Below are positions 1 through 64,000 of a stretch of 64,000 nucleotides of DNA, piece after piece. The notes beneath the pieces were generated by a model. That model had not been told where the DNA came from and made no database searches. It saw nothing but the letters and a program-made list of their open reading frames with translations. A program made the position numbers and the translations under genes. Source of the stretch: Marsupella aquatica (Eukaryota; Plantae; Marchantiophyta); NCBI GenBank assembly GCA_973895155.1, contig OZ316893.1, forward strand, positions 22,169,844-22,233,843, written 5' to 3'. Each line of letters opens with the position of its first letter. Within the stretch, counting starts at the first letter, position 1.

Positions 1-1576
1 TAGGCCGGGCCGGGAATTATCGGCCGGGAACCGGACCGGGGTGGACCGGGTGACAACTTGTCGGTTGTCGAGTCCAAAAGCCTCTATTTGTCGGACAAGT
101 CCAAACCGGGCTTCTGGGATTGTGCTCCGTTGTGGACGTTGAGATTAGATTACTGAAAGAACCTCGAGATAAAGTCGAGCTCTAGACTCTATTCGAGTTG
201 CTTTGCCTTGAGATATTACATTGGACGCTATTCGCGCTTTTTTCCCCATAACATGTACGATTACTCTAATCATAAGCTCGGATGGTAACATGGTGAAAAG
301 ACTTGACGGCAATTGAAATTCTCAAAGGAAAAAATCAATGCACTGTACCAGGGGGTACATAGCTACAGTGAATTGTGAAAAACGCATTTCACGTGATAGC
401 AGATGCGGCACTTGGTGTAATCGTGTTACCAATCATGTACAGTGCATTCCTTAATGGCTCTCAAGAGTAACAAATTGTAGACTGAGCTTTTCCTACATTC
501 GTGCGACCTGGTAAAGAGAGGTTCGGATTCAAATCTATTGAAGGTGCAGACCGTCATGTTCTCATGCACTTCCATTCACAGATATCGGTAGTCCTGGATT
601 CGTGCAATGGTCTAACATCCTACCTAATCTTGCTCGGCGTAGCAGTTCGGTGCTGTTTAGTTGACAGCTCCTGCGATGTTCCAACACCTTAATATATATG
701 TACTGTTGCTGATCTCCTTTTCCAATCTTCATCTGTTACGTAGAGCATTATTCATGAGATGGCCTTGGATTCGGATACACGGTCTCAAATCCTACCTACC
801 TTTGTAGTATTTGGTATGAGCAGGGCCGCGAGACATTCTAATTCTGGCCTTTGGCTCATAACCACCGCTAGAGAAACCCCCACCTAACTATTTCTGTTGA
901 ATTTCGTTCTGTGGCGCTGGAATTTAATGACGAATGCTCGAGCTGGTCCTGAATTGCTCGATTCGGTCTATCAAACATTCAAACGGTCTCATCCAACCAA
1001 CCGACTGTAAACTCAGCATCATTTGTGGATAAGCTCAATTCTAGGACTGTAATTTACTTATTAGATCACAATGCGGTGAATGACAAATTGACAATGCTCT
1101 ATAGACTTAGCTCTCTCAATCCGACATTGTTGGGTTCGTAGGCACTGTGTTAGAATGATGAAATTGGATCGGTGTAGGTGGCGGACATCCCCGTAGAACG
1201 TCATTGGGCTCCGTGAAGTTTCTTCAATGCTCACCTCGTGGAGTTCGGTTGAAAGTCAGTGTGCGCAGAACTTAGGAGACATAATTATGTGATTTCTTGT
1301 CTGTTGTCTTCTTGGATTTATGAGGGCAATATGCGAGACTGATACTTATGTAGTACATCGAAATTGGTATTTTGCGCTTATAGCTCACCTAATATTCTAT
1401 TAATAAGAGTTAATATTCTCTTAAGAGTGAAGGAGATAATACACAAGAAAAGTACAAAGGTACCTAACTTGAGAGAGATATGCACTTGCCCTCTAGGTAG
1501 GTAATGATACTCAATTCAATTAAAATTATAGAATTAGTAAATAAACATTTACCTAGGTAATTGATAGTCAATTTAA

Positions 1577-2736
1577 AAGATATATGCTTGATGTTTTCCC
1601 GTGAAACTTGTTTCTCTAATGGTCTCTATCAAACTTTTTTTACCAAGTGGGATCCTTCTTAATAACCCGTACACTTGTTCTTGTGTGGTGCTTACTATGT
1701 ACATTTAACAACACCCATTGCCTCGTAGTGCACTTGGCTCCTAGGCCTAGTCCACCACGCGAGTCACCGTAGTCTACCGCGGTCCATCGAAACGGACAAC
1801 AATGTCATTACCATAGAATTCAAAGGGTTAATGTACGAAGACACAATGGATTCCGTCTTCCTATTTTTCAAGGTATAGGGTTTAGGGTGTACCCTGACAC
1901 CTTTGGGTCTATCTTCTTTTGGAATTGTTTGTATGCATATGCAGGGGAGTATTGTCATTTTTCGAGCGCATTTGTTGATCAATTGCCGATTTTTGTTGTG
2001 ACGGCAGTCGGGGAATTCCAAATATTGAACTTGAATATTCACTGTGGACATTTCGAGGTACTCCGCACTGACAATCCCACATTAAAACATCATGAAAAAC
2101 TTGTGTGCACCGTGTGAAAAGCACACCTAATTAAAACCCCGCAATACGGTAAAAATTTGAACCTGAAAACATAATCCATATTGTATTCAAGTCGCGGTTT
2201 GGACAGCGGCGGCCGCTTTTCATGGTTCTTCCACATCATCTCTGCGGTTTCACCTGTTTCTCCCACATGTTTCTTTGACCATGCAGAGGTGGCCTCCCGC
2301 ACGGTCCAACAGTCACAAAAAAACCCGTACAGGCAAACCTAATGACTACCCCACGATCGGTCAAATTTTGAATCCGAGGACATAATGCATATGGTATTCA
2401 AATCACAGTTTCGGAAGTGGCGCCCGCTTTTCACGGTTTCTCCCTAATAATCTTCATGGCTTCTCAGTCGACCTTGCAAGGTCGGCTGCACGGTCCAACC
2501 GTGCAGTTTGCTTGAAGTCATGTTTGACCATAGTCTTTCTGGAAAACGTAGTTGGTCACTCCATGAAGGAAAAACTCGTTACAGTGCCCGTGATAAGAAC
2601 ATTTGACGGAAAATACTGAAAAGGGGCCTATTATGTAAGAGAAGTTACCTGGGGGGGCTTATTAGGTAAGAAAAGTTACCTAGGGGCCCATCATGTAAGA
2701 AAGGTTCACTCAGGGGGCCCATCAAGCTTATATCTC
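1577..2736. mobile_element. Non-autonomous Mutator-like (MULE) DNA transposon
   Basis: Left end AAGATATATGCTTGATG matches the reverse complement of the right end GAGATATAAGCTTGATG (15/17), with further degenerate TIR similarity inward. Flanked by the 10-bp direct repeat GTCAATTTAA (1567-1576, 2737-2746). Contains an internal ~210-bp-period duplication (2150-2460) and 3x ~33-bp repeats in the right TIR (2621-2725). Confidence 0.75.
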
Positions 2737-2844
2737 GTCAATTTAATTAAAAGAAGAAACACTTGCATTAAGTAATGATAGTCAATTCAATTAAAACCAT
2801 GAAATTAGTGAAGAAAACCATGAGGGGAACACAAAACACCAGGT

Positions 2845-3836
2845 GTGCTGGGAAGCCCAATCGGATACAAGGTACGCCCTTCTCTTGCTGCCAGGTTCCT
2901 TCTAGAGAAAATCAGAAAACGATTATGTCACTGGACGAATCGTTGCTTAACTCTGGCGGGAAGGGCGGTTCTCCTAAAGCACGTTTTAAGAGCCATTCCT
3001 ACATACCACCTCATGACTATGGACATCCAGGCAACTGGCTACAAGGAACTTGAGAAAGTATGGAGAAGATTCCTATGGGGTTTGAATCCAAACAAAGGCA
3101 ACAAGAAAGCTCTGATTGCTTTGGAGGACATCACGACTAGCAAAGGAGAAGGGGGGCTGGGAATTCTCCCTTTTCAGGAGCAAGTGACAGCCCTCAAGAT
3201 GAGACACATGTCCAAGATGATTCAGGGGCAACCGGTGAGTGGATCAAGATTGCCCATGAGCTCCTAAGCAAAGGGCTGAGGAAAGGACCAGGAAAAAAAG
3301 AAAAAAAAGGTTGGTCCCCCACTGAAGCGCTGCTACTGAGTACTGACTGGATCAGTACTGGCTCCCCAATGTTGAGGGCTCCTACGTGGGTGGCATGACA
3401 AGAGAAAAAATGTGAATTTTACCTTTGGCAGAGGGGAATTACCGCACACACTCACGATGGAGCAGACTTTGTTGCTCTATGAGAGGGACCAGCAGGTGGA
3501 GACCAGTGAAAGGATCGCTCTGCGGAGATACTTGGCCAACCGTGGAGTGAAGGTGATCTCTGACCTATGGACTGCGCAACATGGATTGGGCGAACAAGGA
3601 AGAACTGCACCTAAAGGTCAGAAGCAACAAACACCGCGGACATAGGATCTTCCTTTTGTTCTACAAGCAACTGAGACAGTACCAAGGACTTAACAAGAAA
3701 CAGCTGCAGGACAGCGACAGATGGAAATGAAATTGGAAAGGGAAGAACAAGGGCTGGTCTTTCCCCAACCAGGTGTGGGGTAATTGTGGTCTGAATAGAG
3801 AGCACGACACCACCAAGATCAACAGGAGATGGGGAC
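2845..3836 (+). mobile_element. 5'-truncated, decayed L1-type LINE ORF2 (post-RT region), left half
   Basis: Translation LGSP...LTLAGRAVLLKHVLRAIPTY...RRFLWG...SKGEGGLGI is typical of plant LINE ORF2 downstream of RT. Frameshifts and stops follow. It ends at N-R-R-W-G at the Gypsy insertion point. Confidence 0.85.
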
Positions 3837-4399
3837 TGTCACACCATTCTAGGTAGTGTTAGAGTGTATTGTACTATCTAGATCCGTATGTTTGGTATGT
3901 GTGCTATATGAGCTGATAAGGTTCCATCAGGTTTGTGTGACAGGGTACTTCTCACTTATGAGGCATTGAAAGGTCATCTTTCAATGTTGAGCCTTGGAGA
4001 GAGAGGAGCTTGAGTGGCTATGGTGGCTGTGAGCTCCGCTTGTGTAACGTGGATTCCTTGAGTAGTGCAAGGTGAATTGGCTTGACATACGTGTGTGATC
4101 GGATCGGTGCGGGATCGATGGGGTATTGTTGACCGGGATCGTTGTGCCGATTGTTGAGCAGATTACATTGAAAGATCAGGACCTTCAAACTCTGTTGTGC
4201 GAACAAAAGCTCAGTCTGAGTTTGTTGTTGACGATTTGCAGTAGATCGAATCGATTGGAGCTGTTGTTTTGATCCATGGTACCTCGGATCGTGGAGTGGA
4301 CTGCCGGTATTTCGATTCGCTATAGTCGGTGTTGAGAAGTTTGTGCTTGATCTGTGCTGCCATTTGACGGACAGTATGCTGTTGTTCGCATTTTTGTGA

Positions 4400-4560
4400 A
4401 GTAGATCGGGCCTGCATCGTCATCGTATGCAGATCTGTTGGGCCGATTTGCTATTTTCGCAAGGGAAACAGCCGTGGATGTTGGTAGATCGGGCCTGCAT
4501 CATCGTCGTATGCAGATCTGTTGGGCCGATCTGTTGTTTTCGCAAGGGAAACAGCTACGG
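4400..4560 (+). repeat. ~83-bp-period tandem duplication in the element's 5' region
   Basis: GTAGATCGGGCCTGCATC..CGTATGCAGATCTGTTGGGCCGAT..TTTTCGCAAGGGAAACAGC occurs twice. Confidence 0.8.
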
Positions 4561-5547
4561 ATGTTGCTGAATCGTGCAACGACACTGCCTCTGTAGCGAT
4601 TTGCAGAACTTGCACGCCGACCTCTGCGTTTTGTTGAAGAAATAGAACTTTGAATGTTGTTGTTTTGGTAGCGGATGCGGGCTGCTGCTGATCAAAGCGC
4701 AAAGGCACTATCGCCTACGTGTTTGCCCATTTCACGAGGGCTGGATCGCGGATTCGCTACGACACGATAGCGTGTCGACGCGCTGCATTTCCGTGAAGGA
4801 AACTCGAGGCCGAAGTGTGGACGTTGCCGAATCTGGAAGTTGGATCCGGCGTAGCGAAGCATTGCTTGGCTCATCTCGGCGTTCAGAGGCTTCGAGGCAA
4901 CTCGTGGTTACTCGAGACAAGGGGCGTGAGGGCGAAGCAGGAGCGGGCGGGCCAGCAAGCTGGTACGTGAGGAGAATTGCAAGTGCTGCCATTTTGGAGT
5001 GGCAGATTTGGTGCATAATGACAAGTGAGAGGTCACCCATCCCAAAGCTATTCCTCCCCTCATGCGCTTAACTAGCAAGTTCCTATGTGGTGCATTGTAC
5101 ATGCTTCCTTCCACACTTGGTGTCCAAGGAATGAGGCCCTAGGGGTTTTATGCACTTTTGAATTCATCTAGATACTCTGTTTTAGCTAGTTTGCGATGGA
5201 TTCTTGAATATTTGACGCGGGATTCTTGAGGCCTATTATGAAGGCCCTACATTGAACTATATGCACATTATTTTCATGTATTTCTGATTGATTGGTGTGG
5301 AGAGTTGTGGTGAATCCTCTTCTTGTTGTTGGATCCTCTCCACACATGCTTCCTGTTTATGCGCCATGTTGGTTTGGCGTGGGCGCTTGATTCTATAGGA
5401 ATGATCCGGGTTTGCAACCGGACATTCTAGTTGTGCTACGTATTTCTCTCTTGGTGATGTTGGAGTGATGCCCAACACACATGGTGAGTGCTTGTGTTAT
5501 TGACAGGGACAGATTGCCCTTAGGATTAGCATATAGATTAGGTTAGG

Positions 5548-7230
5548 TTGGTCACCACAGATTATTCTGGTGCTGCTGGGTTACCCGATGGACGACGGAC
5601 CGGTTTCACTCGGAGTGGGGCACAGTTTTGGCCAACGACATTGGTAGCAGTCAGTAGTGCAGCTTCAGACAGTGATTCTGACGAGGACTCAGTGACCAGT
5701 TCTTCTCGTCATCAGGTGGTTGCATCTTTGTTGTGGGATACGGGCGAGATGTATGGGGCTACAAAGGGCCCACGACGATACTCTGGTGCAGTTGGCACAA
5801 TTGATCTGGATGACTTCATCCAGGAGTTTGATACGTGGTGCGATATGCAGACATTGCGTAACGCCACGTTGTTTACCCCTTTCATGGCATGGAAGGGATT
5901 ATTTTAGCATTTGGAGGGGCCACCCATGGATGACTACCATGAGTTCCGGAAGGCTCATTTGGTTGAGATTGAGGCATGGAGGCAGCATTGGTCGCCTAAT
6001 TACGTGTCCATCACCTATGGCACTAGTGCGGTTGCCCAACCCATTGCCACAGCTGCTGCTTCTTCTAGCAGCACTAGCCAAAGTGGCACACCATCCACCA
6101 CCAGCACTCCAACAGCATCCACCGCTACTCCTGCCGGTGTGATTGTGATAGGAACTGGAGTTGCGCCAGCATTTAACCTTGTGGTGGAATTCTTTGAGGT
6201 ACTGAAGCAGAACTATCAGGGTGTGAGAACTGATAAGTTGAAGGGTCTCCAGGAGTTCCAGCGCAAGACTGGAGAGAGTCTACGTGAGGCATACACTCGT
6301 ATGCGCAGATTGATCATTGTCACCAAGGGAGTGACAGAGGCTCAAGCAGTCCAATTTTGGTATGCAATTCTGGATAGAGAATTGCGACGTAGAGTGAGAA
6401 ATGTCACTCTGCTTAGGGATGCAGATCCCACATTAGCAGTTGTTTTTACCCTTTCTGAGCGCATTGAGCTCAATATGGTGAATGAGAAGGTGGTGACTTC
6501 CGGATTTGCCAAGGAACCACCAAAGGCTGCATCTACATCCACACCATAGCCTACTGCACGAAAGAGCCAGAGGGAGAAGCCTACTACACAAGAGTCTACC
6601 AGCCAGAGATCTATGCCCTCTTATGCTGGACAGCAGTCAGGATGTTGGACCTGTGGTGGGGATCATGCACAGAGATATTGCCCAGATCATAGAGGATCAG
6701 GGGGAGCATCAGCGCCTGATCAGCGATAGTGTGATCACTGTGGAGCTCCTCGACACACCAAGGATAGGTGTTTCTCACTCCACCCTGAGTTACGGAGGGG
6801 AGGATCCCATACACATGATCAGGGAAGAGGAGGCGGAGGTAGAGGTGGTGGACGTGGTCGTGGCATGCCATATGCAGGGAGACAGGGAGGTGACGCTGCC
6901 CCTGCTGTAACCATAGATCCAAAGGATGCTAAGATTGCTCAATTGGAGTAACAGCTAGCTGCCATGGCTAGTTTCTAGGTGAGACCTACTTCTGGTGATG
7001 GGGCATCTACATCCTATGGACCTTCCACATCCCATGGTCCTTCCACATCTTATGGAGCTGATGGAGACCTTACCACCATGGGATTCATGTGTGGCACTGC
7101 ACATATTGATGCATCAGCAGCATTGACACGTGGGGCAACCAAAGCTCTTGAGCCCCGAGGAGCAGTAGTGGAGTTAGATCCATAGAGGGGGGATGCACGT
7201 CGGCAGACAAAGCTTCCTCAGTCTTTTACA
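5548..7230 (+). pseudogene. gag: Gypsy gag (capsid plus two zinc knuckles plus RGG tract), with in-frame stops
   Basis: Frame 1 gives YSGAVGTIDLDDFIQEF...FQRKTGESLREAYTRM (retrotransposon gag), CWTCGGDHAQRYC (~6643) and CDHCGAPRHTKDRC (~6730), then GRGGGGRGGGRGRG. First ATG is at 5749. Stops occur at 5905, 6547, 6727, 6949, 6976 and 7183. Confidence 0.8.
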
Positions 7231-7599
7231 TTGTCAGAGACAGTTCAAACTGCCTCTATGAACCCGGTTCAGACAAACCCTGATGTGGATAAGTTGGTAG
7301 AATCAGGTAGTGATGCAGTAGGGATGACAGGTACCCTGCTGGGGGCGGCTACTGCCATGATACGCACCCCATTATTTCTAGCGACAGACATGCTAAACTT
7401 GGGAGTTGGTCCTGCAGAAGTGTTCAAATTGGTAGCTACACTCTGTGAGGACACTCCAGTGGTTGCTTCCCATGTAGAAGCAGCTTGTAGTGTTGAAGCA
7501 GTGAAGACCATGCCACCTACTACTACTAGTGAGACATGGCATGCAACAGCAGCAAGGTTGATGGATTTACCAGCACGCCCTGCATTTGAGAGGACTAGG

Positions 7600-8050
7600 T
7601 TTAAACCTAGTGTTGTGTCATTGGATAATCAAAGTGGTATCTTCCGATTAGTTGGGCCTTCTAGGGCAGTATACCAGCCAGAGAGAGTGTTACTAGATAC
7701 TGATGCTCAGCCCTTGATGTTGGGTAAGTCTGCCATACGTGGATTGGGATTGCGTCCAGAGGATTTGGAGGATTGTCCCTTTCCCATTCAGACTTCATTG
7801 GGGGGACCTACACCTACACAACACATTATCAGGGGACCTCTTGATTTGAGGATTCAGGAAGGTCATACCACAGATAGCTCACAGATACAGGCGCGAGCAA
7901 TTCTGACTAAGGCAGAGTCATATGATGTGTTGGTGGGATGTACAGTGCTCTACCCCATGGGATTTATTCTTGATTTTTGGGAGGAATCAGTGTCATATAG
8001 ACCTGATTGGCAGTCAGGAGATGCTCGATTGAGCAAATTGCTAGTGAGAT
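7600..8050 (+). pseudogene. Gypsy aspartic protease domain
   Basis: RVLLDTDAQ at ~7684-7710 is the D-T-G motif with G>D. The downstream YDVLVG motif is present. It is in the same frame as gag. Confidence 0.7.
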
Positions 8051-8400
8051 TTAGTGGACCTGTGGGAGGCCCTAAATCCACACCATTGTCTTTGGTAGCA
8101 TTCAGTGGTCTAATTGCTGGACCTGATGATTTGATTGAGGGTAATGCGCATGCAGCAGATGTTCCATCATTGGAGGAGTCTCATAAGGAGCACATCATGC
8201 GAGGATTACCTGTTGGCAGTGTTGTGCCACCAGTGTGGGGCACTGCACATGCCTTTCCACAGACAGCAGCATGATTGGTACATGATGCATGGCATCATGC
8301 TTTTACACCACGGTCAGGAGCAGAGCAGCCTCTTGCAGATGGACCTGTGACTCTTTCACCATTGGATACCACTCCTATTGCTTGGTAGTATCCACCGGAG

Positions 8401-9345
8401 GGTATTTGTTTGTTGGATCTTTTTGGTGGGATTAGCACTGGATTGGCTGCTGTTCTTCAGGCAGGAATTCCTGTGCGTCATTATTTGTATGTGGAGTCAG
8501 ATGAGACAGCACGGAGGGTCTCATTGTGACATGTGGCTATGTTGGTGGATAGATATCCATAGTTGCTACCAGTGGATGTTGTTCGTGGTTATCAGCATGC
8601 ACTACCTGCTGATATTTCATTGTTGGGGGTAGATCATCTGCATCGTGTTGGCCCCATTGATTTGGTGATTGCTGGTTGGCCATGTCAGGGCCAATCTAGA
8701 GCTGGCGTTGGGCATGGACTTCATGATCCACACTCTGCTTTGTTTTGGGAGATGTTATGGATGCTGCATCATCTCCAGTTACATCAGACATAGTCTCTAG
8801 CATACATTTTGGAGAATGTGCCATTGTTAGGTGATGATCGTAGTCGAATTGTTGCCAGTGTTGACCAGGTGAGGTCTTGGATTGGACCTGCATGCTGTGT
8901 TATTGGATGCTGCACGTGTGGGTTCTCGTGCACATCATCCACGCTTGTGGTGGACTAATTTGATCCCATGTGAGGTGCTGAAGCGCGTATTTGACAGTAT
9001 TCCATGCTCACCAGCCTTAGTGGTGGATGATGTTTTGGCTCCAGGGCGTCGTGCACAGGGTGTGACCCAACCTAATAGACCTCCATTGGCAATGGTCAAT
9101 GCAGTTGGGTGCCCACGTTGTGCATTACCCACTCTTGTAAGCCACTCTGCTTCATATGCATTCAGAGCAGGTGGCCCTGGACTTGTGTGGGACACAGCTC
9201 TCCAACAGTTAGTGGAACCTACTGTTGATGAGAGAGAGCGTGCTATGGGATTTTTGACTGGCACAACTGCAGTTGCCTCTATGTCAGAGGGTTTGCGGTG
9301 CCAGGTTCTTGGTCAAGCAATGGACCTAAATTGTTTGACTTGGAT
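8401..9345 (+). pseudogene. C5 cytosine DNA methyltransferase domain (DNMT3-like) inside the Gypsy polyprotein
   Basis: Motif I ICLLDLFGGISTG (8404-), motif II YLYVESD, motif IV IDLVIAGWPCQG (PC at 8680-8685), motif VI YILENV (8803-8820), motif VIII DAARVGSRAHHPRLWWTN, motifs IX/X ERERAMGF...QVLGQAMDL. It has three internal stops (8527, 8560, 8791) and one frameshift near 8890. Confidence 0.9.
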
Positions 9346-9589
9346 TATCAGCTTGGGAGTAGCTGAACAGTTGCGGATGCGCTCTGCTGGAATTATTGAT
9401 TGTCCCTTGCTGAGCTTGCGGTCCACTGAGACAGTACTGACCACAGCTGGGGGCGAGCAGACAATCCATGGACCTATGGTAGGATTGGCCAAGGCTGGAC
9501 AGATTGTTGAGCAAGAAGGGACTACTCAATCTACTACTAAATAGCAATCATCGGCTATCTCTTCTACCCTACAAAGAGATATTAGGGAT

Positions 9590-11100
9590 TTGGTGGAGAG
9601 TTGGGAACCACAGCTTGGCCCTAAGTTGACAGGGGAGGAGAGACGTCGCATGCATCGATTCCTAAAGAGTTACTGGAATTGTTTTGCATTTAGCATGAAG
9701 GATTTGGGGACATTAAAGGGTCCTGGTATTCAAATTGAATTGGCTAGTGATGCGCCAATCTTTTGTAGGCCATACCGTTACAGTGACATGGAGAGAGCTC
9801 TGATTCAAAGCAGAACTCAAGATTTGTTGGAGGCTGGATTGGTGGAGATTTCATATGGGGAGTATGCATCTACCACAATGATGTCAGCCAAGAAGGATGT
9901 GCATGGCAATTACACAGATAGAGGCATGTGTGGTGATTACAGACCCATTAATTGCCAGACAAAATTTGATAGATATGCCATGCCCACACCTGAGGAGATC
10001 TTTGATGTTGTGGGGCATGCAAAGGTTTTCAGTTCATTGGATCTGAGGGCAGGGTACCATCAGCTTCCAATTAGGCATGCTGACAGGTCCAAGACAACAT
10101 TCTGGGGGATTGATTCTTATGGCAAAGATCATTTGTATCAGTGGTTATTCTTACCATTTGGGTTGAAGAATGCACCAGCTGAGTTCCAGAGAGTCATGGA
10201 TCGAATCCTTGCAGGTTTGGATTTTGTCAGATGTTATATTGATGATATTTTGGTCTATTCTTCTACTGTGGAAGAACATCAACAGCACTTGCAGATTGTG
10301 TTGGAGAGATTGAGAGCACATGGGTTGAAGCTCCATCCTAGCAAGTGTAAGTTCTTCCAAGACCAGATTGAATATTTGGGCCACACTATATACCCAGGGG
10401 GATTGGGTGTACAGCAGACTAAAGTGGAGGCCATTACACATATTCCTTGTCCTACTGATGTGAGTAGAGTTCGTGCATTCTTGGGATTGGCGAGCTACTA
10501 CAGGAGGTATGTTAAAGGATTTAGCCAGCTTGCTAAACCTTTGACCATACTCACTAAGTTGGATCAGGAATGGATTTGGGGTGATGACCAGGAGCATGCC
10601 TTTCAGGAGTTGAAGCAAAGGTTGGCATCATCCCCTATTTTGAGAAGACCCATCTCAGGCAGACCATTTCAGCTACACACTTATTGGAGTGGAGTAGGAC
10701 TTGGAGTAGTGCTGACTCACAAGGATGATGAGGGGAATGAGTTTGTTGTGGCTTATGCCAGTAGATCAAACAATTCAGCAAAGGCTAAGTATAGCTCTTA
10801 TGAGGGAGAGTGTTTGGCAGCAGTGTGGGCTGTTGCACACTTTCGTTGCTACTTGTTTGGTAACGCTTTTACCTTGATCACTGATCATCAGCCTCTTAAG
10901 TGGTTAATGGAGTCTGACAAGCTTACAGGGAAGCTTGCAAGATGGGCATTGTTGTTACAGGAGTATGATTTCCAAGTGGTGCATAGGCCTGGAAAAGTGA
11001 ACTTGGATGCAGATGGATTAAGCCGCAATCCATGTACCAGTCAGCAGGATGAGACTGGAGCCAGATGGCATGATGAGTTAGATAAGGAGATGGTGCCAGG
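9590..11100 (+). pseudogene. pol: Gypsy reverse transcriptase plus RNase H
   Basis: RT motifs GDYRPIN, FSSLDLRAGYHQL, LPFGLKNAP and YIDD (10235-10246). RNase H motifs YSSYEGECLAAVWAV, ITDHQPL and DADGLSR. Confidence 0.95.
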
Positions 11101-11339
11101 ATGGCATGCATCTGCCTTTCTTTGTTGGGTGCCAGCATATAGTGGATCTATGGACTCTACCTCATTGGATGGAGTGGATGAGGAGTCTTCAGATGTGGAT
11201 GTTGGTGAGGTAACTTTTGGACAGCAAGATATTCACAATGATGTGAGAGTGTTGGAATATCTGCGCAGTGGTTCTATTGTTGGCAGTGTTGATGCCAAAG
11301 AACGTGACAGGGTTCTACAGAGAGCCAAGAGGTTTTGAT

Positions 11340-12480
11340 GGGAGGGAAACCATCTTTTGAGAGTACTGCATGATGGTAGGGTGTTGGTGGTACCAAAACC
11401 ATCACAACGAGTACATTTGGTGCGACATGCACACGAGGAGTTGGGGCACTTTGGTGTGAAGCGCACTTATAGCTTGCTGCAAACACAGTATTGGTGGCGT
11501 GGTATGCACACTCATGTCCAGCAGTTGATAGCTAAGTGTGTGGTATGTGATAGAGTGAGAACATTATTTAATGCTCCCACTCCCCAGTTGCACCCGTTGC
11601 CGATCATAGGTTTGGGATATTGTTAGATTTTGGATTTTGCTGGTCCATTACCTTTTACCCAACGTCATAATCGGTATGTTTTGGTCATGGTGGAGCACTT
11701 CTCCAAGTGGATTGAGCTAGTGGCGTTGCCAGATAAAGCCAGTGAAGGAGTTGCTGCTACATTTTTGGATCGTGTACTCAGTCATTTTGGAGCACCAGCT
11801 GAGGTGTTGACTGATCAGGGAACTGAGTTCCGTGGAGAGTTTGAGAGTTTGTGTGAACAAGCTCTGATTGATCATCGTACTACCTCTCGTGATCATCCTG
11901 AGGCAGATGGATTAGCCGAGAGAGTTGTACAAACTATAAAGAGAGGATTGCGTAAATATGGCTTGCAGGTTGGTCATCTGGGAGAATGGGATCTCCAGCT
12001 ACCTTGGTTAGCTATGGGCTACCGTTTCAGTCGGCAAACATCACTTGCATCCTTTTCACCTTACTTTTTGCTCTATGGTAGAGAGCCAGATTTGCTAGCA
12101 GCTATTCGTCGTGATGCTGCACCAGTTGTGAACTTGGATGATCCTGATGTTTGGGTCAAGGTGTGTTCAGAGAGAGCACGGGTATTTCATAGAGTGATGC
12201 CCATGGCTTTTGACAACCTTGCCATTGCCCAACATCGTGATGCTTTGAGGTATGCCACTATTTGTGGAGGAGGTTACCGTGCAAGCATTCGATGATTTCA
12301 TCCTGGTGATTATGTTTATTTGTAGCAGACAGCACCCACAACACTTGATATGACCGCAGGCCGGGCAATCTTACGTGTGCGTGAAGTGTTGCCTTCTGGT
12401 GTCCTAATGTTGGAGGGACGCGATGGTATGGTTTGGAAGGATCATGTGCGCAACTGTGCACCATGTCACCTTCCCAACAT
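11340..12480 (+). pseudogene. Gypsy integrase (HHCC plus DDE), with stops
   Basis: HAHEELGHFG...CVVC zinc-binding domain. The DDE core is DFAGP, LTDQGTEF, DGLAER. Stops at 11624, 12293 and 12323. Confidence 0.92.
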
Positions 12481-12524
12481 TGATGGTACAGTAGATCCAA
12501 GCTTGGCACATGTTTGTGCTGGCT

Positions 12525-12670
12525 TGAAATGTATGTTGTGTGGATCTGCTCAGGGAGCAGCTACTATGTTGATTTGTGATAAGTGTTCTAGAGGATGGCA
12601 CATGTCATGTTTGACACCACCATTGCAAATGATTCCTAGTGGATCATGGTTGTGTCCTCAGTGTCGGTGA
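12525..12670 (+). CDS. PHD finger (C4HC3) at the integrase C-terminus
   Basis: KCMLCGSAQGAATMLICDKCSRGWHMSCLTPPLQMIPSGSWLCPQCR* lies in the same frame as integrase. Confidence 0.92.
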
Positions 12671-12976
12671 AGCCGACTAGTTATCATTTGTGTTCTCTTG
12701 GCAGATATGGATTGCAGGTAGGTGATCGATGGGGCTCACTTGCACCCGGCCTCCTGATCTTCACACCTAAAACGGTGTATATCAACCTTGTAGAACTCAT
12801 GGCTAGCTAGAGTTAGCTCCCAGCTAGGGGGGCGATTGTGGGTTTTGGACATGTGTGGACATGAGTTCCACTTGTATTCCATTCTCTTGTGTTTGTGATG
12901 TGGCAGTGTGACTATGTTTGGATGTATGTGACAAGCGATGTATGTTGTATAGCGATGTGTATGCGCACGACAGGAC

Positions 12977-13583
12977 AGACGATCACTGCTGACCATTGGT
13001 GCCAACTGTGGAAGAAATTGTGGGGGGGCTGGACCCTGCCGAAGGTGAGGTTCTTCATGTGGCGCCTACTAAATCATGGGTACTTCACTAATGGCAGGGG
13101 CAGTCACTGGGAGTGTCCGATGGACTCTGCCCGCGTTGCAAGGAGTGCTTCAAAAACAATGACCACCTCTTCTACAGCTGCAACAAAGGGAAAGACCGAT
13201 GGCAGGAAGTTCAGAGATTGATCCAAGGTGCCAGTGGGCTGGAATGCCACAACACCACACTGTACGAAGCCATTACCCGCGCTATTTGAAACCACAAGAG
13301 GAAACCAGGATCACTGATCCTGATCATGGAATTATGTGAAAGCATTTGGAAAGAAAGGAATGCTGCTGCGTACTCCCATTTCCTTGGTCGGCTCCCGGGA
13401 TGGGTGGTCCTCACACAGACTGATCACCACCTGAAAACCATGTTGACTACTAGCACCTCTGCCAAGAAAAGCAAGCAACTACGCAATGTCACTATTGACC
13501 AACTCAAGGTGATTCTTCTCCCTTGGGAGCAGACTGAGAGCCCAATTTCCATTAACACTAACATTGATGATGAACACAGCTAA
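12977..13583 (+). mobile_element. LINE ORF2 C-terminal zf-RVT region, right half of the split LINE
   Basis: WCQLWKKLWGGWTLPKVRFFMWRLLNHG, a frameshifted CxxC...H..C, and SIWKERN motifs. Confidence 0.85.
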
Positions 13584-14150
13584 GCAAAAAGTGACCTCCC
13601 TGAGGACTTCCACGTCGCTGAAGGAGATCAACCAGGTGCAACAGAGTGGAGAAACTCAGCACAACCCCAAGAAGACTAGAGAGAACTACTAGGACAAAGA
13701 TAAGATTAGAGATAGAGACAAGACCCAACAGAATAGGAAGAACAAAACTGAGAGTAGGACCAGACAGGGTAGGAGAGGAATCACTCGGGATCTAGAGAGC
13801 GCTATTACCAAATGGCTGCTCAAGATCACTTGGCCTGATTAGACGGTCGGTGCTTTTGGCGCTGTGTGTTTTGGGGTCTTGTTCTGCCCTCCTGGTGTGT
13901 CTTTTGCTCCCTAGTGTGGTGGTTGTTCATTTTGTGGCTCTTGTGCAGGTCAATGTTTACACCAGGATACTAAGAATATTCTTGAATTGAAGGAATGTTC
14001 AAAGTTCTATATTTATAGGACCCTAGAAAATTTCGACAATTATTTATTTATAACCCAACCCTTATGGTACTAGTGTACTAGGTTAATTGATGTAATGCTC
14101 CAGGCACATATGTGAAGAGCTTGTAATTTTTTATCTAAAGTAGTGCTCTA

Positions 14151-14397
14151 TCGATGTTTTTAGGCCTTGGAGCCCCTAAAATTAAAAAAAATTAATTATT
14201 TTTCAATTCCTATAAAGTTGGAATATTCTAAAAAATTGGTTATATGGACCCTAATGTTCTTATAAGTCTAAAAATTTGATTAAAAAAATCCTATTGTTTT
14301 TCTCAGAAAATTCATAAGTCTTCCCTTTGAACCAATAAAATGACCCTATACTTCGTCGCATGTGATGTGTAATTTTTGTGGAAGTGAAACCCCTGAG
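14151..14397 (+). mobile_element. hAT-like MITE, copy lacking a visible left TIR
   Basis: Colinear with 24914-25173. It ends in AGTGAAACCCCTGAG (right TIR). Confidence 0.7.
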
Positions 14398-15371
14398 AGT
14401 GAGAACCGAGAGTTGGTTGTTAGAGTCGGGGTAGTCTGATCGCCGCATGTTGGGACAACCTTGGGACAAGCTTTAGGACAAGCTACGCTATTTGGGCCAT
14501 GAGCATGTCCTGGGGGCAGGGCGGTCAGTCAGTGATGGATAGGTATGAGGGGGAACACGGGCTTCACCCAAGGAAGGAGCTATTCTGGACAAATATTGGG
14601 TGTCGGTTTTGGTTTCGGCTTATGGCATTGGGAGGACCTATCGCTGATCTACTTACCAATGTCTGTTGAGCTTGAGTTAGGATGCTAGACTTGGGAGATC
14701 TAGATCCTGAGAAGTTACTTATCGGAGTGCTTGGCTGCTTGTGCAGATTGTGAGGACCATTGAGAGACGGTCATGCTAGACAGTGAGTGCGGCTTCGTAT
14801 GGCCGGGAGGGGTCGCAAGTGGTGTTGAGGGCACCAACAAGTTGCTTGCTCGAGGAGTTCCGTGGAGGCGTCCGGGCACCAAAGGCACTTAGGCAGAGGT
14901 GTTGGGATTGGTGAGGGCGCTGGGTGGCAAGGTCCATCACTTTTATCTAGGACACCGCCCTCATGAACTAGCTGAATATCCATGCGTTGCCCGGAAGATG
15001 TGATGTCAAAATGTAAGAACAGTTGTTGTGTAAAAGATTTAGTTATGTAAAACAACCCACATAAGAGGTGTTTTTAAGGTTTCATTGCTTAAAAGATATC
15101 ATTGCATGAAAGATATTGTAATAAAAGACATTGGTGCATAAAAGATGTTGTAATTTAATCTCAGTCTATCCTTGGTGCAGAAATTGTCACCATGGTGAAA
15201 ACTGACCGGACTGTTTATCGTAGTTTGTGGGTGTGGAAATCTTGTCATTTTGGCTGGGTTGTTCTTCTAACAAAAATGTTGTCATTTTGGTCAATGTTGT
15301 TATTGTGGTTTTTTGTTGGGGAACAGAAAGGTTAGAATATACTAGAGATGCAAGATGGGGGACGGTGGCCA

Positions 15372-15650
15372 CTTGGGGGCCTCACTCCAAGGGAGTCCCA
15401 TATTATGAGCAAACTGGGTTAGAAACACCCTAAAAGTAAGGTAAAAAACAAGTATTTTCTACCCATATTTTTTAGAATATTCTAGGAATATCCTAGTTTT
15501 GGATTTTAAAACCCCTATTATTATTAAAGACCAAAAATTGGATTAAATCCCTCTAATGTTCTTCTGCAAAAATTTATATCTCTTCCACTAAACCTATAAA
15601 AAACACTATGCTAATTCATGCATGATGGGTGGGACGAAAATAAGTAACTA
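15372..15650 (+). mobile_element. hAT-like MITE, diverged copy
   Basis: Starts CTTGGGGGCCTCACT (TIR variant) and has internal similarity to 24877-25173. Flanked by the 8-bp repeat GGTGGCCA (15364-15371, 15651-15658). The right TIR is eroded. Confidence 0.6.
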
Positions 15651-17073
15651 GGTGGCCACCGCATTGTAGAGTCTAAGCATGGTTGCAGAATAAGAGGGAG
15701 TTATTTTTTCTAATGACAATACATATATATGATTTAGCTTTTATTATACAGTCAGAGTTCTCAAAACCTTCAATTTTATTTTCCCATAACATTCAATTTT
15801 AAAATTTGTTAAAAAAAAACATCTGTTTGAGCAGGTGTGGGCACACTCAGGGCAGCTAGCCAGGGCAGACATTTGAGATAGAAGGAATGCCCGTGGGAAT
15901 CTGGTGGTACTGAAAATTGACTTCCGCTTTTCTCAAATTGTAAAGGGACAAAAAAATTCTGGCTAGGTAGGATATTATAGTGTTTGATAAAAGTCAAGAA
16001 CATTTAGGATACCAATCTTATATTGAAATCGCTCCCAAAAATGGGAGATCCTTAGTCATATTGCAGACACTGAATAACCCTACTTTTGGACTTCTTATTA
16101 CTGACTAGGTTGCGCAGCCAAAGTAGGTGATGTTTATGAATAAAAAAGCTGTCGAAAGTATTTCTGTGTTTTTAAGGTTTCATAAAAAATAAGGGAGAAA
16201 CAACTGTCAGTGGGCAAAATGTTGAACAACCAAAGCCCTAATTGACATGTAATCACTCTCTATGTGTGCAGCCAGAGTGCATTGTGCCCTTTCAAAGGCA
16301 CTTCTATGGTGTAGCAAGACATCCACTTTCATCAAAATATAAGGGAAACTTTTTCAAAGATCACAGGCAATAAAGCTTCCTCGGGGTCCCATGTTTTCAA
16401 ATCAATCTTGTCGAAGGCAAGTCTATTTAGGAGTCTGAGGGGGAACACTACTTTTCAAGCCACCACCTTTGGCTTAAGTTGACAGTCTTTGCTGGTGATT
16501 TATGGACGTTTCAAGTTCACATACGATTTTGTTTTAAACTTGGACAAAAAGACAGATGACTTTACAAATATGTATAATATTCTTTTTATTGTTTTCACAT
16601 CAATATGCACGTTGCACTCTTTGCCATTTCTTGTGGTGGGTGGTACATGTGCAACAAAAGTAGCAGCCTTTGTTAGGTAACAAAGTATGTGGCATGTACG
16701 TACTCCATTAGCTGACAAAAAAATACTGATGACTCTGCGCATAATTTATATATTCTCTACACAACAAAATGCATGTTGCACTGATCATTGCCTTTCTTGT
16801 GGTGGTACTAGTAACAAATGTTACTGTAGATAGCAAAGTATATTGCATGTCCTCTATTAGGTGGCAAGATACATGACTCACACCTCCCAATACCCATGGA
16901 ATCCACCAGGTGTTTTGGGGGTTGTGCTAACTTCATATCGGATAGCGGGAGTTGGATACCTAGAAGGAAATGCAACCTGACTGATTATTGGCTCACATTA
17001 GAGGGAAGACAGTATCTCTCCCTTGCCTTGCTTTTTAAGGGGAAACTGCTTTGCGCAAAGGGTGCAATTGGCT

Positions 17074-17165
17074 TTAAAAAAATTAAAATTCTTGCATTTT
17101 AGGGGGTCTGTGGCCCAAAAACTTAGTGGGCAATGGGGAGGCCTCAATAAAATGAGACCCCCAAG
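17074..17165 (-). mobile_element. hAT-like MITE, truncated reverse-strand copy
   Basis: The reverse complement CTTGGGGGTCTCATT...CCTCCCCAT...GACCCCCTAAAATG.AAGAA aligns with the first ~90 bp of 24877-25173. Confidence 0.65.
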
Positions 17166-17247
17166 CCTGAGTTGCACTTTTAGTGTGAAAAGACACACAA
17201 ACTCAAGAGAAGAGTGTAGTTGAAAAATGAATCAAGAAAGATATGGA

Positions 17248-17356
17248 TGTTAGACTCTACCTTGACAGGACAACCGGACCAGCCGGTCATCCCGATACCA
17301 CTATATGTACCTTCATTCAGACTATACACATATTCATAATCATTCTCACTCAAACA
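17248..17356 (+). repeat. Putative 5' LTR (109 bp) of the Copia element, followed by a PBS
   Basis: TGTT...AACA termini, immediately followed by CGTTATCAGCAC (17357-17368), a PBS of the type I associate with Bianca-lineage Copia. There is no second LTR copy, so the left boundary is inferred. Confidence 0.6.
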
Positions 17357-19191
17357 CGTTATCAGCACAAGACTCACTGAGGCTGAGCAAGGAGGATAAG
17401 AAATTTTTTTTTCATAGAGCCATGGCGAATTGAGTAACGATTGAGAATTTTAACATCATTGAGTACGAATAACATCAGAATTCGTAAGGACAACAAGGAG
17501 GCTGATTGAATTGCATAAGGAAACTGTCACCTGCAGAATTGATACAGAGAAGAAGAAGAGAAAGAGAACTCATAAGGACGAAGATTGCAGAAGATTGCAG
17601 AAAGAGAATGATAAGGACACCAGACTAAAAAGCGAAATGATACTGAGGATCGGAGGATCAAAGATTGAAGAACCGAGGCATCGAGGATAGAGACATCGAG
17701 GAGAATCGATGAGAACCAAGAGAAGGACAGAAAAAAAATTAAGGAGGCGAGAGCAATCGATAAGCACAGGAGCAAAGGAGATAGAAGAATACAAACCATA
17801 GGAGATTGCGAAATTACTGATCGAGGCTGTCGGAGACGAAGCCTAAGAAATCGATGTTGACAAGCCAGATTGGGGAATCCCCTTTTCTTCCAGCGCTCGT
17901 CCCTGCCGTTTAGCCACTATCGAGAGCAAAGCCACGGACCAAAACGGAGACTACGTAAAGAGAGCTCGAGATCCGAAGAGGTGAAGAGGCAAAGAGATGA
18001 AGCCAACTATTGGAGGCGAAGCAAAGGCTACGCGAGCCTTCAGAGAACCACCAGAGAATAAGACGATTTTGGAAGACCGATGCTGAAGCGACAGACGCTC
18101 GGCGAACCTCAACTCGGACCATTGACGAAAGACACGGAATTAAGAAAAGTGTTGGACACAAAACTCGCCAACATCCGACTTCGCCCACAACACAATTCAA
18201 ATGGCGCAGGCAGCAGCGCCATTGGGATGATCAAAAAGAGCACGAGTGCTCAACAAGCGGACCCTCAATCCCAGTACACCGAAGCACTGATCGTCAACCT
18301 CAATCACCGAGCACTGATCGTCAACCTCAGTGCTTGCCAGGCTTTCTAAATGATTGAGATGAGCAAAGCCGCTCGTCAGGACTAGCCAGACCTCCCGGGA
18401 AGATTGTCAAGTTGTATAACCAAATAACAAGAAAAAGGTTTCCTCTCAACCGATCGGGAGCTCGTGAACTTGAGAAGAGACCTATTACCTCAAGTATGGC
18501 GAATTGAGAAGGGGAAAAGGAGGCCAAAGGAGACGAGCGAAGCCATTCATCGTTACCGGTGCAGCGTTAACATCGAAAGGCAGCCCGATGGAGCTTCTGT
18601 AGAAAAGGCGAGGAAGGCGCTCAGGAAAGTCACAGCGAGAATCGGTACCTTGAGAATCGGGAAGAAAATATCAACGAAACAACAAGTAAAAAGGAGATTC
18701 GAAGGGCAGCAGAAGTGCGCAAAGGGGCCACCAAGAGGGGAAACTGCGCCACATCTACTCAACCAAAACATCGACAAAACGTCGAAGAAATTCCACAACC
18801 GCTAAGTGCACGCTCCATAACCGCAAATAACTGCAAAACCCTCGTTAATTGCAAACTCCATCAAAGAAATTACAGTTCCAAAGCATAATGTGCACTTAAC
18901 CAGGTCACGAGTAAAGAATCACCCATAACTGCACAAACTGCACAATTTAACAAAGGAAATAGCAATTACAAAGGAAACCTTGCAGTTATACATTCACAAA
19001 GAAAACCAACTTAATAAGTGCAAACCCTAAATTCTGCAAAAACCCAAACATTCTTGCTTTACTCGCCAATGACCTAGATTGATCTCCTCAACCCTTTCTC
19101 CACCATTGCATGCGGCAAATGTGCATTGTCTTTTGACTATATATATTATATATAAACACGCACACCACCGCTGCACGCCAGGACCTTAGAG

Positions 19192-22100
19192 ATGACCAAC
19201 CTTGAGAAACTCAACTTCCCCGCCCTGGAAATAGATGGCGGCAACTACCTAGAATGGTCCATGAACTTAAAAGAAAACCTAACCTCGCTAATCCTACTCC
19301 CTGCGATAGGGCTCGCTCAACCCATCCTTGCCGGCGAACCCCAACCTGATCCATTAACTAAAGCCAACGAATCGAAAGCCCTAGTATTCCTGAGATGTCA
19401 CATCCATAGATTCCTACAGAGACAATACATGCACCTTTTGACCCCTCGGGAACTATGGACAGCCCTACACACCCGATTCGACCACCAGAAACTGGTCGAA
19501 TTACCTAGAGCCAGACAAGACTGGCTCAACCTGCGGGTCCAAGACTTTACCTCAATTTCAGCCTACAATAGCAAACTCTTTAGAATAACCTCAACCCTCG
19601 CACTATGTGGCGAGCCAGTTACGGACAAGGATCTGCTAGAGAAGACCTTGTCGACATTTCATTCATTGAATGTGTGGCTATCAACACAGTATCGAAACAT
19701 GAAGTTCGGGCAATACTTCGAGCTCATAGCCCACCTTCTAGTCACAGAGAGAAACCAAGAACTCCTTTTAGTTAACTCTAGAAAACGTCCTGCGGGCACA
19801 CTGCCCTCAGGATCACAGAGTGAAACACATCTTACCGACACCGCTGAACCCTCCACATCAAGGCAGGGCATTAAGCGCAGTAGGAATGGCAACCATAGAA
19901 ACAACCCAAACAGGGGGAGTTTCTTTAACCAACGCCCACAACACAATTTCAGACGGTCCTTTAGTGGACGTGGAGGACGCGATGGACGCGGCGGACGCGG
20001 AGGACGAGGTGGACGCGGTGGACGCGGCGGTGGTAGAACATATAACAACAACCGTAGAAATGATTGGTCACAATCCCAACCACAACGAGAACGCCCAAAA
20101 TGCCATGCATGCGGCATGACCAACCACCTAGCCAGAAATTGTAGAATCCCGCAACACCTTAAAGAGCTATATCAACAATCCCTCAGGGACGGACAAACCT
20201 CTAGGGCATCACCCCGTGAAACCCACGGGGCGTTTATGGAGTCTAGCGACCCATTCCAAGACTTTTCAGACCTACCTGCCCAACCCGAGGCACACTTAGT
20301 GGCAAGTAGCTCCGCTACACCAGATTTAAATAGCCCAAGCACATGTATTATCGACAGTGCGACCACGCACACTATCCTCAGGGATAGGCACCTTTTCCAC
20401 AAGATTACACCCTCACGTAGACCCCTGACCACTATAAATGGCCCTAGCCAAATAGAAGAAGGCTTCGGCCCAGCTTCCATTAGACTACCGCAGGGTACAG
20501 CGATTCACATAGAATCTGCCATTTTCGCCCTGAATGCAACCCGTAATCTCCTCAGTTTTAGAGATATACGAGCAAATGGACTACATGTCCAGACGGGCGA
20601 CACAAGAGACCAGGAAGTGATACACTTGGTTAAAAATACCCCTACGGGGAAAATCATTAAAGAAACACTTTTCTCGTATCCTTGCAGGTTTTATGTAACA
20701 CATATTGAATGCCTGCATAACAATGCCCAAACAAGTGAATTGCCCGCGCTTTGGCATGCACGCCTCGGCCACCCCGGCCAATCAATGCTAACCAAAATAA
20801 TTAAGAATTCAAGTGGCATTCCAATCAATACACGCCACATCCCAGCTAGCACCCCATGCACTGCATGCTCACGTGGCAAATTAATAACAAGGCCCACGGC
20901 ATCAAAATTGCCAACCAACATACCCAAATTCTTGGAAATAATCCACGCCGATGTTTGCGGGCCAATTAACCCACCGAGCGGACCATTCCGCTACTTTATG
21001 GTATTAATCGACGCATCAACTAAATGGTCAAATGTGACACTGCTTTCAACGAGGAACATGGTTATACCTCGTATTTTGGCGCAAATCCTGCGCATGAAAG
21101 CACAATTCCCCGACCACCCCATTAAGACACTAAGGGTAGACAATGCAGGGGAATTCACATCCGAAACATTTGATGACTTTTGCACATCACTTGGCATAGA
21201 CGTACAATACCCTGTACCTCACGTGCATTTTCAGAACGGATTAGCTGAAGCGGTCATTAAACGCCTTCAGTTAATTGCACGCCCATTACTAATGCAGTCA
21301 AAACTCCCCGTCTCAGCATGGGGACACGCCATATTACAGGCTAATGCATTAATCCAATACCGCCCATCGACCTTTAATACCTATAGCCCATACCAAATTG
21401 CTAATGGTATTAAACCTGACCTATCACATCTTCGTTCATTTGGATGTCAAGTAATGGTCCCCATTACTCCACCCAAACGAACCAAGATGGGACCCCAACG
21501 ACAGTTGGGGATATACATCGGATTCGACTCTCCGTCCATAATCCGATATATAGAGCCTATAACTGGCGATGTTTTTAAATCTAGATTCCTAGATTGCCAT
21601 TTTGACGAACATGTTTATCCACAGTTAGTAACCCCCAAACACCCACAACCACCTTTGGAGTGGGAAAGACACTCGCCATTTTGGCAAGACCTTAGAACGA
21701 ATCAAGGGGAGAAAGAAGTTCAAAGAATTTTGCAACTCCACAAGATTGTGGAAGAACTTCCTGACGCTTTCGTTGACACATCACAACTTACCCGCTCACA
21801 TATTCCAGCTACGAGAGCATCTGCCCGCATCGAATTATCAAATGAGCCAGCAAGTACATCCCAACCTCGTGAAAAACGAGGTAGACCCTTGGGATCAAAA
21901 GATAAACAACCACGAAGGCGTGGTTCATCTATACCACCTTCACCTGATGTTGATCATACCGAATCTACATCTCATGAAGAGATCTCTATCCACTACGCAC
22001 ACACAGGTGCGATGTGGGATAGAAATACTACTTCAATAGATGACGCTTTTGCATTAATGGTGGCAACACATATTACTGACGATACACCAGAACCAATATC

Positions 22101-22572
22101 CATCTTAGAATGCCAAAACAGACCAGATTGGCCTGAATGGCAAAAAGCTATAAATGGAGAATTAGATTCCCTACTCAGCAGACACACTTTTGGCCCAGTC
22201 GAGCCAACACCACAAGACGTACACCTAATTGGCTACAAATGGACATTTGTCCGCAAAAGAAATGATAAAGGCCAAGTTGTACGCTATAAAGCACGTCTGG
22301 TAGGGAAAGGATTTACCCAACAACCAGGAATTCATTACGATGAAACTTACTCACCGATTATGGATAGCACAACATTCCGATATCTTATCGGATTTGCCAT
22401 TTTCCATCAACTACAGATGCGACAACTGGATGTTGCAACTGCATATTTATATGGCACTTTAGACACTTGTCTATACATGCGATCACCTCCCAAGTTGGAG
22501 CAACGACGCCGAGCTTTAGCTCAAGGCGCTAAATCGCATATTCCATATTTACATAAGATTATAACACAATGA
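19192..22572 (+). CDS. Ty1/Copia (Bianca-like) gag-pol, truncated within RT
   Basis: Uninterrupted 1126-aa ORF: N-terminus NLEKLNFPALEIDGGNYLEW, RGG repeats, CHACGMTNHLARNC knuckle, protease CIIDSATT, WHARLGHP..CTAC, integrase HADVCGP/RVDNAGEF/NGLAE, RT YKARLVGKGFTQ..QLDVATAYLYG. Homology stops near 22490, before YVDD, RNase H and the 3' LTR. Confidence 0.93.
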   Translation: MTNLEKLNFPALEIDGGNYLEWSMNLKENLTSLILLPAIGLAQPILAGEPQPDPLTKANESKALVFLRCHIHRFLQRQYMHLLTPRELWTALHTRFDHQKLVELPRARQDWLNLRVQDFTSISAYNSKLFRITSTLALCGEPVTDKDLLEKTLSTFHSLNVWLSTQYRNMKFGQYFELIAHLLVTERNQELLLVNSRKRPAGTLPSGSQSETHLTDTAEPSTSRQGIKRSRNGNHRNNPNRGSFFNQRPQHNFRRSFSGRGGRDGRGGRGGRGGRGGRGGGRTYNNNRRNDWSQSQPQRERPKCHACGMTNHLARNCRIPQHLKELYQQSLRDGQTSRASPRETHGAFMESSDPFQDFSDLPAQPEAHLVASSSATPDLNSPSTCIIDSATTHTILRDRHLFHKITPSRRPLTTINGPSQIEEGFGPASIRLPQGTAIHIESAIFALNATRNLLSFRDIRANGLHVQTGDTRDQEVIHLVKNTPTGKIIKETLFSYPCRFYVTHIECLHNNAQTSELPALWHARLGHPGQSMLTKIIKNSSGIPINTRHIPASTPCTACSRGKLITRPTASKLPTNIPKFLEIIHADVCGPINPPSGPFRYFMVLIDASTKWSNVTLLSTRNMVIPRILAQILRMKAQFPDHPIKTLRVDNAGEFTSETFDDFCTSLGIDVQYPVPHVHFQNGLAEAVIKRLQLIARPLLMQSKLPVSAWGHAILQANALIQYRPSTFNTYSPYQIANGIKPDLSHLRSFGCQVMVPITPPKRTKMGPQRQLGIYIGFDSPSIIRYIEPITGDVFKSRFLDCHFDEHVYPQLVTPKHPQPPLEWERHSPFWQDLRTNQGEKEVQRILQLHKIVEELPDAFVDTSQLTRSHIPATRASARIELSNEPASTSQPREKRGRPLGSKDKQPRRRGSSIPPSPDVDHTESTSHEEISIHYAHTGAMWDRNTTSIDDAFALMVATHITDDTPEPISILECQNRPDWPEWQKAINGELDSLLSRHTFGPVEPTPQDVHLIGYKWTFVRKRNDKGQVVRYKARLVGKGFTQQPGIHYDETYSPIMDSTTFRYLIGFAIFHQLQMRQLDVATAYLYGTLDTCLYMRSPPKLEQRRRALAQGAKSHIPYLHKIITQ

Positions 22573-22639
22573 TCTCAAGTTACACCTCATGTGTCATCTA
22601 CACATGTAACTCATAATAATGACACCGCTGTGTCAACCG

Positions 22640-22720
22640 TACGGAATACTCGCCGCGGACATACTCACCGCGGACAGATTTTCAAAACGGAATACTCGCC
22701 GCGGACAGATTTTCAAAACT
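22640..22720. repeat. Short tandem repeats just past the Copia truncation
   Basis: ACGGAATACTCGCCGCGGACA / GATTTTCAAAAC units repeated 2-3 times. Confidence 0.7.
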
Positions 22721-23972
22721 GATAATTTCATTCTAAAAAGGAGCACGAATTTTGAACTTATGGTGGTGGGGAGAGGAGTTGCAGGTGCCCCACAGCATGG
22801 CTTCATGTGGTCCCAATTACTGAGAGTGACTACTGGCTAAGTCCCACCTTATCTGAAAAGTAAAGAAGAAAAAGACAAAAGGGCTATCACCAGTTTTCTA
22901 CCTAGTAGTCTAGACAACCCCATTTCTAAATATAACAGGCTCGCAATTTTCTTGTTGTAGTACTATCCATCAAATTTTTCTATGATCCTACTGGTAGGAT
23001 GTTTTAGTCAAATCGACAATAAGCAATAGTGGGGTCTAAAGAAATTATAGTAGAAATAGTAGGCTTTTTAGGATTATAGGATGGGTCTAACCACTAAAAT
23101 TCCAATTAATGGAATTCTTCAACCACTAGCATAGAAAATTCCGATAGGGTCATAGAAAATTAATGGAATTCTTCAACCACTAGCATTGAATTTCTATGAC
23201 CCTATCGGTATTCGACAGTATTTGATAAAAACAAATTTGGTGATTTCTTTTTTTATATTAAGGAAGGACAAAGGTAGCATTACAGAAGTAGCATTAGCGT
23301 TACAGGCTCCACTTTTTCTCATCCACTCATAGTGGACATTAGTGCAGTTTGGTTTGGCTTTATCAATTGTGGGCCCGGGTACTTGGAATTGTTTTAGACC
23401 AAAGCAATCTGGAGGGCCACTTCTTGATCTAACGATAGACTCCAAACCAAAAATCTTTGCATATAAGGATGGAAAAATGCAAATCCCTTGAATGATGTAG
23501 GAATGTTTAGACCACAGTTTTTCTTGGTGACAAGAATTTCCTAGATCCCACCTCTCCAAGATGCTTTCCCCACTTTTGGAAAAAAAATGGCTATGTTTTC
23601 TGTCTTCCATTAGTCAGGTTTTCACCTAGCCACATACCCAATTATAGATAGAATCTAACTGACAGTCATCCTCAAATTTAGAGATATATGACGGACAAAA
23701 ATAATATAGTAAAAGCAGATAACAAATATTCCTAGCATCTTCTCCTTCACACAAGGAGACATTCCCAACACTGGCAAAAAGGAAAAATAAAAATCAAGCT
23801 GGTTTGAACCACCACGAAGTTGGTCTAAAATCATAAAATAAAATATAAAAAACTCATGATGGGCATTTCCTTGAGCCCACTGCTTGCCATGTGGGATGGG
23901 TAGACACCACACCTAGTGGGCCCAGCCCTACTTCTTTGTAAGGCCAACTACAGAATTTCGACTGGTCATAGA

Positions 23973-24555
23973 GTCCAGATTTAATATTGACAGGAGGAAT
24001 AAAAGGAAACAATAGCCCCCAACCTCTTGTAAAGCCACCTAAATCCGAAAGCAGAGTCTTCTTCTAAGCCAGAATTGCACAATTATTTGATAACCTTGCC
24101 ACTAGTAATCTAGCTCTTGGTTGGACAACAGCACACTCAGAGAGGCAGGCTCTTGAGTTCTTGCAAAGCAAACTTCAGCTATTTCCACTCATTACAATCT
24201 CAAAAGAATAAAAAGAAACACTAGCCCCCTCTTAGAAAGCCACCTAAATCAGAAAGTACTTTGTTCTGAGCCAGATTTGCACAATTATTTGATAGCGCTG
24301 TCAGTAGTAATCTAGCCCGTGGTTGGACAACAGCAGCTTAACAGAGGTAGGCTCTCAAGCTCTTGCATAGCCAGCCCATTTTACTCATTATAAGGTCCAG
24401 ATTTAATCTCAGAAAGAATAAAAGGAATCAATGGCACCCAGGTCTTGTAAGGCCACCTACAGTAGATCACAAAGCAGTTTGTTCAGCCAGAATTGCACAA
24501 TTATTCGATAGAGCTAGCAGTGATAATCTATAGTAGCTCCTGTTTGGACAACCAA
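23973..24555. repeat. Degenerate tandem repeat, 3 copies of ~200 bp
   Basis: Recurring GAATAAAAGG..., GCCACCTA, GCCAGAATTGCACAATTATT, TAATCTA and TTGGACAAC blocks. Confidence 0.8.
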
Positions 24556-24876
24556 AAATTCATAAAGGTGCTAGGCTCTGCCAATTAAATACTGGAATTT
24601 CTCCCCCTTTATTCATGTAGGAAGAACTTTCAAACTAGACATAGTCTTTCCAGCAAGTATGCAATATACATATGTAAGGTCACTCGAGCTTTCAGCTGGA
24701 CAGGTGAAGCATAAAAATATTGTACTTTTAATAAACCAAATAAGAAGATTAACATTTGGAGTGTGATCTAACATTTTAAGAGGAAAGCATTAAAATTTTG
24801 TGTAGGACATGGGCTATGGGTATGGCTGCCCAAATCATGGACATATATATATGATGAGGATGAGGGTATAATCATC

Positions 24877-25173
24877 CTCGGGGGTCTCACTATATGGGGA
24901 CCTCCCCATCGCCTGCGACGTTTTTAGGGCTCGGACCCCCTAAAATGTAAGAAAAAAATTTTATTTTTTAACCCCTATAAAGTTGGAATATTCTTGGAAT
25001 ATTCTAAAAATTGGATTAAAAAGGCCCTAATGTTCTTATAAGTCTCAAAATTGAATTTAAAAGACCCTATTGTTCTTCTACAAAAATTCTTAAGTCTTCC
25101 CTTAGAACCAATAAAATGACCCTATCCTTCGTCGCACGTGATATGCCATTTTTGTGGAAGTGAAACCCCCGAG
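24877..25173 (+). mobile_element. hAT-like MITE, complete copy (297 bp)
   Basis: 15-bp TIRs CTCGGGGGTCTCACT / AGTGAAACCCCCGAG (1 mismatch). Perfect 8-bp TSD TAATCATC (24869-24876, 25174-25181). Confidence 0.9.
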
Positions 25174-25867
25174 TAATCATCACCCTCTGATGATGCCAAA
25201 AGGCGGGCAAGAGGCAAGCCAAGGCCCCAGCCAGGGCCAGGAAGGGACCTCAGGAAGGGACCTCCAAGACCTCTAAAACCATCAAGCGCGACCCAAGTTC
25301 CCATTGGAACTTGAAGCCTGCCACAAAATTCTGAGAGGGTGGACAAAAAAGAGCCATTGTCTTTAGGTCCTCTACTGCCAAAAACTATTGTGTAGGCTGT
25401 GACTACCTGGTTCATTTACATTACCTCTAGCTGGATTCAAGAAAAATCATTGCAACAAAGACATATCTAGCAGTACTAGATATATCCTGGAGATAAGGTT
25501 TTCCTTTCTTCATTCTTCACATGTAGTCTCTCATGCTATGGATCCTTTGGGAATGATACATCGCCAATATATTATTCCCCTGTTTTCCTTGTTGGATTTC
25601 ATAAATAATGTCATACTGCATTGAGAAGTAACTTTTTATATCAAGATGACTAGAATATGCTTAAAATTTACACAACCGAATTCTTTCAAGGTTTGCCAAG
25701 CACTCTAACATACTTTTCATTGAGGTCCACAATCTTAGTAATTATTGATTTTCTGAGCAAAGCGCAAAGCGCAATGGCACTATGGTATTGCTCAAGGTTT
25801 TGGATTCTAGCCTGAGTGAATCCTAAATGATGTTAACTAAGGAAATTAAGGTTGGAAGGTTTCCTCT

Positions 25868-26348
25868 GAAATTTACACTCTTCTTTATGTAAATATATAC
25901 TTTGCCACTCTTTTTAGTTTAGTAATTATTTTGCCATCGTTTTCCACTGTTGGGTCAAACCATTTAAGTAACTCTATTTAGCTTGAAGCAATCAGATGGA
26001 CAACATCCAACCAGATTTCCCCAATCAATTGTTATCCATGCATCTCCTCTACCTTAACCCCAACAATCCCTTTCGACCTTTGGTTGGGTGTCTTACATTT
26101 CTCTTACCAAACCAACTCTTGGTTGGCTGCCCCACTCCCCTGTTCCCCCTGGTCAAGGATGGGCGAGGATATTGAGATTAAGTTGACGATGATGAAATCT
26201 CACACAATGTTGACCATTTCATCATTCCAAGATAACCAAAGTTACTTTGCTTGACCAGCACTGGAAAAAGGTGGAATGAAATCATTAAACTAAAAGGAAT
26301 GGCAAACTCTGTAGTTCAACTAAAAAGAGAGGTAGTGTAATAAATTTC
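25868..26348. mobile_element. Old foldback/Mutator-like MITE
   Basis: ~105-bp degenerate inverted repeats (GAAATTTA..CACT..TTTGCCA..TTTTAGTTTA..TTTTCCA.TG.TGG.TCAA..AAGTAACT). No TSD is recognisable. Confidence 0.5.
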
Positions 26349-29300
26349 AGAAGTTTTGTTTGTGAGTTTGGGCCTACATCCCTCTTTGAGTCTTTGTCCA
26401 TTGGACACTAATGCACATCAGGAACACCGTCCCTCTTAGTAGCCAGGTTTAACCTGATGGGCACCTTGATGGCTTGCCGGGCACGTAAAACCATCATATG
26501 ATGGCCCCAAAACCGGAAGTTTGACGTATATTCGCCAAAATTCTCCCGAACTTCCCCGGACCCCCCGCACACTTCCTGGACTCCCCCCGGTCTCCCCCAG
26601 TCCAAAGAGCCGGGCTCCAAATCCGGTTGGGACCGGGTCCGCGTTCGGGGCCCGGGGTGAAGCTCTGGGGTCGGACCCGGATCCTGAACCAGCCCCTACC
26701 TGGCCCACTCCTGCGCCGAGACTCACCCCCCGGACCATACCCGGCCCTCTCCCAAGCCGAGCCCCAACCCGGCCCCTACCCGGGCCTCTCCCGAACCAAG
26801 CCCCGACTCCACCTCCCACCTGGACCCCTCCCTGCTTGGTTCCCGGACCCAAACCGGCTCCCCCCCGGACCCCGGGCAAGCCCACCTGAAACCGGCCCGG
26901 ACCCCATCCCGAACCCGATCATTTCTCAACCAAACCTTTCCTGAACCCGGTCCCAACTCGACTAAACTGCTCCCGAACCCCTCCTAAACCCAGCCCGAAC
27001 CCGGCCCGAACCTGTCCCGCCCTGGACTGCTCCCAAACCAGGTTGACGGTTTGCCGTTTTGCCGGTGTTTTTCGGCCCATTTGACGGGCAAGGTCAAACC
27101 GGGCTTAGTAGTTTTGGATTGCACATGAAAAATACCCATAGTTCACTGACCCCACACTTGTCACCCACTTGCCCATATAGAGTGGCTTGCAAGTGGGTCC
27201 AAAGAATTCTCCTTCCGTTGACAAGTATTGTGTCCAAAGCAAAACATTTTTAAACCAGCAAAATCCGGGACAATTGGCTTGCAACTTGAGTTATAATAAT
27301 AAGCATGTTCACAAGGACAACACTTGTACCTACTCTAGGAAGGCTGCTTGTGGCTCAGATTGGGCCATTTCTGGATTTGTAGTTAGTCAGCAAATAACCT
27401 GGCTAGGTAAGAGGAGTGCATGGCCTCCACTGTCTTTGCGGTAGGAAGTCTTCATATTCATATAACCCAATTTTGAGTCCCAGTGTCATGTTCGGGAAGT
27501 GACCTGAGGCATCCAGGTGACCGGAAGGAAGGAGCCTACAAAACTGTAGAGTTGAGATGCCCTAATTGAACTTTTAAAGTTTTGTGCCCTAGTATTGATG
27601 GGAGTGTTTTCTTCCAGAAAATGGACCGTGGCAGTTTATATGAAATTTAACCGTGCCCACAAAAACGGGGAAAATAACGGTCGGTCGGTTCGGGTCGAGA
27701 AAACCATTGCGCGGTCAGGACCCCCCGCAAACACGTTGGCGCGCGTTTGAACCGGTCACAACGTCACAACAGCCGCCGATCCGCGGGAGGGCCTCTGGTT
27801 GGTACCGGGCAGGATGACCGTGCCGATGGGGGTACAACTCAACTCCAAACCGGGCTGCTGCCCCTGCTCCGAACAAACGGACAGAAAGGTCGCGACGTCG
27901 TAGTTCGCGCAGCGGGCGGCCCAGCCGGGCCGGCTGTGAGGCATGCCGCCGAAGCCGCCACAAACAGTCCATCTTGCCGCCAAAATTTCCGTCCGTCATA
28001 TTCCCGGATTCCTCTGGTTTTTCCCTCTTTCGCCACGGAGGTGAATATCCGTCAATTCACCGGAAACATTCGCAGCGCTGAGAAACTCGTGCTTTTTAAC
28101 GTGTTTTTTTCTTTCCTTTTCTAGCTAAGGTGGCAATTGTAGATAATTATAAGAATGTTTTCTTAGATTAATTTTTGACTATTAGATGTCTCTAGATTTG
28201 AAGATATCCATCAGATGTTGGCTGAAAGTGGTGACAATTTTTCAGAGGTGAAATTGTGCAAAATTTTGCCACTATAAAGAAGACTACCCACATCCCCACA
28301 GTGTTCTTAGCTGAAGGCAAACCTTTGCCAGGAGCCAGTTTTCAAGTTTCCCACAATTTGACAGACCCCACTAGTCCTTAAAATATCCTTAAATCTAGGG
28401 AGATCTAATTGTCTATCATTTACAACAATCCAGCAACTCAGAATTTTGAAGGTTCTTTCTTTTCTTGCAAAGGTGGCAAATGTAGGGAATGCTAAGAGAA
28501 TTTCCTTCTCTGATTTTCTTAGATTAGTTTACTAGGGCTCGATCTCCATAGATTCAAGGATGCATATGACAGTCAAATTCTGGCCCAAAAGCATGGCCAA
28601 ATTTTGCCTTGAAACCGAAAGCTGACCAATCCAACAGAGGATAGACCATCAACTCCGGAGCATGGCCAAATTTTGCTACTAGAGTTTTGCTACCCCCAGC
28701 GTTTTTACAGCTGCAAACTTTTCCTCAACTTGGGCAAAAAATTGCCAGGAGTCAGTTTCCCATTTTGACAGACCCTACAACCTACAATCTGGCAATGATT
28801 CTCAAATCTTGGGAGATCTAAAAATGGGAATTTAATCTAAGAAATAAAAAACCCAATATATCTATTAGGGCATCTCAAATATGGCAAAAAAGATGACCTT
28901 ACGGGCGGCCCGCAAAGCACTTGGGCACACCGAAAGTGGGTACACCCGGGCTGTTTTTGTTGGGGGTAGTCAACATTGAGTGGGGTCGCGGCGCTTGCAT
29001 CGAACACTTGTAAGCCTGACCCTTGACTTTTGAAAGCTAGTCTGCACATTTTTGCCAACCCATCCCTAAATCCCAGACGTGACTGGTCGGGCGCAACATT
29101 TGGTGCCTTCCAGTCAGGATCGTTGGCCCAACCCGGGACAATCTTGGGCATGGTCCCGCTAGCAAAATTTACTCCCTATTAGGGGGTCTCAAAATTAGGG
29201 CCGGTTCATCCTTTCGCGGAATGACCCTCATGTCCATAAGGGTGACCACGGGCTCATTTCACAGGCATAATGTTTTTTGGGTTTTAACTTTTAGATGCAC

Positions 29301-31174
29301 CAGGATACTAGTGCTCCGCTCTCCCGTCGAAGAACCGCACAGTGACATGTGTGCCCATGAAAAAACCCTGTGGTGACAGTGTGCAGACCTGCCCTGGGGG
29401 ATGCTGCACACCTTTATGGCCACGTCCGCCCAAACCTAACTCGGATTGCCGGGAAAAAAGCCACGGCCTATATTTGAGTCCCCCTATTGCATCTTCTCGT
29501 TTATACAATGGAGACATTCGTCACCTTAGCTGACAGGGAAAAACCTTAAAAATCACGAGCTTCCCATCCTTCCGCGCGTTTCCGGTGAAATGACGGACAC
29601 TACCTCTGCCGTGCTCCGGGAGAGAGACGCGTCCCCCTGCGTTCGTGTGGCGTTATGCCGGAAAGTCGTAGTGGCCTGCCCGCCGGGCCCGGCCCGACGA
29701 AACGGTGGAGCCTTTTGACTCTGCGCCTCTGCCAGCCAGAAAAACACTGCACTCGCGGTAACGACAAGACCGAAACGCGTCGAGCAGACCGACCGAGCAT
29801 GTTTCTCATCCTTGTCCTGTCCTGCCCTGCCCTGCCCGGAGGGGCAGCCACCGGCTCTCTCGCCGCTCCGCAGCCTGACCGCGACCGTGACCGCGACCCG
29901 GCCCGGGCTCCCGACCGCCCGTCCGTCCGTTTCTCCAGCGGCTTCTTTCCGTTGTCGTCTTTGGCGCACATCGCGGGCAACGTGCCCACGCGACGGGCAG
30001 GGGGCGATTTCCTGAAATCCAGGATCCTAAGAGGAGAGGAGAGCAAAGTAGTGTACTAGTGTGGTTCGACTTATATTATTGGTAGTGTAGTGATGAGTAT
30101 TGAGTGGGCTCGGAGGTGAGCGAGCAGAGTAGTGTAGCACACACTGCTACTGTAGTAGTTCGAAGAAAGCGGAGTGGTGCAGTGATGAGCTTGATGAGCT
30201 CTCTGCTCCGGCTGAGTAGTAGAGAGCGAGCGAGCGAGAGAGAGAACAGTCCGAACAGTGGCTCAGCGGTCGGACTGAGATCATCCAGAGTAGAGTGGAG
30301 TAGAGTATAGTAGTAGAGGAGTCAGAATTGGATTAGAGAGGTGGAGAAGGAACTGCAGACGCATTTTTGAGTAGTTCTTTGTGGTCTGCATAGCTTGCAG
30401 GTGCTCTGTCTGCCTGCCTGCCTCTGCTCTCGCTCGCTCGCGTGCTGGATTGGATTGTTGCTTGATTTGCTGAGCCGGGAGGCAAGAGCAGCAGTAGCAG
30501 CCAGCCAAGCCAAGCCAGTGGAAGACGACCGATTGATTGATTCGTTGGCTGGATTGACTTGACTTTGGGAAAAGAGCAGAAAGCGGGTGGTTGCTCGTAC
30601 CAATCGGAGTTTGGAGGCTTGTTGGCTCTTGAGCTGTGCAGGAGGAGAATCGTAGCGTCTCGGCAGCTTGGAGAGGAAGTGGACGAGCAAGCTGATGAGC
30701 TGAGCGAGTCCTGACGACGGACAAGCAGAAAGAGTGTAGGCTCTGATTGATTGGATTGTATGAAAAACGGAAACCAAGAAAGTATTCGTTACCCTCGGCC
30801 TTGATTGACTGGTCTTTGGATTGATAGATTCCGTGATTGGATTGGAGGAGAAACGAAACGAGGAAAGGCAAGATTGAGAGGCAGTCGAATGAGAGAGGAG
30901 GGGAGGGGATGAGCGAGAGAGGGAGAGGCGAGAGAGAACGCTTGCATTGTGACCAAGAAGAGGAAGAGGGAGGCGAAGGAGGAGGAGCAAATCGGAGCCG
31001 CGAGAGGGGGAGGAGGATTTCAGGCGCAGCTGTAGCTGCAGGAACAAGAGTTGTGGACCTCAGGGGAGTGGACCTCAGGGGAGGAGATCAACTTAAGCTC
31101 GACAGGCGAGAAGAGGAGCCAGGCTGGGATAATAGGCGGTACCAGGTTTGTGGAGTGCTATACTCCGCAGTGTG

Positions 31175-34100
31175 ATGCGGTGCATGGGCAGATTGTGGGT
31201 GGTGCTGCTGTTATGGAGCTCTCTACTCGGGTCGTTCGGTGCTCAAGGTCCGTTCCCTCGGCTCATTCTCTCGCAGCCCTGCATTCTTCCCCAATCTTCT
31301 TCTTTCCCAAATTAGCGTGTCCCTCTTGTAGGTCCAGCGCTGTAGAGCAATCATGGGAATCCAAAGGATTGAAAATGCGTACTGGGCAAATTGATCCCCG
31401 AATGATTAAATTAAAAACCATCGAACAGGATGAGTGTGACATCGTAAGAGTAGTAAAGTATGAATCTCGGCGAAGGGCAGGGTGAGGACGGGGTAAGCGT
31501 GTTGTCTGAATCTGGGCGAAGGGAAGGGTGATGACATGCTTGAATCAGTTTGGAAGATTGAGAGCAAGCTGTTCCGGATTACAGTTGTGGATCAAGAAAG
31601 GACCATCCGAGGAATGTTGAGGGGTCAGAGGTCGCAATCCGATGCGGATGAGTCCCGCTCAGAAGCAACGCATTCAATTAGATAGCAGGCCCACAGTTGT
31701 AGCGCAGGAGGGGGCGTCTGTAAGGGCATGCTGGTGACGTCAAGGTGGTAGTCAGAGTTGATAGTATGCGTAGGACTAGTGATGCAAAGGAAGAACAACA
31801 CATTCATTGGTCATACTCTTAAAATCTTATCGTAGTTGTCAGATTGGGAGGTGCTTGTTCTGTAATTCCTCATGGCATGGATTGCAACGCAGCTGGGATC
31901 GTAGCATTGGCCATCACGCCAAACTGGCCGTGCCACTTGGCACGGTGACATCGGGCTTTTTGGGACTAGATTGAGTTGAAAATTTGGGCTGTTCGATCCA
32001 GTCCAAGTGTGAGTGTTGTCGTTCATGCTCCTGGGGTGTCGCGTGGTGCCCACAGCCAAGCACTGGCAGATTGCACATGGATTCTAATTGATAGGTGAGC
32101 GATTCTTGGGATGTGATCCGGTATGATGTGGTTGAAAGTACACTTGCTCAGCTGCGTGGGAGTTATGGGAAAGGGTGGACTCGTCACGTAAGTGCTCAGA
32201 GGGGACTCCCGAGTCCCGACAGACTCAGACGGAATTCGACTGCTACTAATCAAGTGCAAAGAATTTAGCTAAAGATTGAGAACTAGATTAGAATTTTCTC
32301 CTCAGACATGAGAGACCTCGAGACCCGGGACCTCGTTTGTAGTGATGCATTTATGTATCCGTTTGCGACGGTACACATCCCTCTTCGCGTTTAGTATTGT
32401 AGTCTGCTACTGTACGTGTACGTTGGAGAACAAGATTTCGTCAGACTCGAATGGTTTTTCTCATTGGAACGGACAGTGAACGGGCATGAAACTTGCTTTT
32501 GAGTTCAGGAAGTACGTGTAGAGAGAGATATTGACATTTGGAACAAATTGGGCATGTTTTCTACCAGGACATCAACAAGGTCAAGGGGAAGATAATTGGC
32601 CATGGTGGGGGGGGTCCCATCCTCCAGGAGTGGGAGACCATCCGCCTGGAGTGGGCCATCATCCGCCTGGAGTCGGGCACCATTCGCCTATCAAAGATGC
32701 CATCTGGGGCTTGCAATCATGGGCAAAGGTCATCACGAAGGACCCACTAGGCATCACGAAGACATGGGTGGGCGATAATCCCTGCTCTAAGGACTATCCG
32801 TGGACGGGGGTTTTCTGTGACACTGACAATACAACAGGGGAGCCAGTTGTTGCTGCCATTGACCTGAATCATGCACAACTCGGTGGGATTATCTCGCCAG
32901 AGCTGGGCTGGGTCGAGACTCTCGCGCTCTTCCACATCAACTCCAATGAATTCGAAGGCACCATCCCGTCAACGTTCAAGAAACTGGGGCTCCTCTCGGA
33001 ACTGGATGTCAGCAACAACTTACTGTCGGGACCGTTCCCCAGGGTTGTTCTACGGATGCCAATGCTTTTTTATTTGGACATCCGCTTCAACAGATTTACG
33101 GGACATCTTCCTAAGGAGGCTTTTGATCTTCCCCTCGATGCGTTTTTCGTGAACGATAATTATTTCGAGGGCACCATTCCGGAGAACTTTGGCATGTCTC
33201 CTGTCTCGGTGGCGGTGTTGGCGAACAACTACATCTCTGGAGGAATTCCCAAGTCAATTGCCAACATGTCGAGCACGTTGAACGAGTTTGTGTTCCTAAA
33301 TAATAAGCTGGATGGCGCACTTCCCTCTCAGTTCGGCTACCTCGACCAGTTGGTGCTTTTCGACGTGTCTTTCAACAATCTGAGCAGCCCGCTGCCCTCC
33401 ACTATTAAGAACTTGCAGAATCTGGCTCAATTTGACATCGCCCACAACAGTTTTTACGGAACTGTGAGCGGGGGCTTGTGTAAACTTCCCAGTTTGGCGA
33501 ATGTGACGATCTCGGACAACTACTTTCTGGGTGAGGATCCATCTTGTGCTCAGCTCGCTTCAAGGGGTGTAATTTTCAATGCCCAAGGAAATTGTTTCAG
33601 TGACTCCGCTTCCTTTCAGAAAGACAACCAGACTTGCACCGCCTTCTACAATAATCTCTACCCACCTTCCCCACCCCCTCCACCTCCTTCTCCCCCGCCT
33701 CCATCTCCTCCTCCTCCATCCCCACCTCCGCCATCGCCTCCTCCACCATCGCCTCCTCCCCCTTCACCGCCCCCACCATCTCCTCCTCCCCCATCCCCAC
33801 CCCCACCATCTCCTCCTCCCCCATCCCCACCCCCACCATCTCCTCCTCCCCCATCTCCGCCCCCTCCCTCCCCACCTCCGCCATCTCCTCCTCCGCCATC
33901 TCCTCCTCCACCATCACCTCCTCCGCCATCTTCTCCCCCTCCATCTCCTCCTCCGCCATCGCCTTCACCGCCACCTCCTTGTCCTCCTCCTTCTCCACCT
34001 CCGCCACCTCCTTGTCCTCCTCCTTCTCCTCCACCACCAGCATTGCCTCCATGTTCTGATTTTTTGCCACCACCACCACCTGAATGGTCCAACCCTCCAC

Positions 34101-34411
34101 CTACATGGCAATACCCCACACCAACGTGGACTGCTTCGCCTCCGCCGCCATCCTGGGAAAACCCTTCTCCTCCACCCCCAATTTGGCACGAGCCTTCCCC
34201 TCCGCCCCCTACTTGGGAAGCCCCTCCTCCTCCAGACGATTGCCCACCACCATCACCGCCTCCTCCATCTCCACCGCCTCCTGTATATGCACCGCCACCT
34301 CCTTGCTCAATGGGTCCAGGGGAGAATTGGCCCCCATATTTGCCCCCACCTCCCCCATGGGTGGTACAGTCACCTCCTTATGGTGCTCCTTCTCCACCCA
34401 GCCACTACTAA
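31175..34411 (+). CDS. LRX: Leucine-rich repeat extensin (LRX/PEX family), 2 exons: 31175 (or 31184)-31247 and 32568-34411
   Basis: Exon 1 encodes the signal peptide MGRLWVVLLLWSSLLGSFGAQ with a phase-1 GT donor that matches the phase-1 AG at 32566-32567. Exon 2 has WVG..C...GVFC, VAAIDLNHA, LALFHINSNEF, DIRFNRF LRRs, a Cys-rich linker, (SPPPP)n extensin and a terminal Tyr. Confidence 0.92.
33660..34040 (+). repeat. (Ser-Pro4)n coding repeat of the extensin domain
   Basis: 15-bp C-rich units encoding SPPPP about 20 times. Confidence 0.95.
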
Positions 34412-35449
34412 GGTTGTGGAATGGAAAAATTCACGGAAGCATCATTAAGCCATTGCAGGTGCCTGCTGCAGAGCTGCACAGGAAAGATGTGGCTTGATAG
34501 AGGATGGCTCCTAAGGTGTATGCTTACCGGGAAACAGTTGTAAGATTGCGGCAGACATAGATATCAGCGATGCAACGGTATAGTTTTTATATGCTGTGTT
34601 AGATTGTCGTGGGGAGGTCAAAAGCACGCCGCCCCTTCTGCTGCTCTGTATTCACTGTGCTGTAATCTAATTAATTTAACTCAGACTCATTCTTTGTCTT
34701 AGAACCCGTAGGTTGATTATTATAAACGATTGTCATTGGAAGATGCTTGGATTTCCTTGTGTGGAGCCTTTTCCACCATTGGTTGTGAGACTACTTCGTG
34801 ATGAATAAAACTCTCCTTACTGCTCGGAGGAATAAACATCAGAATGATCGAGTCCTGGATTTGTGAGATTGTGTTCATTTTCTGGAGAAATTAGGTTCTT
34901 TTCTTTGATTCCAAGAAGACTTGACAAGTTCAGTTCTATGGTTAATGTCACTGAAGCGTGTTCCCAGTGTATGTGTTTGACTCCGAAGGAGTCCGTGACG
35001 TTTTGGTCATTTCGTGCTGCAACACAGCGACGTAATGATACTGCTCGTCTTGTGCCATCTTGCTGTGCTTATCATTGTGAGCTGTAGCTTGCGTGTTAGA
35101 TGATTCGATCTGAAAACATTACCTGTACAGGAAAGCTCTTTTGAACCATTGTTTTTCGTGTATTTGTGGATGGTGGATTTTCTCATCGCTGATGTTGATG
35201 TTCTCAGTCAGGGATTTGACCTGCATGCTAGTGTAGTGGCGTTTAGGCTCAATTTGGTAATCCTGCCCACCTCCCGGTTGGCCCGTCTAACCTCAGAGGT
35301 GTTCGGGGTTACCCAGTTCCGATTTTCTATTTATCCCTTCGGATCTGCAGTTTAATAACATTGCAATTACCGAGTCCATGGCGGTGGGATAAAGAAAGCT
35401 GCCCAAAGGTCCTGAAACGACTCGAGCCAAGCTCTCCACAAATCATCGA

Positions 35450-37000
35450 TAGATTCCGAAGGTTCTGCTAGTAAAGTTCTATTGTGAGGATTTGGATGTC
35501 GCCAATCTCCTCTTGTAAGCCTCTGAGTCATGACTATCCATGGGGTTATCCATTTTCCGGTTCTTGTGTCGGTTTTACTTTTAGGGAGTTTGGGTCGTTG
35601 GATTCAACAATTCAACGACAGGGGACATTTATCTCTTGTGTTGTTTATCATAGGTTCCTTATCATTGATCACCACCAGCTAGGGTTCAACTTTATAGTCC
35701 AGAAGGGGAAGGGTTCTATCAGCAAGTGAGAATTTGTTTTCTTGGTGGAGAAGGTATGGTTTGATCGAGATCCGACTCATGGATAAAAGAATAGGTTGAG
35801 CGTTTCTGTAGCTGATTAGAGAGAGCGCCTTTGCCTCTTCCTTTTTGCATCGATTCTAAGCGTCATTCGGCCTTTGCCAGTTCAAGATACGGACTTGGGT
35901 TTCCCGGTCTCATTTTTTCCGGATATGAACAAATTTTTGGTACCCAGGACAAGGATACTTTCTGACCTTTCTGACTCTTTCATACATTTGTATTCTAACT
36001 GAGACTGTCAATCGAGCATCGATGAGAAAATATTGTTCTGCTCGTTTACTTCTGAGGACTGATTGAATATACTACATGGGGATTCCCGTCCTGGATCTGG
36101 TCCCCTGACATTTTTCGAAATGTCATCGCTGGACACGAAGTCTTTCCCCCATACAGTACTTGTTCCTAAGCTAGTTTTGGACAGGAAAGTCCGTTGCCTT
36201 GCAGCAATTGCCAATTTTGGGAAAGGCAGTTTTTTCCAAAATTTGGAGTAAATGTGAAGGAGACGGGCCAGGGCGGGGCAGGAGAGGGCTGGGCCTTCTG
36301 AAGTGACACACTTTGTCAGGTAGGACTCTCAAATGCGTGGATTGAAACTTACTCCAAAACAGCTCGAAGAAACCAATCATGCGTACTTGCAATGGTTCTG
36401 CAGGAAAATGGAGTGACCTCGAATTTCCAGCATCCACTGCAATGAGGAAGCAATGCCCTCAAGTTCATCAGTGCAACCTGTACAAAGCTTCCCAGGGTGG
36501 GCTTCCATGTCCAAAAATAGATCTTTCGGATCTTTGTGGCCCAAAACAAGATGGATTACTTTTGGTCCGGGCTCTTGTCATACATTCTTCAAGGCAACTG
36601 ACCTCTGTCCGTATTGTGACGAAGACTTGAACGCCGACTATGTATGGTTCTAAGTGTTGACACGACAGGTTGCAGGGACACCGTTCATGTCCTGGACATT
36701 CGACTTTACTAGTTTCACTTTCCATATGGGAGGTCTGCCGACATTTACTGCGACACGATGTACAACACTCTGAAGGATGCATCACACTAAATACAATCTG
36801 TTCCCAGAAATTGAGAAGGTCCACGGCTTGTGATCACGCTCAAATTGCAGTCAGTTCATGGATTTGAACCAGCTGCAGCCACTTGCGAAGCAAACGCTTG
36901 GATTGGTCTTCAGATTCTCATATCTGGAGTCAATTAAGAGTACAAGGTACAATAATGGGGGCAGTTAATGACGATCACATTGTGCAGTTGCGATTGTGGT
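35450..37000 (+). pseudogene. Highly degraded LINE ORF2 remnant
   Basis: Motif-like pieces in LINE order: RQG (~35615), LGFP (~35895), RGLGL (~36285), LCPYCDE..VWF (~36600), SIWEVCR (~36720). There are many stops and frameshifts. Confidence 0.35.
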
Positions 37001-37753
37001 TCATGGTAGTTCTTCTCCTCGTCCAGGACAGCGGTTGCCCAGTCACTTAGCTTGTAAGTGCCTTTGAAAGCTTCTGTACTCTGCTTAGCCCGGCTGAAGG
37101 AGCCATGTGGACACTTTGGATCTGTGGTGCATGGTATTAGCATAGTCTGCAGATTTGTGGTGGTACTTTACTGTCCGTCAAGCTCGGTTCAACTATCTTC
37201 GTCCCAACGAAACTTCAAAAATGTTTCAAATCAATCGCTTGCTGAGAGTTCAATCAATGGCATTTATGCAGCAGAAAGCCCATCTAATTCTCGGATGGGA
37301 TGATCCTTGGCCAGAACCTCGATTTAAAACTGAAGGTTACAAGAAGAATCGTTTGCTGGGATTGCTGAAATGAATCGAAGCTCCAGAAAAGTTCACAGGA
37401 TGTGAAAGCAACCAGCTGGTACGGCTTGGTGGCCCACGATGGACGTCAAAGTTTCCAATGGCATCACCTGCACGAAAGGCTGACCATAGCAAATCCACTG
37501 CTGCAGAGGCCAATAAATATTGACAACACAAATATACGACACTACCTCAGCAAATTATCGTTACAGATACGAGCTTGATTACCCATTCTTTGAATATCAG
37601 GAATGAATATCAGTTATGATGACAAAATCATGCATGACAAAATCGTGTATGATTCATTTGACATATTTTCCCGTCTTTCATCTTTTCTTTTCATCTGCAA
37701 ATTTTGGTGGGGCTCTAGAGTCAAGGTCTGGAGGCTTCACTCTAAAAGCCTAG

Positions 37754-38001
37754 GCTCCTACTTTATGACCCAGATGTGTTGCAAAGCTCCTACTTTATGA
37801 CCCAGATGTGTTGCAAAATTGTCAAGCTGCAATATTGATTAAAGCTGAGAAGTACCTTCGAGAGATCTTCAGCATTTAGCTCTCTAAAGTGATACGAAAA
37901 TGTAGCCCAAAGTTGTCAAGCTGCAATATTGATTAAAGCTGAGAAGTACCTTCGAGAGATCTTCAGCATTTAGCTCTCTAAAGTGATATGAAAATGTAGC
38001 C
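37754..38001. repeat. Two adjacent near-perfect tandem duplications (32 bp x2, ~94 bp x2)
   Basis: GCTCCTACTTTATGACCCAGATGTGTTGCAAA x2, then TTGTCAAGCTGCAATATTG...GAAAATGTAGCC x2. Confidence 0.9.
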
Positions 38002-38763
38002 GTATCCCAATTTCATCCTTATACCCCAATTTCAGTACATAAAATTAGTCTTCCTAGTATGGTTATTGTGTTGCCACATTCTTCCATTCCTGGTTGAGTA
38101 ACATAAAATCTGGGTAGCATGGAGTGATCCAACCGTCAGGGTTGTGCCAGTTTTCATCATCTGACAAATGTCACTATCCTCAAAATTAACCTCAACACAC
38201 TATACAGGGCCTCCTTCACGCAAACAGTATATTAGTGGTTCACGGGTCCAACTCTAATTGGTCCACATATATACATATATGATATTATGTTTCTAATTTT
38301 TGCTATGCTAACCTAGTGTAAATGTATGGGGAGAGGATTTGGGGCATGGGTAGGGGTGTGGGTTAGATGGGAAGCACAGGATCTAATTCCTGTATGCTCC
38401 CCCCCCCACCCCCGGCCCCCGGCACAGTCGATCTTGCCCATCCAACGGGAGGGCATTTAGGGCCAGATTGGAATAATGAACATCATGTACAGAAATTACT
38501 CACGCGCCAACAATGGCAATGACAAAGGTTTGTGCCAACATATCCAGTGAAAGAGTTCATCATAACACGGACACAATGCTCATTGTTTAGACTCAAAACA
38601 ATTATTTTCTCATCCTTTATTGGGTCCAATGATGATTCATTTTTGCACTTACTTGTAGAGGTGTCAGCACTTGTAGAAGAAAGGTGCTTGTTATCATTTG
38701 CTTCTTACAGTCTTTCTCCTGATTGTCACTTACTTCATGTAGGTGAAAATAGTGTTAGCACAA

Positions 38764-38840
38764 AATTAATGTGACTAACACTAATTCGAGAGTAGACCCT
38801 GAAAATTGGCGCTCTTGAATTAGTGTTAGTCACACTAATT
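38764..38840. repeat. Inverted repeat (29-bp arms, 19-nt loop)
   Basis: AATTAATGTGACTAACACTAATTCGAGAG / CTCTTGAATTAGTGTTAGTCACACTAATT, 2 mismatches. Confidence 0.85.
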
Positions 38841-39753
38841 ACGGTGGTCAACCAGTGTATATCAATTAGCCGTGTTTACTTTTTTTTCCCTCCCCCATGC
38901 CACTCCACCACACTTTTTTCTTTTTTCTCCCCGCTCCTTTTTCTTCTGATTGGGTTGATGAGGGTCAATGGAAACCATGAAAACTCAAATCAAACACTTG
39001 ACAAACTTACAGTACTGTCAGGTCAATGTGGCACCGTCAGGGTTAATCATCAACACTAGAAAATTGAAAGTCATCATCATCTGATCATGTAGAAATTCAA
39101 TGGCTTATTCGTGTAATTATTTTTCTTACCCTGTTATTTGTTGCTATGTGCATTTTTTCTGCAATTTTGCATCTTACTGTTTTTTGTCGCCTTGAGAAAC
39201 ACACAGTTGTGTTTGTGTGTTGCCGCAAACATAGACATCTATGTTTGTGATGAAAATTGTTGACGTGATCGAAGGTGAAACTAGAGAATTTGCAAGCACT
39301 TCTCATGGGCAGTGTATTTTTTAAGTATTTCACTTTTTAGCCAGAGTGGTGAATGTAAAGTGTCTGAGGGAGAAGATGCTCAGAAGATTCCCTATTCATT
39401 TATTTTCCGGACCTTCAGATCTCCTTAGACTTAAGGTTGACTGTTAAATTCTGGCTAATGGGGCCTGGGATTAGGTGGAACACTGGCTAATCTGACAGCA
39501 AAATAGTAGCTAATTTTTGTCAAAAGTGACAGAAGATTTTTTTGGGAGGTGGAATCTAGCAAATTTTTGCCACTAAAAAAAACACTGCTAATGGGGCCCA
39601 GTAATAGAGGTGGCTATATTCACGGATAGCCACTGCAACACATAGCCACGGCCGATATGAGAAACGAGGCGCTCTGAGAATGAGGAGATATCACAAGTGT
39701 TTCTCTATAAACTTCAAACTTCAAGGGTATTTAGATAATTTGGTAACTTACAA

Positions 39754-39780
39754 GGTTTAGGGTTTAGGGTTTAGGGTTTA
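39754..39780 (+). repeat. Interstitial plant telomeric repeat (TTTAGGG)x3.5
   Basis: GGTTTAGGGTTTAGGGTTTAGGGTTTA. Confidence 0.85.
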
Positions 39781-40697
39781 TTTGTGATTTTCCCCTTAAA
39801 AATATTTCCGGACCCCACTAGAGGTCCCTTCCAAAATTCCTGGCACCACAGCGTGCCACGTCAACAACAACCGCAACAAACAAGACTCGTCGGTTTTGTG
39901 AATCAAATTTATAGTTTTCATTCGTGTTTGTGTCAATTTGGGTGTAAATTTTGGGACGCCATGTCGTAAAAAGAAAAGTAAAAACATTGGAAATGCAAAG
40001 AGCAAGACGGTTAAAACTGTCACTATGTACCCATTTTAGTTACATTTCCAATTTTAAAACTTAAATTCAAAGATTTATAATGAGTATTTTTCATATAATA
40101 AATAATGACTAATAACTAACTTGATAACTTCCTTGTTAAACCGCAACTCCCCGTATGTAAGGATCTCTCGTATTGTATGGCCATTAATGCTGGGAAGAGC
40201 ACATATAAACCCAGGACCGGGGAGGAGGAATGGCTGGAATCTTGAAAGTTCATCGAATTTTATACTCAAAACTATTTACTCATTCTCAAAACAAAAAATA
40301 CTCACTCGTAGATCTCATTGAGATCTTTCTTTTGCACCCTAGATTGCCTTCTAACATGGATGAATAAGATTTCTAGAGGCATTACAAAATGGACGGCAAA
40401 GATCGTAAAATCAACAAAATCGACGACTAGGAAGGCTTGGATTTGTTTAATTTTTCATTTGAAAAATATTAACCCATTTGCAAAACGAACAGAACCCATC
40501 CATAGATCTATTTGAGATTTTTCTTTTGAGCCATAGATTGGCTATTATGATGGACATACAAGATTTTAGGAGATAAGAAATGGAAACGGCTCAGATCGAC
40601 TCTTCCCCCTGATTTTATTAACCAAAGGGTCCACAAACTAATTAAATGTACTGGTTCTCCGTATCGATGGGGAGGGGGAAGACCCAAACCTCGTCAG

Positions 40698-41145
40698 CCG
40701 GCCTGCCCGTCCATTAGCCCTGGCCGTGTCATTCTGACCCCAAATCTCCTCAGATGGACCTGCCCGCCCCCTTAAAACAAGGAAGGCCCTCTCACCAGTG
40801 CCCCTTTGGAAAGGGGAAGACCCGAAGACCCCGAAGTCTCTGCGAGGCGGCCTGCCCGACCCTTAAAACTAAGAACGCCCTCGCCGTACCTGACCGTCCC
40901 TTCAGAAGAAGGAACTCTGCCCCTCTCACCTCTTTGGGGCGGAGATGACCGCTCAAGCCTCTGCGGCCGGCCTGCCCGTCCCTTAAAATAGAGAACACCC
41001 TCTAGTTATTACCTCTTTGTGGGGGAAGACCCCCAAAGTCTGCCCGTCCCTTAATTAATTAAGAAAGAACGCCCTCGCTGTATCTGACCCCAAATCGCGT
41101 CAGGCCGGCGTGCCCGTCCCTTACCTAAAGAACGCCCTGTCCTTT
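40698..41145 (+). promoter_or_regulatory. Array of ~6-7 CTGCCCGTCCCTTA...AGAACGCCCT motifs directly upstream of the ribophorin I gene
   Basis: Motif copies near 40701, 40759, 40850, 40890, 40970, 41040 and 41110. A regulatory role is inferred from position only. Confidence 0.45.
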
Positions 41146-41337
41146 ACGAGGGACTCCAACGACGGCACGCTTCGAAAAATGAAGCGCAACGAATGAAGGA
41201 AAGAAGGGGAAGAAGAAGAGTCGCTTTTTTGGGTCTGGTGCGGTCTTCTTGCTTGCTGCTCTTCTTTCAGTCGGTCGCCGAGGGAGACTCGGCAGAAGAA
41301 GAAGACGAAGGAAGGTCACACTCTTCCGGCAGCCGCG

Positions 41338-44300
41338 ATGGCGATATCCTTGCAGCAATCTGTTTTCTGTGTGCTCTCGTTGCTCCTCTTTTCAGCATCA
41401 ATCTGCACCGCATTGCCGAATCTACAAATCCTGAAAGCCGATCGAAAGGTACTCCTGGCCCCAATCTGCGTGCCTCCTCTTGGTCTGCATCTCTCTGTCT
41501 ATGTTTAAGTTTTTTTCATGGTGGTGAAGTTCCTGGGATGCTGGTTCTTGCTTTGCTTGCATCGGAGGAGGTGGGCTCTTTGCAAAATTACCATTGCCAG
41601 AGCTCACTCCAGTTTATGAAGCACAGACCAGAGCTTTGGTGCCTCGAAAAGTCTAGCTGTTTGTGTGCTTTCTGGGTCAGTGGCACACTCGTATGAACAG
41701 CGCTAGCGTCCTGCTTTGATGTCGACGACTTCATGAAAAGAGAGGTGTTGAACTTCTTTTTGGCTGCATAGTGTGCATTGGGTATGGATCTAGAAGTGAG
41801 TGGCTGTTGGGTTGGGCGTTAACAGCTTCAGTAGTATGATCAACACCGGGCCTTCTCTTGTGGATCTTATAGAGACCTTATTCTTTACCTACTTGGATGG
41901 ATCATTGAAACTGATGCAGCTGCGTTTGTCCAACTATGCTTGTTTCCTGTACAATTGAATAGCTTCTGCTGGCTCTGCAATCAAGCATCTGTTCATGTGA
42001 CGTGACTCATCTCTCTCTTTCTGTTTTTTGTGCGGCAGATTGACCTCACTTCGCAGATTGTAAGGATCGCGACTGTGATTAGGGTAAGCATTCTGATCTG
42101 TAATTGGGTAGTTGAATTAAGTTGGAGGAGGAGAGGACTGGGGGAAGATCATTTGGATCCCTTCTCATTCAAATGAATTCTAGGTTTTTTTCCTTTAATG
42201 AGTAACACATTTGCATACAATTTGCCGGCAGACGGGAGAAGTTTCTTACCTTCCGTGATGAAGAATTCCATTCTGGGGATTTTATGTTTTGAAGAAGTAG
42301 AAAGAAGGAGCTCTGCTCTGAATGGTATGGTCGACCACATGCTAAAAAATATTGTCCATTGATTTCTATCTGGGCAGGTTGAAAATGCCGGTCCTGATGT
42401 TGCTGAGGAGGTTTTATTGGCATTTAGCAAAGACGCGGAGAAAAATCTGGCCTACTTGAGGGTCACGTCAGCTGAAGGGAGAGGAAAGACGAAAGGCCAT
42501 GTACTACTCTCAGCCGTCCCTTCGGAGGTTGAATCCCCAGCGAATGTCTCATACTACTCCATCCGCTTGGATAAACCCTTGAAAAGGGACGGTGCAGTGA
42601 ACATTGAAATTTATGCAGCTTATACAGATCTTCTGAAACCCTTCCCAGAGGAGATTTCGCAGTCAGATGTACAGCTGGTCCTTTACCATGACAGTGCCTA
42701 TTTGTTGTCCCCTTATCCTGTGAAAATGCAATCAGCTTCACTGAAAGTTCCATCGTATCGTGTGGAATCGTTCACTAATGTGGAGGGAGGCAAGCATTCT
42801 GATGGAGAAATCCGATATGGTCCCTATGAGAACGTGGCTGCACTTTCGTATCTTCCCGTCACGGTCCATTTCGAAAATAATTCTCCATTTGCTGTCGCAA
42901 AGACCCTGGAGCGTGAAATTGAGATTTCTCACTGGGGCAGCATATATATAACAGAAAAATATGACGTAAAACATGCCGGTGCACGACACAAAGGCGTCTT
43001 TTCCAGGTCAGCCAGTCTCTTCATTCTGTTGTTTCCAGCTCTCTTCGGTTTTCTTTTTGAACAAAGAATGTCTGAAGGGAACTGGGCCTTTGAACCACTT
43101 TTTGCTAGACAATGATACGCTAATCACAGTTCCGCTTGGACGACTTTCTGCTCGTTGGAGCACTTCTCTTTTTCCCAGCAGCATTTTCAAAATTTTCTAC
43201 GTCAGAGGGATAGGTTATGATTGAACCTGTGCTGTTACCAGATTTGATTATCAATCCAAGCCTGGAGCAGTTGGTGTCTCTTCATTTCGGCAGCTTCGAG
43301 CCACGTTGCCCCCACGAGTCCATTCTGTATATTACAGGGACGAGATTGGAAACATCTCAACATCTCACCTGCGAACTGATTTACGGAAGGTATCTGTTAC
43401 TTGATTTGGTCTAAGCTTGTTGAATCTGCACCTTTTTTCTGAGATATCCTTGGACGGGTCCCAGCTTTCCAAAAGCACAAGGGCAGGGCAGTTCGTTTAT
43501 TGAGCATTTGGCAATAACCGAAAGCTTAGCTGAACGAAGTTTCAGTCTTAAGATTCTAGGGGGTGGAATCATAAATTCCGACTTTACTTTCAAAGACTAA
43601 TATTGGCATAATTTCTTGATGTTATCTTAGGCTAGTAGAAGGCTCTATGGTTTCCTTACTCTGCTGTTTGGAAAATGCAGTCTGAGCTGGAGCTGGAACC
43701 ACGATACCCTCTCTTTGGAGGATGGGAGGTCACCTTCACGATAGGTTACGGAGTACCACTAGAGGACTTCGTGTTCAAGACAGAGGATGGATTACGGTAT
43801 CTTAATATGTCATTTACCTCTCCGTTTGCGGGTCTTGTTGTGGAGGAACTTACAGTGAAGGTAAGCTTAGTGGGTAAGCTTGAGATTTGCAGTTTTCTGT
43901 TTCCGACTGATTGCATATTCTCGTGGCAGAGGGAGAGGCCTGCTTTTATTACCAGATACGTACTGAGAGGTTTTGATGTGTCGAGCAGGTAGTCTTACCT
44001 GAAGGCTCTCGGGCAAAGTCCACTTATATCCCTTTCATTGTGGACGAAGACGAAGAGGTATGTGAGATTAGACCTCGACTGCCACGATTTCTTCAAACAA
44101 AGAATCGGTTCATTTGCGTTTTTCTCTCTGTGCAAGTGTTCAACGGCCTTATTGTCATTATAGGGTACAATAGAGCTTGTAGATCTACTATTTTGTTTGA
44201 ATCTTGCAAGTGGATTTTAGACTTGGTTTATTGGATGTCATTGTCTCTGGGACATTCAACTCATTGGCATTGTTTCGTCGTCATCTCTAGAGAGTAAGTG

Positions 44301-45590
44301 ATGGGTCTAGTACTTGGCGATGACTGATGGCTTCAATTTTGAAATGGTTGACAGACAAAGTACACTTACTTGGACACTGTGGGACGCCCAGTTGTTGTGC
44401 TTAGAAAGAAGAACGTGATTCCAGAACATAATGTATACTTCCAGGTATGGGTGGTCTGACCCATTATGGTCTTGCTCGTTATAGATGTACTTCGCGACTC
44501 ATGACATGTGATTTGCAATTGAATCATTCAACTAGCTAATTTGGTCGTTGTGGATTATTTTCAGGTGGTATACAAGTTTGCTACCGCGGCAATGTTTGCT
44601 GAGCCATTAATGCTTGTTGCCGGCTTCTTTGCCTTCTTTGCGGCATCTATTGCCTACATACATTTGGATTTCTCCATCTCAAAGTCATCTGCTTCATACC
44701 AGGCCAGGGCACAACGGGAAGAGGTGGGATGTTAACTTCTGGACATCTTACTACGTTGCACCTCTTGTTCCGTTCCTGAAGTCCTTATATGAACCAGTAG
44801 GGCAACCGGTCTTAGTATGGGCAAGATGCGCAAGCGACGGGATGCGAAACATGATTATCTGTATAAATCAGAAATTTGAGGTTTATTCCTAGTTCACATT
44901 TGGGCTTCGCACTGCTGTTATCTTGTTAAATTATAATAACAAGTTTTTCCTCGATGATCTGCAGGTTCAAAATGCAGTCCAGCGCTTGCAGAAGATTTTT
45001 GGTGCCCGAGCAGCTGTGAGCGAAAAGCTTGAATCATCTCTCCGTGATCTAGCTCGAACAGGAGATGTAGCTGCTGCCAAGGCTGTGCGGAAGACTGCCG
45101 ATGCGTCGCTGAAGGAGACAGCGAAAGAGCTCAAAGCTGCTTATGATTCATTGCCTGCTTCCTCACGTTCAACTGTCCTCGCAAAGGTTAGATGATTCAG
45201 CTTTACTTTTCCTTGTCAAAAACGTGTTGAGTTTTCTTCATTTACTTATTCGTTTCACTAGCATCACACATGGGAGCTAGTGATTATGTATCTGGCAACA
45301 TAAATAATCTGGGAGCTAGTGATGTTTTTCACATGAGTAAGATGCAAGAGGTGCAATCACCCCTGCGATTGTCTGGTAACTCATTGCTTGGAATTGTTCA
45401 GGTTGACACTTTGATTCAAAAGGAGCGTGAAAAGCAAGAGAAACTCCAACAAAAGCATACAGTAACGGTGGAAGCTTATGAAAAGAAAATGAGCAGCAAA
45501 GATATTGACAGCCGAATTGCTCCATACCAGCAGAAGCTGACAGTTTTGAAACAGGAAGTCACCGAGCTCCTCCACTTGCTGGATGACTAG
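41338..45590 (+). CDS. RPN1: Ribophorin I (oligosaccharyltransferase subunit 1), 10 exons
   Basis: Exons 41338-41448, 42039-42083, 42378-43006, 43242-43389, 43681-43860, 43989-44057, 44355-44444, 44565-44723, 44965-45186, 45402-45590, all GT-AG. Shows a signal peptide, IDLTSQIVR, YGPYENV, REIEISHWG, YYRDEIGNISTS, PRYPLFGGW, YTYLDTVGRP, a TM helix EPLMLVAGFF and a coiled-coil tail. Confidence 0.95.
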
Positions 45591-47763
45591 CGTAGATCAC
45601 TTTTCTAGCTTCTACATTGACCAGAACGACCACGGAAGAAATCTTGGCCAAGAACTTGTGGCTCAGTTTTGATTAGAATCCAGAGGCCAGTGCAGAGTGA
45701 GTAGTTTAACAGTACCGAAGGAGTCCTGAGTTGAGTGCAGTGCAGCAGTAGTTCAGCAATACCGCCAGGGTGGTTATACGTCCCTGATCCTGCGGTACGA
45801 GACTCTATGGTGGGTGGCAAAGTGGTTTTGATAGGTTGTCCAAGAGAGTCTGTCGCGTGAGGGTGGAAACCAAGGTGCAGAGGAGTGTTCTGATCTGTAT
45901 AATGTCAGTCGTATGACTATAAGAGAGTTATAATTCAATGTGACTTCCTACATTACGCTTTCTGAAGCTATTATTGACGGATGGTAGAGGTGCAGACCTG
46001 CACTTTCGTTTGGCTGAAATGCAGCTGTTTTATTCTTGGGGGAGAGTTTCCACTTCTTTGGTTTGCAGCCTTTCTCCAAGGATTGGACACATGTTTCTTA
46101 CCGTTTTCCAGAAGTTGATGTTAAGGACAACTTGGAAGACAATCACATTCCAGTGCCAGAACAATGCTGAAGCCTAAGTTACTTTGATACATAAAACAGT
46201 CTTCACGAGGAACAGGAAAAATCTTATTCCATTGCGAAAATGGTGTTGAAGGTGTGGAAAGACAACACAATCGTTCTGGTGTCAACTGTTTCCACGCATG
46301 CTGGAGCTCTCAAGGTAGTAGAGAAGCCTGAGGTAACAAGGTGTTTTGCAGGGTTTGAGTGGAGGCATATCTCATAGCAAACTATGCAATGGACAAATTG
46401 AGCAACTAGACATCTAAAGAATACATCAGCAACTTAAAACGTCACATGAACATAGTGAGTAAATCATGTTTATTGATCCCAAATGCAAGAAAGTCAATAT
46501 AAATGTGTGCAAAAATGGTCATCAGAAGAGATTCCGACCTTTATTAACATCCGCGGGTGAGCAAAGTGCTCTGTTGGAGAACATCTATCTTCCTCCAAAT
46601 TCATAGTGATTTTATCGAGGTATGTCAAAAACTGATTAAGGCGAGGGACTCTATGCACCAAACTCCGCAGAGTGTTTTATTGCCAGCTGATTTACTCTGA
46701 TGAACACAGGATCTATTGACCAAAGTACTTGCTCTGATCAAGGTTAAAAGGCTGAAAGAATTGTCGAACAGCGTCTATTTGAAGACTTATTTCTAAGACC
46801 TAAAATCGTATCTGCAGTAGGTCCCCAATGAATCTCAGGGATCAAGCACTCTAATCCTGCGCAAATTTTGTATGAAATAAATTGTTCGTTGAATGTACAC
46901 CTACAATAAAAAATAGTTGTCATAGCAAGGGAAAATAGGTCTGGTCCTCGTTATACTGCAAATGTTCTTTTGCAGTATGAGTGGAATGTCTACATTTCCT
47001 ACATTGCGCATATCACGTTGAGGTGAGGTACCCCGTACAAAACCCTTCAAAAACTGGTCACTCCTGATAATTGCTCCCACTGGCTATTGATCTCAACCCG
47101 TTTCCCAGACAGAGCTCTTCATAATCCGTTTCCTACAAAGAGCTCTTCAGAATTATCCCCAGCTTATGTTTGACCATCGTCATGCAATGGAGCTGCCTAG
47201 GCAAATCTGATGAAAGCCGTCTTGTGTAGTCCTCATTGACAGAATAAATTCTCTAACACTACAGCTGCTCCTACGGGACTCACGAGCACTACGAGAATGA
47301 ACTTTGTTGTAGACATGCGCGCACCCTACACATCTAGACAGCGTGTGTTGACGTAGGTTTGGAAGAAATTCTTACACAAACCTTTGCTTGATAAGGACAG
47401 CTATTTCTTGATGTGGTTTCTATACCTATGAAAGAAATGCCGGTATCGACGGCTTAGTTGGCGCAAAGCAGAGCTTCAACTTGACAAATACGAGCTAGAA
47501 GAACGATTTTCTGGAGGTAACTGAATTTGTGATAGGAGTAGAATGAATGGAATTCAGTTTGAGGTGCCTAGAACTCGGGAAGCAGTGGCACCTTGGTTCA
47601 TGCTATGTCATTTCTACGACTACAGTCATCTAATTATTGAGCTTCCCGTATCCGCAATTGGGTCTTCTGGTCTGAGTCAGACAGGAGTTTCTAACGAGAT
47701 TGAAGCACTATCTATCAATGGGTCGAAGAGGAAAGGACATGGAAGGTGGAGAAGAGACGACAT

Positions 47764-50700
47764 TTATGGAGAGATCTGGACCCATGCACCCACACTAGGC
47801 ACACCTTGGTTCACAGCGACGAGCAAGTAATAGCCGGGGGGAGCCACAAATGAATTAGAAGGAGCTGCGGTAGCTATCTGGTATTCACTATTTCCTATGG
47901 CAACTGGAGTTGCCACACCGAGCACCAACATCCTCTGACCTTGAGAGTAGGAGTGTGTGGCAAAGGGAGCACTCATAAGTGTTAGAGTTATACTACCAAC
48001 AATAGGAACTCCGGGACCTAAAGCGATTACCACAGCAAAGGCCTGGTTATAGACAAGAGTGGTAGGTGCTGAGATGAGACTGGGCCGAAGAGAAGCTAAG
48101 CTTGGAGCCAGGTATGGAGGAGAAAAAGCCTCCACACGAAGCTCAGTAGGATATTGGCCAATCGTATCGTCCGCTGGCGTGAATATGTACACGTTGTTGG
48201 GATTACTACCGGCGACGAGGATTCGCCCATCAGGCAACAGATTTGCAGTCGAGTGGTACATCCGAGGAATGGTTGTTGCATTCAGGACCGAGAACCGTCC
48301 ACCTGTGCAAAGGAAAATGCAAAGATAAAATTCGTCAGTTCGCTTCACAAGGGATCAAGAAATGTTCAGTGCAAACATAAAGCTGGCTTTATACCAATAC
48401 GAGGATACTTGGGTTGTGCTTAATTATAACTCTACTCCCGTGTGACTTGGTCAGCGTTTACTCGAAGAGTTCCCCCAAAAGTATTAAGGATTGTTGTGTG
48501 GAAGGGGTGACTCGATGGCTAGCAAATGACTAAATCTCGAAATCTCCTAGGTAGAGAAGCGGGAGGAGAAAGGAAGAGGTAGGGGTTGTTGAGGATGAAA
48601 GCTTAGGGACTTTGCCTTAGGATTCAGCCGTATGAACTCGACATGGTGGCTATGGATACCAGTGATTGTGCAAAAAAGATCTGACATGTCTGTTCCCGTC
48701 GTTCTTACTCTCGAGTCGCTTTTGATATTTTCGCCTGTTGTAGAAGTTAAGACCAAGTTCATCTGGACGAAGAAACTAGACCTGATAATTTCAAAGAAAA
48801 TGCACACTTCGGTTTTTTTCTAAATTGCTAGTGCTATCTAATGCTATTAGTTGGTTGAATCTCGGAAGGTCTTCCATCATGATTTCTAACAGACTATTAG
48901 GAGGATACGCATTGGAAGGAGTGAACACAAAATAGATGAATTCAACATCCAGGCACAAGGCAGCGAGGAGTAAATCAGTGGATTCCGAGAGTAAGAGAGA
49001 GTTGCTTACCAAGAGGGGCATCAGGCTGGTAGACCACAGGGCTAAGGGCCGGGTTGAAAGCATTGTTGAAACCCTGAGCACCAGCCTGAGCACCGTTGAT
49101 GATGAGAACGCTTCCATCGGGCAGAAGAACCATATCTCCCATGCACCTATTAATTGGCATGGTTTCCATAATCCAAGTAGGTGCGGCGTCAGTCACCTGA
49201 AGCCTCCCACAAGTACTAGAAGCAGAAAGTCTCGCAGATGGATTGGTGAAGGCTCCATACTGAGCTCCACCGCAAACAACAATCTCTGCCACGGAAAAAC
49301 CATCTGCGAACTGGAGTGGCAGAAGGACGGAAGACCCCGCAGAAGGGTAGGTCCTGGGCTCTCCAGGAATGTTGGGGTAAGTGCGCAATATTGTGTTGGT
49401 GATGTAGTTGTAGAGAATGGATGCCTCATTGCAGAAGATCCAGAGGTTTCCATCGGGTAGAAGATGCACGAATGGGTACAAATTGTCACCTTGGGCGTCC
49501 TGGTTATCAAACAGAAACGGGAACGGTACCAGCCCCACTCCATTGTCCGGTACGAACTCTAAATTGTACATGTTCAGGCCCCCTATGACGATCAACCTGC
49601 CATCTGGGAGGAACTGATCCGTGGCATACCACCTGGGTTCTTGAAGAAATTGATTTGCATCCTCTATCCAGTCACAATTTCCTCCTGGTGGGCATGAGGC
49701 GAAGGACCTTATCTGCGAGTGGATCAAAATCACATTTTCCCGTCAATTAGGTTCATTTAGTTTCACTGCAGCAATGGCAGAATTATTGCGTCTCTAACTC
49801 CCACATAACTGGAACAAATCGAATCTGACAGGGAATGGAAGGCTGGTTTGTCCTGGAGGAGACTTTGCAGAAATCTGAGGGCTAGTAGTCTTCTTCTGTA
49901 TGCGATCCCCTACGACACCCTGACTAGATTATCGACGATTCTCTGGTCCCTTGATATTGGAATTTCCCTGACGAGAAAGTATGATTTGAACCAACGGAAC
50001 TACAAGTGACTAACAATGAAGGGGGAAGCAGAAGCGATTGGGCCATGGGACTAGAGAGAGAGGGACAGATAGCAGCTTAGAGCGCAGGTACACTCTCCCA
50101 TGATTCTTAAACCTCAAAGCTCATCACTACCTCCAAAATAATATTCGTTGGTCTCTTCATGAATGCCTACCTGATAAATGTGACACCCTTTAATAGTAAC
50201 ACAGAATCACCATTGAACGCTAACGGCATCTACATACGATCAAAAGCAGAAATTGCCAATCCCCCCAAGCCCCCGACAAATCACCAGCAATCACTGACCG
50301 GCAGCTATCATTTTCCGCAGATAAACTTGAATATCTCAAACCCAGGCGTTTAATCGACAACAACTCAATTTAACTAGAAAAAATAGAGCACCAACCTTGT
50401 TGCCGCCAAGCCCATTCCCACCAGTCTGAATCAGTGTCCCATCGGCAGAGAATTGACCAGAAGAGCACCAAGTATTAGTGAGGACCGTCAAAGGTCTAAC
50501 TATATCACTAGCTGGAGTGTACAGCACGGAGTGGGCAGAGCAATCATTTCCATAGCAATTCGTCAAGTTAATCTTCGAAGGCCCAGCATCAGTTCTGTCG
50601 AGAAAGATTGCCTGTCCATAATGATCGATAGCTGTATGCATAGATGAGATGCCGACGTTGGCTGACAAAAGCTCCCATGACCCCCCACCCCCAGCGGTAG

Positions 50701-50809
50701 TCGGCGCTTGGGCTCCAACGCTGAATCTTTTAATCGTGTCCTCGCTAAAGAGCGCAACAGTAAAGAGGAGTAAGCAAAGAGCTCTGCTAAAGGATGGCCC
50801 CCTCCCCAT
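47764..50809 (-). CDS. Secreted glyoxal oxidase / galactose oxidase-like copper radical oxidase (551 aa), 3 exons
   Basis: Exons 50809-50396, 49712-49010 and 48302-47764 total 1656 nt and stay in frame. Signal peptide plus GISSMH, NTWCSSG (Cys), RWYAT, RTYPSAG (Tyr), RMYHS (Tyr-His), FATHS (His) and APPGYYLL. Confidence 0.93.
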
Positions 50810-53133
50810 AAGTGAACTTCTGTCTTCTCAGGCGAATTGCCTTGAGCTTCGCCGCCTACAAGAGAGTACCATGACATTTGACGGAAGATCCAACAGTCGC
50901 AAGCTGCATCGGAGCGGACGGGAGAATTGTATCGACATCGAGAAACCCAGACTTCTCAGTCATCCCCTTCTTGTGCTCCTGACTCGTTGTTCTTTCATCT
51001 GAGCAGCCACTGCTATCCAACGCGATGTAGGGGCAATCTACGAGCCATGAAGATCATGAAAAACTCATCGTCTACGTGTAATATGGATCGATCGAAGACT
51101 CCAGAAATTTCTGCTTTGTGGGCATAACTCACCCTCTTGCTAGGAGTAGACCAACTTATTCTGCTCATACTTGATCGATCGATAGAATGAGAGATGCTAA
51201 ACCTGATCCAGAGAACACCTTATGTTTGCAAATGATAGCTCGAAAATCGTCGAGTCCTCGTGAGAAGCTACAGCACAAGATCATCGACGAGTTTTCAAAT
51301 TGTTGGTTTTCAATCCTTGATTTTGAGAATCGACTGTCATATGGGGTCCGCTTCAAATCAGAGAGTGGAAGTGTTTCATGTATATCCTCTTCACAGTAAA
51401 TTAGAAATTTGCCCCCGAGTCCCCTGCCCCCGGGTCCCTGATGGCTACAGAACTTACGGCCCTTGCTGGCGGTTTCTCATTCAGGAGAGGCTGCTAAAAC
51501 GTTGCATACAAGTATATATTAGTCCAGAGCTGTAGAAGAGGGAGATCACGCTACAGGATCAATCCAAGCGTCATGAGATGAGGAAGGAATCAAGGACATT
51601 CCCTTTCGGACGCTGCAAAGAGGAATCATGGAGAATGTACAAACACTGCCACCGCTCGTGCAACACCCAGAGCAGCCAATTGGCAGAGGAATTCAGTCAG
51701 TTGCACGGATGAGCAACTGCTGCCTGCCTCATAGAATCAGCGGAGCTAGGGAGAGAGTGTCTGGAGATGCAGAGGAAGGCGGCTACACTACTTCATGAAG
51801 AGGAGACGAGGAACCAGGTCCAAAGCGTTCCTTATGGATGCTAGGAGCCACCAAATGAAAAAAACACATGCTTGCTGAAATCAAAGCAGGTGTGGAAACT
51901 TTCAGAAGTCAGGCGTCGGGGTCCATTCAACACTCACAGCTTTGGATGAAAAGTAAGACACGCCGGACAAAAAATAGGAATTGAAAGATGCATAGAGTAA
52001 AGATTACAAGCAAGGCCTGGGCAGCTCGTTCAACGTCGGCTGCGTGTTCTCAGTGGGGCGGAAATGCGGGATTCCGTGTCCTACTTTCAGTCCTGCTTTG
52101 TTATACAGTAGAGTGGGGTGTAAAAAGTGCGATATGGGGTCCACAGCTGCTACTTTTCCCCACGTCACGACCTCCATAGCTAGAACGTTGCACATGTACT
52201 GTACACGCAAAAGTGCCCAACTATCAGAGTGTGAGGTTTTCCTTTTCTGGCACGCTGAGTTGCTGGCAGATTTGACTGCCTCCGCCCTCTGCTCTACTAT
52301 ATTAATTATAGGGATGTCCAGATGTCCACCAGTCGGCAGTCGCAGATCAGATCTAAGCCAAGCCGCCACCCAGTACCCTGATCCAAGGGTGCCATAATTG
52401 CATTATTACCTTGAATGAGTGAATCAGAACGTATCGGCCAATAAATTAAGTTTTTGTCTCGAGCAGGACCCACTGAATTACTGAAGATGAGCGATGCGCG
52501 TGGAGATGAGTAGGCCAGGGAGTTAATAGAAGCTTCAAGCAACCAACAATATTGTACAGCCGAGGTAGACTAAGAAACCCTCCAGAAGCAAAAGGATCGT
52601 TCGCCGGCAATTGTGTCGTGTCGTTCGGTCGTAGGTAGAACGATGTAGAGTGTACAAAAGCGGTTGAGTGAGAATGGAATGTCAGCTAGCAACTCTTTGT
52701 CCCGTTGGAACATACGGCATTGCGGCGGGCTGAGCTCTGCCAACCGCACCCCTTGCAATTGTTCGGAATTAAATGGCAACCAGATCATGCTAGTGAGCAG
52801 TGCGTCATGAAATCGATGCTCGATGGAAATACCGACGGATATCCTGTCGTTTCTTCGAAGAAAGTGAGGATGGACAGGACTTTTCTCGATTGGAAAGCGA
52901 TGCCCTCACTAGCACTCCGAAATGTTCTTAGTTTCCAATCGCTTGATTCTAGTTGTGTTTGCGTCATTTGCGTACAATTCTGCTCTTAAATGCCACAGAA
53001 AGCCCATCCGCTAATTATATGATGTAATCGGGTATGAGAGTTGAGAATATTGCAGCCAACCATGGGATCCTTCATCTCAACGTTTCCAGAGTTTCTAGCA
53101 CAGATCAACCTCGTTTGATCTGGTAGGCCTAGG

Positions 53134-53286
53134 AGGTATTTGCTTGATGGGACCAACATGAAAAGTTTTACTTGATAGGACCCTGAGTGATCCAGACCCT
53201 TGATTTTACCTTGAATCAACGCACCTAATACTTCAGGGTCCTATAAGTAAAACTTTTTATTTTGGGGTCCCATCAAGCACATACCT
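53134..53286. mobile_element. Small foldback Mutator-like MITE (~55-bp TIRs)
   Basis: AGGTATTTGCTTGATGGGACC..AAAAGTTTTACTTGATAGGACCCTGA is mirrored by TCAGGGTCCTATAAGTAAAACTTTT..GGTCCCATCAAGCACATACCT. The terminus resembles the 1577-2736 TIR. Confidence 0.7.
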
Positions 53287-53457
53287 TTTGAGCTTCAGTG
53301 TACTTTAAAGTGCATGCATCCATGAGTTTGAGTCAAGTTTTGTTGAACTGAAGGGAAATCACCACAATAGTAAGCATGACTTGACGAACTTGACGACAGC
53401 ATAAGTCATGTTCCTGCAAAATTTCACGGATTCCGAAAATCCGAATCTGAAGAACCC

Positions 53458-53752
53458 AATCGAAGGTTCAATTCATTTCCAGAGATCCTGTCAATCAGTG
53501 TAGTGTCACAAAAGTAAATTCGACGATTCAATTCCATTTTCAGCGACCCTGTCAATTACTGTAGTGTCGAGACAGTGCAATCGTATCCTCAGAGCTCACA
53601 AATCGACGATTCTATTCAGTTTTCAATTATCCTGTCAAAAATACTGTAGTGTCAAGACAATGGATTCGAATCCTCACAGCCCAAAATCGACGATTCAACT
53701 GAGGATTTAACTCGATTTTCAGAAAGGCTGAGTGTCAATTACTGCGGTGTCG
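53458..53752. repeat. Degenerate tandem repeat, 4 units of ~60-85 bp
   Basis: AATCGACGATTCAA..TTTCAG..CCTGTCAA..CTGTAGTGTC recurs four times. Confidence 0.75.
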
Positions 53753-54768
53753 AGTATATATTCGTGGAGTTTTCCGATGCACGTAAATTAAGAAAAAAAG
53801 AACGTCGAAATGTCGGGTGCAGTACAGAAATTGGTTTCAGAAACAGTCATGCGAATTGAGTTGACGAGAGACTCGAGAGCACAACAGACAGTAGTACATC
53901 GTGTGCTTTGGTCATGGTCATCACTGCTAGGGTTGAAAAGGGACCTTTTAAATGCACATCAAAATCTGTACTTCCCTAAGTGGCACGTGATCCCAAGTCT
54001 AAGAGACTAAGAGACTTTTCATACCATGATAATCTTCTGTTATTGTTTTAATGAGATGATGGGGTGTCAAACCTCAAAATTTGATGGATTTATGGAAAAA
54101 TAATAATAAACTATCAAATTCATGATCTTAATTTTCTGTCATAATGCTTGTCATAATGACTGAAAGCTACTGCCATTTGCTTATGGCCCAAAACCATTGT
54201 CGGCAACTACATGAACTTTTGAGACCCCTTACTAGAGTTTTCATTAAATTGGCAAGGAGGGTGAGTCCAGCATACTCTTAAAGGTTTTTTGGCTAGGTTT
54301 TTTGTTTTTAGCCAGTGTGGCCAATGCCAGCCACACTAAGGGAGAAAATGTTAGGAAATGCTAGGAATATTCTTTATCAGTTTTTACTGGAATATATCCT
54401 GACCATCATATATCATGAATTGGTATGTATAGGATTTCCATAAACTGATAAGGACTGGTATGTATAGGATAACTGTGGTGTAGGCTGGGGTTACTACAGT
54501 AGCTTGTTTAACCCTGTGACCAGAAAATGACCCTCCATGACATATCAACCACCTGGTACACTGCCACACATGTATGTATAGGATGATGGTTGGGCTTAAA
54601 AGCTTATAACCCTGTGACCAAAAAGTGAGTAAAATCTGGGAAGCTTTTCCTAACATCCTGGGAGCAGGGTTCACCCTAGAACCCATTGCCAGACCTCCTT
54701 TATATAATGTAACACCCATCCCCCAAAAAACCACTGATCATGAGTATTGGGTAAAAGATTATGGAAAT

Positions 54769-54850
54769 AGCAAGTACTTCCAAAAATGGTTACACGCAAG
54801 TAACATGTAGCAAGTACCTCCAAAAATGGTTACACACAAGTAACCTGTAT
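54769..54850. repeat. 40-bp tandem duplication
   Basis: AGCAAGTAC(T/C)TCCAAAAATGGTTACAC(G/A)CAAGTAAC x2. Confidence 0.85.
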
Positions 54851-55057
54851 TCCGGACAAACACTTACTTGAGGAGGTGGCTCACAAGTACATTTCTGTGG
54901 AAGTACACCTGGAGGACACTGGCGAGCCGGCCAAGAGTGTCTTGGGAGGGGCTGGGGCAAACTTATAGTCAGGGCTGTCGAACTTATACTTAGAGTCAAC
55001 CCTCAGGAGTACTCTCTTACCTCATCATGATTGTGGTGAATTTCTCATAGTTATTTT

Positions 55058-55569
55058 CAAAACTTCCCTTTGTTTAGATCACACTAAGTAATCCAGAGGA
55101 AGGATTTGGCAAACTTTTGCCAAAAAAACAAAAAAAAAACTACCTGATACCCTCGAGCTCAAAAATTCCCTTTGTTTAGATCACACTAAATAATCCAGAG
55201 GAAGGATTTGGCTAACTTTTGCCAACCAAAAAAAAAAAACCTACCTGATACCCTCCAGCTCAAAACTTCCGTTTGTTTAGATCACACTAAATAATCCAGA
55301 GGAAGGATTTGGCTACCTTTTGCCAATACAGAAAAAAAAACCTTACCTGATACCCTCGAGCTCAAAACTTCCCTTTGTTTAGATCACACTAAATAATCCA
55401 GAGGAAGGATTTGGCTACCTTTTGCCAAAACAAAACAAAAAAACCTACCTGATACCCTCGAGCTCAAAACTTCCCTTTGTTTAGATCACACTAAATAATC
55501 CAAGGAAGGATTTAGCGAAAAGGAAAAAAAGGCCAAAGGAAAAAAAAACCCTGCCTGAAACCCTCGAGC
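55058..55569. repeat. Tandem array, 5 x ~102 bp
   Basis: The unit CAAAACTTCCCTTTGTTTAGATCACACTAAATAATCCAGAGGAAGGATTTGGC...poly-A...CTACCTGATACCCTCGAGCT starts at 55058, 55160, 55261, 55363 and 55465. Confidence 0.95.
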
Positions 55570-58500
55570 CGCCCTGTACCGACCACCAGCCCGTTTCCAC
55601 TACCTACCCTGCCAAACCTGCCCTTTTTTGGCTGCCAAGCCGGGCCACCCCTGCCCTAGCCTACCGTACCGACGTCCCCCCCCCCCCCCGCCCCCCACCC
55701 AGAGGCCCAGACCCTAGTTCCGAAGTGCCCGGAAACCGTCTTGTTGTCATTTTTCTGCCCTCTCCTATCACTGCCCCCAAAACAATATGATTAGAGGACA
55801 GTAATCAAGCCATTCGCCTGGCCTGCCCGCAGCCCGCTCCACAGTCCCCACGGAAGTAACACGGGGCAGGCAGGTTAGGCAGGTCAGGGCTGCGGACAAA
55901 ACAAAACAGAGACGCGAATGGGGCCGTTCAAAAATTTGCACCAACTATAATTTTTCAATTTCCCGTCCAAAACAGAGCAGAAAACAAAATTAACATGTGG
56001 TCAGCTACTTTTCAGTCAAAGCTACCGTTTCAGAATTCAGACCCGAGCACCACCAAAACGACAAAATCCTGATGGGGCGGCGCAAACCGGATGGTAAGGT
56101 ACTAAGGTGAACGTTGGATAGATGAACGGCAAATGTTCCCCACGGTCAGGCCGTCAGGGTGACCGGAGCTCACAGGCAAGCAATCCTGGGCAGCTGGTGG
56201 GTTGGCTGCTCGCCAGCTTCTGTAGCTGACTCTTCAGCTGCCAAACAAATACTTCCTTCTTTACTAATACTTTGGTGACGAGTAATATATAATAGCCTGA
56301 TTATTTGTTATTAGACCAATAGAAATGAAGACAAAAAAAAATCAATCCCGCAAATAAAAGAATTCTATGTTATATCCCGTTCATTTTTGCCCCCATCACT
56401 ATTGTTTGTCCACCCTCACTTTCAAGTTTTGTCTTTACAAGCCCTACTACCTTATTTTGAACATGAATAGAGTTGAGAATAATAAAATATAGACAGAATA
56501 TTCACTAGTGTAATAAAGTATCAATAGATAACAGGAAACAGGAAACGCACTTGAGATATTTTTCTATCAAGAGAAAGGTCCAGCATACAAATTTCATGGC
56601 TAAAAATTAGAGGACCAAGGGTCAGGAAACCAAAACAGCTGAAAATTAAAAACAAATTGCACTGCAATTTACCAAACACTTACAGTTTCTTTATGCCTCT
56701 GTTCCCATTTCCTTTGGGTCTAACTCTATGTTCCATTCTTCTTTTGATAATTTGTACAAAAAGAAATTAGGATTTTTCTTGTATTATAAATTCTTGCACA
56801 CATGAAGCATGGTTTAGCTGCATCACAATACCTCCAAAAACTCGCCCCATCCGATCCTTTTCTTTCACTCCCACCCCATATTTTGATTCATGCCCCCTTA
56901 GATCGACGAAAACCCTAGCCCCATTTCCATTTCATCTTTGCCCCAAGTTTGTGTCCACCATATTTTCAGTTTTGTCTTTACTAAGAGTCATTGTGAGCTT
57001 TAAAAACGATGATTGAAACCACGGTACATGTCATCATTTTAACATACATCATTATCTCCATGCACGTCCTTTATTCCATGCACATGAATTTTGGTGGGGC
57101 CTTATCATTCTTTTCATGCACATATTTTTTTGTATCCACATACATTTGGGTGGGGCCCTAGAGTCACCGTCTAGAGGCTTCATTCTAGAAGCCTAGACCC
57201 CAACTTTAGCTTCCCTGCACACTTTATAAATAAGATTGAGAATTACGTCCAAAGGTTTTAATGCAGACCATAACCTTGGAAAGTAGCTTTGCATTGTGCT
57301 TTATTAGTAAGATATATAACCATTCCAAAGAATAAAAATACCAAATAGGGAGAGAGGATAGCAAGGGCAGAAGACTCAATAAGGAGGGGAAAGAGAAAAA
57401 GGTAAAGACCACAAGAGTACCAAGGAGGCCCACAAGCCCAAGAGCCCACAAGCCCAGGAGCCATATTGCAAAAAAACAAGAGCCCACATATGAGCAGAGA
57501 AGACAACAGTGAACCCCACTTGATGGAAAACTCGGAAGCTTGGTAGAGCTCCAGAGTAAGATGCATAGGAGACTCATGCAGAGGAATCTGTCTAGAAGCC
57601 CTAAAAGTTACAGCCGTAATGGGCCCTATGAAGAATGGTAAAAAGTTTGGACCCACTGAGGTCAAATGACATCCTCTCAAAGGCCGCTAGGACTGAAACA
57701 AGGGGACACAGTGTCCATTCTATGCAAAAAGATCACATGTGCACTCAGAAATTGGTCAAAGCTAGGGGTAGAGAGCTCCAAAGATCTCAAGAGCAAGGGT
57801 AAAAATAGATCCCCAAGGTTGAGCTGATAGTGTGATATTTGCATGTGGTTTTCCATTGGGTCTTGTCTTTTAATGCTGCCCACTCTCCACCACAAAAGGT
57901 GAAGACATGAAAGTCTCTCCTCACATTTCTGATTGCATGTGTGTATCCAGAGTTTTCTCTATTAGGGACATTTTATAAGCACCACCTTGCACTTATGATG
58001 CCATTTCCCATAGTAATTAAGTGGGTACCCAAGCCAAAATACCACAAAGAGATCAATGGCTAAGGAGAGACTAAAATCAATGTGAGAAACCAATTGCAAG
58101 CCAATAAATGAATTGGGGCTGTCAATGTCCTTGCCTCTATTTAAGTTCACAGAAGTGGCGGTCAGGCTTGTACACAGAATTGTCCAAAACCAGGGGCCAA
58201 TTCCTTAGCCATATAGTAGGGCGCGTCCTTTATATTCGAGGTGGCTATCTTCAGCCAGGAATCTAGATTCTAGAAAGTTATTTAGCTTTTCTTGAAAGTG
58301 CTCTGTTTGTTTTCAAAAACAAATCTTTTGAAGCTCCCAAAATATTCAGTACCTGGGCCTTTCGCATGCAGTATATGGCCAAAACTCCTAAGCAATATGC
58401 ACCACCCAGATTTGAACCACAATCCTCAACAAAATCAAGGTCAGTGAGCCACCAAACAACATATAGTACATTAGAATGTTTATCCTGGAACATACTTCAT

Positions 58501-61212
58501 TTGTTTTTGTCTTGTAGCTATTGACTTTCACATTAGAATACAAAGCTAATTCCAAAATTCATTTTTTGAATAGCTAAATTATTGTGATTTGAGAAGGGTA
58601 CCTAAAAGTCCTGATGCTAGCATTATCAAATTTCATATGTTTGTCGTTAGTGTGATCATCAAGTAAAGTGTGCACTATAGAATGAACTATATGTACGACT
58701 AAAATACAAATATTATATAGAATGAAATATATGTACGACAAAAACACTGAAGTAAATTTAGACCTCAATATGGACAGTTTTGAGGAAGGTGTATATCAGG
58801 TATGCTCTCTTAGGATAGTGGTCTCGACAATTTTGGTGCATTCATGGCATCTTTAGGTTAAATCTCTATTGTGCCATTGCGGATGCGGTCAAATTTCTGA
58901 TTGGCCCTTATGGATACAGATACTATACTGTAAAAATTATCTGTTGAGCCTCATAAAAAAAAGCCTAAAAAGCACATGTGGGTAGGTACAAAATTAAAGA
59001 GAAATATATCAATAGGGAGTAATTTTAAGGGGGGTAAATCAGTGCTTATTATAAAACTGAAGGGGTCTTAAATAAAATTTAAATTTCACTGAGAGATACA
59101 TAGACCAATAAGACACCTGACAATTTCAATAAGGGTCATCAGTTGAGCAGGTTGTATGGGCTTCGCTAATAATAAGGGGACATCAATGAGTCCTCCTGGG
59201 CTGGGTTTCGCTATCCCTTTCCTGGAAAAATGCAAAACAAAACCAGATTCACTCAGGCCATGTAAATGATCTACAATAGAATTTATGTAGCTATGCATTC
59301 ATCTTTTTTTGCAAATCAGTCATACTGTACTGAAATTCCAATATTTCCCTGCTCATGCTCGTGCAGGACCCAGATCCTTTGAGAGCACTTTATTTGGGCG
59401 AGGGCAATGTGGGGCTGGGCCCCAGTCACCAGACCAACGCCATGATTTGTAGAATAGTAAAGGTAACTTTTCGTTCTATCATTAGCGAAAGTAGATTTCT
59501 GTTTGTGGGGCGAAAGCGGCTTTTTGGATTTTATCCATTTATCCCGAGGAGACGATTCATCGAAAACTTCTTTGCTTTTGAAGCCTGTTCAATTTCAAAA
59601 CAGAAGAAATGTGACCGACTTAATCAACGCTATATGATGTTGGAGAAATGCGACCAGGCTGAGAGGTGTTGCTGCTGATCAGGCCACATCCCGAAATATG
59701 TTTTCCTGCATGGGGATAGAAAATTGTCAGGACTTGTATCCTCTTCACTCAGCTCTCACCTCAATGTTCAATTCCGTCTCGGCAGAATTTAACACAATGT
59801 TGTCTATGTTCTGTTCTCTTTGCATAGGGCATCACATGAATAAGTTAAGGGCTTAAAAGTTATTCGGTCGGCTTTCTGGCCATTAAATTGATTCATCATA
59901 AGTGAAGAGCTCGATAAACGAAACTAGTTCAAAAATTCAGAACTTTCAGAAGAAAATAAAATTTTGGCAGTCGCCCACACAGCAGCTCAAGAACGCTACC
60001 GAATATCCGTCCCTTGGAATTATAAGTTTCGGATATTAAGACCGAAATCATTGCTGCAAAAAGAGCCGGGACGACAAAAAGCAAATTTTCTATTCAACTG
60101 CTGTCAGGCCTTATCTTAGCAGTATATTAGCAGCATTATGGCCCAAGTCGACAATAATTCATTCACAACATACATAACTTTTACATTCAGGTTTCGTTCT
60201 GACCAAATGCGGCACGTGTGGATTGCGGAGGCACAGCTCCGATAAGCCAGACAAGTCTCAATTAAGCATGTACTAGTAGCTGATTTATGCCTAGCTTTGC
60301 TCAAATTGAGGCCCAGGACTATGCCACGCCTCAAAACATGCATCACAGCAGTGAATGTGGAGACACACCTTTGGTCTTGACCTCACCTTATCATAAATCA
60401 TGCGACATGACCCATGGCCCTCAACTTTGTAGGCAAGATACAACACATCATAGTCTTCCCCAATTCATGTACCCAGTGCCGGCTTGCATTCTGCACTGTG
60501 TTGCCAGTACCCCACGATATCCTTAAGGATTTGAAAAAACAACTAGAAACGTTAGGTACAGTTCTATGACGAGGGCTGTACGCTGAGCGGCAGGATCTGT
60601 GTGAGCTTTCAATCCCTCTGAGCTTCTCACAGGTAACAGAATCTTAATGCCTCTTTGCCTTTAGTCAAAGCATCTGACTTAGCGAGATACGGAAGTCTGC
60701 TACATTGCAAATTTAGCTCATTTCAGATTGAAAGGCAACTTATGTCCCGCTTCCACAGACGAAGGCCGGCAAAACTTTCACTCAGGCTTCCAAAACAGTC
60801 TTCAGCACAAACATGCTCCATGAAATGAAATTTGCACGAGTTACGGCTAATTCTATTGGAACTACATAGCCTTGCTGAAAGGATAACACCTGAGTTTGTC
60901 CCAAAGTAAACTCTTTACATATTAATGGCAATAAACTAACCACAGCACAGACATGTGTAGATGGTATTGTTGAAACTATGCACCAAATCGATATAAGCCT
61001 ATCATAAATCCGTGTGTCACCTCGAAACTGACCGAAGCAATACAATAAACTAGACACAAGATCGAGTCAAAATCTTACAAGAACCCGGAGGCACGCTACC
61101 TAAAGATTATGAAATGGGTATAGACATCTGATGCTCAGAGCCTTCCCCAACGGTTTACGAAGACATTCTGTGAAGATGGATTTCTTCAGCTTTGTGGTCG
61201 CATTCCAGTGCA

Positions 61213-62534
61213 TCAACGATGACTACCGGCATACGGCCTGTAATCCGGTGATCGGCTTCGATAACGCTGGGGTGGAGAGCGACTGCTGGAAGGAAACGAA
61301 GAGCCCCATTAGACAGGAGAAAATCAAAATTCCTTTACAGGTACTCCAAAATATCTACGACACTCCAATGCATGATTAATTGGTGACTTAGCCTTAAAAT
61401 GGTGAGGACCCAAACATATGACCCAGGCATCCATACCTCCGATGTCGACCATATGCTGGACTTCGAGCCCGACCATAATCTGGGCTACCCCTTCCTCTCA
61501 CAGCACCCTCACGCCGTGGTCCGGGACTTGTACTGCGGCGGGAGCCTCCACCAGGTCCACCACTAGGTGGGTCTCCATCCTCTCGAGCAGCATACTCCAC
61601 AGTTATTACCCGTTCCATGACCTTACTGCACATGAGAAATTCAAAAACAACGATTCTAAAGATTACGGCAATAAGCTGCAAGCCTAATTTGAGATTGGGA
61701 CAATCAAGGCCTGACAAACGCTTCACCGAGCACTCAAATTTGCAAAATCGAAGGTATGTAACTAAAGGGGTAAGCACCTAGTAGAATTTGCTATCAATAG
61801 TGCCAACCTGAAACACACCTCATGTTTGTACATTCCAACGCTTTGGTGGCTTCTTCTTGTGATTCATACTGTACGAATGCAAAATTCTTCCGTATTTGCA
61901 CTCGGAGAAGCTTTCCATAGGGCTCAAAGTGTCTTTCCAGGTCTCGAACTCTTGTGTGAATGGGATCAAAGTTCACCACAAAAAGTGTCTTCGTCGGTCG
62001 CTGCTTTGTGATACTTCTGCGAGCGTCCTCCCGTCGGCGAATGGCACCATCTCCTTGCTATTATTCAATGACAGAGATGATTGGATAAACACTATGTCAG
62101 ACTCTGGCATTCTGTCCATCACAGTTTAGGAAGAAACCCATGATTTCAAAAGAAAACAAGAAAAGGGTCTCCTCTATTCATAGTTGCGTGGCCCACTGAC
62201 GGATCCTACAGCCGGACGACACACTGCATTAAGAATACAATGTCACCCTCGAGGGGGTAATCACACGAAACCACACGGCAACTAGGACTTTGAGGGCTTA
62301 GTCATCCATAAATGTTTTCAAGTATTTTCCCAGACGCCTCCAAGTATTAAAAGCAGAGCACATGAATTTGAAACACGATGCGTCTCTTAGACCTGTAGCT
62401 TGACGTTCTTGTGAAACTTACTTTGGCCCACTCAACACAAAGCCGTCGGCGCTGCCTGCCAAACTCTGAATTGTCCAGAGCACGGATGGCATCCTCTGCA
62501 TCCCGTTCATCCTCCATATAGACGAAAGCAAATC
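61213..62534 (-). CDS. Plant RS-subfamily SR splicing factor (RS31/RS40-like, two RRMs), 3' exons; the first coding exon lies beyond the window
   Basis: Exons 62534-62422 ([30 protein letters not shown]), 62057-61819 ([21 protein letters not shown]), 61625-61437 ([19 protein letters not shown]) and 61285-61213 ([15 protein letters not shown]). All are GT-AG. Confidence 0.9.
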
Positions 62535-64000
62535 CTGTACATGAAGAAAAGCCAGTGAGCGTCTTTGGGACGTGCTTTACCAGGAATAGCCTCACCCCAA
62601 GATACTAGCATTATTAGATTATTGTCAGATATGCTGCAAGACCTAGGGGTCAGTAAGGGATCCACAATACAGGGCTTTCAAGAGAATGGTAAATTCACAA
62701 CACCTGGCCTCCAATCCCATTTGTTGCTGCACTAAAGTACGATGTCCGGAAGGACGTTGCTATGATGTCAGGAAGAACGTTGCATGATGCACTAAGGATG
62801 ACGTGCATCAAGAAGGTTGTGATGACCAGACGTATCAAAGCAGCCAGAACTGATTTGAGTGAAAGGATCTCAATTGTTGACAAGCACAGCAAGAGTCAGC
62901 CAAGCCTGCACCAATATCGTTGCTCCAGCATCGAAGTCTGTCCTGATGAATATCTAGTAATTCTGCTGCACACGCACGCATGATGTGGTGCGATCATGCG
63001 CTGAGCATGATCGCAAGGACAGCTGAGATGTTGACAAGAAGCTGACGAGGTGGAAGGTATGACAGATATGATGATCTCCGGATGGTAGGAGAACTTCTGT
63101 CCGCTGCAGGTTTTGTTGGACGCTGATGCTCTGAGAGTGGAGAGACAGTTGGCATGAAGAGGAGGGGCAAGCAAAAATATCCGAAGTCTGTGATACATCC
63201 TGCGTTGCCACACCCATTCTTAAGTAAACTATATTCACCTGCAATACACATTAGTCACTTATGTTTCAATTCTAGTACAGCGGCAAAGCCACAAACTATG
63301 CAGAAGACATAAAATTTCACTGCTCATTTGTCGAGTGATATAAAGACTAAGCATTAGTCATTAGCGGATATTTAATTATTTCTGTTCATTCGGAGGTGAG
63401 ACAAATCAGTTATATCAATGACAGTAAATCTATGACAGCAAAAGACAAATCAAAGAAATGTCTGCATGCCGTCCGTCCTAGCACTTAAGTTGAGGCCAGA
63501 CTTCATAAGTCTCTATCGAAAATTCACAGACGTGAACTAGACCAGTCTCCAACGGTGATGATACGAAATTCGCCATGAGTACACTAGACAGCTGACATAG
63601 CTAGTCTATAAGCAAAACATAATTTGATAACATACTGTGTAGCACCAAATGTAACCTGATACCGAGTCCTCGCAGCAATCAATCTATCACAAAGGCAGGC
63701 ATGGCATCCAGAAGAGCAACACATTTTTTAACAACCAAGATCCTGGAGTTTATAAATGTCTCCAACAAAATGGCGAAAAGCCCGCTTTTGAGGAGGAGGG
63801 AGACATTTTCACCACCACCCACCGTGTCAGATTTATTTCTTGATTACAGAACACACATGACCTAGAACGACCCTAATCACCCAAACCGAAGTGATCAGGC
63901 TGAGCCTAAGAGGCCACAGGGGCGCCTGACGGCAACGCATGTCCAGGAGAGTACGAGAAACAATGGTACGAACACGCAACGCGAGGATTCAACATGTTTC

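Follow-up and report, generated by a model that had tools for sequence, protein, structure and literature searches.

Why a transposon should keep an enzyme of the very class that silences it has been a question since 2018; an element type of this kind, KnitGypsy-Dnmt3, was described in Klebsormidium nitens (de Mendoza et al. 2018, PMC5890265). The window, which is the whole 64,000-nucleotide stretch of DNA analysed here, raises the question in a land-plant genome, an assignment of the preliminary description that we confirmed with the ribophorin I exon in the window, which is closest to Calypogeia fissa (84% identity), followed by Riccia and Marchantia (65-66%) and the other matches (51-55%). 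From sequence comparison, we propose with a probability of roughly 0.6 that the window holds a dead liverwort Gypsy-type copy in which a DNA methyltransferase (DNMT) ends the Gag-protease frame, and that reverse transcriptase (RT), integrase and PHD finger would be made by occasional readthrough of a UAG-CAR-YY stop.

The element had been placed at 5548..12670, which does contain the Gypsy coding part; the full decayed element spans 3837-12972, has TG...CA ends and no LTR pair, and is flanked by a 4-bp target duplication. It sits within a LINE of the leafy-liverwort-like genome. The features, all on the + strand, are as follows.

2824..3832, +, decayed LINE, left flank of the insertion (LINE-like translation)
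3833..3836, +, left target-site duplication GGAC (identical 4 bases beyond the right end)
3837..4164, +, terminal repeat A (A1), beginning TGTCA (joints in family contigs)
4165..5748, +, 5' leader (sequence)
5749..7600, +, Gag, then linker (translation; the N-termini of Marchantia P0004 and P0008 match)
7601..8030, +, aspartic protease; the window copy has a changed catalytic motif (translation)
8389..9370, +, DNMT3-like C5 cytosine methyltransferase, motifs I-X unrearranged (motifs, Pfam, sequence and fold matches)
9542..9550, +, conserved in-frame stop TAG-CAA-TCA, end of ORF1 (Gag-protease-DNMT; junction comparison)
9545..12670, +, ORF2, RT-RNase H-integrase-PHD (Pfam)
9935-10390, +, RT (Pfam RVT_1)
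10577-10966, +, RNase H (Pfam RT_RNaseH)
11399-11899, +, integrase (Pfam)
12530-12664, +, PHD finger (Pfam)
12826..12834, +, polypurine tract AGGGGGGCG (immediately 5' of repeat B)
12835..12972, +, terminal repeat B, ending CACGACA (resembles repeat B at related loci)
12973..12976, +, right target-site duplication GGAC (sequence)
12977..13583, +, decayed LINE, resuming right of the insertion (zf-RVT, E 8e-4, below the cut-off)

The left flank gave no match in a Pfam search, and its translation is what we take to be a LINE. The boundaries of A1 follow from joints in the family contigs (4154/4164 to 12835, and 12972 to 3835-3839); its TGTCA start is common to 25 related loci, and the loose contig ends at 12972 continue into diverse flanks. 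The leader contains a tandem duplication of 83 bp at 4401-4566.

The domains are arranged 5' to 3' as Gag, protease, DNMT3-like methyltransferase, RT, RNase H, integrase and PHD, and the Pfam matches (RVT_1, RT_RNaseH, Integrase_H2C2, rve, PHD) lie in Gypsy order. Ty3 is the best solved relative of the RT-RNase H region, the PHD finger matches those of CHD4, DPF3, ATXR5, KDM5 and PHF21A, and Gag carries two zinc-knuckle-like motifs at about 6640-6775. Pfam found no tyrosine recombinase, but rve and Integrase_H2C2 instead. The protease of the relative L025 gives a weak Asp_protease_2 match (E 2e-4, below the cut-off). The window copy is dead. Six premature stops lie in the Gag-linker region and four in ORF2, while the DNMT is damaged by stops at 8386, 8527, 8560 and 8791, by a frameshift near 8890 and by a changed motif VIII.

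Despite this decay, every C5-methyltransferase motif named earlier was located between protease and RT: LDLFGG at 8413-8430, GWPCQ at 8674-8688, ENV at 8812-8820, AHHPRLWWTN at 8930-8959, ERERAMGF at 9230-9253 and LGQAM at 9308-9322. At E 3e-7, DNA_methylase (PF00145) passed its cut-off in the profile search, and the proposed DNMT3 affinity held, in that the domain of an intact relative matches DNMT3A best both by sequence (E 1.5e-11, against 9e-4 for DRM and 5e-4 for HhaI) and by predicted fold (pLDDT 91, TM to target 0.82, DNMT3A/B-like). The catalytic Cys, the Glu and Asn of ENV and the Phe-Gly of motif I are invariant in 8/8 aligned rows, taken from liverwort, moss-like and Klebsormidium-like elements. 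Divergent pairs show purifying selection on the domain, with dN/dS of 0.14 (L029 vs L025), 0.12 (L029 vs L027), and 0.11 and 0.18 for the two window halves against L003, values about twice those of RT (0.05-0.06).

The domain had also been described as an ancestral part of Pol, and this claim divides. Its ancestry is borne out by the dN/dS values, by read depth in the family that equals that of Gag and RT (run X1), and by bryophyte and algal relatives that carry a DNMT at the same place. We consider it nearly certain that the family is old, selected and DNMT-bearing. An independent insertion of the DNMT was rejected, as no DNMT-skipping joint occurred among the best 15 of 219 joints. A search of viral contigs yielded weak phage-type methyltransferases only. 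The assignment to Pol, however, is not supported for the window's subfamily, where the Gag-protease ORF has the DNMT as its final domain. The frameshift near 8890 is present but specific to this copy, because its extra bases are absent from most X1 family contigs and relatives stay in one frame. Downstream of it, the DNMT does share the RT-integrase frame as proposed, but the conserved stop at 9542-9544 lies between the two.

This stop was followed across related elements. TAR-CAR-YY occurs at 27 of 29 junctions with an RT start in reach (20 TAG, 7 TAA), a set that is dominated by a single subfamily (24 rows) and counts some insertions twice. The context is kept in five divergent subfamilies, in which the stop lies 59, 81, 112, 115 and 129 codons past the motif IX-X probe and the bases flanking the motif differ. 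Since the second codon after the stop varies among Ser, Pro and Leu, the rule would seem to lie at the nucleotide level. In L025, two unbroken ORFs of 1369 and 1047 aa are in one frame and are separated only by TAG-CAG-TTA. In the window's host family, stop conservation is deduced indirectly, from two Logan proteins of one cluster; one of them, P0001, terminates at the same residue as the window ORF1.

It is very improbable that the DNMT is an ordinary Pol domain here and that the stop at 9542 merely reflects decay. The window copy does have 15 other premature stops, and the DNMT runs into RT in some Closterium and Klebsormidium gene models as well as in a sister family (L040-L080 type). That family has no conserved stop, and 13 of its 22 same-frame loci are stop-free, so the stop is not required by all such elements. 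Nevertheless, in 10 aligned Sphagnum-like copies it is the sole conserved in-frame stop from Gag to integrase (position 12284 of L003), and it is the only stop present in the intact L025. Many database proteins terminate soon past motif X, lacking RT, and many RT-RNase H-integrase-PHD proteins exist alone.

Readthrough between gag and pol is used by MLV, and soybean SIRE1 uses CARYYA. In plant viruses, UAG followed by CARYYA constitutes the type I readthrough signal (PMC5382211), and by sequence the stop matches it: UAG-CARYYA is exact in the window, L025, L027, L029 and L036, while the Sphagnum-like rows have CARYYC (CAA-CCC, 5/6 motif bases). As in tobamoviruses, benyviruses and pomoviruses (PMC5382211), the signal precedes an in-frame polymerase; unlike the viral sites, it lies within a retrotransposon, and one subfamily has CARYYC. 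A stimulating hairpin 3' of the stop did not rise above background in 11 junctions (z -0.3 to -3.7, against background means near -1, with 3/48 and 6/48 background windows at or below -2.5). The stop is probably leaky, so that RT-integrase-PHD would be made by readthrough.

Alternatively, the stop could be the true end of ORF1. RT-integrase would then be an independent product that starts at an AUG or GUG close by, through re-initiation or a spliced or shorter RNA. Restart is possible given the nearby start codons: nearly all Sphagnum-like rows have an in-frame ATG two codons past the stop, immediately after CAA-CCC, L027 has an ATG at codon 5, L025 and L029 have a GTG near there, and several stand-alone ORF2 proteins start with Met at this place. 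We consider it unlikely, because CAR-YY is kept across the five subfamilies although it would precede the start codon, and because the first Met lies 116 codons past the stop in L025, inside RT, and 35 codons on in the window copy. Even with restart, methyltransferase production would still be at the Gag level.

With a leaky stop, most ribosomes would end at Gag-protease-DNMT and a minority would continue into RT-integrase-PHD. Because mostly Gag-protease-DNMT would be translated, the particle would hold methyltransferase at about the capsid level, and its output would far exceed that of the copying enzymes. The protease would release it inside the particle, where it would methylate new cDNA before or at integration, and the PHD finger of the integrase would bind histone H3 tails. 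We lean slightly towards an active enzyme that would act on the element's own cDNA. From the conserved stop, it would seem that selection has also acted on how much enzyme is made relative to RT.

The DNMT could instead be kept for another role: it might bind or coat nucleic acid within the particle, or methylate DNA of the host or of competitors in trans. Capsid-level amounts would fit a structural role, the dN/dS of the DNMT exceeds that of RT about twofold, and in yeast the Klebsormidium enzyme was inactive, an outcome that its authors regard as inconclusive (PMC5890265). We find such a role rather improbable, since the catalytic residues are invariant in all eight rows, the predicted fold is complete and DNMT3-like, and related Symbiodinium DIRS-Dnmt3 domains methylate CG (PMC5890265). 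The CG depletion (0.30 in the ORFs, 0.63 outside) is explained equally well by host methylation.

The ends of the element also depart from expectation. An LTR search found no LTR pair at the two ends of the window element, and inspection of the sequence by eye found no TGG-start tract after A1 as a tRNA primer site in the window and 7/7 loci. At the family level, the repeats are ordered A-coding-B-A-B with a conserved palindromic B-A junction (GACA-GC-TGTC), and A1-B1-A2-B2 is complete in L033, L041, L042, L047 and L054. The AGGGGGGCG tract also lies 5' of B1 in these five loci and in L003 and L025. The window copy, in which A2-B2 is missing, has the short A-coding-B form and most likely lost A2-B2 through recombination between two B repeats. 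The 4-bp duplication is exact in 7/9 two-ended copies; one has a single mismatch and one has none.

Plus-strand synthesis would begin at the polypurine tract 5' of B, and the palindromic junction would serve as template for the two integrase attachment ends, in place of the LTR-plus-tRNA scheme. The chances that the internal junction templates both element ends appear about even. A1 and A2 within a copy share 5-13 private variants in 7/7 copies; in one of two families, only 0-1 private variants are common to B1 and B2, which counts against the proposal. A symmetric circle model, in which either circle junction could be used, was dropped because the B-before-A1 form that it predicts was seen in 0/25 loci (22 distinct sites). 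To judge from split-repeat ends on an element with an integrase, reverse transcription and integration would take a route unlike the textbook LTR scheme, and annotation based on LTR pairs would miss such elements.

Compared with canonical Ty3/Gypsy elements, the element shares the protease-RT-RNase H-integrase order, Ty3 as closest solved RT, a DDE integrase, TG...CA ends, a polypurine tract and a short target duplication (4 bp, within the 4-6 bp of that class). It differs in lacking an LTR pair and a tRNA primer site, in the added DNMT, in the PHD at the integrase end, and in a translational break after the DNMT rather than between Gag and protease. Split direct repeats A1-B1-A2-B2 are also found in PAT and Ngaro, which, unlike our element, have a tyrosine recombinase in place of a DDE-type integrase with its 4-bp duplication, and a Dam-like rather than a C5 methyltransferase (PMC4157794).

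The novelty claimed in the preliminary description was overstated, because Klebsormidium has already yielded a published element of this type (PMC5890265). KnitGypsy-Dnmt3 shares the Gypsy domains, an unrearranged Dnmt3-type DNMT, purifying selection and, with the family if not with the A-coding-B window copy, DIRS-like A-coding-B-A-B repeats (PMC5890265). It differs in its host, an alga of the genus Klebsormidium rather than a liverwort, and in having the DNMT in the Pol ORF, whereas in the window's subfamily the DNMT ends the Gag-protease ORF before the conserved stop; window-type and Klebsormidium DNMTs fall into separate sub-clades. The parts of the KnitGypsy-Dnmt3 text consulted describe neither the ends and the target duplication nor a polypurine tract or a palindromic junction (PMC5890265), and the supplement text of de Mendoza et al. 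2018 does not mention KnitGypsy, readthrough, Marchantia or Sphagnum. The literature searched gave no description of a conserved stop between DNMT and RT; the 2018 figures, subscription journals and Repbase lay outside its scope and may hold the architecture.

Relatives are present in Marchantia, Calypogeia, Sphagnum, Closterium and Klebsormidium, and those in Scenedesmus have a different domain order. In quick tree searches with SH-aLRT support only, the window RT shares a clade of 42 rows (95) with two rows of K. nitens and five of Closterium; P0382, a K. nitens row that bears a DNMT, branches outside this clade, from an open fork; the rows L003, L018 and L047 have long branches, probably from frameshifts in those copies. 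A broader scenario is doubtful as a whole: one clade of retrotransposons with an integrase would span the green lineage, with chlorophytes at one end and liverworts and peat mosses at the other, would lack LTRs and tRNA priming and rebuild its ends from a palindromic junction, and in the window's branch a leaky stop would give capsid-level DNMT, so that a pre-methylated copy would arrive with a DNMT3 load, steered by the PHD finger. Such a transposon would set its own epigenetic state at insertion, and in bryophytes it could be a mobile de novo methylation source.

The element belongs to a high-copy liverwort Gypsy-type family, and its depth in run X1 is >1000 times that of the flank, a ratio that is not a copy number. 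Marchantia polymorpha contains apparently intact ORF1 copies, which, together with methylation mutants in this genetic model, make the question testable. One of these, Mp4g09160, is annotated as a hypothetical gene, and transposon ORFs can inflate DNMT counts in bryophyte genomes.

Translation of the plus strand of the decayed Gypsy-type element (3837-12972) showed Gag, protease, C5 methyltransferase (DNMT), RT, RNase H, integrase and a PHD finger. Pfam matches comprise RT_RNaseH and Integrase_H2C2 in addition to DNA_methylase, RVT_1, rve and PHD, the four profiles that the preliminary description had named as a check. All six C5 methyltransferase motifs that it had reported were found, and the DNMT3-class likeness that it had drawn agrees with the DNMT domain of an intact relative, which most closely resembles DNMT3A/B by sequence and by predicted fold. 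The window copy is dead because it contains 15 premature stops, not counting the in-frame stop at 9542-9544 between DNMT and RT (the junction stop), as well as a single frameshift near 8890 and altered residues in the protease and in DNMT motif VIII. This frameshift had been noted before and is present, but relatives and family contigs indicate that it is specific to this copy.

The proposal that the DNMT is part of Pol was not borne out for this subfamily, since a conserved stop lies between DNMT and RT and many homologues end after motif X. Many homologues terminate soon after this motif without RT, including intact ORFs of 1230-1450 aa, and a K. nitens-like ORF (P0066) terminates 27 residues past it. 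The sequence TAR-CAR-YY was observed at 27 of the 29 DNA junctions that reach the RT start, a set in which 24 rows represent one Sphagnum-like subfamily having TAG or TAA followed by CAA-CCC or CAA-CCT. The two exceptions are a junction with a second stop right behind TAG and a frameshifted copy. Four further subfamilies also contain the stop motif, at varying distances from the DNMT end.

Junction stops of the window copy and related loci
Window copy: TAG-CAA-TCA
L025 and L027: TAG-CAG-TTA
L029: TAG-CAA-TCA
L036: TAG-CAA-CCA

In the unbroken locus L025, the junction stop is the sole divider of two same-frame ORFs. UAG-CARYYA corresponds to the type I readthrough signal known from plant viruses (PMC5382211). 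Separate initiation of the RT-integrase part is a live rival to readthrough, and in two subfamilies an ATG lies close behind the junction stop. A search for a stimulating hairpin after the junction stop found no support. In the DNMT tree (quick search), the window falls within a 58-row clade (SH-aLRT 96) containing all five stop-bearing subfamilies; K. nitens and a stop-free sister family are placed outside it. In this sister family, from the same metagenome set, the reading frame continues from Gag across the DNMT to RT with no conserved stop, and 13 of its 22 same-frame loci are stop-free.

The element starts with TG, finishes with CA, is bordered by GGAC on either side and is inserted inside a decayed LINE; no LTR pair was found in it. 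Contigs of four runs mapped to the region showed that the family is very abundant, with diverse flanks at 12972, joints running from where the 5' segment (A) ends to where the 3' segment (B) begins, and B-to-A joints with two letters in between. The full layout, A1-coding-B1-A2-B2, is present in five related loci (L033, L041, L042, L047 and L054) and is the same as that described for KnitGypsy-Dnmt3 by de Mendoza et al. 2018 (PMC5890265). Locus L018 is a short A-coding-B form bearing its own target duplication, and an exact 4-bp duplication was found in 7 of the 9 copies that have both ends. Neither A2-B2 nor the internal junction is present in the window copy, a loss probably caused by recombination of B1 with B2. 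A polypurine tract lies directly 5' of B1, and no tRNA-type primer site was found after A1. The B1-A2 junction reads GACA-nn-TGTC, where nn is GC, AC, GT or TC. With GC the palindrome is perfect; AC and GT would match the expected decay products of methylated CHG. Within one and the same copy, A1 and A2 have private variants in common (7 of 7 copies), as expected if both were copied from a single template per jump, a pattern that gene conversion could also produce.

We suggest that a long-form copy is most likely transcribed and that ribosomes would produce Gag-PR-DNMT, a minority continuing through the stop into RT-RH-integrase-PHD. Within the particle, the protease would free the DNMT in amounts close to those of the capsid, and the enzyme may there methylate the cDNA. 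Plus-strand synthesis would likely start from the polypurine tract next to B; both element ends would be templated by the internal junction. Insertion by the integrase creates the observed 4-bp duplication; the PHD of this enzyme is similar to those of histone H3 readers, among them CHD4, DPF3, KDM5 and PHF21A. Among divergent copies, dN/dS is 0.11-0.18 for the DNMT and 0.05-0.06 for RT; the higher values in close decayed pairs are expected because these copies are dead. CG is depleted within the element (0.30 in the ORFs versus 0.63 outside), which fits self-methylation and host methylation alike and cannot separate them. As reported by de Mendoza et al. 2018 (PMC5890265), the Klebsormidium DNMT domain was inactive in yeast and two Symbiodinium domains methylated CG.

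That study had already described the element type from K. nitens as KnitGypsy-Dnmt3; no land-plant copies were found in the literature searched. The conserved readthrough-type stop and the end anatomy were not found in print, in a search that covered few subscription journals. Named relatives come from Marchantia polymorpha (many gene models), Calypogeia fissa, Sphagnum jensenii, S. fallax, K. nitens and Closterium (DNMT-RT gene models), with the RT part alone represented in Riccia sorocarpa and one Coleochaete transcript; no vascular plant appears among the sparsely named matches listed. Marchantia gene models fall into ORF1 clusters of the family (P0004, P0084, P0091 and P0092); those clustering as ORF1 are Mp4g09160, MpVg00370, MpVg00540, Mp5g06330 and Mp5g06860 (about 1280 aa), several being on the V chromosome. 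P0445 and P0029 are plant or algal family members recorded publicly under cyanobacteria-like names, probably due to mis-binning.

A DNMT profile search (E up to 1e-30) gave 624 clusters at 50% identity. Among the best 150, RT or RNase H precedes the DNMT in 71, including a Scenedesmus pol, DNMT-integrase occurs in 20, protease-DNMT or DNMT-RT in 14, and DNMT alone in 45. A large sister clade (P0177, P0050, P0069 and others) has the order RT-RNase H-DNMT-integrase-PHD, complete in 33 of the best 150 matches, one named Scenedesmus sp. Because these elements form their own clade in the RT tree (14 rows, 100), the pattern suggests that the DNMT shifted place inside the polyprotein or was captured twice. 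The available text of de Mendoza et al. 2018 (PMC5890265) makes no mention of chlorophyte hosts. We also noticed a Gypsy-type polyprotein (P0430) that carries, in the same protease-RT slot, a methyltransferase of a different class (Dam-type adenine), with a PHD that follows RNase H and precedes the integrase.

Other features of the window
14129-14500 and 24938-25173: second high-depth repeat, two occurrences
19156-22569 (+): open Copia ORF, 1138 codons (Gag, protease, integrase, start of RT), breaking off within RT
23991-24530: degenerate tandem repeat of three units, each about 202-216 bp
32522-34445 (+): host gene, LRR protein with proline-rich, extensin-like tail
42363-43112 (+): host gene, ribophorin I
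47767-49742 (-): host gene, glyoxal oxidase-like

The host genome is that of a liverwort, most likely a leafy species, as judged from one ribophorin I exon that is 84% identical to Calypogeia fissa and 65-66% identical to Riccia and Marchantia.

Follow-up and report, generated by a model that had tools for sequence, protein, structure and literature searches.

The window analyzed here, a stretch of 64,000 nucleotides from Marsupella aquatica, contains a non-functional copy of a Ty3/gypsy element (positions 3837-12972, forward strand) that encodes a cytosine methylase in its first open reading frame (ORF1) and a PHD finger at the end of its second (ORF2), with a conserved and likely leaky stop codon between them. 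Because this stop separates the two domains, the PHD finger likely guides the integrase alone and not the methylase. The reading that we propose, and hold with slightly better than even confidence, is that the integrase PHD finger would act as a tether to the N-terminus of histone H3, in the manner of a chromodomain, and that the methylase would work separately, with cDNA inside the particle as its substrate. The features of the element are collected in Table 1.

Table 1. Features of the element and of the interrupted sequence, in window positions
Feature	Positions	Strand	Basis
Presumed LINE, 5' part, degenerate C-terminal reverse transcriptase region	2824..3832	+	Motifs, frame continuity
Target-site duplication, left copy (GGAC, 4 bp)	3833..3836	+	Sequence; ends from contig joints
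Segment A, terminal, starts with TG, right limit approximate	3837..4164	+	Contig joints
Two tandem 83-bp copies, variable 5' non-coding region	4401..4566	+	Copies 90% alike
ORF1, decayed: Gag (two CCHC-like knuckles), protease, putative DNMT3-like methylase	5542..9544	+	
C5 cytosine methyltransferase domain	8398..9358	+	Pfam PF00145, E 3.1e-7; own profiles; motifs
In-frame stop with CAR-YYA hexanucleotide (TAG CAA TCA), predicted readthrough site	9542..9550	+	Contigs; relatives
Reverse transcriptase (YIDD at 10235) and RNase H	9818..10966	+	Pfam RVT_1, E 6.8e-33; RT_RNaseH, E 6.9e-33
Integrase HHCC zinc finger and DDE core, stop-broken	11399..12094	+	Pfam Integrase_H2C2, E 1.5e-15; rve, E 6.4e-12
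Integrase C-terminal beta segment and linker	12326..12529	+	AlphaFold2 with alignment, three strands, pLDDT 81-93
C4HC3 PHD finger, C-terminal, and ORF2 stop	12530..12670	+	Pfam; motif
Polypurine-tract-like run, adjoins segment B	12826..12835	+	Sequence; same layout in L016, L031, L039
Segment B, terminal, ends with CA	12835..12972	+	Contig joints
Target-site duplication, right copy (GGAC)	12973..12976	+	Sequence
LINE, 3' part, zf-RVT	12977..13290	+	Pfam E 5.8e-4, under the curated cut-off

Extent, termini and age of the element

The ends of the element were set at TG (3837) and CA (12972), because GGAC lies on either side and contigs from four public sequencing runs of the host (4 of the 20 listed) contain joints leading from 12972 back to 3835-3839 and from 4154/4164 to 12835. 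The same joints ruled out another candidate target duplication, ACCAT(T) at 3841-46 and 12992-97. Contig depth is low over 4236-5387. No paired flanking LTRs were found in the window; in place of two identical LTRs, the repeats of the element are split into segments A and B. The window copy consists of A-coding-B only, with no second A within the window, and recombination between two B segments would yield such a copy. Joints of both kinds, A-B and B-A, are present in the contigs of the host.

For comparison, we used 80 metagenome loci found via a methylase alignment (the best 80 of 200 confirmed). The 3' flank was sufficient in 25 of them: the arrangement A-coding-B-A-B is complete in five, partial in 10 and not seen in 10, many flanks being short. 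Segment B of the window aligns at 72-75% with each of the two B copies in L016 and in L010. Target duplications of 4 bp flank L016, L031, L033, L039 and L070, so that the window and five related loci agree in this length; no matching pair was present at L032 and L076. At the inner B-A junction of four loci (L016:14082-14085, L031:13981-13984, L039:13971-13974, and L070:13985-13988), CA is followed by two letters and then TG or TA, a form that resembles a two-LTR circle junction and is also seen at the window joints 12972 to 3835-3839. The purine tract adjoins B, not A, and no TGG-type tRNA primer site was seen after A in the three elements viewed. An Rfam search of the element gave zero matches, and predicted RNA folding is not unusual after the stop, in A, or in B (z -1.25, 1.22, and 0.39, respectively).

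The element interrupts what we take to be a LINE, whose frame runs on across the insertion; the 5' part is labelled so from its motifs and because its frame is continuous with that of the zf-RVT part, and ORF 2824-3267 has no Pfam match. The copy is old and C/G-depleted: it has A or T where most contigs have G or C (A>G 139 and T>C 123 versus G>A 71 and C>T 88), and its CpG observed/expected ratio is 0.43. Thus, the site of the window copy has been filtered by survival. The insertion inside a LINE had been offered in support of chromatin targeting; this argument falls, as a single old copy cannot separate targeting from survival.

Coding regions

Gag, protease and methylase lie in a different frame from RT and RNase H. 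ORF1 of the window copy carries 11 stops and a frameshift near 8890; in relatives with an intact ORF1 (P0124-P0135, P0138), it is 1330-1450 aa long and ends about 100 aa past the methylase. That the element carries its own methylase, as originally predicted, was confirmed by the Pfam match and by our own profiles for the C5-methyltransferase at 8398-9358. The motifs FGG, catalytic PC (Cys codon 8683-8685), and ENV are present, as scored on the alignment, with GWEC being a common variant. The methylase appears to be DNMT3-like, a class that rests on the weak match of a relative, P0124, whose best PDB matches are DNMT3A/B/C (E ~2e-6).

The Pol order of protease, reverse transcriptase (RT), RNase H and integrase with a DDE core (D697, D757, and E792 in P0001 numbering, with the canonical 35-residue spacing) is that of Ty3/gypsy elements, as are the TG...CA ends with a target duplication of 4-5 bp. 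The integrase frame of the window copy is broken by four stops internal to ORF2 (11336, 11624, 12293, and 12323). The C-terminal segment of the integrase is SH3-like in the predicted model. Among the relatives, intact proteins made up of ORF1 only (P0124-P0135, P0138) or of ORF2 only (P0387-P0391, P0193) are common.

A conserved stop codon between the methylase and the reverse transcriptase

Among 306 host contigs over 9490-9600, no difference of at least 2% was observed at 9537-9550, and nine were listed on the flanks. The stop and the CAR-YYA hexanucleotide are also retained in a diverged contig found in three runs. Decay of the window copy was therefore ruled out as the origin of the stop at 9542, which is invariant across the host contigs. 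Among the best 80 metagenome loci, a stop followed by CAR-YY lies between the methylase and RT in 22 of 22 close loci and in none of the 46 distant ones, where 11 further loci were too short for the count, one was without RT, and L052 (43% identity) was assigned to the close group after its stop had been seen. Since the stop is invariant in the host copies and occurs in all 22 close relatives, we place the methylase in ORF1 and the PHD finger in ORF2. The split is not lineage-wide, because the 46 distant loci are without such a stop; methylase and RT share one ORF in the distant subfamily and also in P0006 and P0065, but not in the subclade of the window.

The full CAR-YYA is present in six of the 22 close loci. 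The other 16 have CAR-YY only and constitute one subfamily with CAA-CCC/CCT, in which reinitiation is possible because an ATG directly follows the stop (in the six printed). Upstream of the stop, the residues vary from subfamily to subfamily. A conserved N-terminal RT segment precedes any Met in both the window and L011. UAG followed by CAR-YYA is the readthrough signal of the TMV type (type I), for which a rate of 6-10% in stable plants is given in PMC2754532. The window has the sequence of such a site, UAG with CAR-YYA, and conserves it; judged from these features, the stop at 9542 is likely a programmed readthrough site of low rate. The gene model of a Marchantia relative (P0393, MARPO_0091s0058) goes directly from the methylase end to RT, perhaps because the conserved stop has been annotated as part of an intron.

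Class and selectivity of the PHD finger

The frame 11339-12670 closes with a C4HC3 finger at 12530-12664 and a stop at 12668-70. The original prediction described an intact finger of this class at the end of the polyprotein, and its quoted motif is matched letter for letter, within a broken integrase frame; all eight zinc ligands are present, and the Pfam PHD model (PF00628) is matched at E 7.5e-11 and 42 bits (cut-off 24). The finger also occupies, as had been stated, the position of the chromodomain in chromoviruses, after the integrase zinc finger, the DDE core and the predicted SH3-like segment. Compared with five copies of one sister subfamily, it is under constraint (dN 0.28-0.33, dS 0.83-1.13, dN/dS ~0.3).

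Several features point to the class of PHD fingers that read the unmodified H3 N-terminus. Of 298 fingers of the family, 252 were parsed and 46 were not. At the position of the aromatic-cage Trp, two residues before the His ligand, Gly is found in the window and in 221 of the 252 parsed fingers, and Trp is outside the eight commonest letters, which account for 250 of them. Asp follows Cys3 in the window and in 235 of the 252. On these two grounds, we conclude that the finger is not an H3K4me3 reader. Also kept in the window finger are a Met that precedes beta1 and the P.G.W pocket for Ala1; Asp after Cys3 together with P.G.W is the sequence signature of PHD fingers reading H3 A1/R2. The best PDB matches (among the 60/90 listed) are CHD4, DPF2/3, ATXR5, KMT2C/D, KDM5-PHD1, BHC80, and UHRF1. 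In an alignment-based AlphaFold2 model (mean pLDDT 82; 43 in a single-sequence run), the finger overlays those of DPF3b and ATXR5 at 0.8-0.9 A.

The features that confer selectivity for unmethylated K4 are distributed differently. K4me0-selective PHD fingers have acidic residues ahead of Cys1 (PMC3241642) or an acidic wall (PMC5415848). Neutralizing this wall weakens or abolishes binding; in BAZ2A, H3 binding was abolished when the double acidic patch was neutralized (PMC5415848). The acidic wall is present in 242 of 280 fingers outside the clade of the window and in none of 19 inside; the N-terminal acid before Cys1 is present in 188 of 280 and three of 19, respectively. Five of the 19 clade fingers were placed by similarity and not by the tree, and the acid loss represents one evolutionary event. 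One acidic and four basic residues are found in the window finger, whereas net charge across the family has a median of -4. Decay of the window copy was ruled out as the cause of its acid-poor finger, since the trait is common to the clade. Thus, K4me0 selectivity would be weakest in the clade of the window, where the residues conferring it have been lost. The assignment to unmodified-H3 readers, made originally for this finger, appears to hold for the family on the evidence of the missing cage Trp, the Asp after Cys3, P.G.W, and the PDB matches, and the accompanying claim of K4me0 selectivity is doubtful for the window finger and is weakened in its clade by the loss of the wall and of most N-terminal acids. 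The UHRF1 PHD finger is described as binding mainly through Arg2, with K4me3 costing 3-fold only (PMC3214078).

Lineage and architectures

The RT-RNase H relatives include proteins of Calypogeia fissa (79%), Riccia sorocarpa (81% over 38% of the query), Marchantia polymorpha (with methylase), Closterium, and Klebsormidium nitens; among the integrase relatives are proteins of Tetrabaena, Pleodorina, Gonium, Monoraphidium, and Pseudoscourfieldia. In two RT-RNase H trees (88 and 87 rows, including a subsample of the chlorophyte rows; FastTree and a quick IQ-TREE run; long branches were flagged), the lineage is one clade against the outgroups, with support of 99 and 97. The K. nitens proteins P0432, P0463, and P0486, putative counterparts of published copies, fall inside this clade, and the sole chromovirus protein in the tree, P0402, falls outside. 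The viral contigs searched contain no lineage member.

Two architectures were observed: (i) the methylase precedes RT (the window and all of the best 80 loci), and (ii) the methylase lies between RNase H and the integrase, in a clade with support of 98 that holds the named chlorophyte elements. Most members of the chlorophyte type have a tail of ~330-350 aa behind the PHD finger (in P0017, residues 1500-1852); it has no Pfam match, its atlas matches are all <0.9, and one atlas cluster among them is 24% Mtase_EDM2. A related RT protein, P0493, is listed with PF05869 and PHD and may be a member that bears an adenine methylase. P0530 (cluster of P0391) and P0084 are lineage members under bacterial names in public records, probably through binning contamination.

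Co-occurrence of the PHD finger and the methylase

An integrase-PHD query, biased toward PHD, retrieved 109 polyproteins, 108 with a methylase-like segment and 101 with PHD. For a methylase-only query, PHD is present in 66 of 76 integrase-bearing matches; among the 10 without it, four end at most 75 aa past the core, three end or shift at the PHD finger, and three have a full different tail. At the DNA level, the finger was found in 30 of 33 assessable loci, five being too short. For an RT query, the count was 39 of 40, at a cut-off that excluded five Closterium proteins with ~150-aa tails lacking PHD. In a set of 169 proteins, 151 have a complete methylase and PHD, 14 have PHD and a methylase without the catalytic Cys, and four have a complete methylase without PHD.

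Losses affect either domain. P0038, P0497, and P0316 keep PHD and have no methylase in the ORF, and PHD-less elements, which keep the methylase intact, form one clade with Closterium (support 100). Among 52 labelled tree rows, 36 have both domains, 10 have the reader without a working writer, six have the writer without the reader, and none has neither; an independent-pairs test found one or two pairs, too few for significance. A catalytically dead in-frame methylase remnant was observed in P0004, P0005, P0012, P0019, P0028, P0108, and P0087 (mostly volvocine), all of which keep PHD except P0108, which ends early. Given the high co-occurrence and the proteins with one domain only, the pairing is ancestral but not obligate, and since it traces to one clade, it does not constitute repeated evidence. 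The co-occurrence proposed as a check of the original idea is thus real across the lineage (66/76), but it belongs to one clade in which each domain is also kept without the other.

Proposed mechanism and alternatives

Under the tether model, most ribosomes would terminate at 9542, so that Gag-protease-methylase would be plentiful and RT-RNase H-integrase-PHD scarce, and the protease would then free the mature proteins, cleavage of the polyprotein into separate proteins being the rule (PMC6317226). The methylase and the PHD finger would reside on different mature proteins, with RT, RNase H and integrase encoded between them. The methylase in the particle would methylate fresh cDNA, as proposed for the methylase of such elements in PMC5890265, and the PHD finger would likely still be part of the mature integrase and tether it to nucleosomes. 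There it would grip H3 Ala1-Arg2-Thr3, biasing insertion away from H3K4me3 promoters, strongly in the relatives with an acidic wall and weakly in the clade of the window. In favor of this model, PHD survives with a dead or missing methylase and the methylase survives in the PHD-less clade; for Gypsy-7a_cRei, which has PHD in its Gag-Pol, PMC9940879 gives intergenic insertion at 2.6x chance. Against it, 151 of 169 proteins keep both domains, and the clade finger, being net basic, may not bind H3. The isolated KnitGypsy-Dnmt3 methylase had no activity in yeast, a result that its authors called inconclusive (PMC5890265).

Developed into a mechanism, the original prediction would have the finger read H3K4me0 and bring the methylase there, in the way that ADD acts for DNMT3A, so that integration and methylation are steered jointly. 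The co-occurrence counts (66/76, 30/33 loci, and 151/169) and the acids outside the clade (wall 242/280, N-terminal acid 188/280) agree with such a module, the two domains could be joined non-covalently in the integration complex, and the module is most plausible in the chlorophyte architecture, where the methylase adjoins integrase-PHD. However, the two domains of the window element are ~3.2 kb apart in different ORFs, the losses are uncoupled (10 reader-only versus six writer-only of 52 tree rows), the K4-reading acids are gone from the window's clade, and the co-occurrence goes back to a single clade. As a DNMT3/ADD-like module the idea does not stand for this element, and we regard it as quite improbable. 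A complex prediction for the methylase and PHD of P0006, in which alignments were unused, scored 0.00 and bears on neither reading.

Less improbable, though still unlikely in our judgment, is that the finger of this clade is no longer a histone reader and instead extends the integrase in a structural or nucleic-acid-binding role, or makes contact with a different host protein. The missing wall (0/19) and N-terminal acid (3/19), the charge of the window finger (one acidic and four basic residues against the family median of -4) and the abolished H3 binding of neutralized BAZ2A (PMC5415848) all speak for such a role, but the Arg2-binding Asp, the Met before beta1 and the P.G.W pocket are retained, UHRF1-type fingers bind mainly through Arg2 (PMC3214078), and the predicted model superposes on ATXR5 and DPF3 at 0.8-0.9 A. 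The finger might also act after integration or in transcription, for example by holding nucleosomes without a choice of chromatin, with any bias among old copies arising by later selection. The authors of related cases left this open (PMC6673714 and PMC9940879), and the site of this old copy (CpG ratio 0.43) is survival-filtered; yet the C-terminus of the integrase is the position from which chromoviruses tether (PMC6673714), and we give this explanation the least weight of all.

A wider reading is tentative and about as unlikely as the loss of histone reading. It would make the lineage an old Ty3 clade, spread across the green lineage and equipped with a complete epigenetic kit, that LTR-pair searches would likely have missed owing to the split repeats; its integrase PHD would select H3K4-unmethylated nucleosomes, its DNMT3, produced at Gag level through leaky termination, would pre-methylate new copies in the particle, and its chlorophyte branch would encode a true methylase-integrase-PHD reader-writer protein.

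Relation to known systems

The closest published element is KnitGypsy-Dnmt3 of K. nitens (de Mendoza et al. 2018, PMC5890265), which shares with the family of the window a Ty3/gypsy Pol with a DNMT3-type methylase and DIRS-like split repeats (A-coding-B-A-B); K. nitens P0486 in the lineage clade carries PHD. As published, the methylase of KnitGypsy-Dnmt3 is in the Pol ORF and the family is confined to K. nitens, whereas in the window family a stop parts the methylase from RT and relatives occur in liverworts, Closterium and chlorophytes. The text and three supplements of PMC5890265 contain zero mentions of PHD; its Fig. 4c may already show the finger.

Chromoviruses (MAGGY, Tcn1, Tekay, and CRM) are likewise Ty3/gypsy elements with a chromatin reader at the integrase C-terminus, but the window element has PHD in place of a chromodomain (no Pfam Chromo match in the element), no paired LTRs, and a methylase. 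Gypsy-7a_cRei and REM1 of Chlamydomonas combine Ty3/gypsy with a PHD finger, for which targeting was already proposed; compared by description only, they differ in that neither methylase nor split repeats are mentioned in the accessible text of PMC9940879. EpiLTRs, in the accessible part of bioRxiv 10.64898/2026.05.21.726589, are LTR elements with a histone reader and a cytosine methylase and differ in having a chromodomain, an adenine methylase, and a DNMT4-related enzyme; their authors set them apart from streptophyte Gypsy-DNMT3. The supplements of this preprint, like Fig. 4c of PMC5890265, may already depict PHD.

In the ADD-catalytic module of DNMT3A/3L, too, a single genetic unit holds DNMT3-type catalysis together with a domain that reads unmodified H3 tails, but the window element has no ADD or PWWP match, and its one PHD finger, of canonical form, lies 3.2 kb downstream of the methylase in a different ORF. 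UHRF1, BAZ2, KDM5-PHD1, ATXR5, and DPF-PHD2 are nearest to the window finger by sequence and fold, sharing Asp after Cys3, P.G.W, and a Gly where the cage Trp would be; the clade of the window differs from them in having neither an acidic wall nor a cluster of N-terminal acids. PHD-transposon fusions in general have been published (PMC6673714, PMC8557442, and bioRxiv 10.1101/2021.11.30.470311). In the text available, PHD is not mentioned for the Selaginella Selgy elements in PMC3350952 (term count) or PMC6317226, and the lineage of the window is not described in PMC12344493, PMC6317226, or PMC3350952. Within the literature covered, which held few subscription papers and some texts in part, no text pairs PHD and DNMT3 in one Ty3 element or describes the liverwort and chlorophyte range, the two architectures, or the readthrough. 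The surprise is limited, since Gypsy with DNMT3, Gypsy with PHD, and a reader with a methylase in one element have each been published.

Why retrotransposons retain a cytosine methylase is a question raised in PMC5890265. The lineage provides a natural test set: some of its elements have both domains, others lack PHD or have a methylase that is dead or missing, and the methylase occurs in two positions. If the leaky stop puts the methylase at Gag level, this would point to action on particle cDNA. If true, an integration tether of the PHD type would be a second type of reader beside the chromodomain. Insertion sites of the Marchantia polymorpha relatives Mp_2g26090 and MARPO_0091s0058 can be compared with the chromatin maps of this model plant.

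Genomic neighborhood

The flanks of four related copies were scanned for long ORFs, and an ORF that we take, from its motif, to be PPR-like lies <3 kb from the 3' end of L031. In the window, a copia element shares the insertion region: positions 19156-22572 hold a Ty1/copia element with an open Gag-Pol frame of 1138 aa, truncated in RT. Three host genes, labelled from their translations, are presumably similar to LRR-extensin (32522-34411, forward strand), ribophorin I (42363-43115, forward strand), and galactose/glyoxal oxidase (47764-50827, reverse strand). A family of AT-rich dispersed repeats occurs in both orientations at 14152-14397, 15469-15563, 17076-17170, and 24872-25173 and is probably a small non-autonomous DNA element.
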